A program made the translations under genes and the position numbers. From Candidatus Micrarchaeota archaeon (GTDB taxonomy: Archaea > Micrarchaeota > Micrarchaeia > Burarchaeales > Fermentimicrarchaeaceae), in NCBI GenBank assembly GCA_013425335.1, contig JACCLG010000050.1, positions 17,532 through 81,531 of the forward strand: a stretch of 64,000 bases of DNA. The letters are read 5' to 3'. Shown here piece after piece: positions 1-64,000 of this stretch (its first letter is position 1; the number at the start of each line of letters is the position of its first letter). Under the pieces are notes generated by a model. It was given only the letters and a program-made list of their open reading frames with translations, searched no databases and was not told the origin of the DNA.

Positions 1-930
1 GGGCAGAGGGTCTACCTCCATGTGGATGCCGAGAGGAGAAGGGCCCTCATGAGGCACCACAGTGCAACTCATATACTGAACTACACCTGCAGGAGGGTTC
101 TCGGCAACCATGTCTGGCAGGCTGGCGCAAAGAAGGAAAAGGACAGGGCGCATCTAGACATAACCCACTACGAGAAGCTCTCCCCGGAGCAGATGAAGCA
201 GATAGAGCTTGTCGCCAACAGAATTGTCCTGGAAGACAGGAAAATAAGCATAACAACCATGGAGAGGAGCGATGCTGAGAAGAAGTTCGGGTTCACAATC
301 TACCAGGGAGGCGCATCCCCAGGCAAGCTAGTGAGGATAGTGGAGATTGAGGGCGGGGTTGACGCAGAGGCATGCGGCGGCTTGCACATGCCCAACACGG
401 GAAAGGTCGGCATCATCAAGATAATAAAGGAGGAGAGAATTCAGGATGGGATAAGCAGGATTGAGTTCGCCGCAGGCGAGGCAGCCCTGGGCTACATCCA
501 GAAGGAGGATGAGGTGCTGAGAGAGGCTTCGGAAAAGCTCAAGGTGTCTCCTGAACAGCTCGCCTCAACTGAGGAGCGCTTCTTCGCTGAATGGAAGGAG
601 AGGGGTAAGAAGCTTGTGGAGCTGGAGGACCGTGTTGCCGAGCTGGAGTCTGAGAGGCTGCTGCCTGAAGCTAAAGGCGGCGTTGTGAGAAAGGTGCTTA
701 ATGTTGATGCCAAGCTGCTGGAGAAGATTGCCCTGTGCATATCCGAGAGGGATGTCACCGCAGTGCTGGCGAACCAGAACAACGACGTTGTTGCAGCAAC
801 CTCTGAGGGCTCTGAGATGGATTCGAGCAAGCTGCTCTCCCAGCTATACTCAAAGTTCGGCGGTGCAGGAGGAGGGAACAAGAGGTTTGCCAGAGGCAGA
901 ACCAAAGAGAAAGTCTCCTTCTCTGCCTAA
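1..930 (+). CDS. alaS: Alanyl-tRNA synthetase, C-terminal portion (5'-truncated by window edge)
   Basis: ORF 22..930 runs in frame from position 1; the translation shows AlaRS editing and C-terminal region motifs (HSATHILN, GGLH). Confidence 0.8.
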   Translation, partial: GQRVYLHVDAERRRALMRHHSATHILNYTCRRVLGNHVWQAGAKKEKDRAHLDITHYEKLSPEQMKQIELVANRIVLEDRKISITTMERSDAEKKFGFTIYQGGASPGKLVRIVEIEGGVDAEACGGLHMPNTGKVGIIKIIKEERIQDGISRIEFAAGEAALGYIQKEDEVLREASEKLKVSPEQLASTEERFFAEWKERGKKLVELEDRVAELESERLLPEAKGGVVRKVLNVDAKLLEKIALCISERDVTAVLANQNNDVVAATSEGSEMDSSKLLSQLYSKFGGAGGGNKRFARGRTKEKVSFSA

Positions 931-1499
931 GTTTTTATTATTCTGTAGCCCTCCAGCCATTCCTTTGCTTTCTTCTTTATAGAGCTGTGCTTTGAGCGGC
1001 TGGCGAGCTCCCTAACATATGATATTTTCTCCTCGTTCCTTACGTGACTCCTCAGTATGAAATTGAGCGTTCTCTTCGCAACTGAGAGGTGGTCGGTGTG
1101 CGCCCCTATGTAATTGGCGCTCTTCAGCTTGTCCTTGTCGTCCAAGCTGCTTTTTTCTATGTAATCCAGAGCATCTATGGCAACCGGCTCATGTGTCGAA
1201 AAGCTGGCAATGAGCCTTGCCTTTTCAACTTTATCGCTCTCAGGCATGGCTGCTACTTCTATCCTCTCCCATGCATTCTCAGCGACTGAAAGATGTGGCG
1301 CGAATATGGCGGTATCGCCAAAGTAGTGGCCCTTGTCCCATTCCGAGAGCATCTTGCTGCCTGCAATGATGTCAACCGCGGTGCGCCCAACTCCCTCGTC
1401 GCAATGAGTAACCGCAGCCTGATGGAGTTTCTTATAGTTGCTCAGAAACAGCCCTATCCTATCGGTAAAAGATGCCCCCTTGCAAGTCCTCTTTGCCAT
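927..1499 (-). CDS. Hypothetical protein (190 aa), possible metal-dependent hydrolase
   Basis: Clean 190-aa ORF; 4-nt overlap with alaS stop; no confident family match by eye. Confidence 0.4.
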   Translation of the reverse strand: MAKRTCKGASFTDRIGLFLSNYKKLHQAAVTHCDEGVGRTAVDIIAGSKMLSEWDKGHYFGDTAIFAPHLSVAENAWERIEVAAMPESDKVEKARLIASFSTHEPVAIDALDYIEKSSLDDKDKLKSANYIGAHTDHLSVAKRTLNFILRSHVRNEEKISYVRELASRSKHSSIKKKAKEWLEGYRIIKT

Positions 1500-1593
1500 A
1501 CTACCTATTTTTAAGAATTCATCTATATTAAATTATCCTATTCGAGACGCCTTGGCAAGGGGCAGGCTGGGAAATTCTTGCAGAGTGAGCAGC

Positions 1594-2280
1594 ATGGATG
1601 AAGTGATAAGGGTTGAAGACCTTAGGAAGACGTACCTCATGGGAGAGTACGAGCTGGAGGTGCTGAGAGGCATAGACCTCGCCGTAAAGAAAGGCGACAC
1701 GCTCTCAATAATGGGCCCCTCTGGAAGCGGAAAGAGCACCCTCATACAGATAATGGGGTGCCTTGACATACCAACGAGCGGTAAGCTTTACATAGATGGA
1801 GTTGATACTTCAACAATGAACTCTGACCAGCTTGCGGCAATACGAAGCAAGAAGATAGGCTTCGTCTTCCAGTTCTTCTACCTAATCCCGACCCTCAGTT
1901 CGCAGGATAACGTTGAGTTGCCAATGGTTTTTAACGGCTTATCACATGAGGAAAGGCATAAGAAGGCATATGAGCTCCTTGAACTTGTCGGGCTTGCTGA
2001 GAGAGCGGATCACCGGCCGTCAGAGCTCAGCGGGGGTGAGAGACAGAGGGTTGCAATTGCAAGGGCGCTGGCAAACGACCCTCAAATAATTTTTGCAGAT
2101 GAACCAACAGGTAACCTTGACTCGAAATCTGGCCAGGAAATAGTACACCTGTTGATGAAGCTTAATACAAAGGGTTACACTATCATAATGGTATCGCATG
2201 ACTTTGAAATAGCGAGACATGCGAGAAGAATAATTTATGTTAAAGATGGACTTATAGAAAAGACTGAGGTGGTCAAATGA
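1594..2280 (+). CDS. ABC transporter ATP-binding protein (MacB/LolD-like)
   Basis: Walker A GPSGSGKST, signature LSGGERQRVAIARAL, Walker B IIFADEPT, H-loop; internal ATG 1594 chosen because typical N-terminus MDEVIRVEDLRKTY follows it. Confidence 0.85.
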   Translation: MDEVIRVEDLRKTYLMGEYELEVLRGIDLAVKKGDTLSIMGPSGSGKSTLIQIMGCLDIPTSGKLYIDGVDTSTMNSDQLAAIRSKKIGFVFQFFYLIPTLSSQDNVELPMVFNGLSHEERHKKAYELLELVGLAERADHRPSELSGGERQRVAIARALANDPQIIFADEPTGNLDSKSGQEIVHLLMKLNTKGYTIIMVSHDFEIARHARRIIYVKDGLIEKTEVVK

Positions 2281-3794
2281 GAAAAGAAGCTTTGTTTATG
2301 GTGCTGCTTGCGATGGTAGCATTCGTATCGGCAGACGCGCAGATAACATCATACTCTGTGCTGCCTACTACTCTTAAGCCTGGGGTGACTGGCTCAGCAA
2401 CAATAACTGTCTACAACCCCTCAACTACAACCTTAACAGGAGTTGTGATATATCAGGGTGGGGAGCAGTTCACGTTTAATTCAAATAGGGTGCAGCTAGG
2501 AGACCTTGGTGCTCTAGGCTCGACAGTCATAACAATACCATTCACCATAAAGGCAGATGTACCCCCAGGAATATACAACTTGAGGCTAGATGCATTCTGG
2601 ACAGAGGGCAGCGAGACCTTAACAAAATCATTCTCGATACCCATAAATATTACAAACCCGCCGATATTTCATTTCTCTTTCGCACCACTTAACCAAATAA
2701 CGCCAGGGCAGAGTTTCATAGTGCATGGGCAGATAACGAATGACGGAGGCAGCGTGTCAAAGATAGTGATAACTCTGAACTCAGCATCATTCTTCCTTGA
2801 TGGAATATCCCAGCTTTCTCTGGGAAATCTCCCAAGTGGAAGCAATGCATCTTTCACCATCCCACTTGTTGCAAGTGCGTCGGTAAGCCCAGGGGTTCAG
2901 TCAATACCCCTAACCGTGGCTTATCAGGACCCCCAGGGAGCATTACAGCAAACGACAATAAGCATAAACCCTGTCCAAGTGGCTAAGAGCTCGGTTGACT
3001 TCCTACTTGACGCGCAACCTGACAAAAAATCGCTATCACCGGGGGATAAGACGCGGCTCTCAGTTAACATCACAAATAATGGTAACAGCAAGGCATACTC
3101 GGCAAAGGTCACTGTCTCAGCAGCCTCCCAGTATTTCACATCGCTTGGCTCTTCCGAAAGATACTTCGATATCATCAGTCCGGGCTCCGAAGAGCACATG
3201 GAGTTTGAAATTGGAGTAAGCGGAAGCACACCGGCGGGCTACTACCCCCTCATCGTAACCATCAACTACCTCAACGTCAATGGTGAGACGCAGACCGCAA
3301 TACAAAAGCAGATTGGTGTCGAAGTGGGCGGTACCCCCGAGATAACCATAACTCCAAATACAAATCCATCACCGATATCTTCAGGAAATAAGTACTCGCT
3401 TTCGATGCAGTTCTCAAATACTGGCAATATAAATGTAAGAGCGCTCGGAGTGACGCTAACAAGCGATTCTTTTGAGATTCTTGATCCCCCGACAAGCTAT
3501 ATCGGTAGCTTGAACGTAGATGACTACACAAGCGTCCAATACATGATCTACTCCAAGAAAGATTTGAAGCCAGGCATATATCCACTACATGTTTCAATGC
3601 GCTGCAAGGATGCATATAACATCGAGTACAATATAACACGGGACGTGATGCTGGAAGTCGTGTCATCAGACATCGCAGCCCTTACACAGACGTCGGCAGG
3701 CATGAGTCTAGCATCAACAATCCTGATAGTCGTCGTGGTGGGAACGGTCGGGTACTTCGTGTACAAGAAGTACCTCAAGAAGAAGGCGAAGTAG
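2277..3794 (+). CDS. Secreted surface protein with signal peptide and C-terminal TM anchor (middle gene of ABC-ATPase/surface-protein/FtsX triad)
   Basis: ATGA overlap with upstream ABC ATPase; N-terminal signal peptide; Thr/Ser-rich beta-rich repeats; C-terminal hydrophobic anchor followed by KKYLKKKAK. Confidence 0.7.
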   Translation: MRKEALFMVLLAMVAFVSADAQITSYSVLPTTLKPGVTGSATITVYNPSTTTLTGVVIYQGGEQFTFNSNRVQLGDLGALGSTVITIPFTIKADVPPGIYNLRLDAFWTEGSETLTKSFSIPINITNPPIFHFSFAPLNQITPGQSFIVHGQITNDGGSVSKIVITLNSASFFLDGISQLSLGNLPSGSNASFTIPLVASASVSPGVQSIPLTVAYQDPQGALQQTTISINPVQVAKSSVDFLLDAQPDKKSLSPGDKTRLSVNITNNGNSKAYSAKVTVSAASQYFTSLGSSERYFDIISPGSEEHMEFEIGVSGSTPAGYYPLIVTINYLNVNGETQTAIQKQIGVEVGGTPEITITPNTNPSPISSGNKYSLSMQFSNTGNINVRALGVTLTSDSFEILDPPTSYIGSLNVDDYTSVQYMIYSKKDLKPGIYPLHVSMRCKDAYNIEYNITRDVMLEVVSSDIAALTQTSAGMSLASTILIVVVVGTVGYFVYKKYLKKKAK

Positions 3795-4991
3795 ATGCAA
3801 CACTTGGACCTGCTGAATTATTCAATAAAGAACCTCACAAGCAGGAAGCTGAGGAGCTATCTTACCATCCTTGGTATAGTCATAGGCATAGCCGCGATAG
3901 TCACCCTCATATCAGTTGCTCAGGGAGTCAATGATTTCATAATGGACCAGCTTGGAATGCTTGGGGGGAACTGGATAACCATAACTCCTGGAAGCCTGAG
4001 ACAGAGCATAATGGGGGGCACTACTGGCAAGGTGACCACACTGGATGGAAATGCTTTAAGAGCAATCCCCGGAGTTACGGATATTATGTACGAGCTCCAA
4101 ATTATGAGAGTGCCGGTCCAGTACAAGAACGAGACTGCAAATGCAATTGGAGGCGGTTGGACCACAAATGTTTTCTCATTCACCTCGCTTATAGAGATTG
4201 GTGAAGGGAGACCATTCAAGGAGAATGAAAGACACGTGGTAGTTATAGGTTACAACCTGGCAAACGATCTGTTTAAAGATAAAATCCAAGTTAACCAGCT
4301 AATAAAAATCGGAAACACAACTTTCAGAGTTGTCGGCATAACGAAGAAAAGCACTGGACTCGCCGCCGCTACCGGCAGCATGGTTGCTATGCCGCTCGAT
4401 GATGCGAGGGAGTTTCTGGGAAATCAAAGACTCCCTAATCAGGTTGATGAGATTGGTGTATTAGTAGCGGATGGATACGATGTAGATAAAATTGGTGAGC
4501 AGGTAACGGCCAAGATGAGACAGCTACATCACGTGGGTGAGGATAATGAAGATTTTACCGTAATGACCCCATCTTTTATAGCAGAGAGAGTCAACTTGAT
4601 AACTGGCACTCTTGAGCTCTTCCTTTCTGGTATAGCGGGAATAGCGCTGCTCGTTGGTGGGATAGGCATTGCCAACACGATGTTCATGTCAGTGATGGAG
4701 AGGACAAAGGAAATAGGAGTACTCAAGGCGATAGGAGCTACCGATAATATCGTGCTTGAGATGTTCCTTCTCGAATCGAGTATCATCGGACTCGTGGGTG
4801 GAGCTATAGGGCTTATGCTCGCAGCCATTGCAACTCTTGTGCTCAACTACTTTGGGGTTCCAACTGAAATATCACCTGAACTTGCAATCTTCGGATTGTC
4901 CTTCTCCGTAGTAGTCGGAGCTGTTTCAGGCTTCTTCCCAGCAAGGAGGGCGGCAAGGCTCCTGCCTGTGGAAGCACTGAGGTACGAGTAG
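3795..4991 (+). CDS. ABC transporter permease, FtsX/MacB-type (large extracytoplasmic domain + 4 TM)
   Basis: N-terminal TM, large periplasmic domain, C-terminal FtsX-like TM bundle; immediately follows ATPase and surface-protein genes. Confidence 0.8.
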   Translation: MQHLDLLNYSIKNLTSRKLRSYLTILGIVIGIAAIVTLISVAQGVNDFIMDQLGMLGGNWITITPGSLRQSIMGGTTGKVTTLDGNALRAIPGVTDIMYELQIMRVPVQYKNETANAIGGGWTTNVFSFTSLIEIGEGRPFKENERHVVVIGYNLANDLFKDKIQVNQLIKIGNTTFRVVGITKKSTGLAAATGSMVAMPLDDAREFLGNQRLPNQVDEIGVLVADGYDVDKIGEQVTAKMRQLHHVGEDNEDFTVMTPSFIAERVNLITGTLELFLSGIAGIALLVGGIGIANTMFMSVMERTKEIGVLKAIGATDNIVLEMFLLESSIIGLVGGAIGLMLAAIATLVLNYFGVPTEISPELAIFGLSFSVVVGAVSGFFPARRAARLLPVEALRYE

Positions 4992-5022
4992 CCTTTTATA
5001 CCGCGGCAGCAAAAAGTTTACC

Positions 5023-5403
5023 ATGGTCAATCCTAAGAAAGTTGCAGTGAAGACAACTGCGTTAGTCTTTGAATTCCTATCATTCCTTTCTGGTATAATC
5101 CTTGTGCTTTCGCTCTGCGCAGTTTTGGTCATGCTCATTTTCCCCTCGCAATACTTCTCAATTTTCAAGAATTATGGCAGGCAAGTCTTCCTTCAGGCCG
5201 GGGATTCGTGCGATGGGATGAGCGGCTCCAATATTTTTTTGCTTCCCCCTCTTGACATAAACCATCTTGACATGAACCAAATGGAGGAATACTGCATTGG
5301 GTGGGATAAAATCATTATGTTTATAGGTTCTGTGACGTTTATCCTAACCGTATTATTTGAGGAAATAATCAGGAAGAGATACTTGAAAATAGCTCAGGTG
5401 TAG
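5023..5403 (+). CDS. Possible small membrane protein (126 aa)
   Basis: ORF with two hydrophobic segments in an AT-richer intergenic gap; no homology recognised. Confidence 0.25.
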   Translation: MVNPKKVAVKTTALVFEFLSFLSGIILVLSLCAVLVMLIFPSQYFSIFKNYGRQVFLQAGDSCDGMSGSNIFLLPPLDINHLDMNQMEEYCIGWDKIIMFIGSVTFILTVLFEEIIRKRYLKIAQV

Positions 5404-6320
5404 CTGACCTTTACCCCGGCAGAATTGCTAAGGCTGAGAAAGTCCCTCATTGCATAGGTGATTCCCTGCCCCAGCGAGGAGAGGATTCCTCCGAATGGGT
5501 TTGTGCTGCCCATCTCGCATACTACAGGTTGATTCTTATATGACATATTGGCTAGGTTTGCTGCAGTTGTGAGCGCCAGTTTCTTATTGCCAATCTCATC
5601 AACAAGACCAACCTCTTTCGCCTGCCTCCCCGTAAGCACCCTCGCATCCAGAATCTCATTGAACTTCTGCTCGTTCAACTTGCCTTTCCTTCCCTCTTCA
5701 ACAACGGTCTTGAACTCATCAAAAATTTGGTTTATCATGGTCTGCATTATCTGCTTCTCCTTCTCTGTTGGGGGCCTCGTGTTTGTGCCCATGTCCTTGA
5801 GCTCTCCAGACTTGAATATTGTATAGTTTAAACCGAGCTTGTTGAACAGCCCGCTCATGTCCTCAAACGTTGTTGTAACTCCTATGCTGCCAGTCAAAGC
5901 GTCAGGCTCAGAAACGATGTAATCCGTAGGTGCGGATATGTAATAGGCGCCAGATGCAGCAACCTCCCTGAAATAGGCCACCTTGGGCTTCTTGATGTCT
6001 CTGACTGCTTCATATATCTCCCTGCTCGCTACAACAGAGCCTCCGGGCGAGTTGACCTCAAAAACTACCGCCTTGACGTTACCGTTGTTTTCTGCATTGT
6101 TTATTTGATTGACGATATCATCAGAGCCAATTGTCGGCGTCCCAAACAGCCCGCCGCTGGAAGTCTGCGTGCTTATCTCACCATTCACTTGGATTACCCC
6201 AACGCATTCAGTGGGTGTTGCGAGGTAATAAATGGCGTATACTGCCACTATTGTGCCGGCAACCATCAAAGCTCCTATGGCGACAAGTAGTATTGTTACA
6301 ACAAGTTTGTCAGTTTTCAT
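5394..6320 (-). CDS. sppA: Signal peptide peptidase SppA (S49 family)
   Basis: N-terminal TM; S49 motifs around NSPGG and ASGAYYIS; 308 aa, typical of the archaeal/36K type. Confidence 0.8.
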   Translation of the reverse strand: MKTDKLVVTILLVAIGALMVAGTIVAVYAIYYLATPTECVGVIQVNGEISTQTSSGGLFGTPTIGSDDIVNQINNAENNGNVKAVVFEVNSPGGSVVASREIYEAVRDIKKPKVAYFREVAASGAYYISAPTDYIVSEPDALTGSIGVTTTFEDMSGLFNKLGLNYTIFKSGELKDMGTNTRPPTEKEKQIMQTMINQIFDEFKTVVEEGRKGKLNEQKFNEILDARVLTGRQAKEVGLVDEIGNKKLALTTAANLANMSYKNQPVVCEMGSTNPFGGILSSLGQGITYAMRDFLSLSNSAGVKVSYT

Positions 6321-6353
6321 ATTGTAATAAATACTTTTGTACCCTTATAAATA

Positions 6354-6887
6354 TTGTGGTGTAAGATGAATCTTGTTCAGGCATTGCTTTTCATACTTCC
6401 CGCCTACATTGCCAATGCAACGCCTGTTATTTTTGGGGGCGGGATGCCCGTTGATTTCAGGAGAAAATTCAAAGACGGGGAGAGGATACTCGGCGACGGG
6501 AAAACCTGGAGGGGCCTGCTTGCCGGGCTCTGCTTCGGAAGCCTCACCGGGCTGGTTGAGGCACAGCTGTACTCATCTGCAATGCTGCAGGGAGTGCCAG
6601 GCATGAATTTTTTGCCACTGGGCTTTGCTCTCTCGCTTGGCACAATGCTGGGTGACCTGACAGGGAGTTTCATAAAAAGGAGAATGAGGATAAAGAGAGG
6701 GCATCCATCGCTTATTCTTGACCAACTGTCATTCCTGCTTTTCGCACTTTTGTTCTCAGTCCCATTTGCGCCATCTGGATTTTTTGCTCTGGATTCACTA
6801 GTTTTCCTGGTTGTGCTGACATACCTGCTTCACGTCCTCACAAATATTTTCGCAAATAGGCTCGGCCTTAAGAAAGTTCCCTGGTGA
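6354..6887 (+). CDS. carS: CDP-archaeol synthase (CDP-2,3-bis-O-geranylgeranyl-sn-glycerol synthase, DUF46)
   Basis: Multi-TM 177-aa protein with characteristic N-terminus LPAYIANATPVIFGGG...DGKTWRG. Confidence 0.8.
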   Translation: MWCKMNLVQALLFILPAYIANATPVIFGGGMPVDFRRKFKDGERILGDGKTWRGLLAGLCFGSLTGLVEAQLYSSAMLQGVPGMNFLPLGFALSLGTMLGDLTGSFIKRRMRIKRGHPSLILDQLSFLLFALLFSVPFAPSGFFALDSLVFLVVLTYLLHVLTNIFANRLGLKKVPW

Positions 6888-6891
6888 GGAG

Positions 6892-8670
6892 CTAGTTACA
6901 TCCAGAGCAACCATCGCAGTCGTTTCCGTTATCCGATATGGTGTTTGATGTAAATGTTGGGTTGGAGTTGTAGCAGTAAATCCCATACTGCGTGTGGTGC
7001 CTCACAATATTCTCAATAAGTATATCGCTCGATGAGTCCATGTATATGCCATTCTTGCCGTTATCCTCAATCATGTTTTTACTGAACTCATCGGAATTCG
7101 AGGAGCTTGTGCGCACTCCGTAAACCTCGTTGGAGGAGATGACATTGCCCCAAATCTTGTTTGATGTGGAGTTGTACAAGTCTATGCCGTACTGGCTGTT
7201 CTCTCTAATGGCACTGCCGGATATTACGTTGGAAGATGAAGAGCTCACCGTTATGCCTACGTTATTTTTGTTTACCTTGTTGCCTGTAGCGTTGTTCTCG
7301 TATGCGAAGTGGAACCATATACCCTGTGAATTGCCCCTTAGTTCATTCCCATCTAACAAATTCAGGTGCGATGAGTACAGCCATATTCCGTAACTGCTGT
7401 TCAGGATAGTATTCGAGAGCAGGTTGTTTGACGTGGAATTCATAAGACTGATGCCCAGGTTGTTCCCGTCCAGACTGTTGCTCAACAGCGTATTGTTCTG
7501 CGAACTCTGCAACAGAACGCTCTGTGTGTTCTGCTCTATATCATTTCTGTCAATCTCATTCAAACTTGAGTATAATATGCTAATTGCATTCCTGTTGTTG
7601 CTGAGAGAGTTGCCAGTAACGCTATTGCCGTTAGATGACTGTAGCTTGATTCCATCCGTGCAGTTGGTTATGTTGTTTTTGCTCACACTGTTATTCGTAG
7701 ATGAAACCAGTGATACGCAGCTAATCGCATCTGAGCTCACATTGCTCGATCTTATGGTATTGTTTGATGAGGATTGCAGAACGATGCCCTCATAGCTATT
7801 CACTACTTCATCCGCATCCACCACATTGTAATTCGAGGAATTCAGGTATACCCCGCGGTGGTTGTTGGAATTCGCATTATTGCTAAGCACGTTGCCTGAA
7901 GAGCCGGATATGACCACCCCGGTCTCGTAATTGTCGTATATCTTATTCCTGCTTACATGCGTGCCTTCAGATGCCGGTGAAAGGTATATCCCAACATTGT
8001 TGTTGTAAATCACATTCCCTTCAATTAGGAGATTGCGCGTCAGACTGCGCGCATACACTCCGTAGACGCTGCCGGATATCGAATTACCCCTCAGCACCAC
8101 GCCCTCCGCGTCTATGACCAATCCATAGATGTTTCCGTTGATTAGGTTCCCTTCAATAACAGAATTCTGAGCCCCGATGTACGGACCTTTCATGCTCTCG
8201 GAGAGTCCAGAGCCCAGATTCAACAGCTCGGAGTTTCTCATCTCAAATTTTGCATCCTTGCGGGCAAATATGGTGGTGCTAGCCGTGGAACTATTGCCGT
8301 TCTCTATGATGCTCATGTCATAAATTGTGGCTGTGTTGTTATCGTTGTCAAGCACCCTAAGCTCTCCTCCCGGAAGCACCTCGATTATCCTCTCATTGTT
8401 GGTCTTCCCATCCATTATAACTGTAGCATTCCTAAGAGTGAGCGAGCCGCCAGGCAGAACAGTAATTCTACCGCTCATATTTATTGTTCTATTCGCGCAT
8501 ATTGTGTAGTAGGATATATTCCATCCGTCAATCTCAGGCGAGCAAGGCTGATATCTTTCTTGCGAGAAAACGCCGAAATAGTATAAAACTGCTAGTATCA
8601 TTATGATTAGCCATAAAACCCATCCATAGGCATGTACAACCTCGGCTGAAATCGGCTTCTTGCTTGGCAT
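6892..8670 (-). CDS. Right-handed parallel beta-helix repeat surface protein (NosD/pectate-lyase-like), N-terminal TM
   Basis: Long series of approximately 22-aa Asn/Ser/Gly-rich beta-helix repeats (NNxxGIxLxxSSxN pattern); N-terminal membrane anchor. Confidence 0.75.
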   Translation of the reverse strand: MPSKKPISAEVVHAYGWVLWLIIMILAVLYYFGVFSQERYQPCSPEIDGWNISYYTICANRTINMSGRITVLPGGSLTLRNATVIMDGKTNNERIIEVLPGGELRVLDNDNNTATIYDMSIIENGNSSTASTTIFARKDAKFEMRNSELLNLGSGLSESMKGPYIGAQNSVIEGNLINGNIYGLVIDAEGVVLRGNSISGSVYGVYARSLTRNLLIEGNVIYNNNVGIYLSPASEGTHVSRNKIYDNYETGVVISGSSGNVLSNNANSNNHRGVYLNSSNYNVVDADEVVNSYEGIVLQSSSNNTIRSSNVSSDAISCVSLVSSTNNSVSKNNITNCTDGIKLQSSNGNSVTGNSLSNNRNAISILYSSLNEIDRNDIEQNTQSVLLQSSQNNTLLSNSLDGNNLGISLMNSTSNNLLSNTILNSSYGIWLYSSHLNLLDGNELRGNSQGIWFHFAYENNATGNKVNKNNVGITVSSSSSNVISGSAIRENSQYGIDLYNSTSNKIWGNVISSNEVYGVRTSSSNSDEFSKNMIEDNGKNGIYMDSSSDILIENIVRHHTQYGIYCYNSNPTFTSNTISDNGNDCDGCSGCN

Positions 8671-8732
8671 TCTATTTTCACCTAGGGGTTCATGTGATAA
8701 CTAGTTAATCCAGCTTGGTATTTAATACTTCT

Positions 8733-9026
8733 CTACTCCACCTTTGTTATCTTGCCGTACTTGCCTGCGGACAGTTGCGAGTTGCCCCTGAACTCGGAAA
8801 CCCAGCCGTTCTCTATCTTTATCTTATCTCCAATTGCTATCCTACTTATGTCGTCCCCCCAAAGAGAAAGAATTATCTCGCCGCTGTCATCCTTTATGGT
8901 GGCGTTGGCCACTCTCGTCTTCTTTCCGAACCTTGTGAGCACATCTCTAGGTTCCTCAATTGCAGTTACTTCTGCAACTTCAATAGTAGCATTACCTGTT
9001 CCCGGCTTGAGCTCTGAAATCTTCAT
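8733..9026 (-). CDS. Single OB-fold nucleic-acid-binding protein (RPA/SSB-like)
   Basis: 97-aa protein with OB-fold-like beta pattern (GNATIEVAEV...ATIKDDSGEIILSLWGD); preferred over the overlapping +strand ORF, which has low complexity. Confidence 0.55.
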   Translation of the reverse strand: MKISELKPGTGNATIEVAEVTAIEEPRDVLTRFGKKTRVANATIKDDSGEIILSLWGDDISRIAIGDKIKIENGWVSEFRGNSQLSAGKYGKITKVE

Positions 9027-9072
9027 CTCTTCACCTCTTCCTTGTTTATTAACTTACTAATTTTTATACATT

Positions 9073-10002
9073 TCATTTGCGCTTTCTCAAAGCAGCAAGC
9101 ATAAGAGGAAGAATTACAGTTGCATCCCCGTCTATCGTCACCTGCTTCGCCCTCTCCTTCACTTTGCCCCAGGAGATAGCCTCCCTCAATCTTGCACCGC
9201 TCAAGCTGCCGTCATACTGGCTTGCAGTTGTAATATAGACTGCGTAATCAAGCCCTCCCTTGAACTGGTTCCACCAAATAGTATGATGTTTCGAGATGCC
9301 CCCCCCAATCATCAATGCCCCTCTTCTCTTGCTGTCGAAAACAATATCGCTGAGCTCCTTCTCATCTTTTATTAAGTTAAGTTTGAACTTGTGGTCCTGG
9401 GAGAATATCACAAGGTTTGTCCCAAAGGCACCGTCCAGTATGCCCGGGCAGTACACAGGTATGTTGTGCTTTGCGGCCTGGTAGAGAATTGAGTTTTTAT
9501 CATCAACCCTCTTGCCGAACTCATATGCCAATTCCCTGCTGCTCCACTCCTCGTTCTCTTTTGAAATCTGCTTGAGAATAGGAAGCATCCTCCTCTCCAA
9601 GATGATGCCGTAGCTTGAGTTCGGAATCAACACATTGCCGAGCCTGTTCACCCCGATCCTGTGCAGCATCTCATCGTCAAGCTCAAAGCTCCCCTCAAAA
9701 TAGCTCCCGCCCCAAGCCCTCGCCAGGTCGTGGTCAAAAGTCCCGCCTGTTGTAATGACAACGTCAAACTCCTTTATGAACTGGGCAAGAGCTCCTCTCA
9801 ATCCAGTTGCAACAATGCACGCAGGGAAGGACAGGAAATTCGTGCACTCCTTGTCTGCAAGCATCTCCCCAAGGATGCTCACTCCGCTGGCCAGATGGCG
9901 CGCCGTGAAACCCCCTGCACTGCGCATCTCCTCAACAAGCTCAGCCGCTCCCATGTTCTCCAGGAGTTTCATATCCCTGATTCTTTTTTTAGGAAGTCTC
10001 AT
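9073..10002 (-). CDS. dys: Deoxyhypusine synthase
   Basis: DHS motifs (VITTGGTFDHDLARAWG, GGGISKHH); internal ATG at 10002 chosen to avoid a 120-nt overlap with the upstream gene. Confidence 0.8.
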   Translation of the reverse strand: MRLPKKRIRDMKLLENMGAAELVEEMRSAGGFTARHLASGVSILGEMLADKECTNFLSFPACIVATGLRGALAQFIKEFDVVITTGGTFDHDLARAWGGSYFEGSFELDDEMLHRIGVNRLGNVLIPNSSYGIILERRMLPILKQISKENEEWSSRELAYEFGKRVDDKNSILYQAAKHNIPVYCPGILDGAFGTNLVIFSQDHKFKLNLIKDEKELSDIVFDSKRRGALMIGGGISKHHTIWWNQFKGGLDYAVYITTASQYDGSLSGARLREAISWGKVKERAKQVTIDGDATVILPLMLAALRKRK

Positions 10003-10006
10003 ATAA

Positions 10007-11530
10007 TCACTCGTACTTTTCCAGTATGACCTTCTGCATCTCCACTGCCTCCATAGTTCTTGAAAGCTCAAGCGCCATGGTGAGTTTTGTTTCGCTCTCT
10101 GCAATGATGTCAAACAGCACATCGCCAACCTTCACCTTGTCCCCCTGCTTGACATGCATGTACACCCCGGCACCCTTGCTCTTTGGGGCTCCTGCAGTCC
10201 TGGCGATTCTGGATATAATCCTGTTGTCAACGTGATGTATCCTGCCCTCCTTCTCCGACTTCACCTCTGCCTTGAAGTTGCCAATGGGTATGTCATCCAC
10301 TTTCACCTTCGGGTTCCCGCCCTGGGCCTCTATTATCTCCCTCATCTTCTCCAGCGCCTTTCCGGATTTCAGTATGTCGGTTGCGACTGCATAGCCCTTG
10401 CCCTTCTCCACCTTGCCGCACAGCTCAAGCAGGGCTCCTGCGAGCACCAGCGACTTCTCAGTGAGGTCTGCCGGGCCGTCCCCCTGCAGCACTCTCAGCA
10501 CATCCCTCGCCTCAAGAGCCGGACCTATGCCGTTGCCGATGGGCCCGTTCCCAACAGTTATGTAGCACTCAACCTTCATATTCAGTTTCTTACCAATCTC
10601 CAGGAAATCCTTGGCCAGCCCGTTCGCAATGCGCGTGTCCTCTATCTTCGCACCTCTCCCGACAGGTATGTCTATAACAACGTATTCAGCTCCTACAGAC
10701 TTCTTCTTTGCCAGTATGCTTGCCAGCAGCACTCCTTTCGGGTCAAGTCTCATGGAATTCCTTATCCTTATCAGCTTGTCGTCTGCAGCTGCAAGGTCCA
10801 TTGCTCCTCCCCACACGATGCACCCGTGGGTCTTGAGCACGACATTCTTCATCTCATCAAGCTTGAAAGTCACAGGAGCCAGCACCTCCATTGTATCCGC
10901 GGTGCCTGCAGGAGACGTGATTGACCTTGCCGAGGTTTTCGGTATGTAAAGGCCAGCTGCAGCTATTATCGGGACAAGAATCATTGTAGTCCTGTTCCCT
11001 GCAACCCCGCCTGAGCAGTGCTTATCCACAACCGGGTGCACCCCCAAATCCAGTATGCTTCCTGAACCGACAATTGCATTTGTGAGGTAAACAGTCTCAT
11101 CGTTGCTCAAGCCCCTTATGTACAGAGAAGTAACAAATGAGGCGAGCTCAGTCTCGCTGAGCTTGTTCTCCATAATTTCGTCTATGACAGTCTTTATCTC
11201 CTCATCCCCCAGGCTCCCCCCGTCCATTTTCTTCTTTATAATCTCAATTGAGGCAGGGTTGCTTGTTATGCTCACCTCAATCATGTCGCCTCTCTTCGCG
11301 CCTATGCCGCAGGAAGTGTCTGAAAAAAGCCCTATCTCCCCCCTTTTCACAAGCGTGTCGCTGGAGTCGACAATTGCGGTGCATCTCTTCTCCCCGTTCT
11401 TCAGCGAAACCCTGTCCCCTATAATCATATCCATATCATGTGCCTCATCCTCATTGAGCACGACAATATCCTTCCCGGTCTCAATGTCAAATGTCCTGGC
11501 TTTCAGAACATAGCTTCCTTTCTCAACCAT
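10007..11530 (-). CDS. AMP phosphorylase (thymidine phosphorylase family, archaeal DeoA-like)
   Basis: 507 aa; pyrimidine-nucleoside phosphorylase family motifs (HCSGGVAGNRTT, GAMDLAAADDKL); length and N-terminal extension typical of archaeal AMPpase. Confidence 0.8.
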   Translation of the reverse strand: MVEKGSYVLKARTFDIETGKDIVVLNEDEAHDMDMIIGDRVSLKNGEKRCTAIVDSSDTLVKRGEIGLFSDTSCGIGAKRGDMIEVSITSNPASIEIIKKKMDGGSLGDEEIKTVIDEIMENKLSETELASFVTSLYIRGLSNDETVYLTNAIVGSGSILDLGVHPVVDKHCSGGVAGNRTTMILVPIIAAAGLYIPKTSARSITSPAGTADTMEVLAPVTFKLDEMKNVVLKTHGCIVWGGAMDLAAADDKLIRIRNSMRLDPKGVLLASILAKKKSVGAEYVVIDIPVGRGAKIEDTRIANGLAKDFLEIGKKLNMKVECYITVGNGPIGNGIGPALEARDVLRVLQGDGPADLTEKSLVLAGALLELCGKVEKGKGYAVATDILKSGKALEKMREIIEAQGGNPKVKVDDIPIGNFKAEVKSEKEGRIHHVDNRIISRIARTAGAPKSKGAGVYMHVKQGDKVKVGDVLFDIIAESETKLTMALELSRTMEAVEMQKVILEKYE

Positions 11531-11538
11531 GCTACCAC

Positions 11539-12459
11539 CTAGTACAACTTTTCAATTCCTTCCCTCATGACAACATTCAGCAGGCTTTGCGGGGTTATGA
11601 CACCCATCTCGGTTATGTAAGCAGTAAGGTATCTTGCAGGGGTGACGTCAAATGCCGGGTTCCTCACCTCAACTCCCTTCAGCTTCTTTGGGTTTGTTAT
11701 CTCCTCAGGGCTCCTCTCCTCTATCCTCTCAATTCCGCCCCACAGGGTGAGGGGGTCGAACTTAAAGGTCTCCGCAGCAGAGTACATCCCTACACCATGC
11801 TCATGGGCTATCATTGCAATTCCGCATGTGCCAATCTTGTTGATTAAGTCCCCTTTTGCAGTTATTGCATCTGCCCCAACCACAACAGCATCAACATCCT
11901 TCATGAAATGGCTCACTGCAGAGTCGACTATGAGGGTGACCTTCAAGCCTGCCCTGCTGAGCTCTTTTGCCGTAATCAAACCTTGGAATCTGGGCCTCGT
12001 CTCGGTGCATATCACCTCCATGCCCTTGCTCAGCTCATTTGCCCTTTCAAGTATAGACACCACAGAGCTGCTGTGGCAGTGAGTGAGTATCACAGAGCTT
12101 CCTGAGAGCTCCCTTCCCCCGTACTCGGCTATCCTCTCCTCATCCCTCTTCATCCTCCTGAAATACTCCAGCTCCTCCTTTTCAACAAGCTTCCTGAGCT
12201 CTACAACGTCCCCCTTGCTCCTCCTCATGTGCGCAAAAAGAGCTCTCAGAGCATTTCTGAGCATGGGCTCTGTAGGCCTTGCTGAAGCCAGCTCGTCAGC
12301 TGCAACAAGGAACTCATTCACAAGCTCCTCCCTGCTTTCTGCCTTGGATTTTCTGGCAATGACGCCCATTGCTGCCATTGCCGCCTTTGCGACATTCCTG
12401 GCTCCCTGTATCCTGAGCCTCTTTATATCCTTTCTTATCCTCTCAACCTCTCTCTGCAA
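11539..12459 (-). CDS. Ribose-1,5-bisphosphate isomerase (eIF-2B alpha/beta/delta-like, e2b2 family)
   Basis: e2b2 family features (ILTHCHSSSV, GADAITAKGDLINKIGT); directly downstream of AMP phosphorylase, as in the archaeal AMP salvage pathway. Confidence 0.75.
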   Translation of the reverse strand: MQREVERIRKDIKRLRIQGARNVAKAAMAAMGVIARKSKAESREELVNEFLVAADELASARPTEPMLRNALRALFAHMRRSKGDVVELRKLVEKEELEYFRRMKRDEERIAEYGGRELSGSSVILTHCHSSSVVSILERANELSKGMEVICTETRPRFQGLITAKELSRAGLKVTLIVDSAVSHFMKDVDAVVVGADAITAKGDLINKIGTCGIAMIAHEHGVGMYSAAETFKFDPLTLWGGIERIEERSPEEITNPKKLKGVEVRNPAFDVTPARYLTAYITEMGVITPQSLLNVVMREGIEKLY

Positions 12460-12504
12460 ATTACCACCGTTGAATAAAATTATGCCTGCGCTATTTAAAA
12501 ATTA

Positions 12505-12708
12505 AGGGGCTTTGCGCATCTGTTTTATGAATTTTTTATATTCTTTTTCATCATCAAAAATTATGGGCATGGCCTTCTTCTTGCATCTCTCGCAGTAGTA
12601 CATTCCCGACATTTCAGATGCGCCCGGGACTCCTCCCTCACGCAGCGAAAATGCCCTTATCCTCAGGCTGCCGCATCTGGGGCATGCCCTTATTCTCCTG
12701 TCGCTCAT
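12505..12708 (-). CDS. Small zinc-ribbon protein (68 aa)
   Basis: CPRCGS...CERCKKK CxxC pairs. Confidence 0.5.
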
Positions 12709-12776
12709 AAACAGCTCCTTCGTTATTGTATTTTACCACAATATTCTTAAGCTATAAAATTAAAAATACTGATGCA

Positions 12777-13514
12777 ATGGCAATAAAGGTTCAAGCAGCC
12801 CTGGAATCAGAAGCCACTTATGCAGAATTTGTAATGAAGAGAAAAGATGATGAGTGGAGCGGCACAGCTGAAGAAAAAGTTGAAAAAGAGACTAGAAACA
12901 GAACTTTGAACGTAAAATACGTCAAGGGCGGGGGGGCAGACCTGACTGAAACAACCAGATACCGCAATGCACAGGGAGAGGTAGGGACTGTGGTGAAAAA
13001 GATGCACATCAACCCGGGAGGCAGAGCTGGCTGGGCCGATATTGAATTCATTTTCGGCGGTTGGAAATATCCCATACATATTGAAGTGCAGAAAGAGGAC
13101 GAGCGCATTGACAAGTCATCGCCTGACATAGTGAAAACTGACTTCGGCACTAAAAAAATAGAGGGCAGAACTAAACTCTTTAGTGGGAAAGGGACTATTC
13201 TCGGCTCCCAGCAGGATTCAATATACGCCACTCTGTCAAACAAGGACAACCTAATCTGCTACACAGAGACAATTGATGGGGCCATAAGCGCAACCAGGAT
13301 AACCATTCATCTGGAAAGGCGGTATAATCATGAGAGCAAGGCACTTGAATCAATCTCAGCCGACATATCAGTGGCTGACGGCGTTGCAAAACTTGCGCTT
13401 GATGCATCCCTGCATATTGATTCTGAGAAAGACAAATTTCTTAACTTCCTTTCCCAGCAGCCGGTTGACAGCTGGAGGAGGGAGATGGAGCTGAGGACGG
13501 GAAATCTTGGGTGA
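12777..13514 (+). CDS. Hypothetical protein (about 246 aa)
   Basis: ORF 12726..13514; start moved to ATG 12777 (MAIKVQ), located about 25 nt downstream of a TATA-like 'ctataaaatt', which suggests a leaderless mRNA. Confidence 0.5.
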   Translation: MAIKVQAALESEATYAEFVMKRKDDEWSGTAEEKVEKETRNRTLNVKYVKGGGADLTETTRYRNAQGEVGTVVKKMHINPGGRAGWADIEFIFGGWKYPIHIEVQKEDERIDKSSPDIVKTDFGTKKIEGRTKLFSGKGTILGSQQDSIYATLSNKDNLICYTETIDGAISATRITIHLERRYNHESKALESISADISVADGVAKLALDASLHIDSEKDKFLNFLSQQPVDSWRREMELRTGNLG

Positions 13515-13571
13515 AAACCGAAAGCATATAAAGCTTAATATATTAAAAGTTGTATCACAAGAGGGGATACT

Positions 13572-14633
13572 TTGATTGAGCAAAATTTTGTTTCTAAGGA
13601 TGATGAGGAGCTGCTGAAGTTCATAGAGAGCTCAGCTCCCAAAATCTATGTGGTTGGGACAGGAGGCGGAGGCTGCAACACGCTCAACAGGATATTCGAG
13701 GTGGGGATAGAGGGTGCGTCGGTCATAGCAATGAATACGGATGCCCACCACCTTGTCAAGACGAGGGCGGACAAGAAGCTTCTGCTTGGGAAGAACACCA
13801 CAAAGGGATTGGGAGCAGGCAGCAACCCAACAGTCGGTGAGGAGGCTGCAAAGGAGAGCAAGGATGAGATTGCCAAGATTATACAAAACGCACAGATGGT
13901 TTTTGTGACATGCGGGCTTGGAGGAGGCACCGGCACGGGAAGCGCCCACATAATAGCCGAGCAGGCAAAGAACGTTGGTGCTCTAACCATTGCTGTGGTT
14001 ACGCTGCCCTTCCTCTCCGAGGGAAAGGTGAGGAGGGCCAATGCTCTGGAAGGGTTGAACAAGCTCAAGAGGCAGGTTGACACTGTCATAGTCATACCGA
14101 ACGACAAGCTGCTCGCCATAGTGCCCGACTTGCCGCTCAATACTGCTTTCAAGGTTGCAGATGAGGTGCTTGCAAGCTCTGTGAAGGGCATAACCTCGCT
14201 TGTCACGAAGGTCGGGCTGGTGAACCTGGATTTTGCAGATTTGAAGACTATTCTCAAGGATGCCGGCTGTGCAGTGATAGGGTTCGGCGAGTCAGCTGCC
14301 AATGCAAAGCCTGATGAGAGGGCGGTAACTGCCGTTGAAAATGCGCTGAACAGCCCGCTGCTTGACACGGACATCTCCGAGGCAAACAAGGCCCTGGTCA
14401 ACGTCACAGGAGGGGCGGATATGACCCTGCGCGAGGCTGAGCTCATCATAGAGGAGATTTCAAAGAGGATTCACCCGAATTCTCACATCATATGGGGCGC
14501 CCGCATAGAGCCTGAGACGAACAAATCAACCCTGAAGGTTCTCGTAGTTATCGCCGGGGCAAAGCTTCCCAATTACGATAAAATCGATGTTAAGACAGAG
14601 TCTCCTGAAATAGACCTTGACTCCATAATATAG
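13572..14633 (+). CDS. ftsZ: Cell division GTPase FtsZ
   Basis: Tubulin/FtsZ signature GGGTGTG and N-terminal GTGGGGCN; TTG start in ORF track. Confidence 0.9.
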   Translation: MIEQNFVSKDDEELLKFIESSAPKIYVVGTGGGGCNTLNRIFEVGIEGASVIAMNTDAHHLVKTRADKKLLLGKNTTKGLGAGSNPTVGEEAAKESKDEIAKIIQNAQMVFVTCGLGGGTGTGSAHIIAEQAKNVGALTIAVVTLPFLSEGKVRRANALEGLNKLKRQVDTVIVIPNDKLLAIVPDLPLNTAFKVADEVLASSVKGITSLVTKVGLVNLDFADLKTILKDAGCAVIGFGESAANAKPDERAVTAVENALNSPLLDTDISEANKALVNVTGGADMTLREAELIIEEISKRIHPNSHIIWGARIEPETNKSTLKVLVVIAGAKLPNYDKIDVKTESPEIDLDSII

Positions 14634-14641
14634 GTGCTTGC

Positions 14642-14833
14642 ATGTCCGTATTAGACCAGGCAAAAGAATTCATACAGAAGGCAATGAGGGTGCTCAGGGT
14701 ATCCTACAGGCCTACCTCTGACGAGTTCTACACCACGCTAAAGATTACCGGGCTGGGCATGATACTCATAGGCATGGTTGGTTATGTTCTGACCATCATA
14801 TTCGGCTTTCTTGAAAAGGGTGGAAAATCTTGA
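14642..14833 (+). CDS. secE: Protein translocase subunit SecE/Sec61-gamma
   Basis: 63 aa, single C-terminal TM; sits between ftsZ and nusG in conserved order secE-nusG-L11. Confidence 0.75.
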   Translation: MSVLDQAKEFIQKAMRVLRVSYRPTSDEFYTTLKITGLGMILIGMVGYVLTIIFGFLEKGGKS

Positions 14834-15270
14834 TATTTGTATACCGCGTGACAGCAGGGCAGGAGAAAGTGGTAGTTGATGTGCTGAGGAATAAGCTAAG
14901 GAAGGACAACCTGCCAATATATGCAATTGCGCTCCTCGAGGACATGAGGGGCTACCTAATACTTGAGGCAGAGGACGAGGTTGTTGCAAGGCAGGCAGCC
15001 ATGAGGATACCGCACATAAAAGGGGTGCTGGCAAAGAGCATGGGCATAGAAGAGATAGCCCCGCTCATTGAGACGAGGACGACAAAGCTGCAGATAGCCA
15101 AAGGAGACGTGGTTGAGCTCGTAAGCGGGCCGTTCAAGGGTGAAAAGGCGAGGATAATAAAGATAGACGAATCAAAGGATGAGGTGACTGTCGAGCTGCT
15201 TGAAGTCGCAGTCCCGATTCCTGTCACTATAAAGATAAACATTGTCAAGGTATACCAGAAAGCGGAGTGA
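14830..15270 (+). CDS. nusG: Transcription elongation factor Spt5/NusG (NGN + KOW)
   Basis: 146 aa, NGN domain followed by KOW motif (GDVVELVSGPFKGEKARI); 4-nt overlap with secE. Confidence 0.85.
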   Translation: MIFVYRVTAGQEKVVVDVLRNKLRKDNLPIYAIALLEDMRGYLILEAEDEVVARQAAMRIPHIKGVLAKSMGIEEIAPLIETRTTKLQIAKGDVVELVSGPFKGEKARIIKIDESKDEVTVELLEVAVPIPVTIKINIVKVYQKAE

Positions 15271-15271
15271 G

Positions 15272-15757
15272 GTGTTCAAATTGGACAAGATAACCGTGCA
15301 GGCGCTTGTTGACGGAGGAAAGGCAACTCCAGGCGCTCCTTTAGGACCGACTCTCGGGCCTCTCGGCGTTAACATAGGGCAGATTGTTGCAACTATAAAC
15401 GAGAAAACAAAGAACTTTGAAGGGATGAAAATCCCTGTGAAAGTTATTGTTGACAAGGACAGCAAGACTTTTGAAATTGAGGTTGGAACCCCGCCCGCCA
15501 GCGCGCTCATAAAGAAGGAGCTGGGCATAGCGCTCGGTGCAAAGGCAAAAGGCGAAATTGTGGGGAATCTCACCATGGAGCAGGCTGTGAAGGTTGCAAA
15601 GATGAAGGGAGAGGTGAGCCTTGCCAAGGGCCTGAAGGCAACTGTGAACGAGATTCTTGGGACATGCGTCAGCATGGGAGTCACCTGCGAAGGCAAGAGC
15701 CCCAAGGAAGTCATAAAGGAAGTGAATGAGGGAAAGCACGACAAGCTTCTTTCCTAA
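15272..15757 (+). CDS. rpl11: 50S ribosomal protein L11
   Basis: L11 signature VDGGKATPGAPLGPTLGPLGVNI; GTG 15272 or TTG 15281 is the probable start, whereas the ORF-track TTG 15242 would overlap nusG. Confidence 0.85.
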   Translation: MFKLDKITVQALVDGGKATPGAPLGPTLGPLGVNIGQIVATINEKTKNFEGMKIPVKVIVDKDSKTFEIEVGTPPASALIKKELGIALGAKAKGEIVGNLTMEQAVKVAKMKGEVSLAKGLKATVNEILGTCVSMGVTCEGKSPKEVIKEVNEGKHDKLLS

Positions 15758-16476
15758 ACCTTCTTCTCTGCAACTAGGAACCAGTCACGCAGTAGGAGCG
15801 ACTGCCCGCCGACAATCGCATTTGCAGTTTCATGCCTCCACTCTTTGACTGTGAAGTTTTTCTCCAGCAGCTTTTTATAATTCTCAAAATCTTCATAATC
15901 AAAGAAGTTTCTCGGGAGTCCGCTCAGGCCATCTCTTTCAAAGCCGACAAGCATGACTGTTTTTGAAGATTTAAACTGCTTAATTCCGAGCTCGTATAAA
16001 TCGCTCTTAGTGGAGGGGAATGCTGCAATGAGAACTCCTCCATTTTTGAGAACCCTCTCTATCTCACTGAGGCATTTTTCCACGTCATCTCTCTTGAGGA
16101 ATGAGACAGTTCTGAAAAATATTGCCCCGTCAAAGCTCCCATCCTTGTATGGCAGATTCACAGCATCCGCTATAATCTGCTCCCCCTTCAGGTCATGCTC
16201 CTTCTTCTCCTCCTTTATCAGCTCATGAACTTTTTTTGAAAAATCAAGAGGAGTCACCTCAATCCCCCTTGCGGCAAGCGCAATAACGTACTTGCCTGTG
16301 CCGGGCCCTATATCAAGAATTTTCGACCCTTCTTTCAAATATCTCCAGGCAGCTTCCAGGACACAACGGCTCGTGGTGTCCCTGCCGTTTCTCAGCTCGG
16401 CTATTTCATCCCAGCTTTTCCTCACATCAGGGCTTGAGAACCCATCCTCAAAAGAATTTTCCTTCAGCTTTTTCAT
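15754..16476 (-). CDS. Class I SAM-dependent methyltransferase
   Basis: SAM motif I ILDIGPGTGKY, post-I acidic residue, motif II. Confidence 0.7.
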   Translation of the reverse strand: MKKLKENSFEDGFSSPDVRKSWDEIAELRNGRDTTSRCVLEAAWRYLKEGSKILDIGPGTGKYVIALAARGIEVTPLDFSKKVHELIKEEKKEHDLKGEQIIADAVNLPYKDGSFDGAIFFRTVSFLKRDDVEKCLSEIERVLKNGGVLIAAFPSTKSDLYELGIKQFKSSKTVMLVGFERDGLSGLPRNFFDYEDFENYKKLLEKNFTVKEWRHETANAIVGGQSLLLRDWFLVAEKKV

Positions 16477-16559
16477 GCTCTAATTCTGGATTTTTAAGTA
16501 TAAAAAGCATCCTGAAATCATCAGTATATTTATATTAACAACTTCTATAATGAATTGGT

Positions 16560-18236
16560 GTGCCAATGAGGAAGCTTTTCTTAATACTGCTCTTAATGCC
16601 TCTTCTGGCAGCGCAGCAGTCTGTCGGAAGGGAGGGTCTCAAATGGGTGTTCAGCACAGACGACTACGTCATCTCCTCCCCAGCAGTACACAATGGTGTT
16701 GTATTCTTCGGCTCTGCAGACGGCTACTTTTATGCGCTTAACTCGACAAATGGAACTCCCCTCTGGACATACGGGAGGGTCGGCAGGATACAAACCTCGC
16801 CTGCAGTCTCCGATGAGATGGTCTTCTTCGGCTCAAACGACGGATACCTTTATGCCCTTTTACTCAACGGGACGCTTGCATGGAAGTTCCAGACGGACGA
16901 CATAATTCTCTCCTCTCCAGCCTTGTCAAGCGGCATGGTCTTCTTCGGCTCAAACGATGGATACCTTTATGCCCTTTTACTCAACGGGACGCTTGCATGG
17001 AAGTTCCAGACAGGTAACAAAATAATATCCAGCCCCGCGTATGATTACGGGCTCCTTTACTTCGGCTCCACAGACGGCACCTTGTACGCATTTGACCCGT
17101 ATGCTGGAAGGATGCTGTGGAACTACACCGGAGAGGCGGCATTTGCCTCGTCACCCATAACATCAAACTGGATTGTGTACGCTGGCTCTGATGACGGCAC
17201 TCTCTACGCCTTCAATGCTTTCAATGGGACAGTTGTCTGGAAGCAGAAATACCCCGGCAAAATCCAGTCCAACTTTGCAATTTCGCCAAGTAACATATTG
17301 TATTTCTCCTGCAAGGACGGCAACATATATGCAGTCTACGCAGCCGACGGCAGCAAGTCCTGGAACATAACCACCGGAACTGAGGCGCAGTCGTCAGTGC
17401 ACTACGATGCCGACTCCGGCTTCAGCTATTTTGGAACCAGCGACAATAATCTCTACGCTGCGGATCCCCAGGGCCATATAGCATGGAGATTTGAAACAGG
17501 CAACTGGGTCATCTCAACCCCTCTCGATTACCGCGGAATACTTTATGTCGGCTCCTATGACGGGAATCTCTACGCCATATCTACAATACGCACCAGCTTC
17601 GCCTACAGCGAGATGAACGTCACCGGTCCTTTCGCTTCCATCAACGGCACATCCTACGCAGATACGGGCGTAAAATACGTTCAGGTCAGGTTCAACGAGG
17701 GGGAGTGGGAGAATGCCAGCGGGACAACGAGCTGGAGCTACACATGGAATGCATCCTCATTTAAGAACGGCGGGTATACCTTTGAGGCAAGAAGCATTGA
17801 CAATCTCAGCAATGCTGAGCTTCCGCCGTATTCCAGCTCCCTTGTCCGGCTCCAAAGCGTTGTCAGGAAGGAGATGATAGTATCGTATACCGCAACAGCC
17901 GTGGTTGGGCTGCCCATAAAGTTTGAAGTTAATGACAGTGACGGAAACCCAGTGCCGTATCCTGAAGTGACAATTTTCGGCAAGATATACCTTGGGGACA
18001 AGAACGGGGTTGTTGCCGCTGATGAGAAAGGCAACCCGATAAAATCCGATGCGGAGGGGCAGTTCAACTTCACTGTCAGCAAGCAGGGTTATATAACGCA
18101 GGAACGCACCCTGAAAGTTGAGAAGCTTGTAGACGCGCTTCCATACATTCTGGCTAGCATCGCAGTGCCGCTTGCCATCCTTCTGCCTTTGGCGTATCTG
18201 CTCATAAGGAAGCTGAGTAGCAGGAGGAAGCAATAG
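16560..18236 (+). CDS. PQQ-repeat beta-propeller protein, secreted with C-terminal TM anchor
   Basis: Signal peptide; multiple blades of the form 'FFGSxDGxLYA...G.xxW.F'; C-terminal hydrophobic anchor + RKLSSRRKQ; contains an internal 117-bp tandem duplication. Confidence 0.75.
   Translation: MPMRKLFLILLLMPLLAAQQSVGREGLKWVFSTDDYVISSPAVHNGVVFFGSADGYFYALNSTNGTPLWTYGRVGRIQTSPAVSDEMVFFGSNDGYLYALLLNGTLAWKFQTDDIILSSPALSSGMVFFGSNDGYLYALLLNGTLAWKFQTGNKIISSPAYDYGLLYFGSTDGTLYAFDPYAGRMLWNYTGEAAFASSPITSNWIVYAGSDDGTLYAFNAFNGTVVWKQKYPGKIQSNFAISPSNILYFSCKDGNIYAVYAADGSKSWNITTGTEAQSSVHYDADSGFSYFGTSDNNLYAADPQGHIAWRFETGNWVISTPLDYRGILYVGSYDGNLYAISTIRTSFAYSEMNVTGPFASINGTSYADTGVKYVQVRFNEGEWENASGTTSWSYTWNASSFKNGGYTFEARSIDNLSNAELPPYSSSLVRLQSVVRKEMIVSYTATAVVGLPIKFEVNDSDGNPVPYPEVTIFGKIYLGDKNGVVAADEKGNPIKSDAEGQFNFTVSKQGYITQERTLKVEKLVDALPYILASIAVPLAILLPLAYLLIRKLSSRRKQ
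16818..17051 (+). repeat. 117-bp (39-aa) near-perfect tandem duplication inside the PQQ-repeat gene
   Basis: 16818-16896 and 16935-17013 are identical over about 79 nt except one transition; they encode MVFFGSNDGYLYALLLNGTLAWKFQT twice. Confidence 0.9.
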
Positions 18237-18250
18237 ATTTAGAGGCAAAA

Positions 18251-18284
18251 CAGGTTTAAATAGCAAGTAAGGCATAATTTAGGC
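18251..18284 (+). promoter_or_regulatory. Leaderless core promoter: TATA 'tttaaata' + conserved 'aaggcataatttag' initiator region
   Basis: Same architecture and near-identical motif at 21306-21337, 27901-27935 and 45975-46006, each ending 2-3 nt before the start codon. Confidence 0.55.
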
Positions 18285-18899
18285 ATGGTTGAAAAGGTAA
18301 CGAATTCAACGGAAAAGCGGCTTAGGAATATTCTTAAAGACCGAGAACTGTACGGAGATTATGGTAAGAAGCTGCTTTTGATGGAGGGAGAGAAAAAGCC
18401 GCCTTTTGAAACTGTTGTAAATGCAATTCCTTTTTTTAAGGAGCACGGAGTCAAAAAAATAATAGACATCGGGTGCGGCATTGGCAGGCACTCTCTCCTA
18501 TTTGCAAGGGAAGGGTTTGATGCCACTGCCTTCGACCTTTCGAAGGTAGCGCTTGAGGCAGTAGAGAAAAGAGCCAGGGAGGAGAAGCTTGAAAACGTCC
18601 ACACTCTTCAAGGGGATGCTTGGAAAATTCCAGCTCAGGATGGAGCCTTTGACGCCGCGCTGAGCTTTCGCGTGTTGGATGCACCCTTTTATACGACTGA
18701 GGATAGGAAAGAGGCTATAAAGGAAATGGCAAGGGTTCTAAAGCCAGGCGGTGATGCGTTAGTTGTGCTGGCTTTGCCGAAGAAGGAGTTGGATGAGCTT
18801 CTGGAAACGTTCAAAGACGCCAAACTTCAAGTAACCAGTGTAGCTCTGCCTGCTGAAATATTCGTCGATTTCTGGGTCATTAAAGCTAAGAAAGAATAG
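18285..18899 (+). CDS. Class I SAM-dependent methyltransferase
   Basis: Motif I IIDIGCGIGRHS; leaderless start just after the conserved 'aaggcataatttag' promoter motif. Confidence 0.7.
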   Translation: MVEKVTNSTEKRLRNILKDRELYGDYGKKLLLMEGEKKPPFETVVNAIPFFKEHGVKKIIDIGCGIGRHSLLFAREGFDATAFDLSKVALEAVEKRAREEKLENVHTLQGDAWKIPAQDGAFDAALSFRVLDAPFYTTEDRKEAIKEMARVLKPGGDALVVLALPKKELDELLETFKDAKLQVTSVALPAEIFVDFWVIKAKKE

Positions 18900-18997
18900 C
18901 TTGTTGATTCTCAAAACCACCGATATATTTATATTCCTTACTTGGCATAATCATTCCACTCATTTTCCCGTTTACTGCTCTAAGCAGGAGGGGTGAA
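18900..18997 (+). promoter_or_regulatory. Promoter and long 5' leader of the L1-L10-L12 operon (candidate L1 autoregulatory mRNA site)
   Basis: TATA-like 'tatttata' at about 18926, then an approximately 60-nt leader ending in SD 'ggagggg'; archaeal L1 operons are known to carry an L1-binding 23S-rRNA mimic in the leader. Confidence 0.4.
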
Positions 18998-19630
18998 ATG
19001 GACAGGCAAAAGATATTGGATGCATTGAAAAAGGCTCTAGAAGACAAGGGCAAGAAAAAGTTCACGCAGAGCGTAGAGCTTGCAATTAATTTCAGGGATA
19101 TTGACTTCAACAAGCAGGAGAACAGGCTCAACCTGGAAGTTGTCCTGCCGAAAGGCAAGGGAAGGGAGCAGAAAGTTGCTGTTTTTGCAGATGGGCAGAT
19201 GGCGCTTGAGGCCAAGAAGCTCAATCTCACGCTCATAAGCACTGAGGAGCTGCCGAAACTTGCCGCAGACAAGGCAAGGCTGAAGAGCATGCTCAATTAC
19301 GAATTCCTTGCTCAGCCAAACCTCATGGCAGTTGTTGCAAAGAATCTCGGGCAGGTGCTTGGAATCAAGGGGAAGCTGCCGAGGCCTCTCATGGGAGTGA
19401 AGCTTGAGGAGGCTGTTGAGAGGGCAAAGAAGGTTGTGAGGATAAAGAGCAAGGGCAAGTACCTTCCTGTTGCGCACTGCCTTGTAGGGACAGAAAATAT
19501 GGCTCCTGAGGATATTGCAGACAATATTGAGGCGGTGCTGGATGCTGTAAAGGCAAAGACAGGCGAGCAGAGGATTAAATCAATTTTTGTCAAGCTTACA
19601 ATGGGCAAATCCCAGAAGATTGGTGAATGA
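18998..19630 (+). CDS. rpl1: 50S ribosomal protein L1
   Basis: L1 family sequence; position upstream of L10/L12. Confidence 0.85.
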   Translation: MDRQKILDALKKALEDKGKKKFTQSVELAINFRDIDFNKQENRLNLEVVLPKGKGREQKVAVFADGQMALEAKKLNLTLISTEELPKLAADKARLKSMLNYEFLAQPNLMAVVAKNLGQVLGIKGKLPRPLMGVKLEEAVERAKKVVRIKSKGKYLPVAHCLVGTENMAPEDIADNIEAVLDAVKAKTGEQRIKSIFVKLTMGKSQKIGE

Positions 19631-20472
19631 AGATGAGCGAGGAGAGCCTGAAGCAGAAGAAGGAGTTCGTCTCAAGCCTAGCGGAGAGGATAAAGAAGTT
19701 CAAGGTTATCGCGGTTGCTGACATAAGAAACTATCCAGACAAGCACCTGCAGGCACTAAGGAAGAAGCTGAGGGGAAAGGCAGATATGATTGTCGCAAAG
19801 AATTCCCTCATACAGAGGGCTCTTGAGAAGGCCGGGAAGGGGACTGAACTGGCAAGCGCAATGACAGGCCCCACAGCACTTATACTCACAGATATGAACC
19901 CGTTCCAGCTCTACAGGCTTGTGAAGCAGGGCAAGGGGAAGGCAGCTGCAAAGCCAGGGCAGATAGCGCCCTATGATATAATTATACCCGCCGGCGAAAC
20001 CTCGCTTCCGCCAGGGCCTGTGCTCTCCGAGCTCAAGCAGGGAGGAGTCAACGCACAGATTAAGGGGGGCAAGGTTTTCATTGCAACCGACTCTGTTGTG
20101 GCAAAGGCAGGTCAGAAGATAACCGATGCAGCCTCAAAAGCGTTGCAGAAGCTGGGAATTGAGCCGTTTGAGATAATGCTGAACATCCATGCAGCCTGGG
20201 AGGACAGGCTTGTCTACAAGAAGGATGTGCTTGACGTTGATGAGGAGAAGTTCCTTGCAGACCTCAGAAAAGGTGCTTCAGAAGCTCTAAACCTTTCAAT
20301 GAGCGCTTCTTATCCGACAAAGGAGAACATCAAGCTCATGCTACAGAAGGCTTACCTCAACTCAAAAAGCCTTGCAGTGAATGCTGAAATATATGAGAAG
20401 GATGTGATTGACGTAATACTCGCAAAGGCAAACATGCAGGCGGGTGCATTGAAAACAAAAATTGGTGCTTAA
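19627..20472 (+). CDS. rpl10: 50S ribosomal protein L10 (acidic ribosomal protein P0)
   Basis: P0 family; 281 aa; 4-nt overlap with L1. Confidence 0.85.
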
Positions 20473-20488
20473 ACCAGGAGGTAATTTT

Positions 20489-20782
20489 ATGGAATATGTG
20501 TATGCGGCTCTGTTGCTGCATGCTGCAAAGCAGCCAGTGAATGAAGAGAATGTCGCCAAGGTACTTGGCTCATCTGGCATGCAGGTTGACCAGGCCAGAG
20601 TGAAGGCTCTTGTGTCCTCTCTGCAGGGAGTGAACATAGAAGAGGCAATAAAGCAGGCAGCAATGCCAGTTGCGGCTCCGGCTCAGGCAGCAGCGCCAGC
20701 AGCAAAGGCAGAAGAGAAGAAAGAGGAGAAGAAACCAACAGCGGAGGAAGCTGCGGCAGGACTGTCGGCTCTATTCGGTTGA
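20489..20782 (+). CDS. rpl12: 50S ribosomal protein L12 (P1), acidic stalk protein
   Basis: N-terminus [15 protein letters not shown], Ala/Glu/Lys-rich hinge, C-terminus GLSALFG; internal ATG 20489 chosen. Confidence 0.85.
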
Positions 20783-20795
20783 TTTTTAAAAAGGG
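20783..20795 (+). terminator. T-rich stretch after L12 (candidate archaeal intrinsic terminator)
   Basis: 'ttgatttttaaaaa' immediately after the rpl12 stop. Confidence 0.3.
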
Positions 20796-21061
20796 TTGGG
20801 AGATGCCAGCGAGTTTCCTTAGCCGGCAGCTCCCATAAGGGGCAATCAGAACCCCAGGTCCGGCCATTCCTCCTTTCCACCATGCCTACGTGGCATGCTC
20901 CCACCCCTAAGGGTCTAGCTTCCTGCTTCATAGACGTTGCTTCTGCAACATCTCTCTCCTTCTGCAAGGAATTGCAGGCGTTACTTCCCCCTTGCCCAGG
21001 GGTAGCTCTCATGAGTATGCTTTTACCCCACCTCTGAAGACTGTGGGGTTTCTCGATCGCT

Positions 21062-21187
21062 TCAGCTAACGTCAAGTACCAGCCTATCCCCTATCCTTTG
21101 TATCACGGTGGAAACATTACTCATCTTGAGCCTCTCAGCGAGAGCCTCTACTTCATTCAAGGTCAGTTGCGCGATGTCAATTTTCAT
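21062..21187 (-). CDS. Small protein (41 aa), copy 1 of a paralogous pair behind a duplicated promoter/5'UTR
   Basis: Start MKIDIAQL preceded by SD 'gaggtgattgag'; the upstream 87 nt are nearly identical to 58335-58421; the ORF-track N-terminal extension is the conserved non-coding leader read through. Confidence 0.5.
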   Translation of the reverse strand: MKIDIAQLTLNEVEALAERLKMSNVSTVIQRIGDRLVLDVS

Positions 21188-21267
21188 CTCAATCACCTCT
21201 TTACTGCTAAGAGCTGGTTTTCCGGGGTATTTAAATAGGCGGAAGGGGGGTAGCTTTCCAGTGATCA
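21181..21267 (-). promoter_or_regulatory. Conserved 87-nt promoter + 5'UTR cassette (BRE/TATA 'cgcctatttaaatacc', SD 'gaggtga'), copy 1
   Basis: About 84/87 identity with 58335-58421; TATA box and SD are positioned correctly for the downstream small gene. Confidence 0.6.
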
Positions 21268-21337
21268 TAACGACGTGGCTTCGAGGTGATTACTAAACAA
21301 AAACAAGCTTAAATATCAGAAAAGGAATAATTTAGAC

Positions 21338-22207
21338 ATGGCTGAAAACGTCAAAATTATAGGAAAGCAGAACTCGGAAGAAAAAGCACCAGAAAAAGAG
21401 CACTTCCAGCATATCAAGGAGCTTATCCACCACCTGCATAGAAAGAAATTTGTCGAACCCAGCTCAGTGGAGGAGGTACTGAGATGGATAGATAATGACT
21501 GGAAAAGCGGGGCGCTGAAGAAATTTGCTGATGAACATGAAAAGGATAAGGAAAAATTCATAAAGAAGTTTAAGGCGAATGAAAAGCTTACTGCGGAGAT
21601 GAAAAGTATAATGGAGAAAGTGGGCAAGGGCGTTCTGAGCGAAGATGAGATAAAAGAGGTTAAGGAGAGATTCGGAGGGGCAAAATACTCATGGAGCCGT
21701 TACTCCGTGGCTCCCGTTATAGCCGCCCAGCAAAGAGCAAGCCATATCGAAATAATTAGAACCGTCCCCTTACTGGATGGAGCCATGCGTTACGGTGAAG
21801 AAATCCATGAGTCTGCCCACTATATACAGCTCTTTATAACGGAAAAGCAGCTTGAGCGCGGAGACATCAAGGACCCAATACTAAAAAAACTTCATGGTTA
21901 CCTGCATGAAAAATACGATACTGAGACAATTGAGACCGTAGAGCGTATCTATCTTGGCAGGAGATATGAGGAAACAATAGCCAACGCCCTTAGTTATAGT
22001 ATGTTACACTCAAGAGACACATCCAACGCTTCTCGTGATCTCAATGTAATAATTGAGTTCAGGCTAATCGGGCGGGATATCCGGGATTTGGGACATCTTG
22101 CCAAGGATAACCCCAAGAAATTCAGAGAGCTCCTAGAAAACCCGTCATGGTGGGTGGAAGCTGGCAGCGTTGAAAGCCTTGTGGAGAAGCTAAAACGGAG
22201 TGAGTAA
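21338..22207 (+). CDS. Hypothetical protein (289 aa)
   Basis: Clean ORF with leaderless start after the conserved 'aaaggaataatttagac' promoter motif. Confidence 0.55.
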   Translation: MAENVKIIGKQNSEEKAPEKEHFQHIKELIHHLHRKKFVEPSSVEEVLRWIDNDWKSGALKKFADEHEKDKEKFIKKFKANEKLTAEMKSIMEKVGKGVLSEDEIKEVKERFGGAKYSWSRYSVAPVIAAQQRASHIEIIRTVPLLDGAMRYGEEIHESAHYIQLFITEKQLERGDIKDPILKKLHGYLHEKYDTETIETVERIYLGRRYEETIANALSYSMLHSRDTSNASRDLNVIIEFRLIGRDIRDLGHLAKDNPKKFRELLENPSWWVEAGSVESLVEKLKRSE

Positions 22208-22291
22208 TCAAATGTAACCATGGTTACATACTGCACGGCTTTGTTTATGAGGCACGTAATAGGCAACCAGTACTCCAAAGTTCGAGGTGGG

Positions 22292-23131
22292 TTACTCCCC
22301 CAGCAAAAGCCTCAGGCTGACATCCACTGCCTTCACAGAATGCGTCAGGCAGCCCATGGATATGTAATCAACATCATGCTTTGCATACTCCTCTATGTTG
22401 TCAAGGGTTATCCCGCCGGAAACCTCCACAATAATTTTCTCCCTCAGCCCGCTGTCCTTAAGCATCTTGGAAGCCTTGTTAATCTCGTCATGGGGCATGT
22501 TGTCGAACATCACCACATCAGCTCCGTTTTTCGCGGCTTCAAGCGCATCGTTTGCGTTGTTCACCTCTATGCATATCCTCTTTGTGAAGCTCGCATGCGC
22601 CTTTGCCCTTGAGAGGCATTCCTCAACGCTGCCGACAACCCTCAGGTGGTTCCTCTTTATGAGAACCTCGTCGTCAAGCCTCCACCTCTCCGGGTCTCCT
22701 CCTCCAATTTCCACTGACTTCTTGTCAAGGTAACCCAGCACCGTCTTCCTGGTGCATGTTATCTTCACCTTGGGGTTGACTTTCGTTGCAATTCTCACCG
22801 CATTGTTCGTCATTGTGGCTATGCCGCTCATCCTCTGGATTATGTTCAAAGCAGTCCTCTCGGCCTCAAACAATCTTCTGCTGTTCCCGCTCACTTCAAG
22901 AAGCACATTCCCCTCCTTCATCTGAGTTCCCTCCTTCATTATTTCTTTTACAGTGAGCATATTGCTTTTGAGTATATGAGCAGCCTCCTCCACTCCTGCG
23001 CATATCCCCTCCTCGCCTGCCACAATCTCTGCGCGCAGCTCCATGTTCTTTGGTATCACTGCTGCAGTTGTAATATCCCTGAAGCCTATATCTTCCCTCA
23101 TTATCTCAAGAATTATCTCTCTCCATCCCAT
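22292..23131 (-). CDS. nadC: Nicotinate-nucleotide pyrophosphorylase [carboxylating] (quinolinate phosphoribosyltransferase)
   Basis: QAPRTase family features through N- and C-terminal domains; 279 aa. Confidence 0.8.
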   Translation of the reverse strand: MGWREIILEIMREDIGFRDITTAAVIPKNMELRAEIVAGEEGICAGVEEAAHILKSNMLTVKEIMKEGTQMKEGNVLLEVSGNSRRLFEAERTALNIIQRMSGIATMTNNAVRIATKVNPKVKITCTRKTVLGYLDKKSVEIGGGDPERWRLDDEVLIKRNHLRVVGSVEECLSRAKAHASFTKRICIEVNNANDALEAAKNGADVVMFDNMPHDEINKASKMLKDSGLREKIIVEVSGGITLDNIEEYAKHDVDYISMGCLTHSVKAVDVSLRLLLGE

Positions 23132-23261
23132 GAGACCACCTAAGCTATTGTTGCATGGAGCTATTTAAAATTAGTGCCCAAGAGGAACATCCCTCGGATA
23201 TCTCCTAACAAAAACCTAGCCATTTAAATAACTGAATTCTTAAGTAGTTCAAGGTGATAAA

Positions 23262-24110
23262 ATGGCTGAAAAAACTGACAACTCAATGCTTATCGTAGGA
23301 ATACTGATTCTGGTGCTTCTCACGGCAGGTTTAACCTACTACATAACCAAGACTACGGCGGTTCTTCCGCCATCCAGCCAGACAAACACTACCAGCAAAC
23401 CCACAATTACCGTGAGCGGTGAGGCGACAAGAACTGTAACTCCGGATGTGCTCTCAATCGGGTTTACCATACAAACCTCCGCAGTGAATACCTCGGATTC
23501 GGAGGCGCTGAATGCTGCGGAGACTGCAAAGGTAAAAGCAGCGTTGCTTGAAGCCGGCTTGAATAAATCCGAAATTCACACGCAGTCATATTCCACGTAT
23601 CCCATCTACAACCAATCCTGCTACAGTTGCTATGGCGTGGAGGCCGTAAAAGATTATTCTGGTATGGCTTCTTCTATATCGTCATATCCTCCTTGCGGGT
23701 ATACAAACTGCACAGTTGTCGGTTACCAGACCACCCACTCAATACTTATAACGAGCGGCAATACGAATGAGGGAGGGAAATACATAGATGCTGCCCTCAC
23801 TTCCTCCAACTCCACTACTGTGGGCTACGTCTACTTCTCGCTGAAAGACCAGACAAGAATCCAGATAGAGTCTGCGCTGCAGGCTGAGGCCGCAGCGAGC
23901 GCCAAAACCAAGGCAGGCAACGTAGCAAGCGGGCTCGGTGCAACCCTTGGGAAGATTGTTTCAGTGAACCCAAGCTATTACCCATTCTACCCGGTATACG
24001 CCTACCAGAACAGCGCGGGAAGCACCAAAGAAGCACCGCCGACAGAGATATTCCCGACATCTACAACTTTGAGCAGCTCTATTACAATAGTTTATGAGCT
24101 CGTGCAGTAG
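23262..24110 (+). CDS. SIMPL-domain (DUF541) secreted protein with N-terminal TM
   Basis: N-terminal TM; SIMPL-like core (TITVSGEATRTVTPDVLSIGFTIQT...). Confidence 0.55.
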   Translation: MAEKTDNSMLIVGILILVLLTAGLTYYITKTTAVLPPSSQTNTTSKPTITVSGEATRTVTPDVLSIGFTIQTSAVNTSDSEALNAAETAKVKAALLEAGLNKSEIHTQSYSTYPIYNQSCYSCYGVEAVKDYSGMASSISSYPPCGYTNCTVVGYQTTHSILITSGNTNEGGKYIDAALTSSNSTTVGYVYFSLKDQTRIQIESALQAEAAASAKTKAGNVASGLGATLGKIVSVNPSYYPFYPVYAYQNSAGSTKEAPPTEIFPTSTTLSSSITIVYELVQ

Positions 24111-24112
24111 AG

Positions 24113-25033
24113 CTACTTCCCAGAAGATTTGCTGGAGACTTCCAGCATCCTATCCAGAGCAACCCTGGCCCTTTTGATGATATTCTCATCTATCTCAACA
24201 GGGTAAACCTCCTCCTGGATAGACCTCAAAACAGCAGGAAGGGTATTCTTCTTCTGCTGTATGCATGTTGCAACAATCGCATAGAACCTCTTGTCAGGCA
24301 GCTCCAGCTTCAGCCTTTCAACCATCCCATGTTCTGTAATGATTATGAACTCTTCCGCCTCATCCTCTCTTGCGTAGTACAGCATCTGGCTCGTGCTGCA
24401 AACATAATCCGCCAGTCCAATAACATCCAGAGGGCATTCGGGATGCACCAGCACCTTCGCCTCAGGATGCAGGTTCTTCGCCTCCTTCACCTGAGCAGCG
24501 GTAATCTTCGAATGGACATAGCAGAACCCCTTCCACGGGATTATTTTTTTGCTGCTCTTGCTCTGAACATACTTGGCAAGGTTCTCATCAGGGACAAAAA
24601 TTATCTCTTTTTCCGGCAGTGAGTTGACAACTTGAACACAGTTGGAAGACGTGCAACAGATGTCCGACTCAGCTTTTGTCTCGGCAGATGTGTTGACGTA
24701 GGAAACAACCGCTGCATTGGGATGCTTTTTTTTCAAATCCAGCAGCTCATTCCTAGTAACCATCCCGGCCATGGGGCACTGCGCATCTCTTACAGGAATC
24801 AGCACTTTCTTGTCCGGGCTGAGTATCTTTGCGGACTCAGCCATGAAATCCACTCCGCAGAACACTATCATGTCTGCATCTGTCTTGGCAGCCTCCTTGC
24901 TCAGCTCCAGAGAATCTCCGATGAAGTCGGCCACTTGGTATATTTCAGGCCTCTGGTAGTTGTGGGCAAGCATAATGGCGTTCTTCTCTTTCTTCAGCCT
25001 GTTGATTTTGTTGATTAATGCCTCATCGCTCAT
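24113..25033 (-). CDS. nadA: Quinolinate synthase A
   Basis: NadA N-terminus KKEKNAIMLAHNYQRPEIYQVADFIGDSLELS and conserved Cys ligands. Confidence 0.85.
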   Translation of the reverse strand: MSDEALINKINRLKKEKNAIMLAHNYQRPEIYQVADFIGDSLELSKEAAKTDADMIVFCGVDFMAESAKILSPDKKVLIPVRDAQCPMAGMVTRNELLDLKKKHPNAAVVSYVNTSAETKAESDICCTSSNCVQVVNSLPEKEIIFVPDENLAKYVQSKSSKKIIPWKGFCYVHSKITAAQVKEAKNLHPEAKVLVHPECPLDVIGLADYVCSTSQMLYYAREDEAEEFIIITEHGMVERLKLELPDKRFYAIVATCIQQKKNTLPAVLRSIQEEVYPVEIDENIIKRARVALDRMLEVSSKSSGK

Positions 25034-25075
25034 GTCCCCACCTGAATTGTCTGAATGCTTCGGCTTGATAACTAT

Positions 25076-25837
25076 TTAAGCCTCGTATCTGACCGTGAAA
25101 GTTCCGGTTGTCGTTTTTGTTAAGTTTGTATCCATTTCGGTGTATCTCACATATATCCGTCCAGTATACGGCGCTCCAATAATCTTTGTATCTGACGGCA
25201 GATTCCCGTTTGCATCAGTGCATGTCACATTGTTAATTCCATCTGTAGCGCTAGTTGGATCCGCTATGAACGCAAAGCTTCCTGAAGGTATTGTCACATT
25301 TGTTGTAGCTGAACCTCCAATTGCATCATAGGAGATGTAGGAGCTACTTGCATAGGACTGGGAAACGTTCTGTGTGCATGAAACACCTGTCACAACTATT
25401 GTCTTCCCAGTTCCTTGCCTTATGTTTAGACTGAGCTTACCTGTATTTGCCCAGAGCTTGACTTCGTAGCACGAGATACCCGCAGGGAATTCGCACTGTA
25501 ACGGTATTGGCGGGCAGAGCATTCCTGTGGTGAACAGCATAGTGAATGTTATAACTAAGAGAAGCACTGCATCAAGCAAATGGGGAGACTTGAGCCCTAT
25601 TATAATGAGAAAGATTATGACTGCTAAGACAAATAAAGGAAAATGCCACGGAGTGCATATAGAAACCCACGTGCAGTAGATAACTACGAAAAAAATTAAT
25701 GTGAATACTATCTGTAGAATCCAAAGTAAATTTTTATTATCCTTCTTTTGAGCAACAACTTCGCTCTTCCTAGCCATTTTACCACCGGTAGGATATTCTT
25801 TTCGGTATTTAAAAATAGCAGTCATCCTGCCAGTCAT
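25076..25837 (-). CDS. Membrane protein with extracellular Ser/Thr-rich domain (start uncertain, possibly ATG 25777)
   Basis: Three TM helices followed by a Thr/Ser/Gly-rich beta-rich domain. Confidence 0.45.
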   Translation of the reverse strand: MTGRMTAIFKYRKEYPTGGKMARKSEVVAQKKDNKNLLWILQIVFTLIFFVVIYCTWVSICTPWHFPLFVLAVIIFLIIIGLKSPHLLDAVLLLVITFTMLFTTGMLCPPIPLQCEFPAGISCYEVKLWANTGKLSLNIRQGTGKTIVVTGVSCTQNVSQSYASSSYISYDAIGGSATTNVTIPSGSFAFIADPTSATDGINNVTCTDANGNLPSDTKIIGAPYTGRIYVRYTEMDTNLTKTTTGTFTVRYEA

Positions 25838-25847
25838 TTCGCCAGCT

Positions 25848-26651
25848 TTATGTCCCTATCTGGATTGATTCGGTAATCTTTTTCAAAGTTGCTACTGCGG
25901 ACAGTGCAGCCAAATAGCTTGTCTTGGGGTTGTCCGGGCTCGGAACATTCTCCGTCCTGACCTTCAGCACACCGAATCTGCCCTCTGCAGTGATCTCATG
26001 AATGTTGGACTTTATATTCGGGTCGGCAATTATCTGCACCCTTGTCCTCTTGGGGCCTATCCCCGCCAGGCTGAGGGATGCTGCAACGTTAATATTGGAA
26101 GGGAACAGCTTGACAGCTTCCTCCGCAGAGCCTTCGTATACTACTGTCGGCTTTTTGATTTCACTCAGATTCATAGGATGTTTTTCGAAGAATGGGGCGC
26201 CTTCCAGCGACTTGGGAGGCTTTGTTGTCTTTATCATCACCCTCTCTATTTCATCCCTCGCGGATTTTATGCCGTCCAGGCCGGCGATGGCGCCGGATGG
26301 CAGGTAGACTTTCAGGCTGTTCTTTTCTGCGAGCCCTCTAATCTCCTGAAGCAATTTGTCATCAACCAAGGCGCCTGTGCTCATTATCATGACATTCTTT
26401 TTTGCTTTCAGGGCTTTCGGTATGAGGGTCCTGGCTGCTTCCTGCGAGGCAGCCTCCAGCACCAAATCCAGCTCCTGCTTCAGCAGCTCGTCAAACTCCA
26501 TGTATTGCGTATGGAATTTCCCTGCAAACTCCTCAGCCTTTTTCTTATCCATATCGTAAACGCACTTCAGCTCTGCCTTTATTCTTTTTTCAGCTATATT
26601 TCTAGCAATAACGGTGCCAATAGCTCCACAGCCTATCAAACCAATCCTCAT
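25848..26651 (-). CDS. nadX: L-aspartate dehydrogenase
   Basis: N-terminus MRIGLIGCGAIG; 267 aa; located with nadA/nadC. Confidence 0.8.
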   Translation of the reverse strand: MRIGLIGCGAIGTVIARNIAEKRIKAELKCVYDMDKKKAEEFAGKFHTQYMEFDELLKQELDLVLEAASQEAARTLIPKALKAKKNVMIMSTGALVDDKLLQEIRGLAEKNSLKVYLPSGAIAGLDGIKSARDEIERVMIKTTKPPKSLEGAPFFEKHPMNLSEIKKPTVVYEGSAEEAVKLFPSNINVAASLSLAGIGPKRTRVQIIADPNIKSNIHEITAEGRFGVLKVRTENVPSPDNPKTSYLAALSAVATLKKITESIQIGT

Positions 26652-26753
26652 CTAATCACTAAAACAATGTTCTTCATCCGCAAGGGTTCGCCTTTCCCCT
26701 GCTTCAGCTCTCGCATAGTTTAATAACCATAAATAATTATAAATTATCCTCAC

Positions 26754-26838
26754 GGGCCGGTAGATCAATGGTAGATCGCTACCTTCGCATCTTCCGCGGA
26801 AAAGGTAGAGGCTGCGGGTTCGAATCCCGCCCGGTCCA
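26754..26838 (+). tRNA. tRNA-Ala (anticodon CGC) with 13-nt intron after position 37
   Basis: Acceptor stem GGGCCGG/CCGGTCC with the G3:U70 Ala identity pair, D-arm GATC/GATC, anticodon stem CTACC/GGTAG, loop TTCGCA, then insert 'tcttccgcggaaa'. T-arm GCGGG-TTCGAAT-CCCGC, discriminator A, no encoded CCA. Confidence 0.8.
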
Positions 26839-26899
26839 TCTCATCATCCCCTTCATCAAAACCAGCATCAAATTCAGTATGGGCAGTTGAATTCCTTTA

Positions 26900-27160
26900 T
26901 TATGGAGGACACAAAGGTCCAAGATAAAATACCACTCCAAATAGGGCAATTGCCAGAAGCGCCAACGGAACAGAATTCAGAATCAGAGCAATAGCTACAA
27001 GGATTATCAATGAAGGGATAAGAGACATGCCAAGTGCTCGGTTGCACAAAATACCTATATTTAAGCTAAGTAGGAGGAAGAAAAACACATACAGCAGTTT
27101 CAACCCATTGCGAAAGCTTTCATTGCCCTTCTTCTTGACTTCTCCTTTATTGCCTGCCAT
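26900..27160 (-). CDS. Small membrane protein (86 aa)
   Basis: Two TM helices; weak evidence only. Confidence 0.3.
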   Translation of the reverse strand: MAGNKGEVKKKGNESFRNGLKLLYVFFFLLLSLNIGILCNRALGMSLIPSLIILVAIALILNSVPLALLAIALFGVVFYLGPLCPP

Positions 27161-27331
27161 TCTACCACCCTACCAAACATTGTTGTTTTTATATATATTA
27201 ATTGCTTTGTATAAAAAACGATTGGGGGTGGTACGTATGAATAAGGGGGTTCGAATCCAAGGGGAGAGTAGAGGGAACCGAGAGGTTCTTCTTTTGGGCT
27301 TATGCTTAAATATCAAAGATGAGCAATTTAA

Positions 27332-27850
27332 GTGGTGATGTTTATGCCGGAAACCGATATGGGGCCAAACACTTCTGAAACTATTAAGGGAGGACCTATT
27401 GCAATGAAAAGGATGGAATCGGGTCCTGCTTTCGGTAAAATCGCAATGCGCAAGCTGGATGACTGGAGGCTCCTGGGTCACGGGAGCTGGGAAGGAGTTG
27501 GACAGGCAGTGGTGGAAATATCCTACGGAAGGGACCACAGCGACATACACGAGCCAGTTGAGAAGGGAACAATACACGTTAATCTTTACAGGGAGCACAA
27601 GGAAATCAAGGACCAGGGCTGGGAGACGGTCTGCCATGTCACTTTCAGGAGGGAGGGCCTGCTGAAGCGCTGGAACTTTGACAAGGTCCTAGAGCAGGAG
27701 AGCGGCCTTATAGTCAATAACGCTGTGAAGGATGAGTGGGAGAAGGCCTTCAGGGGGCTTATGAAGAGCAGGGAGGCAAAGGACTGGCTGAAATACCTTG
27801 AGGAGCATTACGACAAGATGAAGGAATTCAAGGTGTATAAACTCCCCTGA
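27332..27850 (+). CDS. Hypothetical protein (172 aa)
   Basis: Clean ORF upstream of the JAB-like gene; no family recognised. Confidence 0.45.
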   Translation: MVMFMPETDMGPNTSETIKGGPIAMKRMESGPAFGKIAMRKLDDWRLLGHGSWEGVGQAVVEISYGRDHSDIHEPVEKGTIHVNLYREHKEIKDQGWETVCHVTFRREGLLKRWNFDKVLEQESGLIVNNAVKDEWEKAFRGLMKSREAKDWLKYLEEHYDKMKEFKVYKLP

Positions 27851-27935
27851 TTTGCTACTTGCGCAGGGAGGTTAGAAGGGACCGCCAGGTCCCTCTCTTG
27901 AAGGTTTAAATAGCAAAAGAGGCCTAATTTAGGGT

Positions 27936-28940
27936 ATGGAAAGATACAAGTTGCATGCTCCTTATGTAAACGCAAGGCCAATCGAACTGGAAATCACGGA
28001 GATGCAGGAAAGAAGGCAGGCAAGGGAAATTGCCGATTTGCTGGAACCGCTTCAGCTTGACAAAAACTCGCTGATTCTCAGAAAAGGGGCAAAGGCATGC
28101 GCGATTCCTCTGGAAGCAGCCAAGCAGCTCGGGGAGCTGGGAAACAGGGGGTTGTACCTTGGCGGAGCCGGGCCCTACGAGCTGAGAACCCTCGGAGTTG
28201 GGGATGCCCTCAACAGGAACGTCACTTGCGTCAGGGAGTTCGTCCTGCCTAATTCTGCCAATATACTGACCATCGGGGAATTTAAGAACATTGCAGTCGG
28301 CAGGGAGCAGAAGGCGCCATCAGTGCTCGACAAGTTTCTTGACGATGAAAGAGTATACAGAAGGACAATGATTGAGCTTGTGAAGGACATAGTTGACAAG
28401 GGAAAGAAGGAGGACATTGAGCTGCTCAACGAGTACAGGGGCAGATTCCGGGAGATATTCGGCGCCGTCACATTCCAAGATCTCACGGAAAGCCACTGGG
28501 AGATGATATCAAACCCTTACGTAGTAGCATACACCAAATATTACCTTGACAGGGTGAGGAGCAAACCGGGAGGCATCGTTGCCGACTTCCACATCCACCC
28601 AGGCTTGGAGAAAACCGCTCCCTCAAGGACGGACGCGTGGATTTTCGCAGGGCCCAGTCAGTTCTGCGAGTGGTCCGGCATCCTGCATGTGGACAGGCGC
28701 GAGCTGTGGGGGTCTTTCAGGCTGGATTTGAACAGCCTTTCCGCCTACTACTCAGACATGGAGGATGCGGAGTGGCTCCGCCATGCGGTTTCAGAGCTGA
28801 GCAAGGCATCGCTGCACAGCAGGGCTCTGACATATTTTGAGCTTCTTCTTTCGGGGAAAACAAAAATCGTGCGGGATTTCATGAAAACGCATTCCGCGGA
28901 TGTAATGACATACGGGCAGCTGGTTGAGAAGGCAGAATAG
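27936..28940 (+). CDS. Hypothetical protein with C-terminal JAB/MPN (JAMM)-like metalloprotease motif
   Basis: DFHIHPGLEKTAPSRTD resembles the JAMM motif HxHx7-8Sx2D; leaderless start after the conserved 'agaggcctaatttaggg' promoter motif. Confidence 0.5.
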   Translation: MERYKLHAPYVNARPIELEITEMQERRQAREIADLLEPLQLDKNSLILRKGAKACAIPLEAAKQLGELGNRGLYLGGAGPYELRTLGVGDALNRNVTCVREFVLPNSANILTIGEFKNIAVGREQKAPSVLDKFLDDERVYRRTMIELVKDIVDKGKKEDIELLNEYRGRFREIFGAVTFQDLTESHWEMISNPYVVAYTKYYLDRVRSKPGGIVADFHIHPGLEKTAPSRTDAWIFAGPSQFCEWSGILHVDRRELWGSFRLDLNSLSAYYSDMEDAEWLRHAVSELSKASLHSRALTYFELLLSGKTKIVRDFMKTHSADVMTYGQLVEKAE

Positions 28941-29407
28941 CCGGCCATGCCCGCGGTGAAAACATCAAAAGCATCAAAAGCAGGAAAATAAACCGCAGGT
29001 AAATCGGCAGCAAATCAGGTAAAATCGGTAAAAACATCAAAAAACTCGCTAATTTCAGTTCGGGTATAAAACAACTCGTATTCATTCGGTGAAACCGGCT
29101 GCTTCCTGCTGTATGCTGCCGTCTGAGCAGCATGTTTTTCAGTTTCACTGTTTCTGCCTCTCCGAAGAGAAACTGACTTAAACCTGCTCAGGCGTAAACC
29201 GCTTTTTCTGGCAGGAAATTCAGGAATCAGGAGTGAAACTGGCGGTTTTTCAGCTTTTTCTCATTTTCAGAGGTGCTGGACTGCGTCGTTTTCCGGCTTA
29301 TCCCGGTTTAGGCGCCTGTTTCACAGGCATTTTTGAATGGTATATTATACCTATTTTATTCTTGTCGGTCTACAGAAATCCAAGCGTTATTGTAAGTGTG
29401 ATTACTG
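28941..29407. repeat. ORF-free region with iteron-like short direct/inverted repeats
   Basis: 'gtgaaac(c/t)gg' at about 29090 and 29233 (direct) and about 29139 (inverted); 'catcaaaag' x2; 'aaatcgg' x3; inverted repeat gctgc...gcagc at about 29105-29130; composition atypical for the flanking DNA. Confidence 0.5.
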
Positions 29408-29623
29408 TTAAAAATTTACTCTTAATCTGTTTCCAAATTCGGAAATGAAAGCCAAGAATATACCAAATATCATAATAAAAAATCCTATGATATTACCAAT
29501 TATATTACCTGCTGTTAACATATAACCTAAGCCAACTAGGGATAGAATTGCTCCGATAAATGCAAGAGGTTTATCTGTTGCTAGCTTAACGATTATGTCA
29601 ACTTTATTATCTGACATAGTCAA
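29408..29623 (-). CDS. Small membrane protein (71 aa, 2 TM)
   Basis: Hydrophobic helices; lies in the AT-rich island. Confidence 0.35.
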   Translation of the reverse strand: MTMSDNKVDIIVKLATDKPLAFIGAILSLVGLGYMLTAGNIIGNIIGFFIMIFGIFLAFISEFGNRLRVNF

Positions 29624-29645
29624 TCACCTCTTTAATCAATAATAA

Positions 29646-30563
29646 CTATGAATTGCCAAATCCTTTCCACAGCACACCACATGTTGGAAAGCTAGTAAAA
29701 TTGATTGCAGTAGACTGTTCTGCCGGACTAAGTGGAAATTCCCACTTTGAGATTACCCTTAAATGTCTAATTTCATGTGGTTCTAAATCAATGCTCATAT
29801 ATTGCTTTCCATTAAGCATTATTACTACAGCTAAACCTGTATCCTTATCACAGTAACTATATCCACTCTGCGGTTCTATAACGTAACTCCTTATCTCCTC
29901 ATCTTCAAAATTTTTTATCGTATAGTCCGAAACTGCATAAATCGCATTATCTTGTAACCTAAAAAAACCTATTTTTACAGCAGGAATATTAGTTTCGCAT
30001 ACATTTATAGAAGTGGACTGGTAATTCCTTCCAATAAGAGTAGCATCACAACTCATCTTGTTTAAGTCGACCTCCTGCCCGATATACACGTCCAAACTTG
30101 TGCTTTTAACTTTGAAAGCGTTAGTGTCAATATCAAGATATATTGTATTAGTCATATTATTTCCACCGTTTGAATAATACCAGCTTTCTTGTGTAAACAC
30201 TTTCACATAAGGGTTCTCTTCTACTCTTAGGAGACTGAGATAAGCATTCCCAGGAAGCTCTACGGAAAAATTATCCGACCTCTCAAAAAAAGGTAGATTG
30301 GGAAATAATGCCGTATCGATATCGTAAGTAAGTTTCGAAATTTTGAAATATTCTATATCGTACCCCCCATTCCCATTTGCCACCGGTCCTCCGTATAAAT
30401 ACATGGGTTGGCTTTTGACATCAGAAATTCTAGGTGAAAAAATCGGTTGGATTGCTTGATTGGATATAAAATAAGCCAAGACGGTTATAACTAAACCCAC
30501 AATGGCCTTAATAATTAAACTTTGCGTATCCATTTTCTTTGCCACAAGTTCACCATTATACAT
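29646..30563 (-). CDS. Membrane-anchored/secreted hypothetical protein (305 aa)
   Basis: N-terminal TM then a beta-rich Asn/Tyr-rich domain; AT-rich codon usage. Confidence 0.5.
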   Translation of the reverse strand: MYNGELVAKKMDTQSLIIKAIVGLVITVLAYFISNQAIQPIFSPRISDVKSQPMYLYGGPVANGNGGYDIEYFKISKLTYDIDTALFPNLPFFERSDNFSVELPGNAYLSLLRVEENPYVKVFTQESWYYSNGGNNMTNTIYLDIDTNAFKVKSTSLDVYIGQEVDLNKMSCDATLIGRNYQSTSINVCETNIPAVKIGFFRLQDNAIYAVSDYTIKNFEDEEIRSYVIEPQSGYSYCDKDTGLAVVIMLNGKQYMSIDLEPHEIRHLRVISKWEFPLSPAEQSTAINFTSFPTCGVLWKGFGNS

Positions 30564-30661
30564 TTTATCTCTGTAAGATTATAAATCTACTCCATCACTG
30601 GAAAGGTACCCCTTCGTGAAGTTTATAAACCATTAATACGAAGGATAATATAGGTGGATTT

Positions 30662-31507
30662 GTGGCAGAAGAGAAAGCAAAAATTACGGGCCTACTAAAT
30701 AAACTCTACGTAAAAGACTGCATAGAATTCATGCGTGAGTTACCGGAAAAATGTATAGACGTTATTGTAACTTCACCTCCTTATAACATCGGCAAAGATT
30801 ATTCAGTTTATAATGATGACAAGACTAGACAGGGATACCTTGACTGGATGGAAAAGGTAGCGGTTGGAAGTAAAAGAGTTCTAAAGGAGAATGGTTCTTT
30901 CTTCTTAAATGTTGGTGGCAAACCATCTGATCTTGTAATACCGTATGATGTTGAAAACCGTTTTAGGAGGCATTTTATTTTGCAGAATGATATAATCTGG
31001 GTTAAATCTATAGCAATAACTAAAGAAGACGTAGGGAAGAGTAATGGACTGGACCATGATGTTTTGGTAGGGCACTATAAACCGATCCAAAGCAGCCGTT
31101 TTCTGAATAATTGCCACGAGAACATCTTTCACTTTACAAAAGAGGGTAAAACAAGCCTCCATAAACTTTCTATCGGTGTCCCATATCAATACAAATCAAA
31201 TATAGCACGCTGGGGCAAAAAACAGGATATACGAGACAGAGGCGATGTTTGGTTTATCCCTTATGAGACGATACAGGAGCGTCGTCCGCATCCTGCTGTT
31301 TTTCCAAAGAAACTCCCTCTATTATGTGTAAAATTACATGGAGTTAAGAAGGATATGATTGTTTATGACCCATTTGTTGGAATAGGAACTACTGCTTTAG
31401 CTTGTTTAGACTTAAAAGTAAACTACTTAGGTACTGATGTAGACCATAATTACATCAAAATTGCAAATGAAAGAATTGAGGAAATAAAGGCACAATTAAA
31501 GCTTTGA
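30662..31507 (+). CDS. DNA methyltransferase, beta-class amino-MTase (N4-cytosine or N6-adenine)
   Basis: Motif IV TSPPY near the N-terminus and motif I DPFVGIGTT near the C-terminus, which is the circularly permuted beta-class order. Confidence 0.8.
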   Translation: MAEEKAKITGLLNKLYVKDCIEFMRELPEKCIDVIVTSPPYNIGKDYSVYNDDKTRQGYLDWMEKVAVGSKRVLKENGSFFLNVGGKPSDLVIPYDVENRFRRHFILQNDIIWVKSIAITKEDVGKSNGLDHDVLVGHYKPIQSSRFLNNCHENIFHFTKEGKTSLHKLSIGVPYQYKSNIARWGKKQDIRDRGDVWFIPYETIQERRPHPAVFPKKLPLLCVKLHGVKKDMIVYDPFVGIGTTALACLDLKVNYLGTDVDHNYIKIANERIEEIKAQLKL

Positions 31508-32002
31508 TTGTGATCCAGCCATACTGCTTAAAAGTTGGAGTGCTTTTTCACGAGAAATTTTTGTAGTAGTGCCCAATTCTCCAGCTTTCCACCACGAACG
31601 TACTTGTTCTGAAGTTATTATCCAAAAAGGAACATCCGGGAATTTTTCTATGTCCGACACTATATATCCCTTAATCTCTTTGAGTTTTACTAAAAATCCT
31701 TCTTCCTCAAAAGAACGCTTCGAACCAACCATATAACTGGGGGAAAAATATATTCCACCCTTGCTAATACTTCTGACTTCCCACTTTCCACCTTCTCTAT
31801 CTAAGAGGTCAAAACCTGCTCCTTCACTTGAGGCAAGCTTCCCATGCAAAACCTCATAAGCAAGCCGTCTTTCCAATAGAAATGAAACACGGCGCCCATC
31901 TGTAAAATAAAGGCGAACATCATCCTTGCCTATTTTTAATGCCTTAGCAATTTCTTCAATATTCCATTTGAGATAACCTTCGATTTTGCCCATGACAATC
32001 AC
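31496..32002 (-). CDS. Putative restriction endonuclease (PD-(D/E)xK-like) partnered with the methyltransferase
   Basis: 168 aa; candidate catalytic pattern FDLLD...EVRS; tail-to-tail 12-nt overlap with the MTase gene, typical of type II R-M pairs. Confidence 0.35.
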   Translation of the reverse strand: MIVMGKIEGYLKWNIEEIAKALKIGKDDVRLYFTDGRRVSFLLERRLAYEVLHGKLASSEGAGFDLLDREGGKWEVRSISKGGIYFSPSYMVGSKRSFEEEGFLVKLKEIKGYIVSDIEKFPDVPFWIITSEQVRSWWKAGELGTTTKISREKALQLLSSMAGSQSKL

Positions 32003-32010
32003 CGAGAGAC

Positions 32011-33975
32011 TCAGCTTTTATCTTTAAAATCATCGATTAAGCCATTTATATTACTAAACAGAGAGTCATTTATAACACTAAGCAGTTTTGTGAAAGACCG
32101 TTTTAAGTTATTTGGATAATTGGTAAAGTCATATCCAATTTGTTTAGCTAATTCTGAGCTTTCTTTCTTTTTTTGTTTATCATTTGATATATGCGTCAGA
32201 TGTCTACGGATACCCCTAAGCAATTTAACAGAATTTTCAATCTCATTTTGCTGCTTTTCACTTGCGTTTAGATACTTCGAAAATTCTTTTAAAGCTTCAA
32301 CATCCCCGCTGCAACTTTTGCCTAACTTATCTTCTATTTCTTTTTTATTTAAGTTTTCAATAATTAATTGATTTAGTAAATCAACACCCTGATCAAATTC
32401 TAAAGGCGTTTGTACCTCTTTCGGGAAATAAACAATTTTAACCACTTTATCAGTCGGTATATCATGAAATAATCCAAAATTAAGTTTATTGTTACTAATA
32501 CCATTTGTCTCATTAATGCGTCCGATTATTGAAATCAGCGTCAATTCAGTAAGCGTACTACTTACCAGATCCTTACTATTCCCTACTAGTCTTTTTGAAA
32601 GCTCATCAGTTGCCTTGTTAATTTCTCTGAATGTTAGGCATTGACCATACTTTTTCTCACTAAATTCTTCATCTCTAATACTTTCGAGTTTAGTTTCAAA
32701 ATCCTCTTTCGATGGTTTTCTTTTGCGAATTAAAGCAAGAATAACTGGCAGTATACTAAGAAATACATTTATGCCCTGTCTTTTTGTAATTACATAGTTA
32801 TCCCTATCGTTCCACTGCTTTTCAAAACAACTCTTTATAGCGCTTAGATAGTTGATTAGTATTACCACTATCTCTTTTTCATCACGAGACTTCAATTCCC
32901 TCTCCATAAGTTTTGGAAGAACATAAAATTGACTATTACCAATCCACTTCTTAGTCTGCCATTCATGTATCCTAATTTTTTTATATAGAGGTGAATTCGG
33001 CATTTCATTTAATCTATGGACTACCACAGCAGTTCTTCCTTTAGTATCATCTATTTTCTGCAATCTAAATAATAACCAATTACGCAAAGTTGCGGGGACT
33101 CTTTTTTGATTATCATTAATCTCTGTGAAAAGAGATATTTTCCTAGTAGATTCTAACTCTTCGAAGCCAGTAATAATAATCTTAAATTTATCAGGGGTTT
33201 TTTGCTTCTTGCATTCTTTAAAACCGTATAATCTATGCTGACCGTCTATTACTTCAACCGATTGCTCTACTAATGGAATTTCGAGATAGCCTTGTTCAAA
33301 TACTCCTTTCTTAGTTGTTGTAAAATTAACTCGTTTAGTGAAGTTGACTATAATGTTATTCGCAAGAATAGCTTTTGGTTTGTCAAGAAAAGAACCTATC
33401 TCTTTTAGTCTTTTTGGTTTTAAATATCGTTGATAACCTAGCGGCGTATTCTCTTCATCTCGGTCAACTTTGGCGATTTTGAGTAAATCTGTCGCTCTCA
33501 TAGCAAATATGTACATTTTTTCTTTTCCTTGCTTGACTCGAATCGATGGTACTGATATTAACTGAGGAGGGATTTCAAAAAATTTCTCTATCAAAATTGA
33601 TGCATAATCTTTCTTGTAAAGTTTCGAATTTTGCCAATAACTCCCCAACATAGGTTCGTCCCATATTATTATTCCTCTACTTTTTGCCCATTCTTTATTT
33701 TTTGAGCTAACCCTCTTAGAATCGAAAACTAAAAGGCCACATATCTTGTTTATTTTCTTTCTATCTAATTCGTGGACTATGCCATCTAATTCCCGAACAC
33801 AAGTTTTAACATTACGCCCCTTAGCCATCGTACATTCAATTATTAGTTTAAACTCTCTGAAACTTGCAACCACATCAATTTCTTTATCAGCTAACTCAAT
33901 TTTGGTTTTTACTTTAAATCCTGCATTTCTAAAAAGTTTGGCTACCTTTTTTTCAGTTCGATTAAGTCTTGGCAT
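32011..33975 (-). CDS. Fusion protein: N-terminal Mrr-like PD-(D/E)xK domain + DGQHR (DndB-like, ParB/Srx superfamily) domain
   Basis: N-terminal restriction-endonuclease-like fold (IDVVA...IIECT...K); DGQHR motif EVIDGQHRLYGF; 654 aa. Confidence 0.6.
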   Translation of the reverse strand: MPRLNRTEKKVAKLFRNAGFKVKTKIELADKEIDVVASFREFKLIIECTMAKGRNVKTCVRELDGIVHELDRKKINKICGLLVFDSKRVSSKNKEWAKSRGIIIWDEPMLGSYWQNSKLYKKDYASILIEKFFEIPPQLISVPSIRVKQGKEKMYIFAMRATDLLKIAKVDRDEENTPLGYQRYLKPKRLKEIGSFLDKPKAILANNIIVNFTKRVNFTTTKKGVFEQGYLEIPLVEQSVEVIDGQHRLYGFKECKKQKTPDKFKIIITGFEELESTRKISLFTEINDNQKRVPATLRNWLLFRLQKIDDTKGRTAVVVHRLNEMPNSPLYKKIRIHEWQTKKWIGNSQFYVLPKLMERELKSRDEKEIVVILINYLSAIKSCFEKQWNDRDNYVITKRQGINVFLSILPVILALIRKRKPSKEDFETKLESIRDEEFSEKKYGQCLTFREINKATDELSKRLVGNSKDLVSSTLTELTLISIIGRINETNGISNNKLNFGLFHDIPTDKVVKIVYFPKEVQTPLEFDQGVDLLNQLIIENLNKKEIEDKLGKSCSGDVEALKEFSKYLNASEKQQNEIENSVKLLRGIRRHLTHISNDKQKKKESSELAKQIGYDFTNYPNNLKRSFTKLLSVINDSLFSNINGLIDDFKDKS

Positions 33976-34063
33976 ACACTCCCTCGGATTACAGCAATAC
34001 GATTATTATTTGTGTTGTATATTAAGCTTTTTATTACGATACTTGCTTCATAACATATAACGT

Positions 34064-34324
34064 TCACACGCTCACGTACGGAGCATATTCATCCATGTGA
34101 CTGAATTTCACCCTATCCTGCTGTTCTTTCTCCAGTTCCATTTTTATGTGTGACTCCACGAAGCTCTTCACGTAAGGATGTTCGTATAACACTATAACTT
34201 CATTAAATCCGTCCTCAAAATCTTTCTTTATATTAGTCAGGGCGTTCTTGTATTCAAAAGTAACTTCAACTGCAATTCTTTTCTTATGGGGGCTTTTTTC
34301 AGTAGGAAATACCGCAACATCCAC
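34064..34324 (-). CDS. Hypothetical protein (86 aa)
   Basis: ORF only. Confidence 0.3.
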   Translation of the reverse strand: MDVAVFPTEKSPHKKRIAVEVTFEYKNALTNIKKDFEDGFNEVIVLYEHPYVKSFVESHIKMELEKEQQDRVKFSHMDEYAPYVSV

Positions 34325-34348
34325 TCTCCCGCCTCTTCCTCTCGAACA

Positions 34349-35050
34349 TTACTCCTCCAGCTCCTTAACCACCTTCACTATCCCCTCAAACCTCTCAATT
34401 GTGAAATCCGCAACATTCTCCTCCTCGGAATACCTCTGGCATCCATACTTTGCCAGGCAGGTTAGGAGCCCTGCTTTCTTTGCTCCAATTATGTCTCTCT
34501 CAGGATTATCTCCAACAAACAAAGCCTCCCTCGGAGACACTCCCAGCAGGTGAACCACCCTGAGGAAAGGCTGTTTCGACGGCTTCAACTCCTTTGTATC
34601 CTCATATGTCACAACAACGTCAAAAAGATGGTCCAGTCCTGAGAGGATGAGCCTCTGCCACGCCTTCTCCCTGGGCGCATCTGAGACTATCCCAAGCTTG
34701 TAGCTCTGCTTAAGCTTCTTCAGAGTGCCCACAACTTTCGGCCTCGGTCTCAGCAAAGCGTATTTCTTCTTCTCATATGCGATTATTGCAGCCTGCTTCG
34801 CATGCTCGTGCAGATGCGGGCCCAGAACATAGCCTGAGAGAAGCTCCTCAAACGTTCTCTGGTACTCTATTCCTCTTGTTTCGTATATTGCGAATATCTT
34901 CCCGTAAAGCTCCCTCTCCCCTGCCTTCACCCCTGCTTCCCGGATGGCTTTGGCTGCAGCAAGCGCGCTCTCCCTCTTGAAGCCTGAGAAGTCAAGCAAT
35001 GTGTTGTCCAGGTCAAAAACAATTGCCTTAATCATATAAAATCCACTCAT
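34349..35050 (-). CDS. HAD-superfamily hydrolase (subfamily IA)
   Basis: Motif I IVFDLDNTL, motif III K, motif IV GDNPERDI; GC-rich host-like composition. Confidence 0.75.
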   Translation of the reverse strand: MSGFYMIKAIVFDLDNTLLDFSGFKRESALAAAKAIREAGVKAGERELYGKIFAIYETRGIEYQRTFEELLSGYVLGPHLHEHAKQAAIIAYEKKKYALLRPRPKVVGTLKKLKQSYKLGIVSDAPREKAWQRLILSGLDHLFDVVVTYEDTKELKPSKQPFLRVVHLLGVSPREALFVGDNPERDIIGAKKAGLLTCLAKYGCQRYSEEENVADFTIERFEGIVKVVKELEE

Positions 35051-35064
35051 ACCAAATATTCTTA

Positions 35065-35085
35065 GGTATATTAAGATTGCTTTGG
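35065..35085 (-). promoter_or_regulatory. 21-nt promoter cassette 'c(c)aaagcaatcttaatatac' (TATA 'ttaatata'), copy A, upstream of the HAD hydrolase gene
   Basis: Identical 19-21-mer also at 39498-39518 and 40009-40029, each 15-55 nt upstream of a minus-strand start codon. Confidence 0.55.
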
Positions 35086-35096
35086 CTTTAATGTAT

Positions 35097-36089
35097 TCAG
35101 CTATCCCTATTCATATCTTTCCCAAATTCTTTAGATACTAATTCACGAAACGTTGTCTTAAATGAAACTTGGTGCTTTGGTCCACCCATAGTAATCTCCC
35201 TAAAAAGTTTTCGTGGCTCACCATCGATAACATATACTTTATGCTCCCAATTTAGACTAGAATCCCATCCTTCTTCTTTTACCCATTTTATATACTCGTT
35301 TTTAGCTTTGCAACCTCTCCAGCTTTCTTTAGCAGTTTCGATTTTCGTTTCTTTAACTTTACAGATATGAGTTATTGCACTGGGTAAACCATTTTTTCTA
35401 TGCGTTTCGATTACTGCTATATACAAAGCATCAGCAGCACCAGTATTTTGTACTATTATATTTTTTTCTTTTAATAGTTTGAAAAACATAGGCTTAGTAT
35501 ATACCGCAAGTACTTCAACAACATCTTCAATACGTTGTTCATCCATCTTTTTTATACTATTCATCATATCACCTATCCATACATTAAACATCTTCGTCAT
35601 TTTCTTTGTTGATTTTTCTGATAAGTCTATTAAATACTGCCAAGAATATGTTAAAAATTCTGTTTTTTCTAATTTCAACTCGCTTTGGATACTCTCAGTC
35701 TCTTCAGAAGTCAGATCTCGTTTTGTCACATATACCAAACGTATATTTGGAAAGTAGGCTCTTTGTTTGAGCAGGAAATCTGCATAATTCTTAAGCTGAG
35801 AAACGTATTCAGGTTTGTGTTCAATAATTTTTGATTCTATAATCACCATAAACTCATTTTGCTTGCGTATCATCAGATCAGTTATTCCATAAGGTTCAAT
35901 AGATTCTTGAGTTCTTATTCTAACGTCTCTGATTTTGGAATTGGGTAACTTAAGCTCTTTTAAGAATTCAGTAAAAACCTGTTGATCACTATGCAGAATG
36001 AAACCAAAAGAAATAGATAAACGATTTTCTGTTCGAGGATTTTTCGGCAATCTCGCTTGCACAAAGTCAAATATATTATCAATATTCAC
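35097..36089 (-). CDS. PD-(D/E)xK nuclease-family protein (330 aa)
   Basis: Motif ITDLMI...VIIESKI (D...ExK); AT-rich. Confidence 0.45.
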   Translation of the reverse strand: MNIDNIFDFVQARLPKNPRTENRLSISFGFILHSDQQVFTEFLKELKLPNSKIRDVRIRTQESIEPYGITDLMIRKQNEFMVIIESKIIEHKPEYVSQLKNYADFLLKQRAYFPNIRLVYVTKRDLTSEETESIQSELKLEKTEFLTYSWQYLIDLSEKSTKKMTKMFNVWIGDMMNSIKKMDEQRIEDVVEVLAVYTKPMFFKLLKEKNIIVQNTGAADALYIAVIETHRKNGLPSAITHICKVKETKIETAKESWRGCKAKNEYIKWVKEEGWDSSLNWEHKVYVIDGEPRKLFREITMGGPKHQVSFKTTFRELVSKEFGKDMNRDS

Positions 36090-36146
36090 TCTAACACCCT
36101 AAGCAATATTTACTATAATTCTGGCTGTACATATCTATTGTTTCCT

Positions 36147-37490
36147 TCAAATCTCGCACTTCCTTCCCTTTTCAGTAACCTCCGTATTCCTGCAAGCAAC
36201 ACCAAACATCCCAGGATTCATCGTATGTACTGGGAAAACCTTCTTGGCATCTATCTCCTTCACAATCTCAAAAATCTCGCTTTTGCTTGCGTGCCCGCTT
36301 GCGTGGAGCTGGTGCCTCCTCATCCCAAAATGCTCCAGCCAGTTCTCCAGCACATCATCAGAAACCTGCGACATCGGGTCCTCCTCGAAAGGCTCGCTCA
36401 TTGAATGGATGCACTCCCCCCCGGAAGGCCTCACATCCACCAGCTCAGTCAACTGCCAGAAGTCCAGCTCGAATATCAGCTCCTTCTGGTTGTCATGAAT
36501 ATACCCAGAATCAACGCAGTCGTCCATCATCGGCTTCTCCCATTTCTTGTATGTTTTCATCTTCCTGCAGTAAACCTCAATATGCTTATCCTTGAAAGGG
36601 TCAGAAAGCCCCAGAGGGTCGTCCTTCAAAGACTGAAGAAGATGGGCGGTTTTCATGGATGTCACCAGCTTCCTCCCGCTTTCCTTCGCAATATCATGGA
36701 AAGTCCTGAACCTGTCCAAGTCTTTCGGGTATCTCATTGCAAGCACAAGCCTGTCAGATTCATGGATAACTTTCTTGCTTTCCTCCTTCACAGACTCCTC
36801 GGAGTAATTCTTCCTTTTTTCCACGTCAAATACCCTGGTTCCTTCTATTATGAGTGCCTCAGGCTCAGCTTCCTTTGCCCTCTGGACGAACTCACGGGTC
36901 ATGTCGCCTCTTGGGCCGTGCTGCCTCAAGTCTCCGGTATAAGCAACCACCCCTTCAGATGTTTCAACAAGGAAGCCGTATGCGCCTGGAACGGAATGGT
37001 CGACATGGATTGGAGTTACCTTCAAATCCCCCACGGAAATCTCCTGCCCGCTCCTGAATTGCCTTATCTCGGCCCCTTCTGCGAAGTATCTGTTGCTCGT
37101 GGTCTCAGCATTGGAGTCAAGTATCTTCTTGGCAGTTTCTCCCATGTAGATAGGTATCCCTGGATGCAGATATTCCAGATGAGCCACATGGTCAAAATGG
37201 GCGTGGGAGATGAAAACCCCGTCAAACCCCGGTTCAGAGGCCTTCAGGTCAGTATGCTCAATTGCCTCATCTGAGTAAAGCCCGTTCAACTTCGGAATAA
37301 GCCCAAATTCGAAGTAATCCCTGAGCCCGAACCTGTCCCTTGGGGAGAGATAAGACTCTGGGACGAAATAATCATCCAGCAGGGAGAAGGACTGCCCGAA
37401 GTCCAGGAATATCCTTGTCTTCCTGTCCTCAAGCAGTATCTTGTTTCCGCCTATCTCCTTTACTCCGCCGAAGAATGTAAGAGATGTCAT
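36147..37490 (-). CDS. rnj: RNase J-like metallo-beta-lactamase / beta-CASP ribonuclease
   Basis: N-terminus FFGGVKEIGGNKILLE; MBL motif HAHFDH; beta-CASP region; about 447 aa as in archaeal RNase J. Confidence 0.75.
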   Translation of the reverse strand: MTSLTFFGGVKEIGGNKILLEDRKTRIFLDFGQSFSLLDDYFVPESYLSPRDRFGLRDYFEFGLIPKLNGLYSDEAIEHTDLKASEPGFDGVFISHAHFDHVAHLEYLHPGIPIYMGETAKKILDSNAETTSNRYFAEGAEIRQFRSGQEISVGDLKVTPIHVDHSVPGAYGFLVETSEGVVAYTGDLRQHGPRGDMTREFVQRAKEAEPEALIIEGTRVFDVEKRKNYSEESVKEESKKVIHESDRLVLAMRYPKDLDRFRTFHDIAKESGRKLVTSMKTAHLLQSLKDDPLGLSDPFKDKHIEVYCRKMKTYKKWEKPMMDDCVDSGYIHDNQKELIFELDFWQLTELVDVRPSGGECIHSMSEPFEEDPMSQVSDDVLENWLEHFGMRRHQLHASGHASKSEIFEIVKEIDAKKVFPVHTMNPGMFGVACRNTEVTEKGRKCEI

Positions 37491-38116
37491 TTATATCCCT
37501 CCAGCAGAAGCCTGCCCCAGAACGTCTGGGAGTACTTCTTTTCATCCTGGTTGAATGATACAAACCCAATGCTCTCAAGGTTGTTCAAATGGCGGAAAAT
37601 GCGGGGGTAATCCTTCCTATCCCCCTTCAAATCATCCACAATCTCTTTCAGCTTCCTGTCCTCTTTCACTGCTTCCAGAACCTTCTTCTGCGAGCTGCTC
37701 AGGACAAATGGAGCCGATATAGGGGGCAGCAGATCAGTTTTGAACCTATCAGCCTTCCTTATTGTTACAATGAGGTGCATTTTCCTCTTGACAAAGAAGG
37801 TTGCGTAGAGCAAAGCCAGCGCGATGTGCCTCTCCCCTCCCCCTATGTGGATGTAAAGCTCGTCATCTTTGCCTGTTGAATTGAGGATGCGGATGCACTC
37901 TCTGACTGCCTTCTCAAACGGTTCGTCTGTTATGAACTCCTCTCTGGTGCTTATCAATGTCTTTATCCTTTCGATTGTATCCCTGACCTTCTCCCTCTCC
38001 GAGCGGTCTTTTGAGTGAATCACAATGGCCCTGTCTGCCCCCGTTTTAACCGCATTCCTTAATGACTCTTCAAAAACCTTGGGGGTAAACCCCACCGACA
38101 TGACGTGAATCCGCAT
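37487..38116 (-). CDS. Csa3-like CARF + winged-HTH regulator
   Basis: N-terminal CARF-like Rossmann start MRIHVMSVGFTPKVF and HIGGGERHIALALL segment; C-terminal wHTH; 4-nt ATGA overlap with the RNase J-like gene. Confidence 0.5.
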   Translation of the reverse strand: MRIHVMSVGFTPKVFEESLRNAVKTGADRAIVIHSKDRSEREKVRDTIERIKTLISTREEFITDEPFEKAVRECIRILNSTGKDDELYIHIGGGERHIALALLYATFFVKRKMHLIVTIRKADRFKTDLLPPISAPFVLSSSQKKVLEAVKEDRKLKEIVDDLKGDRKDYPRIFRHLNNLESIGFVSFNQDEKKYSQTFWGRLLLEGYK

Positions 38117-38223
38117 GGATAGCTATTATCTGTGAAAGTATTTAAAGTTAATGTTTGCTTTTATAAAGCAACTATTTAATAAAAAGAGCAAACATTTAAA
38201 TAGAACTTCCTTCATAATTAAGG

Positions 38224-38409
38224 GTGGGTGATAGTTTGAACGGGAAATTGGTTAGAAGGAGAAGGAAGTGCGGGGGTGCCATCACGGTGGCTACGGAGGG
38301 AATGGTCATAGAAGTGGGCTCGGATAACATCAGGGAGTCTGAGCGCATCGTGAAGAGCATGCTGGAGAGTCTCAAAGAGCCGAAAAAGCAGGTAACCTAT
38401 ATCCGGTGA
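38224..38409 (+). CDS. Small hypothetical protein (61 aa)
   Basis: ORF only. Confidence 0.25.
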   Translation: MGDSLNGKLVRRRRKCGGAITVATEGMVIEVGSDNIRESERIVKSMLESLKEPKKQVTYIR

Positions 38410-38442
38410 TTGGATGTACGAGGAATATGTGGAGGTGGGGAA

Positions 38443-38739
38443 ATGTTAATAAAAGTACCAAAGCAATTCAAAGTAAAAATTCTGAAAAATCCGCGTGAGA
38501 ATAAGCAAAAAAGAGAAGATGAACTTCAGATGGTAGAACCTTTAGGTGACGAAACAAAGAATCTTTTCGACAAATACGATGATTGGAACTTCATAATTAT
38601 AAAATGGAAAAAAGACTCGGAGGAAACGGACATTAGGTATGCAACTAACATCGTGGAAAATGTGCCTTTTCCAGAAGTCTTGGGTATACTAGAGAACTCA
38701 AAGGGCCCTGTGATGGAGATAATATTTGGCGGAGATTAA
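38443..38739 (+). CDS. Small hypothetical protein (98 aa)
   Basis: ATG 38443 preceded by a strong SD 'ggaggtgggg'; the ORF track extends to TTG 38410. Confidence 0.4.
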   Translation: MLIKVPKQFKVKILKNPRENKQKREDELQMVEPLGDETKNLFDKYDDWNFIIIKWKKDSEETDIRYATNIVENVPFPEVLGILENSKGPVMEIIFGGD

Positions 38740-38908
38740 ATACCTAGGAATAATCTTTTATATAGAAAATCCGAATAATGCTTCAGGAAAGTGTGTAGCC
38801 TGTGACTGAGGTTATCAGTGCGATAAGGTCAACAGCGTCCGAGGCAAAACGACTTTTACGACGTAAAATTGGATTAACTTAAGATTGTATTTTTTAATTA
38901 GTCATTAA

Positions 38909-39475
38909 TCATCCAAATTTAAAGCTTGTTATGACGCTCTCAAAGACTGGTTTATATCTATCATAATCAGTTGGGCGAGTTGAGCAGGTGATTGTATAAA
39001 GATGCTCATTTCCTATCAAACTTACTTGCTGGACTTTGTAGTCCTGTCCTCCTCTGTTATAAGTTATGACGAACTCATGCCCCGGCATTCCGTTTAATGT
39101 CCTGTTCTCAAAAGATACAATGGTAATGCTGTTGTTTTTATAGAGTTCTATACTAGAAGCTCCCATATTATTTAAAAACTCACTAAAAGTTTCGTAGACT
39201 GGCACTGGCTGCTCTTCCCGGAGTATGCTGCATTTTGAACTGAAACCGGCTTCTTGAGGGGAAGTGAAGGTAACTTTCGCACCTCCGCTCTCTTCAACCT
39301 GCCACCCATCTGGGTAGATAAGCGAAAAACCGTAGTCATCGGACCCCCAGCAGTTTGTTACCCCCCTCTTCTTGCATTGTTCAGATTGAGTTCCTTTAGG
39401 TTGCCCCCCAGAACATCCGTAAATCAATAAGGTGAATAGCAACATGGCAATAATCTTCTTTTTCACTTTTACCAC
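38909..39475 (-). CDS. Putative lipoprotein (188 aa)
   Basis: Signal peptide with lipobox-like LIYGC; downstream of promoter cassette copy B. Confidence 0.5.
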   Translation of the reverse strand: MVKVKKKIIAMLLFTLLIYGCSGGQPKGTQSEQCKKRGVTNCWGSDDYGFSLIYPDGWQVEESGGAKVTFTSPQEAGFSSKCSILREEQPVPVYETFSEFLNNMGASSIELYKNNSITIVSFENRTLNGMPGHEFVITYNRGGQDYKVQQVSLIGNEHLYTITCSTRPTDYDRYKPVFESVITSFKFG

Positions 39476-39497
39476 CCATCAAATATCTACATTCGGG

Positions 39498-39518
39498 AGT
39501 ATATTAAGATTGCTTTGG
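39498..39518 (-). promoter_or_regulatory. 21-nt promoter cassette, copy B
   Basis: 'agtatattaagattgctttgg' identical to copies A and C; about 25 nt upstream of the lipoprotein start. Confidence 0.55.
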
Positions 39519-39598
39519 TAGGTTGGGTGGTGGAATTACAAAGACGTAATCCCACGATCTACCAACCCTTTAAATCAGGGCGGATAGATTTCGGAAAA

Positions 39599-39958
39599 CT
39601 ATCCCTTCTTCTTGGGGACTGGCAGAGGTTTTGCATAGGAAGCCAGTAGCTTTATCGCCCGCTCTAAGGCATACTTCACTTCTCTCTCATTCTTGCAGCC
39701 TGTACATATTACTTTACCGTTCTTGAAGAGCAGAAGAGATGCCTTTGGATCTTTGAGCTTGAGTATTGCACCTGGGAACTGCTCGGGCTCATACTCTATG
39801 TTCCTGACTTTCTTACCAAGAACATAAAGGTCAAGTTCCACTCCCAAATTGGCTGAAGCTACTATGTTCTCTATCTTGAATGATGGATCAATTGTAAGTT
39901 TCTTTGTCAATGAAACACCTTCTCTGCCCCCTTCCAGCCCATTTCTACTCAAAACCAC
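39599..39958 (-). CDS. Single-repeat TATA-binding-protein-like protein (half-size TBP paralog)
   Basis: 119 aa; one TBP repeat with hallmark KIENIVASANLGVELDL...YEPEQFPGAILKL...LLLFKNGKVICTG; in-frame stop 4 nt upstream of GTG start and next gene begins at 40016, so no second repeat is encoded. Confidence 0.6.
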   Translation of the reverse strand: MVLSRNGLEGGREGVSLTKKLTIDPSFKIENIVASANLGVELDLYVLGKKVRNIEYEPEQFPGAILKLKDPKASLLLFKNGKVICTGCKNEREVKYALERAIKLLASYAKPLPVPKKKG

Positions 39959-40008
39959 CTGTTAGATGCCTCCCACCATACTCTCACTCATCAAATAGTT
40001 CTGTTCTG

Positions 40009-40029
40009 TAGTATATTAAGATTGCTTTG
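40009..40029 (-). promoter_or_regulatory. 21-nt promoter cassette, copy C, upstream of the TBP-like gene
   Basis: 'tagtatattaagattgctttga'. Confidence 0.5.
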
Positions 40030-41956
40030 AATTTTCAGTAGGAAGCTCCGGATATTCCAGCAGCACTACCTTCGGGATATCCTCAAGCTTGGCGATGGCT
40101 TTCTTCTCCTCGGGAGCCAGCTTCACGTATTTCTCAAGCAGCTTCTTCCCCTCCTCTGCATTCCCTTCTGCCTCTATAGCAAGCAACTCCTTGGAAAGGG
40201 AGGCAACTCCCTCCTCGAATTTTTTCCTGTCAATCTTGTATGTCCCGTCAGCATTCCTCACAATGCCTCCATTCTCAACCAAGTAGTTGAACTCCAGGAT
40301 ATTTGCATCCACATGAGCGTCCGCCCCAAGCCCTGCCCTGAGGAAGACGAACTTATCCGAGAGGGCAGATGTATAGACAAGCTCCCTCTCCCTTTCCGTT
40401 ATGGCGCCTTTCTCGACAAGATACGGGACATGATACAGGCCGACTATGTCCGCCTTTGCTTCCTCTATTGCTGCATAAACGCCCCCCAAAGCCCTGCGCG
40501 TGTTCATCTCCGGCCCTGCAAGGGATTCCTTGAGCCCTCCCAGCGGGTGGCTTTCCTCATGGAGCAGGAATGCCAGGAAATTCCCGTAGATGAGGTCCTC
40601 CTTGCTCATGGATGAAATCGTGCTTTTGTCAATTAGTGCATCTATTATTGGAACAGACCTTGGCCGGCTTTTCTCAGCTACTGCATTGTAGAGCATTGTC
40701 GTCCTTGCCCCGTGTTCTTTTATCACCTCATCGTCATTCGGAAGGCTGAAGGCCACAGTGCTTATCGAGCCGTGTGCTTCTCCAGCATTGTATAAAGTAT
40801 CCGCAACCACTGTAGGAGCCATTTTCCTGTTTGGTTTCTTTGCCTCGTCAGTTACCGGCAAACGCTTCTCAAGCTCAGGCATCAGCGCATTTATGCCTTG
40901 CACCTTGCTTGTCTTCTCCTCATCTGTGTAATAGATTATTATCTCGGCATCCCTCCTTACCGCTACTCCCCCGTCAAGATATGTCTCAACATCCCCAACA
41001 ACTATGTTCAGCTTGGAGCGGACTTTCAGCCACGCAATGTCGCTCTCTCTGCAATTTTCCGTCATGACATCCTTGCTCCTCTTAAAGAGGTATTCCTTGA
41101 GTGTAGAGTCGTCGGTGAGCTGGCCTGCTTTGAACAGTGCATCCTTTATTATTCCTGTCTCTTCCTTGAAGTATTCCGCATAAGGTATGAATTCAACAGG
41201 TTTCCCCCCCTTGAAAACCACTATATTTGTGGGTGAGTTGAGCCCTTTCCTGACTCTTTCCCTCTCGCCTTCAGGAAATTCCATAATTAGTTTCTCCCTG
41301 AACTGCTTTCCCTCGTCACCTTTCTTGAAGAACTCGCGAGGAATGTCGGATAACCCTCCGCTGCCGATGTAAAGCCCGCCTTCAACAGGCCTCTGGTCAA
41401 AAATAGGAGTGAAAAGCTTCAAATCCATGCCAGACATGAACTTTCTCCAGAGTCTCTCTTTTGACTTGAGAGGCACCTTATTCTCAATCACTTCGAGTAT
41501 CTCTTTTCCCTTGAATTCCGGCACGAGTCTCTTGTCGCCGTTGGCTGCGTCAAAAATCGAGTGGTTCACCCTGGCGAGTTTTACATAAGAGGAGATTCTC
41601 TTAGCAAGCTCATCATCCGCGTACTTCTTTATCTCCTCAAGGAATGTTACAATTTCTGTTGTTCCCGGTGCTTTCTGCTTTGTGAATACGCTCTCAACAG
41701 GCCCGATTGCCTTCCACAGCTCGCGGACTGTTGCCATTTCAGACTTGCTGAGCCTGCTCCAGTCAAATGCGAGCTTCACGACTGCATACTCCTTCGGTAG
41801 CGCTATCTCTTCCTTCTCTCCCATCGGCTTGACGCGCGAAAACTCGTTTTCCCTCGGCACTTCTGCCTTGCCATACGCCATATGAACACCCATAAAATTG
41901 CTCATTTCAGATTTATAAACCCTTAAGAAGCTATGAAGAATTGTAACCATGGTCAC
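40016..41956 (-). CDS. Zn-dependent metallopeptidase, M49 (dipeptidyl-peptidase III)-like
   Basis: HEESHPLGG (HExxH) followed about 30 aa later by EEAKAD, resembling the M49 second motif EExxAE; 646 aa; N-terminal start uncertain. Confidence 0.5.
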   Translation of the reverse strand: MTMVTILHSFLRVYKSEMSNFMGVHMAYGKAEVPRENEFSRVKPMGEKEEIALPKEYAVVKLAFDWSRLSKSEMATVRELWKAIGPVESVFTKQKAPGTTEIVTFLEEIKKYADDELAKRISSYVKLARVNHSIFDAANGDKRLVPEFKGKEILEVIENKVPLKSKERLWRKFMSGMDLKLFTPIFDQRPVEGGLYIGSGGLSDIPREFFKKGDEGKQFREKLIMEFPEGERERVRKGLNSPTNIVVFKGGKPVEFIPYAEYFKEETGIIKDALFKAGQLTDDSTLKEYLFKRSKDVMTENCRESDIAWLKVRSKLNIVVGDVETYLDGGVAVRRDAEIIIYYTDEEKTSKVQGINALMPELEKRLPVTDEAKKPNRKMAPTVVADTLYNAGEAHGSISTVAFSLPNDDEVIKEHGARTTMLYNAVAEKSRPRSVPIIDALIDKSTISSMSKEDLIYGNFLAFLLHEESHPLGGLKESLAGPEMNTRRALGGVYAAIEEAKADIVGLYHVPYLVEKGAITERERELVYTSALSDKFVFLRAGLGADAHVDANILEFNYLVENGGIVRNADGTYKIDRKKFEEGVASLSKELLAIEAEGNAEEGKKLLEKYVKLAPEEKKAIAKLEDIPKVVLLEYPELPTENSKQS

Positions 41957-41973
41957 ATACTATATCAACGCCT

Positions 41974-43374
41974 TCAACCCATCCTCTCAGGAAGCTTCGG
42001 TGCCTTCCCTGTCAGCTCGTCCATATCGGTTATGCCTGTTTTCAGCTTATCTGTATCTATCCTGAACATTCTTCTTTCCTTGGTGTTTATCGCGACCAAC
42101 TTTCCATCTATACCTATGCCCGGCATCCAATCCTTTTTGGCGCACTTCTCTTCAAATTTCCTCAACTTTTCTTCTCCATTTTTGATTCTTTCAGATATGC
42201 CCTTAACATTATCATCAGCCAGTTCGTTGCAGAGAGTAATATAATCCCTGAAACCTTCTGCTTTTCTTGCGTAGTTTGCCTCCTCCTTATAGTGCTCAAG
42301 CAGGCTCCTCGGCGGAGAGCTGAACTTTATGACAACTGACCTGCCCTCCCCTGTTTCCTCTTTCTCAACCGAGTTCAGTATTATTGTCTTGCCTGCGCCT
42401 GCAGAGCCTCCTCCATACGAGTGGTTTCTATCTTGTTTTAAAGCAGCTGCATTCTTATAATCCTCAAAAAAAACCTGCGGAGTTGGAGTGATTACGAAAA
42501 ATGATAACTCTAGAGCAGCATATGCCCGGATCACATTGTCATTGCTGCTTAGCGAATTAGCCGCCGCAGACTGGGCTCTTCCCTCTTTATATCTCAAATC
42601 AGCCCTACGGAGTTCTGGATCCAGGATAAATTTTGAGAACTCCAGATTCTCTTTTGTTTTTTCATCCAATGGGTTCTTCCATAACTCCTTATCATACAAA
42701 TGAACTAGGAACACCGTGGCATCAGTATAAAATTTAGTCTTTTGAACTTCGTATTCATGAGCTATCTCTTCCCGACTGGCACCAGTAAGTTCGGAATAAA
42801 ACTCAACAATCTTCGATGGATCTTTGAATAGAGGTAAAAGTATCCTGTCTACTTCTTTTATCTTCTTGCCGAATGGCTCTTCAATATGGCTAATTTCATG
42901 CGGTATTTGAGAGACGGCATGAAGAATATCTAACCCTTCTTCAAACAGGATAGTAGAACCTGCTGTTCCTAAATAACCAGTTTTTGCGATGGATATATCC
43001 AATCTCTTTTTAAAATTTTCCTCTGTGTAATTGGATAAAAACTTCAATGTATGTCCATCATCTACAACTTTTTCAGAAAGATTGTTTTTCTCTGCAAAAA
43101 CTCGGTTTAATCCCTCTCCTACCTCAACTACCCTTTTTAGTATATCCCTGTCTCCTCTTATAAATGAATCCAGGAGAGCTTGTGGATTCCTAGTTTTCTG
43201 GAGAACATCCTGAGCATCGATTAATCCCGGGAGTGTTTTATTTAAAATGTCGCAAGATTGATAAAAAAACTCTCTAACTCCTTCGCTTAATACTAGCTCG
43301 CTTCTTTTTGTGGCTGTTGCTGCCATGCCTAGAATTATGCCTTTCTTGTTATTTAAGCTTGCTTTGTCTAACAA
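41974..43374 (-). CDS. Hypothetical protein with HExxH motif (ImmA/IrrE-like?) and C-terminal P-loop NTPase motif
   Basis: PHEISHIEE; Walker A GGGSAGAGKT; 466 aa. Confidence 0.45.
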   Translation of the reverse strand: MLDKASLNNKKGIILGMAATATKRSELVLSEGVREFFYQSCDILNKTLPGLIDAQDVLQKTRNPQALLDSFIRGDRDILKRVVEVGEGLNRVFAEKNNLSEKVVDDGHTLKFLSNYTEENFKKRLDISIAKTGYLGTAGSTILFEEGLDILHAVSQIPHEISHIEEPFGKKIKEVDRILLPLFKDPSKIVEFYSELTGASREEIAHEYEVQKTKFYTDATVFLVHLYDKELWKNPLDEKTKENLEFSKFILDPELRRADLRYKEGRAQSAAANSLSSNDNVIRAYAALELSFFVITPTPQVFFEDYKNAAALKQDRNHSYGGGSAGAGKTIILNSVEKEETGEGRSVVIKFSSPPRSLLEHYKEEANYARKAEGFRDYITLCNELADDNVKGISERIKNGEEKLRKFEEKCAKKDWMPGIGIDGKLVAINTKERRMFRIDTDKLKTGITDMDELTGKAPKLPERMG

Positions 43375-43380
43375 AATGAA

Positions 43381-43869
43381 TTACACTAGACCTGGTTGCT
43401 TATTGAATTTTTCAATCTGGTCAATGCCTTCAGGAGTCAGTTTATAAATCCACTGAATTTTTTCCTTCCCCACAAACTGCATTGCCAAGTAACCTGCCTT
43501 GATTAACTGTGCTAACTGGCTCTTCAGCTCATCCTCAACAAGCGATGGGCGAATTATAGTTCCTGTTTCCTCCACTATCTCTTCAACGCGTATAATCCTG
43601 CTCTCAAAAGTGGTTACCTTGCTCGCAGGTTGTACAAGAGGCTGTTTTGATATCTCCTCTCTTACATCCTGGAGTAGATTCATTTCTATAATGTTCAGTG
43701 CCGGACTTTTACCAGACTTTTGTATATTATAGATAGTGTCAAGTATCTTCCTTGCCTCAGGAGTGAGAGACGTAGGGGGTTTCTCTACAACATCAATATT
43801 ACGAAGCACATCCCTCATCGCAGAGTTCTTTTCAGTGAAAACCACAAAATCACCAATTAATTTCTGCAT
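43381..43869 (-). CDS. Winged-helix transcriptional regulator (162 aa)
   Basis: C-terminal wHTH (LAQLIKAGYLAMQFVGKEKIQWIYKLTPEG); first gene of the minus-strand operon. Confidence 0.5.
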   Translation of the reverse strand: MQKLIGDFVVFTEKNSAMRDVLRNIDVVEKPPTSLTPEARKILDTIYNIQKSGKSPALNIIEMNLLQDVREEISKQPLVQPASKVTTFESRIIRVEEIVEETGTIIRPSLVEDELKSQLAQLIKAGYLAMQFVGKEKIQWIYKLTPEGIDQIEKFNKQPGLV

Positions 43870-44730
43870 TTTTGAGTATAATAACCTTGCCCCGGATTAG
43901 GAATCGGATTTTTTGACGTCGCAGTCCATACCATTATATACGGCGGACCGCCATATAACTACGTAACTTCTTTTCTCTTTATTGAAATCTAGTTGCGGTT
44001 GGTGGAAACAATGGGACTATTCTACTCTCCTCGTCAGATGAGGATATTATTGGATATGGATAAAAATTCGAAGCGAGACGAGGTTGCTGAGGAAGAGCAG
44101 GACCAGTCAGAGTAGAGTTAAGCTTATTAAATATAAGGAATGGAAGAATCTACATTTTTGTCTTAACTTGCTTTGGCTTGAGAATCAGACTACGCATATT
44201 GCCTGTAATGCACTTTGCCCCCGTGCCTCTCCTGAGCCTTTCTCCTTCTCGTCTGTGTCCTGCACGTTGTCCTTCTCCTCTTTATCCTTGATTTCAACAA
44301 TACATCACCCTGCCCAATCTATTCTTCATCATAAATTCTGATCTGCTTCTTTTTGCCGTACCTTTCCATATACGCATGGTACTCCCTGTATATGCATTCT
44401 CTTCTTATCGAAGTCACTTAAATCACCATTGATATTTTTTTATTCCTATTCTTGTTTAATGGCAATATGCTAAACGAAATGACATTACTGCCATGCTCCA
44501 TCTTGCCTATCACTTTCACATAGAAATAGGAGAACTAACAATAATATGGAATCAGGAGTATATAAATCAATGTGTGCCGAACTTGCTTTGGTATACGCCC
44601 CTCAACTGCTTCTGCGAGCAGCGTCCGAGGGCAAGACATATTCTTCGATGGTGAATTGAACAATTTAAGCACTCTTGAGCGCTTACGAAAGTTCAGCAAA
44701 GATTAAATAACGTAGAAGTCAAAAAATAAG

Positions 44731-45876
44731 ATGACTGAGGCGAATAAGATGCTTAGCGCGGAAGAGATACTCGAATTAAAAAGAGAACATCACAGCTTAG
44801 AAAAAAGAATGGAAGAAATCGAAAAGAACCAACGTTCTACTATTGTGAAACTTTCGGAAAGGCTAAAAGAATTAATGGCGGACATAGGGTCAGTACGAGA
44901 GAAAGAAAAAAGCATGTGGAATCCAGACCTTAGCACACGGATAAAACTTTCCAAGAAAGGCATCAAACTCTCCAAGGAATTAAATTATTTTGTGATGGAT
45001 GCGGCGAGCGAGTTTGAAAAGGGCAACATCCCGGAAGATGCGGGAAAGAGGTTTATATCGCTTGCAAAGCTCATCAAAGGTAACAGGATGGATCTTGCAA
45101 AAAAGGAATTTGAGTATTTTGAAGAAATCATCGAATTAGGCAAAACATACGAAAAAAGCGAGGAGGAAATGAAAGAACAAGACAGAATACTCAAAAGAGA
45201 GCAGGCCAGGGTAGAAGCAATATTGGCAGAAATGTCTGAGCTGGAAAAAGGAACAGTTGATTTGGGAAAGGTCCTCAGCTACGAGAACCTATTGAAAAAT
45301 CTGGGAAAACTGGAAAAACTTAGAGAAACATATATCCATTCCCTCATTTCAGAACCAGTAGCAGAATTGCTTGAAGATATTGAAAAATATTCTCTGAAAG
45401 ATTATTGCCAAGCTCTTCCCGGAAAAGGGGAAATGGCGGAGTTAAAAGAGTTCTTTTCGGAATATCCTGCATTTGGAAAATGCAATGTCAATCAGCTTTG
45501 CGAGTTCTTCGAATACAGCGAAAAAAAGCTTTCACATATCTGTCCTGAAACTTCTAGATTCAGGAGATTAGTGGTGGGAAACAAAAATTTATTTGAAACA
45601 ATTCTTTCACTTGGGAAGACGACCTTCCTGGCAATGGATGATGCGAATGAAAAAGTTATGGACTTTTATGCCGAAAGGATCGAAGGTGCGCAAGAGATTG
45701 TTGAACAAATAGGACAGTTGAGAAAAGAAAAATATTCTTATAAAGAAGAATATGAAAAAAATAAAAAGATTGAAAAAACAAAGGAAGAGCTTTCAAAATA
45801 TTCAAAAAATGGATTGGAGGCAGAGTTGAGAGACATCGAACATCTTCTCGAACTTTTGCATTCCAATCGCCCCTGA
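44731..45876 (+). CDS. Coiled-coil hypothetical protein (381 aa)
   Basis: Lys/Glu-rich heptad-like sequence; AT-rich. Confidence 0.45.
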   Translation: MTEANKMLSAEEILELKREHHSLEKRMEEIEKNQRSTIVKLSERLKELMADIGSVREKEKSMWNPDLSTRIKLSKKGIKLSKELNYFVMDAASEFEKGNIPEDAGKRFISLAKLIKGNRMDLAKKEFEYFEEIIELGKTYEKSEEEMKEQDRILKREQARVEAILAEMSELEKGTVDLGKVLSYENLLKNLGKLEKLRETYIHSLISEPVAELLEDIEKYSLKDYCQALPGKGEMAELKEFFSEYPAFGKCNVNQLCEFFEYSEKKLSHICPETSRFRRLVVGNKNLFETILSLGKTTFLAMDDANEKVMDFYAERIEGAQEIVEQIGQLRKEKYSYKEEYEKNKKIEKTKEELSKYSKNGLEAELRDIEHLLELLHSNRP

Positions 45877-46161
45877 TTTTGCGAAGTAAATTGAACTAAT
45901 CTAAGCTTGCCACAAAACCGCCACTTAACTTCCGCGTTGTGGGTGTAATAACCTTATTCCGACACTTAACATTCTGCTTTAAATACTTGAAAAGGCATAA
46001 TTTAGAGTGGTGAACTTACGGCAAACAAATGGCTGGTAACAGGCTTATTCGTCCTGCTCTCCGCTACGCTAGCCTCCTTCGCGTTTGTTGGGACAAGGCA
46101 GTTCCCGGTAAAAGGCATCGGTCTGGCGAAGTGCGAGGTTAACAACTCATATACGGTAAAT

Positions 46162-46788
46162 GTGCCGTATTCTGCCACCGAGTATTACACGAAAACAGTG
46201 CCGTCCACCGTGTATGGCTCGGGAAAACAGCCCCAGAACATCCAAAAACCCAGCACAAGAACAGAATGCCTAACCGTTACCTCTACCGAAAAGGAATGCT
46301 CCCAGGAAGGGCTTGCTTATGTAATAACCGACAAAACATGCACGAGGACGGGCTGGATGCAGAACTGGTCCAATATTCAATGCACTGTGAAAAACGCAGA
46401 TTCCACTGCCGGCTACTTCAGCGTATACACAGGCTTCGGAACTGACATCAACAAGTATGTATTCATTGCAAGCGGGAGCTGGGCCGGTCTTACCGCGACA
46501 GCCGAGAGTCATACTGTTTACCTATACCCGAATGCTTCAAAGACATTTGATTTCCATATGGAGCTCCCAAGGGACGACACGCCGTTCATATGCTACTGCC
46601 ATGTGACTCCTGTAACGACAAAAGAAGTATGCCGGTATGTCAATAAAATCAGGCAGCAGTGCCATGAGGTGCTGATAGACCAAACCCTCAGCCGTCCTGC
46701 AGAGAATGCCGTGAATGAAACAAAAAGCAGGAATGTGATAAAATACCGCCAGGAGACCAGATACCGGGTTGCTGAAGAGACGTGCTGA
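46162..46788 (+). CDS. Secreted cysteine-rich protein; upstream in-frame TM/signal segment suggests the gene begins near 46007 and carries a frameshift
   Basis: ORF track starts at GTG 46162, but the same frame is open back to 46006 and encodes WLVTGLFVLLSATLASFAFVG; the promoter-aligned start GTG 46007 is in the +1 frame and stops after 10 codons. Confidence 0.5.
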   Translation: MPYSATEYYTKTVPSTVYGSGKQPQNIQKPSTRTECLTVTSTEKECSQEGLAYVITDKTCTRTGWMQNWSNIQCTVKNADSTAGYFSVYTGFGTDINKYVFIASGSWAGLTATAESHTVYLYPNASKTFDFHMELPRDDTPFICYCHVTPVTTKEVCRYVNKIRQQCHEVLIDQTLSRPAENAVNETKSRNVIKYRQETRYRVAEETC

Positions 46789-46850
46789 TTCTTACTTTTG
46801 CCTGAAAAGATTAATATAAATGGACATTCCATAACCTATCAGGTGAGGCT

Positions 46851-47156
46851 ATGGCTGAGAGAGAATGCCCAATGTGGCGGTTCTGCAGGACTCTGGGCAA
46901 CAAATGGGGCAACAGAATCTTTGAAAAGCTTGTGCAGACTGAAGAGATGGGCTTCAACGAGCTTCTCAGGGCTACCAAGGCCAACCCAAGAACCCTCTCT
47001 CTAAAGCTCAAGGCTCTGGAGGAAAACAGCCTGGTGAAGAAAAGGATTCTTGAGAAGGAGAGGCCGATAAGGGTGCTGTACTCGCTTACGGAAAAGGGCA
47101 GGCAGGCAAAACAGGTTCGGGATTACATATCCACTTGGGCGGATAAGTGGAAATAG
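46851..47156 (+). CDS. HxlR-family winged-helix transcriptional regulator
   Basis: CP..RFCRTLGNKWGNRIF...LKLKALEENSLV pattern. Confidence 0.7.
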   Translation: MAERECPMWRFCRTLGNKWGNRIFEKLVQTEEMGFNELLRATKANPRTLSLKLKALEENSLVKKRILEKERPIRVLYSLTEKGRQAKQVRDYISTWADKWK

Positions 47157-47178
47157 GGGTGATTTCATTTTCAGCAAG

Positions 47179-48075
47179 ATGTTTATCCTGGGAGCAGGGG
47201 CTATAGGGAGCTCATGCGGCGCGATGCTGTCAGGCAAGAATGATGTCACGCTTATTGGCGACAAGAAGCATGTTGATGCAATAAACGAAAAAGGGCTGGT
47301 TGTCAAGGGAGGGATGGAGGGCGTGCTGCGCATAAAGGCGGACACGCAGATAAGGGAAATTCCAGAGAACTCCCTGATAATCCTCACAACCAAGGTGCAT
47401 GACTCTCAGAAAGCTCTGGAGGGAGTTGCGAAGCTCCTGAGGGAGGATACAACCATACTCATATTGCAGAATGGGATTGGGAACGAGGAGCTTGTGAAAG
47501 CCGTTGTCGGGAACAAGCCGCACCTGGAGAGGGGCGTGCTGCACTTTGGGGCGGAATTCCTAAAGCCAGGCGAGGTCACAATAATGAAGGGCTGGGTTGT
47601 GCTCGGCAACACCGAAAAGAGTAGGGAAATTGCCAACCTGTTCAACGGGAGCGGGCTGGAGACAAGGCTGGTTGACGACTTGAAAAAGGATGTCTGGAAG
47701 AAGCTGGTGACAAACTGCGTGATAAACCCGCTCACCGCAATATTGGAGATTAGGGATTACGAGATTGTGGTGCCGAGTCTTGACAAACTGCGGCACGGCA
47801 TAGTGCACGAATGCATCCAAGTTGCAAGGGCTGAAGGGGTGGAGTTTGACGGGGGCTTTGCTGAAGCTGTGGACAAGGAGGTGGCAGGGCTTAAGAACTA
47901 CTCCTCCATGCACCAGGATTTGATGAAAGGAAAGAAGACGGAAATAGATTTTCTGAACGGGAAGATTGTTGAGATTGGGGAAAAGCATGCAATACCCACT
48001 CCCATGAATGAGGCGCTTGTCTGCATGATAAAATACCTGGAGGAAACACATGCTAGAAGGGTTGAAGGGAAATAG
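47179..48075 (+). CDS. panE: 2-dehydropantoate 2-reductase (ketopantoate reductase)
   Basis: N-terminal Rossmann ILGAGAIGS; KPR family length and C-terminal domain. Confidence 0.75.
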   Translation: MFILGAGAIGSSCGAMLSGKNDVTLIGDKKHVDAINEKGLVVKGGMEGVLRIKADTQIREIPENSLIILTTKVHDSQKALEGVAKLLREDTTILILQNGIGNEELVKAVVGNKPHLERGVLHFGAEFLKPGEVTIMKGWVVLGNTEKSREIANLFNGSGLETRLVDDLKKDVWKKLVTNCVINPLTAILEIRDYEIVVPSLDKLRHGIVHECIQVARAEGVEFDGGFAEAVDKEVAGLKNYSSMHQDLMKGKKTEIDFLNGKIVEIGEKHAIPTPMNEALVCMIKYLEETHARRVEGK

Positions 48076-48802
48076 GAAAGTCGTGATGCTCACTGCCTAC
48101 GACTACCAGGTTGCAAGGCTTGTTGAGCAGGCAGGAGTTGACCTGATTCTTGTCGGGGACAGCCTTGGCATGGTGGTGCTTGGTTACGAAAGCACAAAGC
48201 AGGTCACCATGCAAGAGATGCTGCACCACACGAGGGCAGTTGCAAGAGGGGCGAGGAATACCCCCATAATCGGGGATATGCCCATCGGCTCCTATGCCAC
48301 GCCCCAGTTGGCGGTTGAGAATGCAAGGAAGTTCATTGAAGTAGGCGCGAAGGGAGTGAAGGTTGAAGGGTGCGTGACAGATGTCATAGAAAGGCTGGTT
48401 TCAGACGGCATCCCTGTCATGGGGCACCTTGGGCTGCTCCCGCAGACTGCCGAGAGCTACAAGCTTGTTGGGAAGGGAGATGATGCAGAGAAGATATTCA
48501 GGGATGCCCAGACAGTTGACAAGCTTGGAGTTTTCTCCCTTGTTCTTGAATGCATGCCTGAGCAGCTTGCAAAGAAGATAACTGAGAATGTTAAAAGTAT
48601 AACCATAGGCATAGGGGCAGGCAAATACTGCGATGGCCAGGTGCTTGTCATCAATGATCTGCTTGGAATGGATGAAAGCTTCAAGCCCAAGTATGTGAAG
48701 AGGTATGCTAAGCTTTCAGAAGTTATAAAGAAAGCAGTTGTGGACTTCAGGGAAGAGGTTAAGGACGGAAGATTCCCGGATGATGCTCATTCTTTTCACT
48801 GA
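48050..48802 (+). CDS. panB: 3-methyl-2-oxobutanoate hydroxymethyltransferase (ketopantoate hydroxymethyltransferase)
   Basis: VVMLTAYDY...LILVGDSLGMV hallmark. Confidence 0.85.
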   Translation: MLEGLKGNRKVVMLTAYDYQVARLVEQAGVDLILVGDSLGMVVLGYESTKQVTMQEMLHHTRAVARGARNTPIIGDMPIGSYATPQLAVENARKFIEVGAKGVKVEGCVTDVIERLVSDGIPVMGHLGLLPQTAESYKLVGKGDDAEKIFRDAQTVDKLGVFSLVLECMPEQLAKKITENVKSITIGIGAGKYCDGQVLVINDLLGMDESFKPKYVKRYAKLSEVIKKAVVDFREEVKDGRFPDDAHSFH

Positions 48803-49917
48803 AAGTTGGTTCTATGATAAAAAACAGATGATACGTCCTTTATCCCTGCATTGCTTCTTACGGAATTCCTCTTGAAATGAGTTCTTGAGACTTTAAACCC
48901 TTTCTGCCTTAGCTTTTCAATGAAACTCTCGAAATTCGGGGGAGATTTCCTCACTTTCTCGGCAACCTTGTGCAAGTCGAAGTATGTCGGGGGCATGCCC
49001 GCCTCCTCCTCCATTAGAGACAGAATTTCATCAATTTTGAGCTTGTTGCCGTAGTCCCTCTGGCGGTTTATCTCCCTCATGCATCCGAGGAACCTGGCGT
49101 TCCACAGCTCGCCAAGGAAAAGCGGGCCTGCGTGCATAAGTTTCCCGCCGCATTTCGGGCATTTCTCCTTCAGAAGAGGCGGGTTGAACCTCCACTCCCT
49201 ATGCAGGCATATTGGACAGTGGGAGATGTAACCCAGCTTCTTCATGCCTGCAACCGCTCCGTCGGCACCTGCCCTGAGCTTAACAAAAAGCTTGAAGAAA
49301 TGCTGGACCGACAGAGACAGGTAGAATTCCACTCCAAGGTTCAGGGTGGACGCCTGCCTTACAACTGCGCCTGCAAGTATCCTCACCCCAATCTCATGGC
49401 AGTACTCATTGTCAATTGGCGTTGCCCCATAGTTCTTCAGGCATGCTCTCGGATGGGCGCCGCAGAGAACAGCCGTGTCTGTTGCAGTCACAGAGAGCAT
49501 TCCTTCTTTTCTGAAAGATGCAAGCGCGCTCTGCAGGTAAGGAAGAGGAGTCCCGAAAGGGTCTATCTCAACCCAGTCAAACACCCTGTTGTGAAACAGA
49601 AAGTCATTTATGTGGCAGCAGTGCACCTTGTAGCTTTTCAGCTTGTTGAGCTTTGCATTCCTCCCGGCAAGCTTGCATGCATTCTCATCCATGTCAACGA
49701 ACTCAACTTTCCCGATACAGTCATTCTCTTTGCCGTACCTTATACCTCTCGCACCTGTAGCGCACAGCCCATCAACAAGATGCATCTTTCTTCCAAGCTC
49801 CCTGCAGTATGCTCCCACCGCTATGCTGGAGATGTCCCTGCAAAGCTCCATCTGAGGGTTGAAGAAGACCTTATCTGATAATACCAGCTCAGCCTTTCCT
49901 TCTTTCACTTTTTTCAT
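48796..49917 (-). CDS. trm1: tRNA (guanine26-N2)-dimethyltransferase Trm1
   Basis: Trm1 family features (FNPQMELCRD, DGLCATGARGIRY) and C-terminal Zn cluster (CPICL...CPKCG). Confidence 0.8.
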   Translation of the reverse strand: MKKVKEGKAELVLSDKVFFNPQMELCRDISSIAVGAYCRELGRKMHLVDGLCATGARGIRYGKENDCIGKVEFVDMDENACKLAGRNAKLNKLKSYKVHCCHINDFLFHNRVFDWVEIDPFGTPLPYLQSALASFRKEGMLSVTATDTAVLCGAHPRACLKNYGATPIDNEYCHEIGVRILAGAVVRQASTLNLGVEFYLSLSVQHFFKLFVKLRAGADGAVAGMKKLGYISHCPICLHREWRFNPPLLKEKCPKCGGKLMHAGPLFLGELWNARFLGCMREINRQRDYGNKLKIDEILSLMEEEAGMPPTYFDLHKVAEKVRKSPPNFESFIEKLRQKGFKVSRTHFKRNSVRSNAGIKDVSSVFYHRTNFQ

Positions 49918-49983
49918 AAACTCATATTTCGCTGTCCAATTTTATAATCTATCTTTTTATACTTCAAAAACCATAATTTATCC

Positions 49984-50478
49984 ATGGATCTTGGGTTCAA
50001 GTATGCAGAGCATAAGGAGAAAGAGGCCCGTTTTTCCGAGCTGGCCGACGATATAAGGGAGCTTGTTGAAGCGAATATGAACTGGAAGAATAATCCAAAG
50101 CCGTTCCTAAGAAAAGTTATGGAAAAAATAAACGAAAAATCAGAATCTTTGCTCACTTTTGGGGAGAGCGAGAAGAAGTTTGCTATTTTCCTTGAGGATG
50201 CAGTGAAGCAGGCTGCAAAAGCGCCAACTGCGAAGAACCCGGCAACTGTAAAAATTCTTGACCGGAACGTAGACAACGTGATGGACATGGAAAAGGAGAT
50301 ACTCACGGACATGGGAACGATAGCGCAGGTTATAACCCTCGCCAACAGGCAGAACATTCAGGGGCTCAGCAAGTTAATAGAGAAGCCAGATTCTCAAATA
50401 ATGGTCGATTTAACTATTTCACAAGGCGAGTGGGAGAAGATAGTGAGAGCTGATTTTAGAAGGAAAGTATTGGATTGA
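49984..50478 (+). CDS. Hypothetical protein (164 aa)
   Basis: ORF only. Confidence 0.4.
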   Translation: MDLGFKYAEHKEKEARFSELADDIRELVEANMNWKNNPKPFLRKVMEKINEKSESLLTFGESEKKFAIFLEDAVKQAAKAPTAKNPATVKILDRNVDNVMDMEKEILTDMGTIAQVITLANRQNIQGLSKLIEKPDSQIMVDLTISQGEWEKIVRADFRRKVLD

Positions 50479-50479
50479 C

Positions 50480-50890
50480 TCACTTCTCAAACTTCTTTCC
50501 CTGCTCCAATTTCCCTTCTATCATCTTGTTGAAGGCAAACTCCAAAACTCTTTTGAAAGCAGCCCTCTCGCTATCTCCGAGCTTCATCGCTATCTTTGTA
50601 TTGCCCTCCACGCTGAAGAACCCCTCATTGTAGCTTATCCTATTCTTCTTTTCCACATTCTCCAGAGTGGTGAATGTATGGAATGCGCTCCAGCTCTTGT
50701 TTTTCTCCAGAGCATCTGCAAGCCCAGCAACCTCATCCGCATCAAGCTTCACCCTGTTCTTGTTCACCTTGTCGCTGAGAGTCATGAAAAGCGCGCAGTC
50801 TCCTGACCTGCAGTCGCCAAGCGATATTGTAAGGGAAGTTGTTTTTTCCTCAGTTTGGTGTATAAACGAATGAATAACGCTCAAAGGCAT
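50480..50890 (-). CDS. Hypothetical protein (136 aa)
   Basis: ORF only. Confidence 0.4.
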   Translation of the reverse strand: MPLSVIHSFIHQTEEKTTSLTISLGDCRSGDCALFMTLSDKVNKNRVKLDADEVAGLADALEKNKSWSAFHTFTTLENVEKKNRISYNEGFFSVEGNTKIAMKLGDSERAAFKRVLEFAFNKMIEGKLEQGKKFEK

Positions 50891-50894
50891 AATA

Positions 50895-51350
50895 TCACCT
50901 CTTTTTCGTTTTCAACTGGTCCATCTGGACTCCTGCCTGCTTGAAAAGCTCAAAAGCCTCCTTGTCTGCGTAATCCCCAGAATAAACAACCCTGTTTATA
51001 CCGGCGTTTATTATCATCTTGGCACATATCTTGCAGGGTATCCCGTTGACATACATTGTTGCATCCTTTGATGAAACTCCGTGAAGCGCGCACTGGATAA
51101 TTGCATTCTGCTCAGCATGAACTCCCCTGCATATCTCATGGTGAGTCCCGCTGGCTATGCCAAGCTCATCCCTTAAACAACCGAGCTCAAGGCAGTGCGG
51201 CAGTCCCTTGGGAGCTCCGTTATAGCCAGTTGCCAGCAGCCTCTTGTCTTTAACTATCACTGCTCCGAAATTGTGCCTCTTGCAGGTCGACCTCTCTGCA
51301 ACATCATTGCATATCTTCATGAAATATTCATCCCAAGAAGGCCTCGGCAT
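50895..51350 (-). CDS. dCMP deaminase (cytidine/deoxycytidylate deaminase family)
   Basis: HAEQNAI and [14 protein letters not shown] zinc-binding motifs. Confidence 0.8.
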
Positions 51351-51458
51351 GGTTCACCTCTCTTACCTATTTGCAGGGAAACGAATTTAATACTTTTATG
51401 TTCTCTAAACAAGAATTCTAGTATTCCAGCAAAGAATTTAAATTATTAACACCAATTC

Positions 51459-52601
51459 ATGTATGGTGTTTTTCTGAGAAAACAAGTTCTTTTACTGGCT
51501 ATTCTCCTTCTCTGCTTGACCGCAAACGCAGCAAATCTCACCGTCTACTTCTTCTACTCCACAAGCTGCTCGCACTGCCATGCAGAGTCAGTATTCCTCA
51601 CGAGGATTGAACCAAAATACCCCTCTCTGGAAATAAAGAGTCTTCCTGTGGACATATCATCATCAAACGCAAAGCTCATGAAAGATTTCATGGAAGCTAA
51701 TAACGTCTCCTCCACGGCAGGAGTCCCGCAGACATACATAGGAAATTCAGTGGTGATTGGCTATGCTGGTGACGACACCACAGGCAAGCTCATTGAGCAG
51801 AGGATACAGGAATGCCTGCAGAGCGGATGCAACCAAACAGTCGCCACCACAGAGGAGTATGTATTTGAATATCCAATAATCGGAAGAGTAGACATCAGGA
51901 CTCTCTCCCTCCCTTTCCTCAGCTTTCTGCTCGGCTTACTTGACGGCTTCAACCCATGCGCAATGTGGGTGCTAATCTACCTCATAACAATGCTGGCAGG
52001 GACAAGAAGCAGGAGAAAGATGATACTTGTTGTGGGGACTTTTGTGCTTGTCTCAGGACTCTGGTATTTCCTCATACTGAGCGGCTGGCTGAAGCTGTGG
52101 GACATTATAGGGTTTACCGACATAACCCGCATCCTCATCGGCATCATTGCTGTTGTCGTGGGAATACTCAACCTCAAAGATTACATAACTCTGCCGGCAG
52201 CGGTCTGCAAGGTTACTGATGCGGCTTCCCAGAGTAGCATTATGAAAAAAATTGATGAAATAACAAAGCCCAGTGCAATGCCGGCAACCCTTCTGGGCAT
52301 AATCATCCTTGCAGTCACCGTGAACACAATAGAATTTGCCTGCTCAGCTGGCTTCCCTGCCACATTCACAAGAATCCTAGCCCTCAATAAACTGCCTTCG
52401 CTTGAATACTACTTCTACATTCTCATGTACATATTCTTTTACATGCTTGATGATATGATTCTTTTCAGCATTGCAGTGCTGACCCTCAGCTCAACTGACT
52501 TCTCCGCAAAATACGGCAAGTTCTCCCAGCTCATCGGCGGTGTTGTCCTGCTTGTACTCGGGTTGCTTCTTCTACTCATGCCGGGTGTCCTTAGCGGCTG
52601 A
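51459..52601 (+). CDS. Thioredoxin-fold (CSHC) domain fused to CcdA/DsbD-like transmembrane thiol-disulfide transporter
   Basis: Signal peptide; CSHCHAE redox motif; TM domain with FNPC motif typical of CcdA/DsbD. Confidence 0.65.
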   Translation: MYGVFLRKQVLLLAILLLCLTANAANLTVYFFYSTSCSHCHAESVFLTRIEPKYPSLEIKSLPVDISSSNAKLMKDFMEANNVSSTAGVPQTYIGNSVVIGYAGDDTTGKLIEQRIQECLQSGCNQTVATTEEYVFEYPIIGRVDIRTLSLPFLSFLLGLLDGFNPCAMWVLIYLITMLAGTRSRRKMILVVGTFVLVSGLWYFLILSGWLKLWDIIGFTDITRILIGIIAVVVGILNLKDYITLPAAVCKVTDAASQSSIMKKIDEITKPSAMPATLLGIIILAVTVNTIEFACSAGFPATFTRILALNKLPSLEYYFYILMYIFFYMLDDMILFSIAVLTLSSTDFSAKYGKFSQLIGGVVLLVLGLLLLLMPGVLSG

Positions 52602-52665
52602 TTCACCCTTAAAGAATTTAAATGGTGGTTTCGAATTCATCAAAGGTGCTGTTTTGAGAAAAATT

Positions 52666-53229
52666 ATGCTTCTGTCAATATTCCTGCTTTCACTGACAGC
52701 TCAGGCAGCAAATGTGACCTTATACCTCTTCTACTCAACAACATGCTCTCACTGCCATGCTGAGCTTCTTTTCCTTGACAATATCAGCACCCAATACCCA
52801 TGGCTTGACATAAAGAAATTCGCCGTTGATACTTCTGAAGAGGACTACGCCCTCATGAAGAGGTTCGCCAAGGCATACTCTGTTCCTGCCGATTACGGGG
52901 TTCCCCAGACATACATAGGCGATGAGGCATTGGTAGGCTACTGGAACTACAACACCCACGGCAAGCTCATCCAGGAGATGATAGAGAACTGCTCCAGAAC
53001 CGGATGCGCTGACCCGCTTGCAATTGTGCAGAGAAAGGAGAGCGGACAGGCTGTGAATACAACCTTTATTGAAAATAACCTTATGGAGTTACCTCTTGTA
53101 GGCATAGTAAATACAGGTTCCATCCCGCTTTCCTATGTAATAGTGGCAGTAGTAGTTGCTCTTCTGTTCCTCCTCCTTCTGCGGGCGTTCATAAAGAAAA
53201 TACTGAAATCTCGCAGGAGCCGCTCATAG
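52666..53229 (+). CDS. Secreted thioredoxin-fold protein (CSHC) with C-terminal TM anchor; paralog of the N-terminal domain of the upstream gene
   Basis: N-terminus ANVTLYLFYSTTCSHCHAE parallels ANLTVYFFYSTSCSHCHAE upstream; internal ATG 52666 chosen. Confidence 0.6.
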   Translation: MLLSIFLLSLTAQAANVTLYLFYSTTCSHCHAELLFLDNISTQYPWLDIKKFAVDTSEEDYALMKRFAKAYSVPADYGVPQTYIGDEALVGYWNYNTHGKLIQEMIENCSRTGCADPLAIVQRKESGQAVNTTFIENNLMELPLVGIVNTGSIPLSYVIVAVVVALLFLLLLRAFIKKILKSRRSRS

Positions 53230-54309
53230 AATCTTCTCAAGCATGGTAATAATATCCTCCTTTTTCATCTCCACCAAATTTGTCTCAAGGGTTGAGGCAA
53301 CCACGCCGTCTGCTATGAGCGGTATGTCATCCTTCTTGATTCCAAACTCGCTGAGCCTTGTCTTCAGCCCAATCTCCTTGAAAAGCTCCCTCATCTTCTC
53401 AGGCCCGTACAGCTGCGTTATCCTGTTTATCTTTTCGGAACGCAGGGCATTGAACTCCATCACTTCAGGCAAAGTTAATGAGCATGCATTCCCGTGTGCA
53501 ACCCCAAAATTGATTGTGAGCGGATAGGAAATTGCATGCGCAGCGCATGTCCATGCATTGCTTATCGCCATCCCTCCGAGCAGGCTTGCGAGCGACATCT
53601 CCTCCCTGGCATCCATATTCTCAGGCTCCTGGCACGCCTTCTTCAGGTTGTCGAAAATCAACTTTGCAGCCCTCAGTGCCAGGTAATCTGTTATTGGCTG
53701 CGCCTTCTTCGACCACAGCGCCTCAAGCGCATGCGCAAGAGCATCTACCCCAGTATTTGCGGTGAGCTCAGCAGGCATGCTCGCGGTGAGCTCTGGGTCG
53801 ACCACCGCAACCTTGGGGAAGAGCTGCCTGTTTCTGATGGGTGCCTTGAGTTTCTTCTCCTTGTCGGATATCACCGCAAAAGGGGTCACCTCGCTACCTG
53901 TGCCTGCAGTTGTGGGTATTGCTATGAGAGGCAGGCCCTTCTTTTCAATCCTCTTTTTCTGGAAGGCGTAATCATATGCTTTTCCTTTGTTGACCGCTAT
54001 GGAAGCCATGAGCTTTGCAGCATCTATTACGCTCCCGCCTCCAAGTGCTATGACGAGCTCGCATCCCTCCTTTTCAATTACCTCCACCCCGCCGTCGACA
54101 TTCTGGTGAGTGGGGTTGGGCTCAACATTGTCATACACTGAAACTTGAGCATTGCTGAGCTGCTTCTTTATCCTTCCCAACGGCTCTTCGCGGAATCTGC
54201 TCTTCCCAGTCACAAACAGTACCTTTTTCCTGTCCACATTCTCCCACACCCTGCTGAGGCTGCCTCTCCCGAAAATTATCTTCGTTGGCAGCTGGAATTC
54301 CCAACCCAT
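53224..54309 (-). CDS. Iron-containing alcohol dehydrogenase family protein
   Basis: GGGSVIDAAK and HAISYPLTINFGVAHG Fe-ADH motifs. Confidence 0.7.
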   Translation of the reverse strand: MGWEFQLPTKIIFGRGSLSRVWENVDRKKVLFVTGKSRFREEPLGRIKKQLSNAQVSVYDNVEPNPTHQNVDGGVEVIEKEGCELVIALGGGSVIDAAKLMASIAVNKGKAYDYAFQKKRIEKKGLPLIAIPTTAGTGSEVTPFAVISDKEKKLKAPIRNRQLFPKVAVVDPELTASMPAELTANTGVDALAHALEALWSKKAQPITDYLALRAAKLIFDNLKKACQEPENMDAREEMSLASLLGGMAISNAWTCAAHAISYPLTINFGVAHGNACSLTLPEVMEFNALRSEKINRITQLYGPEKMRELFKEIGLKTRLSEFGIKKDDIPLIADGVVASTLETNLVEMKKEDIITMLEKIL

Positions 54310-54522
54310 TTACCTCTCCTCAAGCTTTTTTACCGCGTCAATGAGCCCGTGTGCATAATTTATGCATCCAAAAGCAGTCACATAATCCTTCTTGTCAAGG
54401 TAGAACTGCGCATCCCTGCAGTACCTGATTGCAAGCTCAACCACCTCGGGCGCGCCCTTCACTTCCTTAACGCTTTTATAGAACTGCTCTATGTCGTCCC
54501 TTATCCTCTTCTCCTCGTTCAT
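54310..54522 (-). CDS. Small hypothetical protein (70 aa)
   Basis: ORF abutting the Fe-ADH gene. Confidence 0.35.
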   Translation of the reverse strand: MNEEKRIRDDIEQFYKSVKEVKGAPEVVELAIRYCRDAQFYLDKKDYVTAFGCINYAHGLIDAVKKLEER

Positions 54523-54560
54523 GGTAGGTATTTTAATTTTCTTTTATTTTAATCTATCCT

Positions 54561-55520
54561 ATGCATGACAGAGTGATACTGGGAGGGACGTTTGAAACCC
54601 TCCATGAGGGGCACAGGAAACTGCTCAGGCTTGCCATTTCCTCAGGGAGGAGGGTTTACATAGGTTTGACAAGCGACGAGTTCACCCGGGCGAACAAAAA
54701 ATACAGGTGTTCCTCATTCGCCTCTAGAAAACGAAGGATTAAGAAATTCCTTGGAAAAAATATGAAGAGAGCAGAGATATTCAAGCTCGATGACGTCTAC
54801 GGCCCGACCCTGGAGGGCAAGTTTGATGCAATAGTTGTCAGCGAGGAGACCAGGGAGAAGGCGGAGGAGATAAACCGGCTGAGAAGCATCAAAGGGCTGA
54901 AGCCGCTGACAATAATCACAATACCCCTTCTCCATGCGGATGATTTTAAGAAGCTATCATGCGAGAGGATAAGAATGGGCGAGGTGGATGAGCAGGGCAG
55001 GAGGAGCAAGCTGGTGCTTCTGGGGGTGGGCTCCACGAACCCGGCCAAGCTGAAAGGCATTGAGAAAATTGCAAGAAAGATATTCAAAAAGTTCAGAATA
55101 CGCGGCATCAAGGTTGCCTCAAGGATTCACGGCCAGCCGTTTGACAATGATACAGTTGCAGGTGCCGTGGAAAGGGCCAAGGTTGCTAAGAAAAAGCTCA
55201 GGGCAGACTATGGTATCGGGCTGGAGAGCGGGCTTTTCAGATTCGAAGGAAGATACTTCGACTGCCTGGTTTGCGCGGTATACGACGGTGAAGTAATCAC
55301 AATTGGCTACAGCATGGCATTTGAAATTCCCAATGAGCTGGGCGAAGAGATGAGGAAAACCGGGAAAACCATGAGCCGGCTTTTCGCAAAGCTCAGCGGA
55401 GTTGCAGACATAGGCAAAAAGAAGGGGGCAATAGGCTACCTCTCCAACGGTCTGGCCGAGAGAAGCCAGATGAGCGAGCAGGCTTTCCTCTGCGCCATGA
55501 TACCGCGAATTAACCCGTGA
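54561..55520 (+). CDS. coaD: Fusion: archaeal-type phosphopantetheine adenylyltransferase (PPAT) + YjjX/DUF84-family inosine/xanthosine triphosphatase
   Basis: N-terminal nucleotidyltransferase HxGH (GGTFETLHEGHRKLL); C-terminal LGVGSTNPAKL...GKKKGAIGYLSNGLAERS matches YjjX ITPase motifs. Confidence 0.7.
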   Translation: MHDRVILGGTFETLHEGHRKLLRLAISSGRRVYIGLTSDEFTRANKKYRCSSFASRKRRIKKFLGKNMKRAEIFKLDDVYGPTLEGKFDAIVVSEETREKAEEINRLRSIKGLKPLTIITIPLLHADDFKKLSCERIRMGEVDEQGRRSKLVLLGVGSTNPAKLKGIEKIARKIFKKFRIRGIKVASRIHGQPFDNDTVAGAVERAKVAKKKLRADYGIGLESGLFRFEGRYFDCLVCAVYDGEVITIGYSMAFEIPNELGEEMRKTGKTMSRLFAKLSGVADIGKKKGAIGYLSNGLAERSQMSEQAFLCAMIPRINP

Positions 55521-55586
55521 ATTGACGGAATGAAAGTAATAAATACCCCTGGATGCACATACAACAATATAAAATAAAGAAGGTGA

Positions 55587-56234
55587 TTGGATATGGCAGA
55601 CGTTACTATGCCGCCTGGCGCTCTATCATTTCAGGAGCAGCTTGACTTGATGATAGATGACATTGACAGGTCAATAGCAGGAAAATATGTTTTCACACTG
55701 CGCGACCTGCTTGAGAATCCGGATGATTACGCTGAAACTTCGGATATTGACAAGGAGATTGACAAACTCAAGGGGGATGTGAACGCATACTTTGATGACA
55801 TGATTTCAGGCGCTTCAGAGCAGGTGGCCAAATACAAGGACGACGCAATGAAGTCGACGAGGCTGGCGGAGAAATTCGAGGGAGTCCTGAAGGACAAGGT
55901 CAAGAGCGCGAAGAAGCCCTTCGTTTCACCGTTCTACTTCGTAAGGAAAGAGGATGAGGATGAGGTAATATTCATTGACAACTATGACACCGCATACGAA
56001 GCGCTTGTGGACGAGCTGCTGAAATCCACAATGTTCGTTGTAAATGCAAGCATAGAAGTCGACACATTCAAGATGGGCCGCTGGGTTTTCGTCGGAGAGA
56101 ACAAGAACATGGGCATCTCCATATTCTTCCCGGTGAACCCCGTAGGGGTTCTGGAATTGGCGAAGGACCAGCTGGCAACTGCCCTGGACGGGGTAAAACT
56201 CGACCTGGAAGCATCGGGAAAAACCAGGGCGTAG
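55587..56234 (+). CDS. Hypothetical protein (215 aa)
   Basis: ORF only. Confidence 0.4.
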   Translation: MDMADVTMPPGALSFQEQLDLMIDDIDRSIAGKYVFTLRDLLENPDDYAETSDIDKEIDKLKGDVNAYFDDMISGASEQVAKYKDDAMKSTRLAEKFEGVLKDKVKSAKKPFVSPFYFVRKEDEDEVIFIDNYDTAYEALVDELLKSTMFVVNASIEVDTFKMGRWVFVGENKNMGISIFFPVNPVGVLELAKDQLATALDGVKLDLEASGKTRA

Positions 56235-57368
56235 TCACTCCTTAAAAATGAACTTGTCTATCTCCTTCTTAGCTTTCTCTCTTTTTTCTTGGTGTTGCTT
56301 CAGGAAAGCATTAATCTTTTCGATAAGTACTGCTTTCAGCTCTCCGGTAAGCATCTTCCCAGACTTGTAGTCTTCGTATATTTCCTTCAGCTTTCTGTCA
56401 TCTTCCTCAAAGAATGTCAGCCACCTGTAAGATACGTCAACAGCAGGGTTTCCGCCCTTCCTTCTTTGCTCTTCAACCGTGGCCTGGCCTCCTGAGAATG
56501 CATACTTGTTTATCTTCTCCCTCACAACTGCCGGGGAGTCCGTTGTGAAAATTGCCGTATGCTGCTCTGAGGACGACATCTTGCCCTGCTCCATCATTCC
56601 CCCCAGCCCAGGCAGGAACATGTCGTGTATAGCTGCAGGCTTGTAATAGCCGAGCTTGGGCAGCACATCCCTGGACACCCTGAAGTGGGCATCCTGGTCT
56701 ATGGCATGAGGGATGAGGCAGGGTATGTTCCTTCCCTCCAAAACCGACGGCAGGAAGGCTGGAACAGACTGCATCGCGGTATAAAATATCGAGCCTATGT
56801 TGGTCTCATTGTCAAAGCCGAAAACCGCCTTTGCGGTTGAGAACGTTATCTTTTTGGCTACCCTGCACGCTTCCTTGTACATCAGATTTGCATGAACAGT
56901 GTCAATTATGAAATGTGTCCTTTTCTGGTCGAACCCCAGCGCTATTACATCCAACGCATTTTCATAAGTCCATTTCTTCGTATCCTCAAGAGTCAGTTCA
57001 TCCTTGAACAAGAACTTCTCCTCATCCGGGAACTGGAACCATAGCTCCACATTAAACTTGTCCTGCAGCCATTTCGTGAACATCCACGTAGCTACATGGC
57101 CCATATGCACCGGGCCTGAGGGAGACCTGCCCGTGTACAGGAAGAACTTGTTGCCCTTGTCGTACTCATCCAGCACCCAGTCCAAATCCCTATGTGAGAA
57201 GAAGATGCCCCTCCTCAGGAAATGGCTCAAAGTCCCGGTGTGCTTCCTTATCCTTTCTAGCAAGGTCGGGTCTATCCTTTTCGTCCCGAATTCCTTTATG
57301 AGCTTGTCATAGTCAACCTCCCCGCTGACTTCCCAGGGGGTGACTGTGAATTTATTCTGCATTTTCAA
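56235..57368 (-). CDS. trpS: Tryptophanyl-tRNA synthetase (archaeal type)
   Basis: HIGH-like PSGPVHMGHV, KMSSS, N-terminal TPWEVSGEVDYDKLI typical of archaeal/eukaryotic TrpRS. Confidence 0.8.
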   Translation of the reverse strand: MKMQNKFTVTPWEVSGEVDYDKLIKEFGTKRIDPTLLERIRKHTGTLSHFLRRGIFFSHRDLDWVLDEYDKGNKFFLYTGRSPSGPVHMGHVATWMFTKWLQDKFNVELWFQFPDEEKFLFKDELTLEDTKKWTYENALDVIALGFDQKRTHFIIDTVHANLMYKEACRVAKKITFSTAKAVFGFDNETNIGSIFYTAMQSVPAFLPSVLEGRNIPCLIPHAIDQDAHFRVSRDVLPKLGYYKPAAIHDMFLPGLGGMMEQGKMSSSEQHTAIFTTDSPAVVREKINKYAFSGGQATVEEQRRKGGNPAVDVSYRWLTFFEEDDRKLKEIYEDYKSGKMLTGELKAVLIEKINAFLKQHQEKREKAKKEIDKFIFKE

Positions 57369-57376
57369 TCCACTCT

Positions 57377-58096
57377 TTATCTTCTGAAGACAAATATTAA
57401 TAATCCGACCGCCGCAGCGATTGTAATCAGCGATACCGTGCTGCTCACGCTGGCCTGGAGCAAACCGAACCTGTGAGCTTCCCTCACTGCTTTTATGAAT
57501 ATATTGACGATGTAGACTGTGACGAATATGGCGCCCAAGAATGCAACTGACAGGTGTATGGCATAGAGAAAGCCGAGCACTCCCCCCAGAATTAGAATTA
57601 CAAGCGGGGAGAGGGGAATAACCAATGAGAGCAGGTACAAGTGCTTCTTCAGGCTGCCCATTCCCCCCACGAGCATGGCGAAAGAATATGATACCATCGC
57701 AGTAATGAGCCAGAGGAGGAGGAAAATTATGTACTGTGTGGTATACACGAAAACTCCTGTAAGCGAGCCTGCGCTCTCCTCGGAAGGCGGCTTTCCCAGA
57801 ATGACGAGGAGGAAAGCGAGTATGCCTGCGGTTACCAGGCCGACAAGCAGGTTCATTACTACTCCTGCAAAGGAAGCCAACTCGCCGCTGTTCTTGAATT
57901 CCTTATCAGGCTCTGTGAAAGCTCCTATCCACCCGCCCCAGTTGATGAGGCGGATAGCCGTCTCAACCTTCTTCGGAGATATTGAGCAATCAATGCAAAT
58001 TCTGTCAGGATACTTGCTGCATTCCTCGCAGAGCGGTCTTCCGCACTTTGAGCACTGGGCAACGGCTTTTTCACCTGGGTGGTAGGCGCATTCCAT
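57377..58096 (-). CDS. Membrane protein with N-terminal zinc-ribbon (CxxC x2) and 4-5 TM helices
   Basis: CSKCGRPLCEEC...CIDCS then polytopic TM region. Confidence 0.5.
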   Translation of the reverse strand: MECAYHPGEKAVAQCSKCGRPLCEECSKYPDRICIDCSISPKKVETAIRLINWGGWIGAFTEPDKEFKNSGELASFAGVVMNLLVGLVTAGILAFLLVILGKPPSEESAGSLTGVFVYTTQYIIFLLLWLITAMVSYSFAMLVGGMGSLKKHLYLLSLVIPLSPLVILILGGVLGFLYAIHLSVAFLGAIFVTVYIVNIFIKAVREAHRFGLLQASVSSTVSLITIAAAVGLLIFVFRR

Positions 58097-58167
58097 TCAA
58101 ACCGAATAGATTGACTTTTCGCCGCTTAATATAGTTTTCTGAAAAACAGAGGGAAAAAAGAAAAAAA

Positions 58168-58341
58168 TCATATATTCTCAATTCCCAGCTCAAGCCTTGC
58201 AGGCCTTATGGAAGTTGACCTGCATATAAGCAGCAGCGTTTCCCCGTTCCTCTTGACAAAGGAGGTTATATTCCTCCTCTCCAGGAATGAAATGAGCTGG
58301 TCAATTTCTTCATCCTTGAGCTTGGTTATGTCCATTTTCAT
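58168..58341 (-). CDS. Small protein (57 aa), copy 2 of the paralogous pair behind the duplicated promoter/5'UTR
   Basis: MKMDITKL...; same SD and promoter as 21062-21187; the ORF-track extension overlaps hsp20 and is the conserved leader read through. Confidence 0.5.
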   Translation of the reverse strand: MKMDITKLKDEEIDQLISFLERRNITSFVKRNGETLLLICRSTSIRPARLELGIENI

Positions 58342-58421
58342 CTCAATCACCTCTTCACTGCTAAGAGCTGGTTTTCCAGGGTATTTAAATAGGCGGAAGG
58401 GGGGTAGCTTTCCAGTGATCA
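58335..58421 (-). promoter_or_regulatory. Conserved 87-nt promoter + 5'UTR cassette, copy 2 (immediately downstream of hsp20)
   Basis: Near-identical to 21181-21267. Confidence 0.6.
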
Positions 58422-58958
58422 CGCTATTGGTATGCTCTCTGCCTTGGGCTTGCTCTTCTCCCTCTTCTGAAGGCATACTTCCAAAACTCCATTCTTGTAA
58501 GAAGCCTTGGCGCTCTTTGAATCCACCGTAGCAGGCAGCTTCACCTCCTTGTAGAAGTCGCTCTCCTCTCCCGGAGCAGAAATTGTGAGCGTCCTGTCGG
58601 TTGTCTTGAGGTTTATCTGGCTCTTGCTCACGCCAGGGAGTTCCACAATGACCGTTATATCGCCTTCCCTCTCAATCACGTCAACAAGCGGCTCCCTCTT
58701 GTCGCTCACCATTGGTCCTTTCATAGTGGGCCTGACATTGCCGAACTTCTGTATCACCGGCTTGCCGTCAGGGCCCACCCTCATATTAACCCCGAAAACA
58801 AGGGGCTCGCCGCTCTTGAGCTCCCCAAACCCAGAGCCCATCATCCTCCTCATCATCTCATCTATAGCTCTCCTCATATCGTCAAAATCCCCGAATGTGT
58901 CATCGCCAAAGAAATCAAACGGGTTATTAGAATCTCCTTTCTTCTTCTTGTCCGCCAT
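58419..58958 (-). CDS. hsp20: Small heat shock protein (Hsp20/alpha-crystallin family)
   Basis: ACD domain (DVIEREGDITVIVELPGV...YKNGVLEVCL). Confidence 0.8.
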   Translation of the reverse strand: MADKKKKGDSNNPFDFFGDDTFGDFDDMRRAIDEMMRRMMGSGFGELKSGEPLVFGVNMRVGPDGKPVIQKFGNVRPTMKGPMVSDKREPLVDVIEREGDITVIVELPGVSKSQINLKTTDRTLTISAPGEESDFYKEVKLPATVDSKSAKASYKNGVLEVCLQKREKSKPKAESIPIA

Positions 58959-59006
58959 CCTCTCACCTTCCAGTAATGATTATAACGAGAAAATATAAAT
59001 AATTGC

Positions 59007-59501
59007 TCACTTCTTTTCCTTTCCCTTCTCGATAATTTTTTTGGCAAGCTCTGCCCGGTTGATGAGCTGCTTGTTGAAGTTCACCTTGTCCTCGGGGGTC
59101 ATAATCTTGTCATACATGAACTGGCTGTACTCCTGCGACGTCTGCGAAATGTTGAGAAGAATATCGTGGAGCTGCGGAAGCGACAGCTTGACCTCCTCAG
59201 GGCGGAGCAGGTCTATGCCTATGGGCCCGTACCTGAAGCATACGTTGATTAGCGAGTTCAAATCTCTTACTAGCAGCTTCACCTCTGCGCATGTTGAATG
59301 CATGCCTTCATACTCTATGGGCTCCTCAATCTCCCCGGTTGCATAAACAACGCCAAGCTCGTGGGTCAGCCTGCCTACCATCTCAACCATGGAGTTTTGA
59401 ATTATCTCTGCAGAATTCCCATGGATGTCAAAATATATGATGGTCAGCAGACCGCCCTTGCCCACTATCTCATCGTTGACTTCCTCAACTGACTTACTCA
59501 T
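59007..59501 (-). CDS. Hypothetical protein (about 164 aa)
   Basis: ORF 59007..59525; the internal ATG 59501 lies 1 nt after the stop of the upstream small zinc-ribbon ORF. Confidence 0.45.
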   Translation of the reverse strand: MSKSVEEVNDEIVGKGGLLTIIYFDIHGNSAEIIQNSMVEMVGRLTHELGVVYATGEIEEPIEYEGMHSTCAEVKLLVRDLNSLINVCFRYGPIGIDLLRPEEVKLSLPQLHDILLNISQTSQEYSQFMYDKIMTPEDKVNFNKQLINRAELAKKIIEKGKEKK

Positions 59502-59502
59502 T

Positions 59503-59658
59503 CTATAACCTCTCCAGCTTCCCATCCTTCATTGTGAACCTGTGCTCCGGGTTCCGTGGGCACACATAAACGTCGTTCTGCAGCTCGAGCCTCACAGATA
59601 TGCCGTCCTTGGTGAAGCAGACCAGGCATGCTTTCGTATTGCTCCAGTCCATCGCCAT
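59503..59658 (-). CDS. Small zinc-ribbon protein (51 aa), not in ORF track
   Basis: Manual translation MAMDWSNTKACLVCFTKDGISVRLELQNDVYVCPRNPEHRFTMKDGKLERL; two CxxC-like pairs; stop TAG followed 1 nt later by the next ATG. Confidence 0.4.
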   Translation of the reverse strand: MAMDWSNTKACLVCFTKDGISVRLELQNDVYVCPRNPEHRFTMKDGKLERL

Positions 59659-59700
59659 ATCATCACCCGCATATAATTTTGTCTAAGCTCTAATATAAAT

Positions 59701-61002
59701 TTACCCATTCTTGATTACTTCTATGCATTCCTCCACTCCCAGCAGCTTTTCCTCTCCGCTTCTGAAATCCCTGAGCTTAACCTTGCCCTGCCTCATCTCC
59801 TCCTTCCCTATTATCACAACGTAGGGCATGCCAAGCGAATTCGCATAGTTGAGCTGCTTTGCCAGCGACCTTTTCCTCAGGTCAATTACTGCAGCTATGC
59901 CAGTTTCCCTGAACCTGCTTGCCACCTTGAGAGTCTCATCCCTTAAACTATCGTCGACGCTTGCTATGAATGCGCTTCTCTCCTCCCCATCTTCTTTCAT
60001 ATCGCCAATAACCTCGGCAATTCTCTCAATTCCGAAGCTTATGCCAGTTGCAGGTATCTCCTTCCCCAGAAACAGGCCAATCATCCTGTCATACCTGCCC
60101 CCTCCGGCAAGGCTCCCTATGCCCTCCGAGAAGAAAACCTCAAAGATGGGGCCGGTGTAGTACTCCATCCCCCTTGCAAGGCTGAAGTCCACCTTCAGAT
60201 TTTTCTCAGCGCCCATCTTCCCAAGGTATGAGATAAGCTCCCTCATCTCTGCAATGCCCTCTTTTCCCTCTTTTACGCTCCCTATGAGCTTCTCGCACTT
60301 GTCAAGCATCTCATCAGCCGCACCATTAAGGGAAAGCAGCTCCATGAGCTTCTCCCCTGCCTTTCTCTCAATTCCCCTCTGAGAGAGTTCCTCAAAAACC
60401 TTCTCCTTCCCAATCTTCTCAAGCTTGTCTATGGCTCGGAATGCATCGTCAACCTTTGCGCTTTCTATGCCTGCAAACTTCACCATTGCAGACAGAATCT
60501 TCCTGTCGTTGAGCCTCACCGTGAACTCCTTGAAGCCCAGTGCCTTGAAAACATCAACTGCGCATGCAACTACCTCCGCGTCAGCCAGCATGCTTTCAGA
60601 ACCGACTATATCCACATCAGCCTGCCAGAACTCCCTCAGCCTTCCCCTTGCCACGTCCCCGTACCTCCATACTGCGCCAATTTGGTATCTCTTGAAAGGC
60701 AGGGGGGTGTTCGGGTTCATTGCAATGAACCTAGCGAGTGGGACTGTCAAATCATACCTCATCCCTACTCTTCTCCCTCCCTTGTCCTCAAAATTGTACG
60801 TCTCGTTCAGTATCTCGCTTCCGCCAGCGCCCTTTGCAGAAAGCACCTCCCAGCTCTCAAGGGCAGGAGTCTCCAGAGGAGCAAAACCATAGAGTTTGAA
60901 AACTCGCCTGATGCTTTCAAGCATCCTCTCTCTCATCCTCATCTCCCCAGGCTTTAGGTCTCTCATCCCCCTCGGGGTTGAGACGGCTTCTTGACTAGGC
61001 AT
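59701..61002 (-). CDS. hisS: Histidyl-tRNA synthetase
   Basis: Class II aaRS motifs and HisRS N-terminus PRGMRD; internal ATG 61002 chosen; C-terminal anticodon-binding domain. Confidence 0.8.
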   Translation of the reverse strand: MPSQEAVSTPRGMRDLKPGEMRMRERMLESIRRVFKLYGFAPLETPALESWEVLSAKGAGGSEILNETYNFEDKGGRRVGMRYDLTVPLARFIAMNPNTPLPFKRYQIGAVWRYGDVARGRLREFWQADVDIVGSESMLADAEVVACAVDVFKALGFKEFTVRLNDRKILSAMVKFAGIESAKVDDAFRAIDKLEKIGKEKVFEELSQRGIERKAGEKLMELLSLNGAADEMLDKCEKLIGSVKEGKEGIAEMRELISYLGKMGAEKNLKVDFSLARGMEYYTGPIFEVFFSEGIGSLAGGGRYDRMIGLFLGKEIPATGISFGIERIAEVIGDMKEDGEERSAFIASVDDSLRDETLKVASRFRETGIAAVIDLRKRSLAKQLNYANSLGMPYVVIIGKEEMRQGKVKLRDFRSGEEKLLGVEECIEVIKNG

Positions 61003-61176
61003 ATAAGACACCTCTTGAAGCGCAGCTAGGGAAACCTGAAAAGCAATCAATGAAGCAAATCCCCTCTCTGCATCCCATCACTTCTGGTAACATATGTTTT
61101 TCTTTATTTAAAAACCTTGGTTTTTAAAGCCTACTGGAAGTTAGATTAATATACACCTTTTTACTAAGCCTTAGTA

Positions 61177-61515
61177 ATGCTAAAGCGCGTTACAGAGACC
61201 GAGAGGAAAGAGAACCTTCTAGGTTACTCCGTGATAGCAATATTCACGCTTATCATGATGCTGATTGTATACATGCAGCAGGGCCCGACGGTATATGTCC
61301 TGCTGATACCGCTCGTGATAACCGGAGCGCTATTCTTCACCTATCAAACTTTCAAGATATTCCTGAGGATGGTGGGCAGGGAGCTTGAAATGGGGAAAAA
61401 GGAGGCTGTGGAAGAGAAGGAGCGCGGGAAGATCCTCATGCTTGTCTGCCCCAAATGCAAGGCGAAGAACCCCGCTGATGTCGTTTACTGCTTCAGCTGC
61501 GGGGAGAAGCTATAA
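61177..61515 (+). CDS. Membrane protein with C-terminal zinc-ribbon
   Basis: Two TM helices; CPKCKAKN...CFSCGEKL. Confidence 0.45.
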   Translation: MLKRVTETERKENLLGYSVIAIFTLIMMLIVYMQQGPTVYVLLIPLVITGALFFTYQTFKIFLRMVGRELEMGKKEAVEEKERGKILMLVCPKCKAKNPADVVYCFSCGEKL

Positions 61516-61700
61516 ATTAGTTCCTTCCCTAACTTCTGCAGATGATGAGCTCTGTAACTGAAGCTTAGGCTTATGAAGAAGATCTTGAATTCTGACAATG
61601 CTTTTGACCAATTGCAAATCTATTTAAACATGTGCGCACAATAAACTAACAGTTAATGCGCCTGTGAGTTAACTCACTATGTGCGCAAGTAGGTGAAAAA

Positions 61701-61892
61701 ATGGGATATGGAAATGACAGGGGACATTCGAAAAGACGCGACTTCGGTAGGAGAAGCTTCGACGGGCCAAGGGAAATGCACAAGGCTGTCTGCTCCGAGT
61801 GTGGCGCGGAATGTGAAGTCCCTTTCAAGCCAACAGAGGGAAGACCTGTTTATTGCAGGGAATGTTGGCAGAAACACAAACCAAGTTACTAG
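61701..61892 (+). CDS. Small zinc-ribbon protein (63 aa)
   Basis: CSECGAEC...CRECW; SD 'aggtga' upstream. Confidence 0.5.
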   Translation: MGYGNDRGHSKRRDFGRRSFDGPREMHKAVCSECGAECEVPFKPTEGRPVYCRECWQKHKPSY

Positions 61893-61904
61893 AAGAATAA
61901 CAAC

Positions 61905-62522
61905 CTAATTCTCTCTTTTCTCTTCCTTTTTCCTAAAGTAATTGCTGCCGAGCTCTTTTTTCAGCTTCAGGAAATATTTCCTCGTAAATTCATAGTTTTC
62001 CCTGCAAATCTTTCTTGACTGTCTGAAATGCAGGTTCCTGAACCTCTCTTTGACATTCTCACAAACATGTTCGGCTATCTCCCTTATGCCCCATCCTCTT
62101 TTTGCGTATATATCCAAGTAGCGGAACACTCCGACAGCGCCGAATGCATCCATATTGTCGCAGTCAAACAATATCTTCGATTCAAGGCTCTTTCTCTGCT
62201 TCTTCACGTCATCATGCTGCTCTATTGCCTCCAGTGCAGAAGATATTTTACCCTCGGGAAAGCCAATTCTCTCAAGCGCTTTCCTTGCTATTCTGGCACT
62301 TTCTTTCCCGTGCTTCAAATCGTTTGTATGCGCAACTCCTACATCGTGGAGGAAGACAGCTGCAACGAGCACTTCCATATCCGCGTTAAACTCCTTTCCA
62401 AGCTTCTCGGCATTCTTCCAAACCCTCATGGAGTGGTTTAAATCATGGGATTCCATCCTTCTGCCCTTAAACTCCCTCCTGCATTCCTCAGAGAGCGCAT
62501 AGAGCCATTTGGAGTATTCCAT
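61905..62522 (-). CDS. HD-domain phosphohydrolase
   Basis: H...HD motif (NHSMRVW, FLHDVGV). Confidence 0.65.
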   Translation of the reverse strand: MEYSKWLYALSEECRREFKGRRMESHDLNHSMRVWKNAEKLGKEFNADMEVLVAAVFLHDVGVAHTNDLKHGKESARIARKALERIGFPEGKISSALEAIEQHDDVKKQRKSLESKILFDCDNMDAFGAVGVFRYLDIYAKRGWGIREIAEHVCENVKERFRNLHFRQSRKICRENYEFTRKYFLKLKKELGSNYFRKKEEKREN

Positions 62523-62526
62523 CTGC

Positions 62527-63237
62527 TCATCTCACAGGCAGATATCTCTTGAAAATAGCAACTTTTTCCACAGGAATTCTGGGGAAATCCGTGATGAGCA
62601 TAAGGTTTGCGTAATAAACCGCTGAGTGGATTGGCCCCCTTTTTGAAATTCTCCTCGCTGACGTTACAACTTTCGGCTCAGGAAGGTAAACAACCCTCCC
62701 TTTCTCCCAGAGCTTTCTTGCAAATGCGCCGTCTTCCATCGGCTGGTTGGGGAACCCGCCGGTCTCAAAAAACATTTTCCTCGTAACCGCGTTGTTGAAG
62801 CCGAGTATCTCGCCCTTTCCCCTCATGCCCTTGAAAAGCAGGTAGCTGTTGGAAAGCTCCTCTATTGCATCCAGAACCCTGCTGTGCTTTTCAAATCTGA
62901 AAGCGCATGAAAGCCCGCTTATGCTATCATCAAAAAGGACTGCATTCACAGCATCCAGGTAGTTTGGCGGTATTGTCGTGTCCGCATCAACAAAGACAAG
63001 GACCTTTCCCCTGGATTTCCTGGCTCCGGTGTTCCTCCCAATCCATGTCCCTCTTTTCTCTACATTTACAACCCTGTCCGCATACCTCTCGGCAATCTCC
63101 ACAGTCCTGTCCTCGCTGCTGTTATCCGCAACTACAACCTCGTAGTTCAGTGAAGTCTTCTGCTTGCATGCGGACTCAAGCGTGCTTTTTATATACTTCT
63201 CCTCATTCAGTGCGGGTATTATTATTGAAGCGTCCAT
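62527..63237 (-). CDS. Family 2 glycosyltransferase
   Basis: N-terminal IIIPALNEE, DxD-like VFVDADT. Confidence 0.7.
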   Translation of the reverse strand: MDASIIIPALNEEKYIKSTLESACKQKTSLNYEVVVADNSSEDRTVEIAERYADRVVNVEKRGTWIGRNTGARKSRGKVLVFVDADTTIPPNYLDAVNAVLFDDSISGLSCAFRFEKHSRVLDAIEELSNSYLLFKGMRGKGEILGFNNAVTRKMFFETGGFPNQPMEDGAFARKLWEKGRVVYLPEPKVVTSARRISKRGPIHSAVYYANLMLITDFPRIPVEKVAIFKRYLPVR

Positions 63238-63295
63238 ATCAAACCTTATGCATGTTGCTAATAATAAATAGTTATCATCCTACGGAGGTTTTAGA

Positions 63296-63982
63296 ATGGG
63301 AGAGAGATTTGCTAGGGTTATGGAGAAACTCAAATCGCTCTCAGACCCAAAAGCGGTTGAGGGAATGGCGCGGTTCGGCATTAACCCGCATAACACCTAC
63401 GGCGTATCCATACCAAACATAAGAAAAATCGCCAAGGAAGCGGGGAGAAATCACCTTCTTGCGCAGCAGTTGTGGGAGTCTGGCGTGCATGAGGCCAGAA
63501 TACTTGCCTGCATGATTGACGACCCAAAAATGGTTGGAGAAGGGCAGATTGAAAGCTGGGTCAGGGGCTTTGACTCCTGGGATGTGTGCGACCAGTGCTG
63601 CAGCAACCTTTTTGACAGGACAGAATTCGCACATAGGAAAGCAGCTGAATGGAGCAGAAGAAAAGAGGAGTTTGTCAAGAGGGCTGGCTTTGCGCTCGTG
63701 GCCGCCCTCTCAGTCCATGACAAGGGAGCAACGGATGAGGAATTCCTGAAGTTTCTTCCGATAATAAAGAGGGAAGCGGATGACGAGAGGAACTTTGTCA
63801 GGAAAGCCGTGAACTGGGCTCTGAGGCAGATTGGCAAGCGCAATAAAAATTTGAACAAAGCCGCAGTTGAAACTGCAGAAGAAATCCAAAGGATGGATTC
63901 AAAAAGTGCAAAGTGGATTGCATCTGATGCTTTGAGAGAGCTGAAAAGCAGTGCTGTCCAGAAGAGGCTGAAGTCTACTTGA
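63296..63982 (+). CDS. DNA alkylation repair protein (AlkD/AlkC-like HEAT-repeat glycosylase family)
   Basis: Characteristic N-terminus ...KAVEGMARFGINPHNTYGVSIPNIRKIAKE and HEAT-like repeats. Confidence 0.65.
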   Translation: MGERFARVMEKLKSLSDPKAVEGMARFGINPHNTYGVSIPNIRKIAKEAGRNHLLAQQLWESGVHEARILACMIDDPKMVGEGQIESWVRGFDSWDVCDQCCSNLFDRTEFAHRKAAEWSRRKEEFVKRAGFALVAALSVHDKGATDEEFLKFLPIIKREADDERNFVRKAVNWALRQIGKRNKNLNKAAVETAEEIQRMDSKSAKWIASDALRELKSSAVQKRLKST

Positions 63983-64000
63983 CCAGAATCTCTTTTAGTT

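Follow-up and report, generated by a model that had tools for sequence, protein, structure and literature searches.

The window analysed here, a 64-kb stretch of DNA from a Candidatus Micrarchaeota archaeon, contains two mini-protein genes that are read from the minus strand and preceded by almost the same DNA. The ORF of gene A (21062..21187) encodes a product of 41 aa, MKIDIAQLTLNEVEALAERLKMSNVSTVIQRIGDRLVLDVS, and that of gene B (58168..58341) one of 57 aa, MKMDITKLKDEEIDQLISFLERRNITSFVKRNGETLLLICRSTSIRPARLELGIENI, with N-termini MKIDIAQL... and MKMDITKL..., respectively. Repeat search and alignment, together with ORF boundaries at the second copy, place a direct repeat of a single family at the start of both genes. 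Its two copies (21174..21267 and 58328..58421, sense strand minus in both) are alike at 91 of 94 bases (97%, 3 mismatches), and each comprises a whole expression cassette plus the first five codons of gene A or gene B. Identity in the pairwise alignment sets in abruptly at TGATCACTGG and stops past ATGAAAAT.GACAT, five codons into the coding sequences; the flanks of the two copies are unrelated on either side. Sub-blocks of 17 and 36 nt taken from the repeat have 2 matches each in the window at up to 3 mismatches, where 0.06 and 0.00 would be expected by chance. A preliminary description had recognized a near-identical duplicated promoter and 5′UTR block, with a TATA box, a Shine-Dalgarno sequence and an ATG on the minus strand of each copy (TATTTAAATA, GAGGTGATTGAG and ATG are indeed present), upstream of two diverged small-protein paralogues, and all of this is borne out. 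It had also proposed a genome-wide search for further copies: in our scan of the host genome, which covered the 64-kb window, the full cassette occurs at these two places, and the upstream part of it occurs once more by itself (30595–30612, see below).

The two copies lie in different gene neighborhoods. By synteny, gene A faces the L1-L10-L12 ribosomal protein operon (rpl12) in convergent orientation, and gene B sits between hsp20 and a gene for a Yip1-like membrane protein, followed by TrpRS. The hsp20 ORF (58419..58958, minus strand; the HSP20 Pfam domain was assigned in the orthologous genes) is directly 5′ of cassette copy 2, which begins at the hsp20 TGA stop codon. Because no T-run separates hsp20 from the cassette, transcription is likely to read through from hsp20 into gene B. 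Directly 3′ of the gene B stop, on the same strand, is a T-rich run (tgattttttt cttttttccc tctgtttttc, 58141..58167) that is probably the transcription terminator of gene B.

Read from 5′ to 3′, the cassette consists of an 18-nt upstream module (TCACTGGAAAGCTACCCC), a palindromic TATA box (TATTTAAATA) 29 nt past the module start, a predicted transcription start site (TSS), an 18-nt 5′UTR with a Shine-Dalgarno sequence, and the ATG. All of these features are on the minus strand. The UAS-like core of the module occupies 21247..21264 in copy 1 (exact match), about −59 to −42 relative to the predicted TSS, and 58401..58418 in copy 2 (module search and ORFs), where its first base comes right after the hsp20 stop. 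Pattern matching places the TATA octamer TTTAAATA, which lies inside the palindrome, at 21228..21235 and 58382..58389. The Shine-Dalgarno sequence GAGGTGAT is found at 21192..21199, 4 nt 5′ of the ATG, and at 58346..58353; over its 8 nt it is complementary to the 3′ end of archaeal 16S rRNA. Six leaderless genes of the window have their ATG 22–24 nt past the TATA octamer, and because this offset calibrates the distance from TATA box to transcript start, we infer TSSs at 21205 (23 nt past the TATA box) and 58359, in both copies the A of a GCAGT, which would leave the 18-nt 5′UTR. From its sequence this predicted 5′UTR appears short and unstructured, with a near-perfect Shine-Dalgarno match.

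We aligned 17 distinct leaders from the window and related contigs and found a common 5′ to 3′ order: a nearly invariant module (TCACYGGMAAGYTACCCCCCTYCCG), the TATA box TATTTAAATA, about 10 variable bases, (A/G)CCAC, a variable stretch, AAGAGGTGRTTGAR, and the ATG. The AGAGGTG of the Shine-Dalgarno sequence is invariant in all 17, and variation clusters in one short spacer without codon periodicity. The most constrained part of the cassette is the 18–26 nt module upstream of BRE/TATA, not the 5′UTR. Between the window and DRTY-6, for example, gene A has diverged to a dS of about 1, yet about one difference is seen across the first 37 nt of the leader.

The downstream proteins are much less alike. 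A and B have 32% amino acid identity with 13 invariant columns, so that the regulatory DNA is, as the preliminary description had put it, far better conserved than the proteins (97% vs. 32%). A joint A and B profile retrieves 24 protein clusters from public data (13 for A and 11 for B), all from Candidatus Micrarchaeota and including Ca. Fermentimicrarchaeum limneticum Sv326, and the family splits into two types, A with 41 aa and B with 57–58 aa. Both genes are genuine protein-coding genes under purifying selection, since orthologue comparisons give dN/dS values of 0.10–0.28 for A and 0.04–0.21 for B, at dS values up to about 2. They stem from an ancient duplication. AlphaFold models built from the family alignment predict a beta-alpha-beta-beta unit in residues 1–41 of B (pLDDT about 92), followed by a disordered tail, and the same unit in A (pLDDT 82); according to these models both proteins are hydrophilic and folded.

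We found no relative of this unit among described domains. Searches of Pfam and NCBIfam gave no match above cut-off for the A and B proteins, a sequence-profile search of the PDB with the family gave none, and a profile search of 1.84 billion representatives returned further proteins of 41–88 aa that start with MK(M/I/L)D(I/V), plus one repetitive 583-aa artefact, and no link of the mini-proteins to a known domain. Foldseek comparison of the models with the PDB yielded no significant match (all E > 0.02); at the top were ACT-like N-domains and designed EHEE (beta-alpha-beta-beta) mini-proteins. The AbrB/MazE-like or PRC-barrel folds suggested earlier for these proteins were not among the matches, and the modeled topology is beta-alpha-beta-beta. 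We also considered the CRM/YhbY domain (PF01985), to the C-terminal half of which protein A has a weak Pfam match (profile positions 46–82, E = 0.017) and which has the same beta-alpha-beta-beta order. Unlike that domain, protein A lacks the half with the GxxG loop and is only 41 aa long, and the candidate was rejected at 15.9 bits against a cut-off of 27 and an hhalign probability of 0.3% against E. coli YhbY. The mini-protein family is new, and automatic annotation often skips or mis-extends its genes.

The cassette is specific to this lineage. A degenerate 34-nt pattern comprising module and TATA box, scanned against 185,579 species genomes, has 7 sites, all in 4 Micrarchaeota assemblies. 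Three of the four carry two sites each, one before A and one before B, and Sv326, the only complete genome among the matches, carries a single strict-pattern site, before B. A metagenome scan with a shorter pattern matched only 3 contigs or loci. The earlier concern that the similarity might reflect a generic promoter consensus thus applies to one component only, the TATA octamer, which in its TTTAAATA-type form is the common TATA box of the host genome and precedes many genes of the window.

The module is separable from the rest of the cassette. Its third copy in the window (TCACTGGAAAGGTACCCC, 30595..30612, plus strand) fits the degenerate core without a mismatch (at ≤3 mismatches, chance would give 0.05 matches; nhmmer E = 0.0014) and is confirmed by alignment; a TATA-like octamer (TTTATAAA, 30622..30629, plus strand) follows 27 nt past its start. 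The gene behind this promoter (30662..31507, plus strand) encodes an N6/N4 DNA methyltransferase (PF01555, E = 2.9e-45) and sits in a low-GC defence island. The module alone is present here, the remainder of the promoter being unrelated to the cassette by alignment; this copy could be a recombination relic instead of a working site. A core-profile search of related loci located the module before an nre gene (PF04894/PF04895) in L021/L022 and L013, and Sv326 has a module-bearing nre promoter as well, with an IS605-type tnpB inserted between promoter and nre. Distant members of the mini-protein family also have it: the module of P0039 (L027) reads ATCACTGGAATGCACCC and starts 27 nt before TTTTTAAA, and that of P0031 (L028) reads TTTCAGTGGAAATCTACCCC; there the distance from the start of the aligned core to CTTAAAAG is 27 nt. 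Across 7 promoter contexts, the module starts either 27 or 29 nt before the TATA box, whereas the start codon follows the TATA box at anything from 23 to 56 nt. A fixed spacing on one side and a variable one on the other suggest that the module acts with the transcription machinery and not with translation.

The most likely role of the module is that of a predicted regulator binding site, because it has been kept across species, even in distant family members, and its distance from the TATA box is fixed. The upstream element (TCACYGGMAAGYTACCCC..., 18–26 nt) would then be the putative DNA binding site of a sequence-specific regulator and would make A, B and a small number of further genes members of a single small regulon. 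At about −59 to −42, upstream of BRE, the module lies where archaeal activators usually bind, and examples of such upstream activating sequences (UAS) include the Ptr2 sites in Methanocaldococcus and the GvpE UAS in haloarchaea. By analogy, the module would serve activation rather than repression. To our knowledge, no transcription regulators have been characterized and no regulator–site pair has been described in DPANN Micrarchaeota, and a full-text literature search for the motif strings returned nothing relevant. A Pfam scan of 40 window ORFs detected neither orc1/cdc6 nor a transcription factor near the cassettes. Known archaeal promoters of the UAS type, among them Phhp of Thermococcales, to which HhpR binds (PMC11705074), likewise have an element upstream of BRE/TATA that keeps a fixed distance, is conserved in many strains and recurs before a handful of genes. 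The sequence of the module is unrelated to theirs, and its regulator is putative.

The A and B leaders show signatures of concerted evolution. Over the stretch that runs from TCAC up to the last base 5′ of the ATG, the paired leaders of one genome differ at 2 positions in the window, 0 in Sv368, 0 in MFD04408, 12 in DRTY-6 and 15 in Ga0373630, whereas the MFD04408 leaders differ from their window and Sv368 orthologues at 8–10 positions. The sum of within-genome differences is the minimum of 120 permutations. Genome-specific variants recur in both paralogues: the MFD04408 variants CTGGCAAG and the spacer CCAAGAAG with an extra T (an indel) are all present in both of its copies, and a window-specific CCAG is present in both window leaders. 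In addition, two independent assemblies (L003 from JGI and L004 from ENA) have, upstream of the B gene, about 200 nt of sequence of the type found at the Sv368 A locus; the 3′ end of a “C” gene that lies upstream is part of it. (The neighboring “C” proteins of related genomes, of 79 aa and 96–120 aa, have no Pfam match and are absent from the window.) These patterns indicate that short-tract gene conversion over about 90 nt keeps the A and B cassettes alike in several genomes; such a conversion tract would end a few codons into the coding sequence. Conversion is not universal, since the leaders of DRTY-6 and Ga0373630 differ at 12–15 positions, those of DRTY-6 being alike in their 5′ half only; the Ga0373630 pair may have been drawn from two organisms in one sample.

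Purifying selection alone, with nearly every base of the cassette functionally fixed and no exchange between the loci, would also produce similar leaders, and the near-invariance of module, TATA box and Shine-Dalgarno sequence in the 17 leaders fits this explanation, as do the DRTY-6 and Ga0373630 pairs, which are not homogenized in their 3′ half. However, the spacer between TATA box and CCAC varies between genomes, yet is identical in both MFD04408 paralogues (CCAAGAAG with the extra T) and in both Sv368 paralogues. Neutral-looking spacer variants and an indel common to both paralogues argue for DNA exchange and not selection alone, and the paired CCAG of the window, the permutation result (1/120) and the recombinant upstream region of L003 and L004 likewise speak against an explanation that we regard as unlikely. 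Were both sites to co-evolve with a single regulator, the outcome could in part resemble concerted evolution. The preliminary description had offered regulator binding or gene conversion as causes of the conservation, and we find evidence for both, the former in the conservation and fixed spacing of the module and the latter in the genome-specific variants of both leaders.

Duplicated genes in concerted evolution by gene conversion are familiar from bacterial tufA/tufB. Ribosomal RNA operons also evolve in concert by gene conversion (PMC8022953). The A and B cassettes resemble rRNA operons and tufA/tufB in that paralogues within a genome are closer than orthologues and that tract boundaries are sharp. 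In those systems, by contrast, the gene itself is homogenized, whereas the tract described here comprises about 90 nt of regulatory DNA plus five codons and the coding sequences stay at 32% identity. It is a clean natural example of conversion homogenizing about 90 nt of regulatory DNA next to coding sequences that remain this far apart.

In one further contig (L024) we observed the order hsp20, leader, A-type gene and then an rpl12 remnant. Either a genomic rearrangement or a chimeric assembly joined at the repeat may explain this order, and we do not rely on it. For metagenomes more generally, a 90-nt exact repeat of this kind can produce chimeric assembly joins, which calls for caution.

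A more specific proposal for the putative regulator site is that the module is an ORB-like site through which a protein of the Orc1/Cdc6 family regulates transcription of a DNA-metabolism regulon. The archaeal origin recognition box (ORB/mini-ORB) is bound by Orc1/Cdc6 (PMC4153887, PMC1904270). A 9-nt core, CA[CG]TGGAAA, is common to the module and the archaeal ORB consensus CTTCCAGTGGAAACGAAAGGGGT, and one distant locus (L028) has an exact CAGTGGAAA. The core is followed at a distance of 4 nt by a homopolymeric G:C tract, as in the ORBs of Methanomassiliicoccales (PMC4153887, Table 2). The other module-bearing genes, the NreA-like gene and the DNA methyltransferase gene, fit a role in DNA metabolism, NreA being described as a PCNA-binding repair factor (PMC4929162), and in Sulfolobales DNA-damage genes are under the control of an Orc1 paralogue (PMC6061795). 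Against this, the tract of the module is CCCC(CC), whereas ORBs have a G-string (GGGGT, 4–5 nt 3′ of the dyad) on the same strand, and compared with the ORB dyad TTCCAGTGGAA the left half (TTCC) is shifted by one base, so that the dyad is imperfect. The Sulfolobales Orc1-2 regulator, moreover, reportedly uses a different motif. Module sites are single and at a fixed promoter position, not clustered or inverted around an AT-rich region; the window contains no canonical ORB and, among the 40 ORFs scanned, no orc1/cdc6; and the resemblance was picked out from among many known motifs. We consider an ORB-like identity of the module quite improbable.

We also evaluated whether the leader might act at the RNA level, as an RNA thermometer or translational switch in which the inverted repeat CACCTCTT-N7-AAGAGGTG would mask the Shine-Dalgarno sequence, a mechanism in keeping with the hsp20 neighborhood. 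Thermometers that sequester the Shine-Dalgarno sequence of small heat-shock genes are known in the ROSE and fourU types, and the cassette resembles them in that the inverted repeat includes the Shine-Dalgarno sequence and that one copy adjoins hsp20. A perfect 8-bp stem including it is predicted in Sv368, Sv326, MFD04408 and L019 (−11.1 kcal/mol, z = −1.9), and with copy 2 abutting hsp20 and no terminator between them, read-through RNA would carry both arms. Unlike in ROSE and fourU elements, however, the predicted TSS falls in the loop and leaves the 5′ arm upstream of it, so transcripts from the cassette’s own promoter would lack that arm; and the gene downstream is not hsp20. The stem is broken by a G-G mismatch in both window copies and lost in L021, and single-sequence z-scores of −0.3 to −1.9 are no better than shuffles. 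Folding the leader alignment with RNAalifold gave −0.26 kcal/mol and 3 pairs, with no consensus structure, no compensatory pair and no covariation. Folding of the 5′UTR, an avenue proposed at the outset, accordingly yielded nothing beyond shuffled sequence, and with the full 92-nt block at z = +0.5 we rejected the thermometer or riboswitch reading as very improbable. A search of Rfam (gathering threshold over the whole window, and E up to 10 over 20600–21500) returned one tRNA and otherwise chance-level matches, and a scan for bacterial-type promoters and terminators was uninformative, the host being an archaeon.

Some gene callers treat the block as coding, adding an N-terminal extension (MITGKLPPFRLFKYPGKP...) that would give products of 68 and 84 aa. 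The frame is open in the window (ATG at 21268 and GTG at 58421), and database entries P0014, P0016, P0018 and P0023 include the extension. Yet 8/17 distinct leaders have no in-frame start upstream, another feature being that 4/17 are frame-shifted through the module by small indels (SLASYPPSAYLNTP vs. TGKLPPFRLFKYP); leader variation clusters in the one spacer; the block holds a TATA box and a Shine-Dalgarno sequence at canonical distances; and the module also precedes unrelated genes. The 94-nt block is non-coding, and an extension of the mini-proteins is extremely improbable. Hardly any credence can be given to a mobile element, whether a MITE, an integration site or a spreading module of the type I toxin-antitoxin kind: the copies are near-identical with sharp boundaries and one module copy is at the edge of the low-GC defence island, but each genome has only two full copies, at syntenic positions (A opposite rpl12, B between hsp20 and the Yip1-like gene with TrpRS), terminal inverted repeats, target duplications and flanking repeats were not found at the repeat copies, a scan of viral contigs for the module gave 0 matches, and the A and B proteins, predicted to be hydrophilic and folded, are unlike membrane toxins.

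Taken as a whole, the 94-nt block is probably a non-coding cassette for transcription and translation that contains a putative regulator site and is homogenized by gene conversion. Both kinds of system involved are known, namely concerted evolution and archaeal promoters that carry a regulatory site upstream; the module, its regulon and the mini-protein family are undescribed so far. A bolder proposal, which we regard as distinctly unlikely, is that the 18-nt module is the operator of a new DPANN circuit in which the A and B mini-proteins themselves, or an Orc1/Cdc6-like factor that recognizes an ORB-derived site, would control a small regulon for DNA metabolism or stress. The module has travelled with the mini-protein family through deep divergence, as autoregulation would predict. 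Were such a circuit real, its regulon would comprise A, B, the NreA-like repair gene and the restriction-modification methylase, with read-through from hsp20 feeding gene B. For DPANN archaea, which are mostly uncultured and about whose gene regulation almost nothing is known, the module represents a deeply conserved cis-element whose position follows defined rules and whose target genes form a short list.

Immediately past the stop codon of gene A, the 41-aa mini-protein gene, the window carries an insertion of ~170 nt (20885–21061, minus strand) relative to the related loci L005 and L016. The insertion occupies the same place in L025 and L026; in Sv368 (L010), this intergenic region carries a related copy at a different position. 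Each locus holds a single copy. It is predicted to fold at −64.6 kcal/mol (z = −3.2), shows compensatory changes between the window and L025 (ACCC..GGGGT versus GCCT..AGGC), and has no match in Rfam. The insertion may be a small structured RNA, located in or 3′ of the gene A 3′UTR. Also within the interval between gene A and rpl12, a block of ~100 nt (20783–20884) is near-invariant across five related loci with a coding-sequence dS of 0.25–0.5. Within this block, a long hairpin (GGGAGCTGCCGGC...GCTGGCATCTCCC) precedes a T-run; the block may represent either a bidirectional terminator common to both genes or a conserved 3′UTR element.

Other promoter classes are also present in the window. A second promoter family consists of TTTAAATA, ~14 nt, and then ATAATTTAGG, with copies at 18252–18283, 21305–21336, 27902–27933 and 45975–46006, an inverted copy at 43333–43365 and a weaker copy at 38192–38223. 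For the four copies with a checkable gene start (18252, 21305, 27902 and the inverted one at 43333), the ATG lies at offset 23–24, which suggests that the transcripts are leaderless and have a conserved initiator region. Genes of a separate class have their start codon 29–33 nt past the TATA box (at 23223, 30622, 25813, 23169 and 12499) and GGTG at the predicted transcription start; their predicted 5′UTRs would be only ~8–10 nt long, with a Shine-Dalgarno sequence at their very start.

The window also includes a low-GC island (~29600–45000, GC as low as 0.33) with defence-type genes encoding an N6/N4 methyltransferase, a DndB-like protein (32011–33975), a PD-(D/E)XK nuclease-like protein (35097–36089) and a Csa3-like CARF regulator (37487–38116). 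A motif is repeated across this island, in its best-conserved form GTATATTAAGATTGCTTTG at 35040, 39473 and 39985 and as a weaker copy at 43850. Elsewhere, the tRNA-Lys (CTT) gene at 26754–26838 probably contains a short intron, since it spans 85 nt versus 71 positions in the Rfam model, and a tandem 117-nt repeat (16764–16997, 78% identical) within a 558-aa PQQ/beta-propeller gene most likely corresponds to repeated propeller blades.

In the related Sv326 (CP058998.1; locus L001, 267–1555), an IS605-family tnpB lies between nre and the promoter bearing the 18-nt conserved module; in relatives, nre has a leaderless start 23 nt past the TATA box. The metagenomic locus Ga0583561_0074328 has the order hsp20, leader (the promoter and 5′UTR cassette), A-type gene and truncated rpl12 3′ end, which is either a real rearrangement or an assembly chimera formed through the 90-nt exact repeat.

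The mini-genes also have recurrent neighbours. A conserved 79-aa His/Cys-rich protein, absent from the 64-kb window, is encoded divergently from gene B, the 57-aa paralogue of A, in four genomes. A third gene family, "C" (92–120 aa, C-terminal end ...ELQEELKKRKLE), has no match in Pfam and is likewise absent across the 64-kb window. In several related genomes it lies immediately upstream of A and/or B, with members in L002 (2618–2908), L010 (5058–5420, minus strand), L007 (5483–5797) and L019 (3633–3911). Because "C" adjoins A and/or B, the duplicated unit may once have comprised C, leader and mini-gene.

Follow-up and report, generated by a model that had tools for sequence, protein, structure and literature searches.

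The question raised by this locus of Candidatus Micrarchaeota archaeon (GCA_013425335.1, contig JACCLG010000050.1) is what a DNA methyltransferase, a small nuclease and a large nuclease-DGQHR fusion protein are doing side by side in a short AT-rich stretch. We analysed a window of 64,000 nt (positions 17,532-81,531 of the forward strand), in which these genes lie within the following segment:

29400..34330, no strand: AT-rich accessory islet (GC 0.349, lower than in any other 4.9-kb stretch of the window)

The initial annotation had described a sharp drop to about 35% GC over 29.4-34.3 kb, and this is borne out: at 34.9%, the islet stands about 6 SD below the remainder of the window, where windows of the same size have a mean GC of 0.473 ± 0.020 and a minimum of 0.409. 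The fall starts near 29.33 kb, after an intergenic stretch (28941-29330) whose GC is nearer to normal. Both islet junctions recur in an independent assembly from Logan (L001, 7.6 kb), which rules out a binning chimera. A profile scan of the ten ORFs between 27.9 and 37.5 kb gave no match to integrase families, as the first reading of the sequence had indicated, and no att-like direct repeats were found flanking the islet. The islet is foreign in composition, and we read it as a small defence locus gained by horizontal transfer. The nearby tRNA gene (26754-26838), first taken for tRNA-Ala, is called tRNA-Lys(CTT) by ARAGORN; read directly, however, a G3·U70 pair is present, and CGC would stand at positions 34-36 if a 13-nt intron occupies the canonical 37/38 site, and tRNA-Ala is the plausible identity that we favour.

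Two overlapping genes occupy the centre of the islet:

30662..31507, (+): beta-class DNA amino-methyltransferase of 281 aa (PF01555, 2.9e-45; PADLOC MTase_II PDLC03295, 1.1e-104)
30770-30784, (+): methyltransferase motif IV (TSPPY), residues 37-41
31367-31393, (+): methyltransferase motif I (DPFVGIGTT), residues 236-244
31496..32002, (-): PvuII-fold type II restriction endonuclease of 168 aa (PADLOC REase_II PDLC03550, 9e-52; AF2 and Foldseek)

Since TSPPY precedes DPFVGIGTT, the motif order is that of the beta class, the class first assigned to this enzyme. Its best solved relatives are N4-cytosine methyltransferases (8s9n, 1.4e-20), M.PvuII (1boo) matches it at 8e-11, and its product is probably N4-methylcytosine (m4C). 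The small nuclease, annotated by NCBI with 165 aa, had been placed in a type II restriction-modification (R-M) arrangement; its gene and the methyltransferase gene do converge, with an overlap of exactly 12 nt. In a Foldseek search of the PDB with its AF2 model (pLDDT 81.6), all the top matches were PvuII (E 2.4e-4, TM 0.43-0.46), with NhoI and Eco15I, both PvuII-like, coming next. The candidate active site is D65-X9-E75-x-R77, in which D65, E75 and R77 are invariant among 27 sequences. Its 757 homologues span archaeal and bacterial phyla at 65-77% identity, and their genes always adjoin an N6_N4 (beta-class) methyltransferase gene (pairing also seen in L092, L093, L099, L100 and L101); the convergent layout is common to L099 and L101, and L101 has the overlap as well. 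This identity across phyla and this constant neighbour indicate an ordinary, mobile, self-sufficient R-M system. The islet methyltransferase is nearest to enzymes linked to nucleases of the 168-aa type (258 bits to L101), whereas methyltransferases linked to DGQHR genes score only 95 and 55 bits against it; it is clearly the cognate of the small nuclease. The two genes thus form a complete, ordinary and widely transferred PvuII-like R-M system.

The third gene encodes a multidomain protein:

32011..33975, (-): 654-aa protein with PD-(D/E)xK, DGQHR and helical C-terminal regions (profile matches, alignment, AF2, Foldseek)
33577..33975, (-): PD-(D/E)xK (Mrr/AF1548-like) nuclease domain, residues 1-133 (family N-terminal HMM, 1.3e-8)
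32671..33567, (-): DGQHR domain (DndB superfamily, ParB/Srx fold), residues 137-435 (TIGR03187, PF14072, family HMM)
33424-33435, (-): YQR motif of the DGQHR domain
33232-33246, (-): DGQHR motif, residues 244-248
33106-33129, (-): FxxIN..Q motif of the DGQHR domain
32011..32670, (-): all-helical C-terminal region, residues 436-654 (about 220 residues)
32191-32211, (-): Rx4H motif IRRHLTH of the C-terminal region

The small nuclease gene starts 8 nt after the stop codon of the 654-aa gene, on the same strand, an arrangement suggestive of co-transcription. The fusion of a PD-(D/E)xK nuclease to a DGQHR domain, proposed in the initial annotation, was upheld in both parts. Firstly, the N-terminus matches, besides the family HMM, the Mrr-like nuclease of ZorD in PADLOC (7.9e-9), the domain is modelled by AF2 with a pLDDT of 80-93, and Foldseek matches it to AF1548 (1y88), the small subunit of R.BspD6I, the nuclease domains of Card1/Can2/Cdn1, and NucS. 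E8, D34 and E47 are candidates for catalysis. The catalytic lysine of ExK, present in most relatives, is replaced here by T49, with K52 nearby, and this substitution may have weakened the nuclease. Secondly, TIGR03187 matches at 1.1e-48 (166 bits, cut-off 58.85 bits), PF14072 at 2.5e-21 and the family HMM at 1.7e-49; the QR, DGQHR and FxxxN motifs are invariant in our alignment (A1), and Foldseek gives a weak fold match to ParB-CDP (6sdk). NCBI names the protein 'DGQHR domain-containing protein [Candidatus Micrarchaeota archaeon]'. The proposed link to Dnd loci holds at the level of the superfamily, but no further: identification as DndB or as DpdB was rejected, the equivalog models scoring 19.6 bits (cut-off 328) and 105.5 bits (cut-off 300), respectively. 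In the C-terminal region, which the initial annotation did not discuss, IRRHLTH aligns onto the 'iRN...H' motif of the family described below. The HEPN profile score of this region is not significant (equalled or beaten by 41 of 493 shuffles), its AF2 pLDDT is below 50, and it may be a degenerate HEPN domain.

Three further ORFs flank these genes:

34064..34324, (-): 86-aa ORF (GC 0.395), same strand as the 654-aa gene and 88 nt upstream of it
29646..30563, (-): protein of 305 aa, anchored by a single hydrophobic segment at the N-terminus (about residues 11-39)
29408..29623, (-): 71-aa protein with two hydrophobic segments (GC 0.296)

The 86-aa ORF has no match in any family library searched and no similarity to the neighbouring nucleases. 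The hydrophobic segments agree with the earlier description of a membrane-anchored 305-aa protein and small transmembrane proteins. The 305-aa protein has no significant match in the family libraries and, among the fetched loci, a homologue in L001 only; it may lie outside the defence module.

By sequence, the 654-aa protein belongs, as a divergent member, to a large family combining PD-(D/E)xK, DGQHR and Swt1-like HEPN domains. Counted as clusters at 50% identity, the family has 9,536 representatives at E ≤ 1e-3 and about 1,700 at E ≤ 1e-30; the best 150 matches listed are mostly of 720-790 aa, and nearly all of them span almost the whole profile. The consensus carries E...D...ECK, DGQHR and RNxxxH (Rx4H), and its C-terminal domain matches HEPN_Swt1 and the PADLOC candidate PDC-M34B. 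The islet protein is 19-25% identical to family members over the full alignment (23-35% in local BLAST segments). Among 58 loci encoding three-domain members in GTDB genomes, an amino-methyltransferase gene (D12, N6_N4 or MT-A70) lies within 200 bp in 44, and in 39 the two genes overlap or stand no more than 20 bp apart; almost all of the pairs run in the same direction. A DNA-modification module is the almost constant neighbour of genes of this family. Most of the higher-scoring methyltransferase-linked relatives have N6_N4 partners (L002, L014, L019, L021, L024), others D12 partners (L022, L029, L031), and the partners of a distant clade of ~760-aa proteins are mostly D12 enzymes. At least six loci have a complete R-M pair directly beside the family gene, with mutually unrelated nucleases, among them members of the BglII family (L024), DpnII (L060), MutH-like (L022), HNH (L087) and type III Res (L007); radical-SAM and GHKL-ATPase genes adjoin some other members.

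The module had been called uncharacterised and modification-dependent. The first term stands insofar as we found no experimental work in the literature on this family and no characterised relative of the 654-aa protein, but the architecture belongs to a very large family and is not peculiar to the islet: R-M-linked fusions of ParB/DGQHR domains with nucleases or HEPN had already been pointed out in comparative-genomics papers of 2013 (PMC3632139, PMC3710099). The second term is probably wrong. Co-operonic, often overlapping amino-methyltransferase genes in 44 of the 58 loci argue for a nuclease that is blocked by modification, as in R-M systems; a type IV logic is unlikely, since the enzyme would be suicidal beside a methyltransferase making its own substrate.

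We favour, at an even chance, a two-layer defence islet, in which the PvuII-like R-M system is accompanied by a nuclease effector gated by NTP, the 654-aa protein, whose self-protection depends on the neighbouring methyltransferase. The first layer would be a self-sufficient PvuII-like type IIP system: the methyltransferase would mark host DNA, probably as m4C, and the 168-aa protein, a homodimer-type PD-(D/E)xK nuclease, would cut unmarked DNA. The second layer would be the 654-aa protein, acting as another nuclease effector; its gene is transcribed immediately ahead of that for the small nuclease. Its DGQHR domain, ParB-like, would be a switch or clamp that binds a nucleotide triphosphate as well as DNA and licenses the N-terminal domain to cut DNA without the host mark; DndB-like proteins bind ATP and GTP (bioRxiv 10.1101/2025.10.10.680097). 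In typical family members, the C-terminal HEPN RNase would add an abortive back-up. The single islet methyltransferase would shield the genome against both nucleases. Of this picture, the identities of the domains, the pairing of R and M genes, the size of the family and its habit of neighbouring modification genes are shown, and nucleotide gating, methylation sensitivity, a shared methyltransferase and any RNase activity are our inferences. Several points count against this reading: one effector family would have to suit the sequence specificities of many unrelated methyltransferases; the 654-aa protein has T49 in place of the ExK lysine and a C-terminal region that cannot be identified as HEPN; and the small nuclease has an invariant arginine where PvuII has a lysine. 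Moreover, the methyltransferase is the cognate of the small nuclease, and none of 11 other loci examined with this type of nuclease contains a DGQHR gene, so the adjacency of the 654-aa gene to the R-M pair could be recent and non-functional.

Alternatively, the 654-aa protein could be a PrrC-like guard, blind to methylation and held latent by contact with R-M proteins or by nucleotide levels, which fires as a suicidal DNase/RNase once a virus disables restriction, abortive infection being the second line. Because a guard can do without sequence specificity, such a role would explain how one family fits many methyltransferases; family members place a HEPN RNase beside an NTP-binding domain and are embedded in complete R-M operons of at least five unrelated types, and exactly such a role has been proposed for HEPN proteins within R-M operons (PMC3710099). 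We nonetheless consider it unlikely, given that most members accompany a methyltransferase alone and have no other nuclease to guard (in L005 and L009, the remaining neighbours are metabolic genes), that HEPN is not demonstrable in the islet protein, and that a conserved PD-(D/E)xK domain with an overlapping methyltransferase gene resembles a primary R-M pair.

Less probable still is an independent type IV nuclease, an analogue of GmrSD, SspE or BrxU (ParB-like NTPase joined to nuclease) attacking foreign DNA with another modification and lodged in the islet by chance. Defence genes do group into islands, other loci have the cognate nuclease-methyltransferase pair but no DGQHR gene, and the QR, DGQxR and FxxxN motifs are common to the ParB-like DUF262 of GmrSD and DGQHR domains (PMC4619093). 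However, the tight operonic coupling to methyltransferases would be unexpected, the 654-aa protein has no DUF262 or DUF1524 match in Pfam, and the 8-nt gap suggests co-transcription with the small nuclease. Least probable is a DndB-like regulator with a degenerate nuclease, binding near the R-M promoters under nucleotide modulation and controlling the expression or activity of methyltransferase and nuclease like a C protein: DndB represses the dnd operon under modulation by ATP (PMC4507180; summarised in PMC10853773), every known context of DGQHR proteins includes DNA-modification machinery, T49 replaces the ExK lysine and family-library scans revealed no C-protein gene in the islet, but E, D and E are retained in a confidently predicted nuclease fold, the full E...D...ECK and HEPN Rx4H of the family are hard to explain for a pure regulator, and the DndB equivalog score is far below its cut-off.

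The islet shares features with several known systems. The small nuclease resembles PvuII in its size (~160 aa for the type), its best-matching predicted fold, the D-X9-E-x-(K/R) spacing of the catalytic residues, which we take to be D58/E68/K70 in PvuII, and its beta-class partner with the SPPY motif typical of m4C enzymes. It differs in having no sequence-level similarity to PvuII, in the invariant R77 replacing the catalytic lysine, in the absence of a C-protein gene from the islet and in the convergent layout with a 12-nt overlap. With DndB and DpdB, the 654-aa protein shares the DGQHR/ParB-Srx superfamily domain, its QR, DGQHR and FxxxN motifs and a position beside DNA-modification genes; but family-library scans found no dnd or dpd gene near the islet, the protein adds an N-terminal PD-(D/E)xK domain and an extra C-terminal region, and its partner is an amino-methyltransferase. 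GmrSD, SspE and BrxU likewise fuse a ParB-like NTP-binding domain bearing DGQxR to a DNA nuclease acting in defence (PMC4619093), but they combine DUF262 with a C-terminal DUF1524 HNH, whereas the nuclease here is an N-terminal PD-(D/E)xK and the family is co-operonic with methyltransferases, implying the opposite logic. PrrC and RloC, the anticodon nucleases encoded within type I R-M loci, offer a working analogy only (PMC3710099): they too place an NTP-binding regulatory domain and a HEPN-type RNase within R-M operons as a second line, but the NTPase of the DGQHR-nuclease family is of ParB and not ABC type, an additional DNA nuclease domain is present and most members have no R-M nuclease to guard. 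Finally, the Swt1-like HEPN-ParB fusions (PMC3710099) and ParB/DGQHR-nuclease fusions (PMC3632139), known from computational surveys only, are the same family as the 654-aa protein; the islet member is shorter (654 versus ~760 aa), divergent and without a demonstrable HEPN, and a canonical nuclease gene separates it from the methyltransferase gene.

The islet at 29400-34330 differs markedly in composition from its surroundings. GC content falls from ~0.50-0.53 to 0.30-0.39 across 29.3-34.35 kb, and the islet as a whole has a GC of 0.349, compared with a mean of 0.473 ± 0.020 for segments of the same size elsewhere in the window. The islet is foreign and holds one methyltransferase gene and two genes for nucleases. 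L001, a 7.6-kb locus from Logan's independent assembly of run SRR12594517, contains the islet together with both flanks. The 654-aa protein of the islet is 100% identical to an NCBI entry, 'DGQHR domain-containing protein [Candidatus Micrarchaeota archaeon]', from a MAG contig of 91 kb. The features of the islet and its right flank are as follows (window positions).

30662-31507, plus strand: M, a beta-class amino-methyltransferase of 281 aa
31496-32002, minus strand: R, a nuclease of 168 aa
32011-33975, minus strand: the 654-aa protein, with a PD-(D/E)xK domain (residues 1-133), a DGQHR domain (137-435) and a C-terminal region (436-654)
34064-34324, minus strand: 86-aa ORF, lying between the genes for the HAD hydrolase and the 654-aa protein
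34349-35050: HAD hydrolase gene of normal GC (0.499), between the islet and the patch of the 330-aa gene
35097-36089, minus strand: 330-aa protein in a further AT-rich patch (GC 0.326); PDDEXK_4, NucS-C and Cas4 match it weakly

The M and R genes are convergent and overlap by 12 nt, and 8 nt separate the end of the 654-aa gene from the start of the R gene on the same strand. All the islet genes listed in the initial annotation were found where it had placed them, and no integrase matched among the ten ORFs scanned at 27.9-37.5 kb, as it had also reported; we found no convincing direct repeats flanking the islet as att sites. To the left lies a 334-aa gene (27906-28941) whose only relative, 84% identical, is in the fetched locus L103 (1874-2908), a JGI metagenome contig. 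DNA identity is 86.6% over this gene, the only one common to both loci, and homology stops sharply at both of its ends, the neighbours being wholly different on either side; L103 offers no empty site to set against the islet. The gene may be mobile itself or lie within a hypervariable region. To the right, the patch holding the 330-aa gene may stem from a separate event that inserted a further nuclease gene; the protein has no relative in the PDB. The start of the 86-aa ORF (MDVAVF...IAVEVTFEYK) is reminiscent of the D...E-x-(T/K) strands in a nuclease core. We detected no relative of this ORF outside the contig in the family libraries and fetched loci, and rejected its origin as a nuclease remnant or duplicate, since it has no similarity to either adjoining nuclease. 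The tRNA gene at 26754-26838 (plus strand; 85 nt, with an intron) was called Lys(CTT) by ARAGORN. Its G3·U70 pair, together with CGC at positions 34-36 if a 13-nt intron occupies the canonical 37/38 site, points instead to tRNA-Ala(CGC), in line with the original tRNA-Ala call. GC is also lowered, to 0.38-0.39, at 38001-39000 and 43001-46000.

M carries its motifs in beta-class order, TSPPY (residues 37-41) ahead of DPFVGIGTT (236-244), and matches PF01555 (2.9e-45) and the REBASE-derived PADLOC model MTase_II (1.1e-104). Among solved structures, N4-cytosine methyltransferases are its best relatives, and M.PvuII also matches. Since SPPY is the usual m4C signature, the product of M is likely m4C. 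R has no Pfam match and matches PADLOC REase_II (PDLC03550) at 9e-52. As a PDB sequence search gave only noise, its fold was obtained with AF2 and Foldseek. The model (pLDDT 81.6) finds PvuII in all of its top PDB matches, followed by the PvuII-like NhoI and Eco15I; the match to PvuII is moderate (E 2.4e-4, TM 0.43-0.46, rmsd ~7 Å). D65, E75 and R77 are invariant in the alignment of the R family (A2), and they are spaced as D58, E68 and K70 are in PvuII, with arginine replacing lysine. Position 77 is thus an invariant arginine where PD-(D/E)xK enzymes normally carry the catalytic lysine. E44, R45, R46, E50 and E60 are invariant in this alignment as well.

R has 757 homologues; those listed are 66-77% identical, nearly all are annotated 'hypothetical', and their hosts include DPANN archaea, CPR bacteria, Nitrospirae, Elusimicrobia, Dehalococcoidia and others. 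This distribution is consistent with a horizontally mobile restriction-modification (R-M) gene; a tblastn search of plasmids with R gave no match. An N6_N4 methyltransferase gene adjoins the R homologue in every metagenome locus for which flank was available (L092, L093, L099, L100 and L101). The pair is convergent as in the window in L099 and L101, with overlapping genes again in L101, and co-directional, with a ~420-aa form, in L092, L093 and L100. None of 11 other R loci holds a DGQHR gene. Because R homologues neighbour an N6_N4 methyltransferase gene, and do so without a DGQHR gene, we conclude that M and R are cognate and form a complete, ordinary type II system. The profile matches and this recurrent pairing bear out the beta-class methyltransferase and the type II-like arrangement proposed from the sequence at the outset. 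Taken by itself, the pair is routine, a new example of a known sort.

The 654-aa protein combines a nuclease fold with a domain of ParB type that retains all nucleotide-pocket motifs. The DGQHR domain scores 166.4 bits against TIGR03187 (cut-off 58.85) and 76.5 bits against PF14072 (cut-off 29.1; 2.5e-21), and has a weak Foldseek match to CDP-bound ParB. Aligned with its relatives, the protein has invariant Q182, R183, D244-R248, F283 and N287, the QR, DGQHR and FxxxN motifs. Residues 1-133 are a confidently modelled (AF2) PD-(D/E)xK domain that matches the PADLOC Mrr-like nuclease of ZorD (7.9e-9) and, in Foldseek, AF1548, R.BspD6I, Card1/Can2/Cdn1 and NucS; T49 stands where most relatives carry the ExK lysine. 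Profile and fold matches therefore agree with the fusion of an Mrr-like nuclease to a DGQHR domain that had been read from the sequence. A PDB sequence search with the whole protein returned only noise.

A word-indexed search found only 26 relatives, with 23-35% identity. Their alignment reveals a common layout, E...D...E-C-K followed by YQR, IDGQHRLYG and FxxIN..Q and then by a C-terminal RNxxxH. An exhaustive search with the resulting profile retrieved 9,536 cluster representatives at E ≤ 1e-3, 1,700 of them at E ≤ 1e-30. The best 150 listed matches are mostly 720-790 aa long and nearly all cover almost the whole profile, and the consensus of the best listed matches carries all three motif sets again. 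The C-terminal domain of the family gives recurrent, mostly sub-threshold, HEPN_Swt1 matches, and in closer relatives it clearly matches the PADLOC candidate PDC-M34B (1.9e-17 for P0004, 1.1e-15 for P0003). In the 654-aa protein, Pfam and PADLOC find neither HEPN_Swt1 nor PDC-M34B. Domain HMMs built from 144 full-length representatives detect the nuclease (E 1.3e-8, residues 17-115) and the DGQHR domain (E 1.7e-49), and the corresponding C-terminal HMM gives nothing significant. AF2 models residues 436-654 as helical with a pLDDT below 50. IRRHLTH (residues 589-595) aligns to the Rx4H of the family, at a score equalled by 41 of 493 shuffled C-termini, and with three C-terminal HMMs all scores for a HEPN domain fall inside the shuffle distribution. 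Since two domains match and the third stays at shuffle level, we class the protein as a divergent member of the family, with a C-terminal region that is at most a candidate HEPN domain.

The gene neighbourhood of the family is the most informative result, and it ties the fusion proteins to DNA-modification genes. A methyltransferase gene adjoins the fusion gene in six of seven homologues looked up by exact sequence. We also considered 80 loci from GTDB species genomes, 58 of which encode three-domain members: a methyltransferase gene lies within 200 bp of the fusion gene in 44 of these 58, and within 20 bp or overlapping in 39, nearly always co-directional. Most partners are of the D12 class, the others N6_N4 or MT-A70; a crude and weak motif scan gave no C5 partner. 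Among members with a methyltransferase neighbour, the higher-scoring relatives of the 654-aa protein mostly have N6_N4 enzymes, whereas a distant clade of ~760 aa mostly has D12 enzymes, which suggests that effector and partner methyltransferase co-evolve. One D12 methyltransferase linked to the family matches PADLOC PD-Lambda-5_B; PD-Lambda-5 was rejected as an identity for the system, because none of 10 family proteins matches its A model.

The fusion gene also directly adjoins complete R-M pairs whose nucleases are mutually unrelated:

L024: methyltransferase, BglII-family nuclease, fusion
L060: D12 methyltransferase, DpnII nuclease, fusion, N6_N4 methyltransferase
L022: D12 methyltransferase, MutH-like nuclease, fusion
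L087: fusion, HNH nuclease, D12 methyltransferase
L007/L008: type III Mod, Res, fusion

The window locus, with an m4C-type M, a PvuII-like R and the fusion, is a further case of this pattern. Its M gene is convergent with the 654-aa gene and 504 bp away, with the R gene in between, compared with a family norm of ≤200 bp and co-direction; in the first four loci listed, too, a nuclease gene adjoins the fusion gene, and their layouts are comparable. In the locus of the closest relative (P0002 in L002, 27% identical; flanking features at 1832-2488, plus strand, and 5360-5956, minus strand), a Cas4-like PDDEXK_1 gene precedes the fusion gene by 25 bp and a gene for a beta-class DPPY methyltransferase follows it after 24 bp. 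The end of this methyltransferase gene is overlapped by a convergent 198-aa ORF of no known family, an arrangement that closely recalls that of the window.

Most members lacking a methyltransferase neighbour adjoin genes for a radical-SAM protein of ~460-556 aa and for an ATPase of the GHKL/HATPase_c_3 type, of ~450-515 aa, as in L010, L047, L048, L051, L062, L072, L078, L081 and L133. The last is on plasmid pNL1 of Novosphingobium aromaticivorans (NC_009426.1, 118850-125348), where genes for a short DGQHR protein, a radical-SAM protein and an ATP-binding protein make up one operon, and the gene of a 769-aa DGQHR fusion lies convergent to it. This combination looks like an undescribed modification-plus-effector system. 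Finally, a ~500-aa nuclease and DGQHR form without HEPN occurs in Bipolaricaulota/Acetothermia MAGs (L013, L015, L016, L017 and L018). In all five, the overlapping or abutting next gene encodes a calcineurin-like phosphoesterase of 256-279 aa (Metallophos, 5.4e-22) and not a methyltransferase. We saw the family in four contexts: with amino-methyltransferases (three classes), with whole R-M pairs of types II and III, with radical-SAM and GHKL-ATPase modules, and with calcineurin-like phosphoesterases.

The fusion nuclease shares overlapping operons with methyltransferases, and the simplest reading is that methylation would hold it off. In most genomes the fusion would then supply the 'R' in a two-gene, R-M-like module; alongside a canonical R it would be an additional nuclease. 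If ParB, DndB, DpdB, SspE and GmrSD are a guide, the DGQHR domain may bind NTP as well as DNA and serve as a gate for the nuclease, and HEPN, in members having one, could add an RNase arm. The main puzzle of methylation gating is how one effector family would match many methyltransferase specificities. This unexplained matching keeps alive a PrrC-like model, in which the fusion guards the R-M system; a guard-type role was proposed for HEPN proteins inside R-M operons in a survey of HEPN domains (PMC3710099). A type IV enzyme fits poorly with the coupling of the family to methyltransferases, and a pure DndB-like regulator with its conserved catalytic motifs. A broader proposal, which we regard as unlikely, is that these proteins are a universal nucleotide-gated 'reader-effector' for unrelated DNA-modification modules, sensing whether DNA is modified or whether the primary system has failed, for the most part without sequence dependence, possibly through a ParB-like sliding clamp; in this archaeon the fusion would be a third cooperating component of the PvuII-like R-M system and not a bystander.

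Comparative-genomics papers of 2013 (PMC3632139, PMC3710099) had already outlined this fusion and its link to R-M systems in broad terms, and literature searches (DGQHR, DndB-like, PF14072, DndB+HEPN+Swt1) returned no experimental study of the nuclease and DGQHR (with or without HEPN) architecture. New here are the quantified neighbourhood rule, the recurrence of the fusion as third gene in unrelated R-M systems, and, in an archaeon, a divergent member coupled to a system of PvuII-like type. The value of the locus lies in the family of the 654-aa protein, thousands of clusters in bacteria and archaea with a strikingly regular tie to DNA-modification genes, of which it offers a DPANN example wired into a canonical type II system. 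If its members are NTP-gated, methylation-sensitive nucleases, they would form a large overlooked class of restriction enzymes built on the ParB fold; if they guard R-M systems, an equally large overlooked class of back-up effectors. Either outcome would add to the known roles of the ParB nucleotide switch, which are in DNA segregation and type IV restriction.

Among known DGQHR and ParB systems, the term 'DndB-like' in the initial annotation holds for the 654-aa protein at superfamily level only. It scores 19.6 bits against DndB (TIGR03233; equivalog cut-off 328) and 105.5 bits against DpdB (NF041060; cut-off 300), and neither dnd genes (dndCDE(A)) nor dpd genes (dpdA and others) occur among the ten proteins scanned at 27.9-37.5 kb. 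PADLOC matches it only to DpdB, DndB and the ZorD nuclease. GmrSD, SspE and BrxU combine DUF262 with a C-terminal DUF1524 HNH domain, neither of which the protein matches in Pfam. DndB itself is an ATP-modulated DNA binder (PMC4507180, PMC10853773), and DndB-like proteins bind both ATP and GTP (bioRxiv 10.1101/2025.10.10.680097).

What the first reader, a model, noticed from the sequence alone, without database searches (positions are those of the whole stretch)
35097..38116. Csa3-like CARF-wHTH regulator gene overlapping an RNase J-like beta-CASP nuclease gene, beside a PD-(D/E)xK protein
The 209-aa protein (37487-38116) has the N-terminal pattern of CARF domains (MRIHVMSVGF-TPKVF; later HIGGGERHIALALL) and a C-terminal winged HTH. 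This is the overall layout of Csa3 cyclic-oligoadenylate-responsive regulators. Its stop overlaps by ATGA the start of a 447-aa MBL/beta-CASP ribonuclease (HAHFDH), which suggests translational coupling. A PD-(D/E)xK-family protein (35097-36089, AT-rich) lies immediately downstream. No CRISPR array, Cas10 or CD-NTase is in the window. A CARF sensor wired to a beta-CASP RNase and a PD-(D/E)xK nuclease would be an unusual signalling-to-nuclease module, so this is either a defense or regulatory system or a regulated RNA-decay unit.
Basis: inference. Interest (0 to 1): 0.7.

Follow-up and report, generated by a model that had tools for sequence, protein, structure and literature searches.

The report
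Csa3-like regulator of nuclease operon
In a Micrarchaeota chromosome, a ligand-sensing Csa3-type transcription factor gene overlaps the start of the lineage's conserved RNase J-like nuclease gene; the same pairing recurs in several archaeal lineages with no CRISPR nearby, so a small nucleotide signal probably controls nucleic-acid degradation there.

Summary
All three ORFs, the ATGA overlap, the quoted motifs and the AT-rich PD-(D/E)xK gene are at the stated coordinates.

- **209-aa protein:** a real CARF plus winged-HTH protein of the Csa3 family, by Pfam, PADLOC and a fold match to Csa3 bound to cA4. The cA4-contacting G-F and G-x-R residues are invariant.
- **447-aa protein:** an RNase J-like beta-CASP enzyme, but not the euryarchaeal aRNase J. 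It belongs to an uncharacterised EF2904-like family found across many archaeal phyla.
- **The pairing is not universal.** A sister genome with a 93% identical beta-CASP lacks the regulator. It is still not chance. Nine of eleven informative contexts of this Csa3 subfamily have the beta-CASP adjacent. Other CARF-wHTH subfamilies flank the same beta-CASP/HAD pair in Micrarchaeota and Thermoplasmata.
- **Candidate operator:** a conserved palindrome, TTGC-N9-GCAA, abuts the TATA box.
- **PD-(D/E)xK gene:** a low-GC insert in a variable slot. Its only two known homologues also sit beside CARF-wHTH genes.
- No CRISPR array or cOA synthase was seen.

Best reading: a ligand-responsive, autoregulated nuclease/phosphatase operon. 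The ligand and the physiological role (nucleic-acid turnover or defence) are unresolved. I rate it a new variant of a known kind, of moderate interest.

The parts
38155..38171 (.). Candidate operator: palindrome TTGCTTTTATAAAGCAA (TTGC-N9-GCAA with an A/T-only spacer). It abuts the BRE/TATA of the Csa3-like gene. A further GTTTGCT half-site lies at about 38186-38195.
   Evidence: Found. The palindrome core is conserved upstream of the Csa3-like gene in L001, L002 (variant), L003 and L005, where protein identity is 53-91%. Only 12 such palindromes occur in 1.37 Mb of fetched loci, and those in the window, L001, L003 and L005 are at these promoters. Binding by the protein is inferred.
38139..38146 (-). 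TATA-like box (TTTAAATA in gene orientation), about 22 nt upstream of the ATG of the Csa3-like gene. This predicts a leaderless or short-leader transcript.
   Evidence: Read directly from the sequence. A TATA-like box sits at the same relative place in L001, L003 and L005. Promoter function is inferred from standard archaeal promoter architecture.
38195..38202 (+). Mirror-image TATA-like box (TTTAAATA) for the divergent 61-aa ORF. It lies about 22 nt from that ORF's GTG start.
   Evidence: Inverted repeat I4; sequence. Inferred.
38224..38409 (+). Conserved divergent small ORF (61 aa) of unknown function. It shares the intergenic control region with the Csa3-like gene.
   Evidence: Homologues sit in the same divergent position in L005, L093, L094 and L095 (phmmer 1e-13 to 1e-16). 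NCBI annotates it as a hypothetical protein. It has no Pfam match.
37487..38116 (-). Csa3-like CARF + winged-HTH transcription factor (209 aa).
   Evidence: Pfam Csa3_N scores 31 bits (gathering score 27). TIGR01884 scores 59.7 (cut-off 60.2). PADLOC CARF3 gives 1.6e-16 and Csa3 8.5e-16. The AF2 model has pLDDT 83, and its best Foldseek hits are Csa3 2wte, 6wxq and 6w11 at 1e-10 to 1e-8. G9-F10 (where the N-terminus is present) and G94-E-R96 (in all nine) are conserved in the subfamily. They match the cA4 contacts G9-F10 and G96/R98 of Csa3a (PMC8699464).
36147..37490 (-). RNase J-like MBL/beta-CASP nuclease (447 aa) of the EF2904-like family. Its start overlaps the Csa3-like stop (ATGA).
   Evidence: Pfam Lactamase_B_2 and RMMBL match. 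TIGR00649 RNase J family scores 77 bits, below its cut-off of 400. The best PDB match is 2az4 EF2904 at 1e-28. Bacterial RNase J scores about 1e-10 and archaeal Mpy-RNase J only 3e-4. All metal and beta-CASP motif residues are invariant in 23 homologues: H96, H98, D100, H101, H165, D187, E216, H396-A-S-G-H400 and H422.
35097..36089 (-). PD-(D/E)xK nuclease (330 aa), a low-GC gene occupying the variable slot between the beta-CASP and the HAD.
   Evidence: Pfam PDDEXK_4 scores 26.2 (gathering score 22.3), with a weak NucS_C match. D71...E85-S-K87 is invariant. Foldseek gives weak matches to NucS/EndoMS, restriction enzymes and the Can2 nuclease domain. GC is 0.33. Only two homologues are known, and both sit just downstream of a CARF-wHTH gene (directly after it in L091; one 213-aa gene between in L092).
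34349..35050 (-). HAD-IA phosphatase (233 aa, TIGR02253-like), the recurrent partner of this beta-CASP family.
   Evidence: Pfam Hydrolase/HAD_2 gives 1e-29. TIGR02253 scores 151 bits (cut-off 169.75). Homologues lie next to or near the beta-CASP in about 20 loci, including Micrarchaeota and Nitrososphaeria.

Best explanation
This is a ligand-responsive, probably autoregulated operon. A Csa3-family CARF-wHTH dimer is predicted to bind the conserved TTGC-N9-GCAA palindrome that abuts the BRE/TATA of its own gene. It would respond to a small nucleotide ligand held in its CARF pocket, either a cyclic oligoadenylate-like molecule or another RNA-derived nucleotide. In that way it would set transcription of the translationally coupled RNase J-like beta-CASP nuclease, and probably of the downstream nuclease-slot gene and the HAD phosphatase.

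The beta-CASP/HAD pair is the lineage's ordinary, vertically inherited nucleic-acid-degrading pair. The regulator is a lineage-specific add-on. The PD-(D/E)xK gene is a horizontally acquired occupant of a variable slot. In relatives that slot holds a YhaM-like 3'-5' exoribonuclease, an EEP nuclease, an HNH protein or unknown genes.

The output is regulated breakdown of nucleic acid to nucleotides and nucleosides.

Shown here: gene order, the overlaps, the folds, motif conservation, co-divergence of the two genes, and the conserved cis element. Inferred: DNA binding, the ligand, the direction of regulation, and the physiological role.
For: - **Family membership:** CARF-wHTH identity and an intact ligand pocket.
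- **Coupling:** the 4-nt stop/start overlap is conserved in the window, L001, L002, L003, L093 and L094. In the P0129 contigs the two genes abut with no gap.
- **Tally:** 9 of 11 informative contexts of the subfamily have this beta-CASP adjacent.
- **Co-divergence:** pairwise identities of the two proteins track each other, 92/91, 95/73, 63/56 and 39/34 (beta-CASP/Csa3-like, %).
- **Cis element:** a conserved palindrome sits next to the TATA box in five loci and is rare elsewhere.
- **Unbiased set:** among 80 genome loci chosen only by their beta-CASP, 9 carry a full-length CARF-wHTH gene. All 9 lie within 3.1 kb upstream. The chance of that under uniform placement in the fetched flanks is 6e-6. 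These loci represent at least four architectures in Micrarchaeota, Thermoplasmata and an unclassified archaeon.
- **Core status of the beta-CASP:** at least 547 matching stretches in GTDB species genomes across many phyla, phylum-specific housekeeping synteny, and only one copy detected on the 1.3-Mb contig.
- **Slot contents:** slot genes in relatives are nucleases. L001 and L003 carry a YhaM-like OB+HD protein (9.5e-37), and L001 also carries an ExoIII-like EEP protein.
- **Native composition:** the regulator, beta-CASP and HAD have the genome's GC, whereas the PD-(D/E)xK gene has 0.33.
- **Precedents:** Csa3-like regulators act outside CRISPR loci. HFX_2341 is a global regulator with homologues in CRISPR-less species (PMC11434293), and MM_0565 is another example (PMC7465815).
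Against: - There are no experimental data on binding, ligand or regulation.
- The regulator is dispensable. A sister genome with a 93% identical beta-CASP lacks it, and most beta-CASP loci have none, including every locus whose record title names Bathyarchaeia/Bathyarchaeota among those fetched.
- No source of a cyclic-oligoadenylate ligand was found in the window.
- Motif 1 of Csa3 is only partly kept. The protein has S-V-G-F-T-P instead of T-h-G-F-(N/D)-E...R, so the ligand may not be cA4.
- The 57-nt and 46-nt spacers before the PD-(D/E)xK and HAD genes are AT-rich with TATA-like stretches. The operon may therefore end after the beta-CASP.
- Several Thermoplasmata loci are related by descent, so the number of independent associations is smaller than the number of loci.
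Confidence: 0.55

Rival explanations
1. Antiviral defence module. A cyclic oligoadenylate is made elsewhere in the genome by Cas10 or a CD-NTase, or conceivably by the host cell of this symbiont. It binds the Csa3-like factor, which then induces nucleases (the beta-CASP RNase, the PD-(D/E)xK DNase and similar genes) as an infection response. This would be a transcription-level counterpart of type III CRISPR ancillary effectors.
For: - The cA4-contacting residues G-F and G-x-R are conserved.
- The locus is embedded among defence genes. The window has a type II R-M system and a DGQHR protein. L001 has an MmeI-like R-M system. L078 carries a 916-aa ORF that I read as a type I restriction subunit (not scanned) and L089 carries Methylase_S and N6_Mtase genes; L006 has a large downstream ORF that I read as a type I methylase (not scanned).
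- The slot holds varied nucleases.
- The PD-(D/E)xK family occurs only beside CARF-wHTH genes and keeps a low GC typical of mobile defence genes.
- Its nuclease domain weakly resembles that of Can2/Card1.
Against: - No CRISPR array was found in the window or in any of 96 fetched loci.
- No Cas10 or CD-NTase was found among the scanned window proteins.
- PADLOC has no model that hits the beta-CASP.
- The beta-CASP/HAD pair is a conserved core gene pair in many phyla that lack the regulator.
- Neither the regulator nor the PD-(D/E)xK protein was found on viral contigs.
Confidence: 0.2
2. Signal-clearing feedback loop. The MBL-fold beta-CASP enzyme, helped by the HAD phosphatase, degrades the very nucleotide that the CARF domain senses. 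It would act as a ring nuclease or phosphodiesterase, and the regulator would induce its own signal's removal.
For: - MBL-fold enzymes include cyclic-nucleotide phosphodiesterases. There are weak hits to NF041851 (1.5e-4) and faint Apyc1 hits on homologues.
- The sensor and the enzyme are tightly translationally coupled.
- A phosphatase is the constant partner.
Against: - The enzyme has the full RNase J-type beta-CASP signature, including HxSGHA.
- Its family occurs in hundreds of species without any CARF neighbour.
- The cyclic-nucleotide phosphodiesterase hits are far below the curated cut-offs.
Confidence: 0.07
3. Adjacency without a regulatory link. The Csa3-like gene is a relic of a lost CRISPR locus or of a mobile island. 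It landed in the hypervariable flank of the beta-CASP gene and regulates other targets.
For: - Both flanks of the beta-CASP are hypervariable in Micrarchaeota. Homology to the sister genome L006 stops exactly at the ORF ends.
- The regulator is absent from most loci.
- Csa3-like proteins can be global regulators.
Against: - The 4-nt overlap is kept down to 53-56% protein identity.
- The two proteins co-diverge.
- Independent CARF-wHTH subfamilies sit at the same place in other lineages, with a chance probability of 6e-6.
- The conserved palindrome lies in the gene's own promoter, and no second A/T-spacer copy of it was found in an intergenic position elsewhere in the window.
Confidence: 0.1

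Closest known systems
Csa3a/Csa3b of Sulfolobales (cA4-binding CARF-wHTH regulators of type I-A CRISPR adaptation genes, arrays and DNA-repair genes)
   Same: Both have the same two-domain fold (Foldseek 1e-10 to 2wte/6wxq). The cA4 phosphate- and ribose-contacting G-F and G-x-R residues are present in both. Both have a palindromic site just upstream of BRE/TATA, as with the CAPPa element of Csa3a (PMC8699464).
   Different: Sequence identity is only about 14%, and this is a distinct small subfamily with 13 clusters at E<1e-30. There is no cas gene or CRISPR array nearby. The gene is fused by overlap to an RNase J-like nuclease gene. The rest of motif 1 differs. The organism is a DPANN archaeon.
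RtcR (bacterial CARF-containing sigma-54 activator of the rtcBA RNA-repair operon)
   Same: In both, a CARF sensor controls transcription of an adjacent RNA-metabolism operon that is not linked to CRISPR (PMC4012209).
   Different: RtcR uses an AAA+/sigma-54 output and a divergent CARF domain. Here the output is a simple wHTH acting on an archaeal TATA/BRE promoter, and the target is a nuclease rather than a ligase.
Stand-alone Csa3-like regulators HFX_2341 (Haloferax) and MM_0565 (Methanosarcina)
   Same: These are CARF-like wHTH proteins encoded away from CRISPR loci that act on non-cas genes. HFX_2341 homologues exist in species without CRISPR-Cas. Several CARF-wHTH neighbours of the beta-CASP match Pfam HFX_2341_N.
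   Different: No conserved operon with a beta-CASP nuclease or a HAD phosphatase has been described for either protein in the papers I could read.
RNase J (bacterial) and aRNase J (euryarchaeal); structural-genomics protein EF2904 (PDB 2az4)
   Same: All share the MBL + beta-CASP architecture and all catalytic motifs, including the HxSGHA motif typical of RNase J.
   Different: The protein scores below the RNase J family cut-off (77 against 400 bits). It is only marginally similar to archaeal Mpy-RNase J (3e-4). aRNase J is reported as restricted to Euryarchaeota and absent from Thermoplasmatales (PMC7144898), whereas this family is found in Micrarchaeota, Bathyarchaeia, Nitrososphaeria, Thermoplasmata, Asgard and other groups. 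Its closest solved relative, EF2904, has no known function.
Can2/Card1 (cA4-activated CARF-PD-(D/E)xK fusion nucleases of type III CRISPR)
   Same: Both show a CARF sensor associated with a PD-(D/E)xK nuclease. There is weak fold similarity between the nuclease domains.
   Different: Here the two are separate genes, the CARF domain is fused to an HTH, and any coupling would be transcriptional. The evidence rests on only three loci.

Membership tests
Csa3 / CARF3 (CARF-wHTH transcription factors) | N-terminal CARF (Rossmann-like) domain | tested here: met
   Pfam Csa3_N scores 31 bits (gathering score 27) over residues 4-116. PADLOC CARF3 gives 1.6e-16. Foldseek top hits are all CARF proteins, led by Csa3.
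Csa3 / CARF3 (CARF-wHTH transcription factors) | [quoted passage not shown] | tested here: met
   The AF2 model has helices 141-150, 156-162 and 167-182 and a beta-hairpin at 186-197, with pLDDT about 90. The Foldseek alignment to Csa3 is full length. TIGR01884 aligns residues 5-194.
Csa3 / CARF3 (CARF-wHTH transcription factors) | Score above the curated NCBIfam cut-off for TIGR01884 (cas_HTH/Csa3) | tested here: inconclusive
   The score is 59.7 bits against a cut-off of 60.2, which is marginally below.
Csa3 / CARF3 (CARF-wHTH transcription factors) | Ligand-pocket motifs: G-F in the beta1-alpha1 loop and G-x-R in the beta4-alpha4 loop (cA4 contacts in Csa3a) | tested here: met
   S7-V-G9-F10 is present, and G92-G-G94-E-R96-H is invariant in the subfamily. 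These match G9-F10 and G96/R98 of Csa3a (PMC8699464). The (N/D)-E-x4-R part of motif 1 is not kept.
Csa3 / CARF3 (CARF-wHTH transcription factors) | Encoded in or next to a CRISPR-cas locus (typically type I-A) | tested here: not met
   No array was found in the window or in 96 related loci. No cas family was found among neighbours.
Csa3 / CARF3 (CARF-wHTH transcription factors) | Binds cyclic tetra-adenylate; homodimer | not testable with these tools
   This needs ITC or DSF and size-exclusion chromatography or crystallography.
RNase J family (beta-CASP ribonucleases) | MBL motifs 1-4 and beta-CASP motifs A-C, including the HxSGHA motif | tested here: met
   H96, H98, D100, H101, H165, D187, E216, H396-A-S-G-H400 and H422 are invariant in 23 homologues. 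Pfam Lactamase_B_2 and RMMBL match.
RNase J family (beta-CASP ribonucleases) | Score above the curated cut-off of TIGR00649, or orthology with euryarchaeal aRNase J | tested here: not met
   The score is 77 bits against 400. Mpy-RNase J 5haa matches only at 3e-4, over residues 370-423. The best PDB relative is EF2904 at 1e-28.
RNase J family (beta-CASP ribonucleases) | 5'-3' exo- and endoribonuclease activity | not testable with these tools
   This needs an enzyme assay.
PD-(D/E)xK nuclease superfamily | D...(D/E)xK catalytic motif on a restriction-endonuclease-like core | tested here: met
   D71...E85-S-K87 is invariant in all three family members. Pfam PDDEXK_4 scores 26.2 (gathering score 22.3). 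The N-terminal domain is modelled at pLDDT 76-92 and gives weak NucS/restriction-enzyme matches. The C-terminal half is not modelled.
cOA signalling defence system (type III CRISPR or CBASS-like) | A cyclic-oligonucleotide synthase (Cas10 or CD-NTase/SMODS) encoded with the sensor | tested here: not met
   None was found among the scanned proteins of the 64-kb window or in the annotated flanks of L001-L005. The rest of the genome could not be searched.
cOA signalling defence system (type III CRISPR or CBASS-like) | Sensor domain fused directly to, or allosterically activating, the effector | tested here: not met
   The CARF domain is fused to a wHTH, not to a nuclease.
Type VII CRISPR Cas14 (beta-CASP effector) | Full-length match to the Cas14 model, with Cas7/Cas5 partners | tested here: not met
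   Only residues 4-33 match NF045584, at 20.7 bits against a cut-off of 800. No Cas7 or Cas5 is nearby.

The most novel reading that the evidence does not exclude
In CRISPR-poor DPANN archaea, and in some Thermoplasmata, a CARF sensor couples a cyclic-oligoadenylate-like or RNA-derived nucleotide signal to expression of the cell's general RNA and DNA degradation machinery (RNase J-like beta-CASP, an accessory nuclease and a HAD phosphatase). Possible sources of the signal are an unrecognised synthase or the host cell's type III CRISPR response. This would be a CRISPR-independent nucleotide-signalling circuit that controls bulk nucleic-acid turnover or salvage, or an abortive-infection-like response.
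Probability: 0.12. Interest if true: 0.8.

Novelty: new variant of a known kind. Interest (0 to 1): 0.5.

Why it matters
CARF-wHTH regulators are known mainly as CRISPR accessories. This finding shows a conserved, multi-lineage association of such sensors with a core RNase J-like nuclease and a phosphatase, with no CRISPR nearby.

It gives a concrete, testable entry point in three parts: one protein, one 107-bp promoter and a short list of candidate ligands. That entry point bears on two open questions.
1. What do non-CRISPR CARF domains sense?
2. What does the widespread but uncharacterised EF2904-like beta-CASP family do in archaea that lack aRNase J?

There is also a metabolic angle. Micrarchaeota cannot make nucleotides de novo (PMC5864196). 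A regulated nuclease/nucleotidase operon could therefore bear on how these symbionts recycle or scavenge nucleic acids.

Tried and rejected
1. **Canonical archaeal RNase J orthologue: rejected.** The match to Mpy-RNase J is only 3e-4, and the best relative is EF2904. The taxonomic range also differs from aRNase J.
2. **Type VII Cas14: rejected.** Only a 30-residue N-terminal match was found.
3. **The 209-aa protein as a universal housekeeping partner of the nuclease: rejected.** L006 and most beta-CASP loci lack it.
4. **Virus- or plasmid-borne module: no support.** Viral contigs hold no relative of the regulator or of the PD-(D/E)xK protein. The core genes have native GC, and the window carries housekeeping genes such as FtsZ, ribosomal L10, aminoacyl-tRNA synthetases and NadA/NadC.
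5. **A shared domain among the slot proteins (PD-(D/E)xK, YhaM-like, EEP, HNH and the 184-aa proteins): none found by BLASTP**.
6. **A second operator copy in the window that would suggest a regulon:** the only other A/T-spacer match lies inside the DGQHR gene.
7. **Sequence-only PDB searches with the 209-aa protein or its profile found nothing**. Only the fold search recovered Csa3.
8. **The PD-(D/E)xK structure model is poor** outside residues 25-165. The C-terminal domain remains unassigned.
9. **The 2020 CARF classification paper could not be read**. A prior mention of this neighbourhood there cannot be excluded.
10. **Operator motifs in the Thermoplasmata loci were not resolved.** High GC produces spurious ORFs and unclear intergenic regions.

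Full report
**1. Observation**

| Coordinates | Length |
|---|---|
| 37487-38116 | 209 aa |
| 36147-37490 | 447 aa |
| 35097-36089 | 330 aa |

The quoted peptide strings are there. The stop codon of the 209-aa gene and the start codon of the 447-aa gene share the tetranucleotide ATGA at 37487-37490.

GC content separates the genes into two groups:

| Gene | GC |
|---|---|
| Csa3-like | 0.48 |
| beta-CASP | 0.50 |
| HAD (34349-35050) | 0.50 |
| 330-aa gene | 0.33 |
| Block downstream of the HAD (30662-34324) | 0.32-0.39 |

The window is chromosomal DNA of a Micrarchaeota archaeon.
- The 447-aa and 330-aa proteins are 100% identical to NCBI proteins from a 91-kb Micrarchaeota contig.
- NCBI annotates the 209-aa protein as a hypothetical protein.
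- The window also carries FtsZ, ribosomal protein L10, tRNA synthetases, NadA/NadC and Trm1.

**2. The 209-aa protein**

It matches the following models:
- Pfam Csa3_N above the gathering score (31 against 27 bits).
- TIGR01884 (Csa3) over its full length, just under the cut-off (59.7 against 60.2).
- PADLOC CARF3 and Csa3 models at about 1e-16.

Sequence searches of the PDB found nothing. An AlphaFold model (pLDDT 83) has Csa3 of S. solfataricus, both apo and bound to cA4, as its best full-length Foldseek hits (1e-10). Other CARF proteins follow.

In Csa3a, cA4 is held by two elements (PMC8699464):
- Gly9-Phe10 of the beta1-alpha1 loop.
- Gly96 and Arg98 of the beta4-alpha4 loop.

The window protein has S7-V-G9-F10, and G92-G-G94-E-R96-H. 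Both elements are conserved in the nine-member alignment: the second is invariant, the first in every sequence whose N-terminus is present. The remainder of Csa3 motif 1, (N/D)-E-x4-R, is not kept. The pocket looks functional, but its specificity is open.

An exhaustive HMMER search of 1.84 billion representative proteins gave three tiers:
- 13 clusters at E<1e-30.
- 21 clusters at E<1e-10.
- 214 clusters at E<1e-3.

This is therefore a small, distinct subfamily of the Csa3 family.

**3. The 447-aa protein**

It has MBL and RMMBL domains and a sub-threshold match to the RNase J family model (77 against 400 bits). Its PDB relatives rank as follows:

| PDB relative | E-value |
|---|---|
| EF2904 (2az4), structural-genomics protein | 1e-28 |
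| Bacterial RNase J | about 1e-10 |
| Archaeal Mpy-RNase J | 3e-4, over 50 residues only |

All metal-binding and beta-CASP motif residues are invariant in 23 homologues, including HxSGHA. That motif is typical of RNase J by my own knowledge. "RNase J-like" is a fair name, but this is not the euryarchaeal aRNase J.

The family's distribution points the same way.
- They come from Micrarchaeota, Bathyarchaeia, Thermoplasmata, Nitrososphaeria, Methanosuratincola, Odinarchaeia and Atabeyarchaeia, at 42-67% identity.
- aRNase J is reported as restricted to Euryarchaeota and absent from Thermoplasmatales (PMC7144898).

In Bathyarchaeia and Thermoplasmata the gene sits in phylum-specific housekeeping synteny. 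Only one copy was detected on a 1.3-Mb Micrarchaeia contig. It behaves as a core gene. I found no functional study of EF2904.

**4. Is the pairing conserved?**

For the window's own Csa3 subfamily, the downstream context is:

| Context | Loci |
|---|---|
| beta-CASP immediately downstream, with the same 4-nt overlap or no gap | window, L001, L002, L003, L093, L094, P0129 contigs |
| beta-CASP downstream after an inserted 184-aa ORF | L005 |
| beta-CASP adjacent but divergent | L089 |
| beta-CASP absent | L090, L096 |

That makes 9 of 11 informative contexts. Pairwise identities of regulator and nuclease track each other (beta-CASP/Csa3-like: 92/91, 95/73, 63/56, 39/34 %), as expected for long co-inheritance.

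The pairing is not universal. In L006 the beta-CASP is 93% identical, but nucleotide homology to the window begins and ends at the ORF boundaries, and no Csa3 remnant is present.

A broader CARF3 profile showed that other CARF-wHTH subfamilies sit at the same place:
- L078 and L091 (Micrarchaeota-type): divergent from a HAD-beta-CASP or an AAA-beta-CASP-HAD operon.
- L041 and L050 (Thermoplasmata): a tandem pair, divergent from HAD-beta-CASP.
- L063, L070, L076 and L085: a CARF-wHTH gene 1.6-2.0 kb upstream.
- L028: 3 kb upstream.

In the unbiased set of 80 loci chosen only by their beta-CASP, nine carry a full-length CARF-wHTH gene, and all nine lie within 3.1 kb upstream. The probability under uniform placement in the fetched flanks is 6e-6. 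Some of these loci are related by descent, so the number of independent events is closer to four.

**5. Cis element**

The 107-bp region between the Csa3-like gene and a divergent 61-aa ORF contains two mirror-image TTTAAATA boxes, each about 22 nt from its start codon. Between them lie the palindrome TTGCTTTTATAAAGCAA (38155-38171) and a further GTTTGCT half-site.

The palindrome core, TTGCT-(A/T-rich)-GCAA, directly upstream of the TATA box, is conserved in L001, L002 (variant), L003 and L005. Only 12 such palindromes occur in 1.37 Mb of fetched sequence. Those in the window, L001, L003 and L005 lie at these promoters.

The position resembles that of the CAPPa site of Csa3a, which lies 12 bp upstream of BRE/TATA. 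I take this palindrome as the probable operator. Binding is inferred.

The divergent 61-aa ORF is conserved in L005, L093, L094 and L095. It has no recognisable domain.

**6. The PD-(D/E)xK gene and the slot**

The 330-aa protein passes Pfam PDDEXK_4, has an invariant D71...E85-x-K87 motif, and gives weak NucS, restriction-enzyme and Can2-nuclease fold matches for its N-terminal domain. The C-terminal half could not be modelled.

It is not part of the conserved core, and none of the roughly 90 other loci has a homologue. The position between the beta-CASP and the HAD is variable:

| Locus | Occupant of the slot |
|---|---|
| L001, L003 | YhaM-like OB+HD 3'-5' exoribonuclease (NF010007, 9.5e-37) |
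| L001 (additional gene) | ExoIII-like EEP protein |
| L002 | 184-aa protein of unknown function |
| L005 | HNH protein |

Only two homologues of the 330-aa protein exist among 5.8 billion proteins. Both sit just downstream of a CARF-wHTH gene (directly after it in L091; one 213-aa gene between in L092). One of them (L091) is again beside a beta-CASP-HAD pair. All three have GC 0.33-0.34 in genomes of GC 0.39-0.50.

In the window, though, it is a foreign insert.

**7. Absence of CRISPR and cOA machinery**

- No array-like repeats were found in the window or in any of 96 fetched loci.
- No Cas10, CD-NTase or other cas family was found among the scanned window proteins or the annotated flanks of related loci.
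- The rest of the genome could not be examined.

**8. Mechanism**

The best-supported reading is a ligand-responsive, autoregulated operon. The Csa3-like dimer binds the palindrome at its own promoter. In response to a nucleotide-type ligand, it sets the level of the translationally coupled RNase J-like nuclease, and probably of the slot nuclease and the HAD phosphatase.

The recurrent content is a 5'-3'-type RNase, a 3'-5' exoribonuclease or DNase, and a phosphatase. This points to regulated degradation of nucleic acid to nucleotides and nucleosides. Micrarchaeota lack de novo nucleotide synthesis (PMC5864196), which makes a salvage or turnover role plausible.

The surrounding restriction-modification and DGQHR genes, together with the varied nucleases, make a defence role a serious rival. 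A feedback role, in which the enzyme degrades the sensed nucleotide, and a purely coincidental adjacency are less likely, for the reasons given under the rival explanations.

**9. Comparison and novelty**

It works like Csa3a, with a CARF-wHTH protein and a palindrome next to BRE/TATA. In concept it also works like RtcR, where a CARF sensor controls an RNA-metabolism operon.

Stand-alone Csa3-like regulators acting on non-cas genes are known, namely HFX_2341 and MM_0565. What I did not find in the literature I could search is a conserved operon of such a regulator with an RNase J-like beta-CASP and a HAD phosphatase, in lineages and loci without CRISPR.

I rate it a new variant of a known kind, of moderate interest.

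Noticed in passing
window 39599-39958 (-): A 119-aa ORF contains a single TBP repeat (Pfam TBP 2e-28, one stretch at residues 26-107). Archaeal TBPs normally have two repeats, and the homologues in L040 and L043 are 186 aa. It could be a single-domain TBP, a truncated gene or a second paralogue.
   Followed up: no
window 30662-33975: This is a low-GC (0.32-0.39) defence island. It holds an N4/N6 DNA methyltransferase (281 aa, + strand), a type II restriction enzyme (168 aa; PADLOC 9e-52) and a 654-aa protein with an Mrr-like N-terminus and a DGQHR (DpdB/DndB-like) domain. A homologous REase + DGQHR pair also lies downstream of the HAD gene in L002.
   Followed up: partly
window 36147-37490 compared with L006 6989-8322: Nucleotide homology (89%) between the window and a sister Micrarchaeota genome starts and stops exactly at the beta-CASP ORF. 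Both flanks are unrelated and carry different small wHTH-like genes and a large ORF that I read as a type I R-M methylase (not scanned). The gene's boundaries behave as hot spots for gene turnover.
   Followed up: partly
window 35097-36089; L091 7001-8005; L092 7001-7963: The PD-(D/E)xK family has only three known members. All keep GC 0.33-0.34 in genomes of GC 0.39-0.50, although they share only 37-50% protein identity. Each lies just downstream of a CARF-wHTH gene. The persistent low GC is unexplained.
   Followed up: partly
window 10007-12459 (-): A 306-aa IF-2B-family protein (ribose-1,5-bisphosphate isomerase-like; Pfam 2.5e-76) sits next to a 507-aa ORF that I read as a nucleoside/AMP phosphorylase. 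The 507-aa ORF was not scanned. Its close homologue lies 3 kb upstream of the beta-CASP in L006. Together they may form an NMP-salvage pair relevant to a nucleic-acid catabolism role.
   Followed up: no
window 38224-38409 (+): A 61-aa ORF is divergent from the Csa3-like gene and has its own mirror-image TATA box. It is conserved in L005, L093, L094 and L095 and has no recognisable domain.
   Followed up: partly
L001 11972-13713; L003 4657-5649: In two related loci, the gene after the beta-CASP is a YhaM-like OB+HD 3'-5' exoribonuclease. L001 also has an ExoIII-like EEP protein there. This gives an operon made only of nucleic-acid-degrading enzymes plus a phosphatase.
   Followed up: partly
L041 7899-9211; L050 3714-5023: Thermoplasmata carry two tandem, overlapping CARF-wHTH paralogues, divergent from a HAD-like gene and the beta-CASP. 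Both loci show the same synteny, with a GPN-type GTPase upstream and a zinc alcohol-dehydrogenase-like gene downstream.
   Followed up: partly
window 16822-17036: A 117-nt tandem repeat (1.8 copies) lies inside a PQQ/beta-propeller repeat protein gene. It is ordinary internal repeat structure.
   Followed up: no
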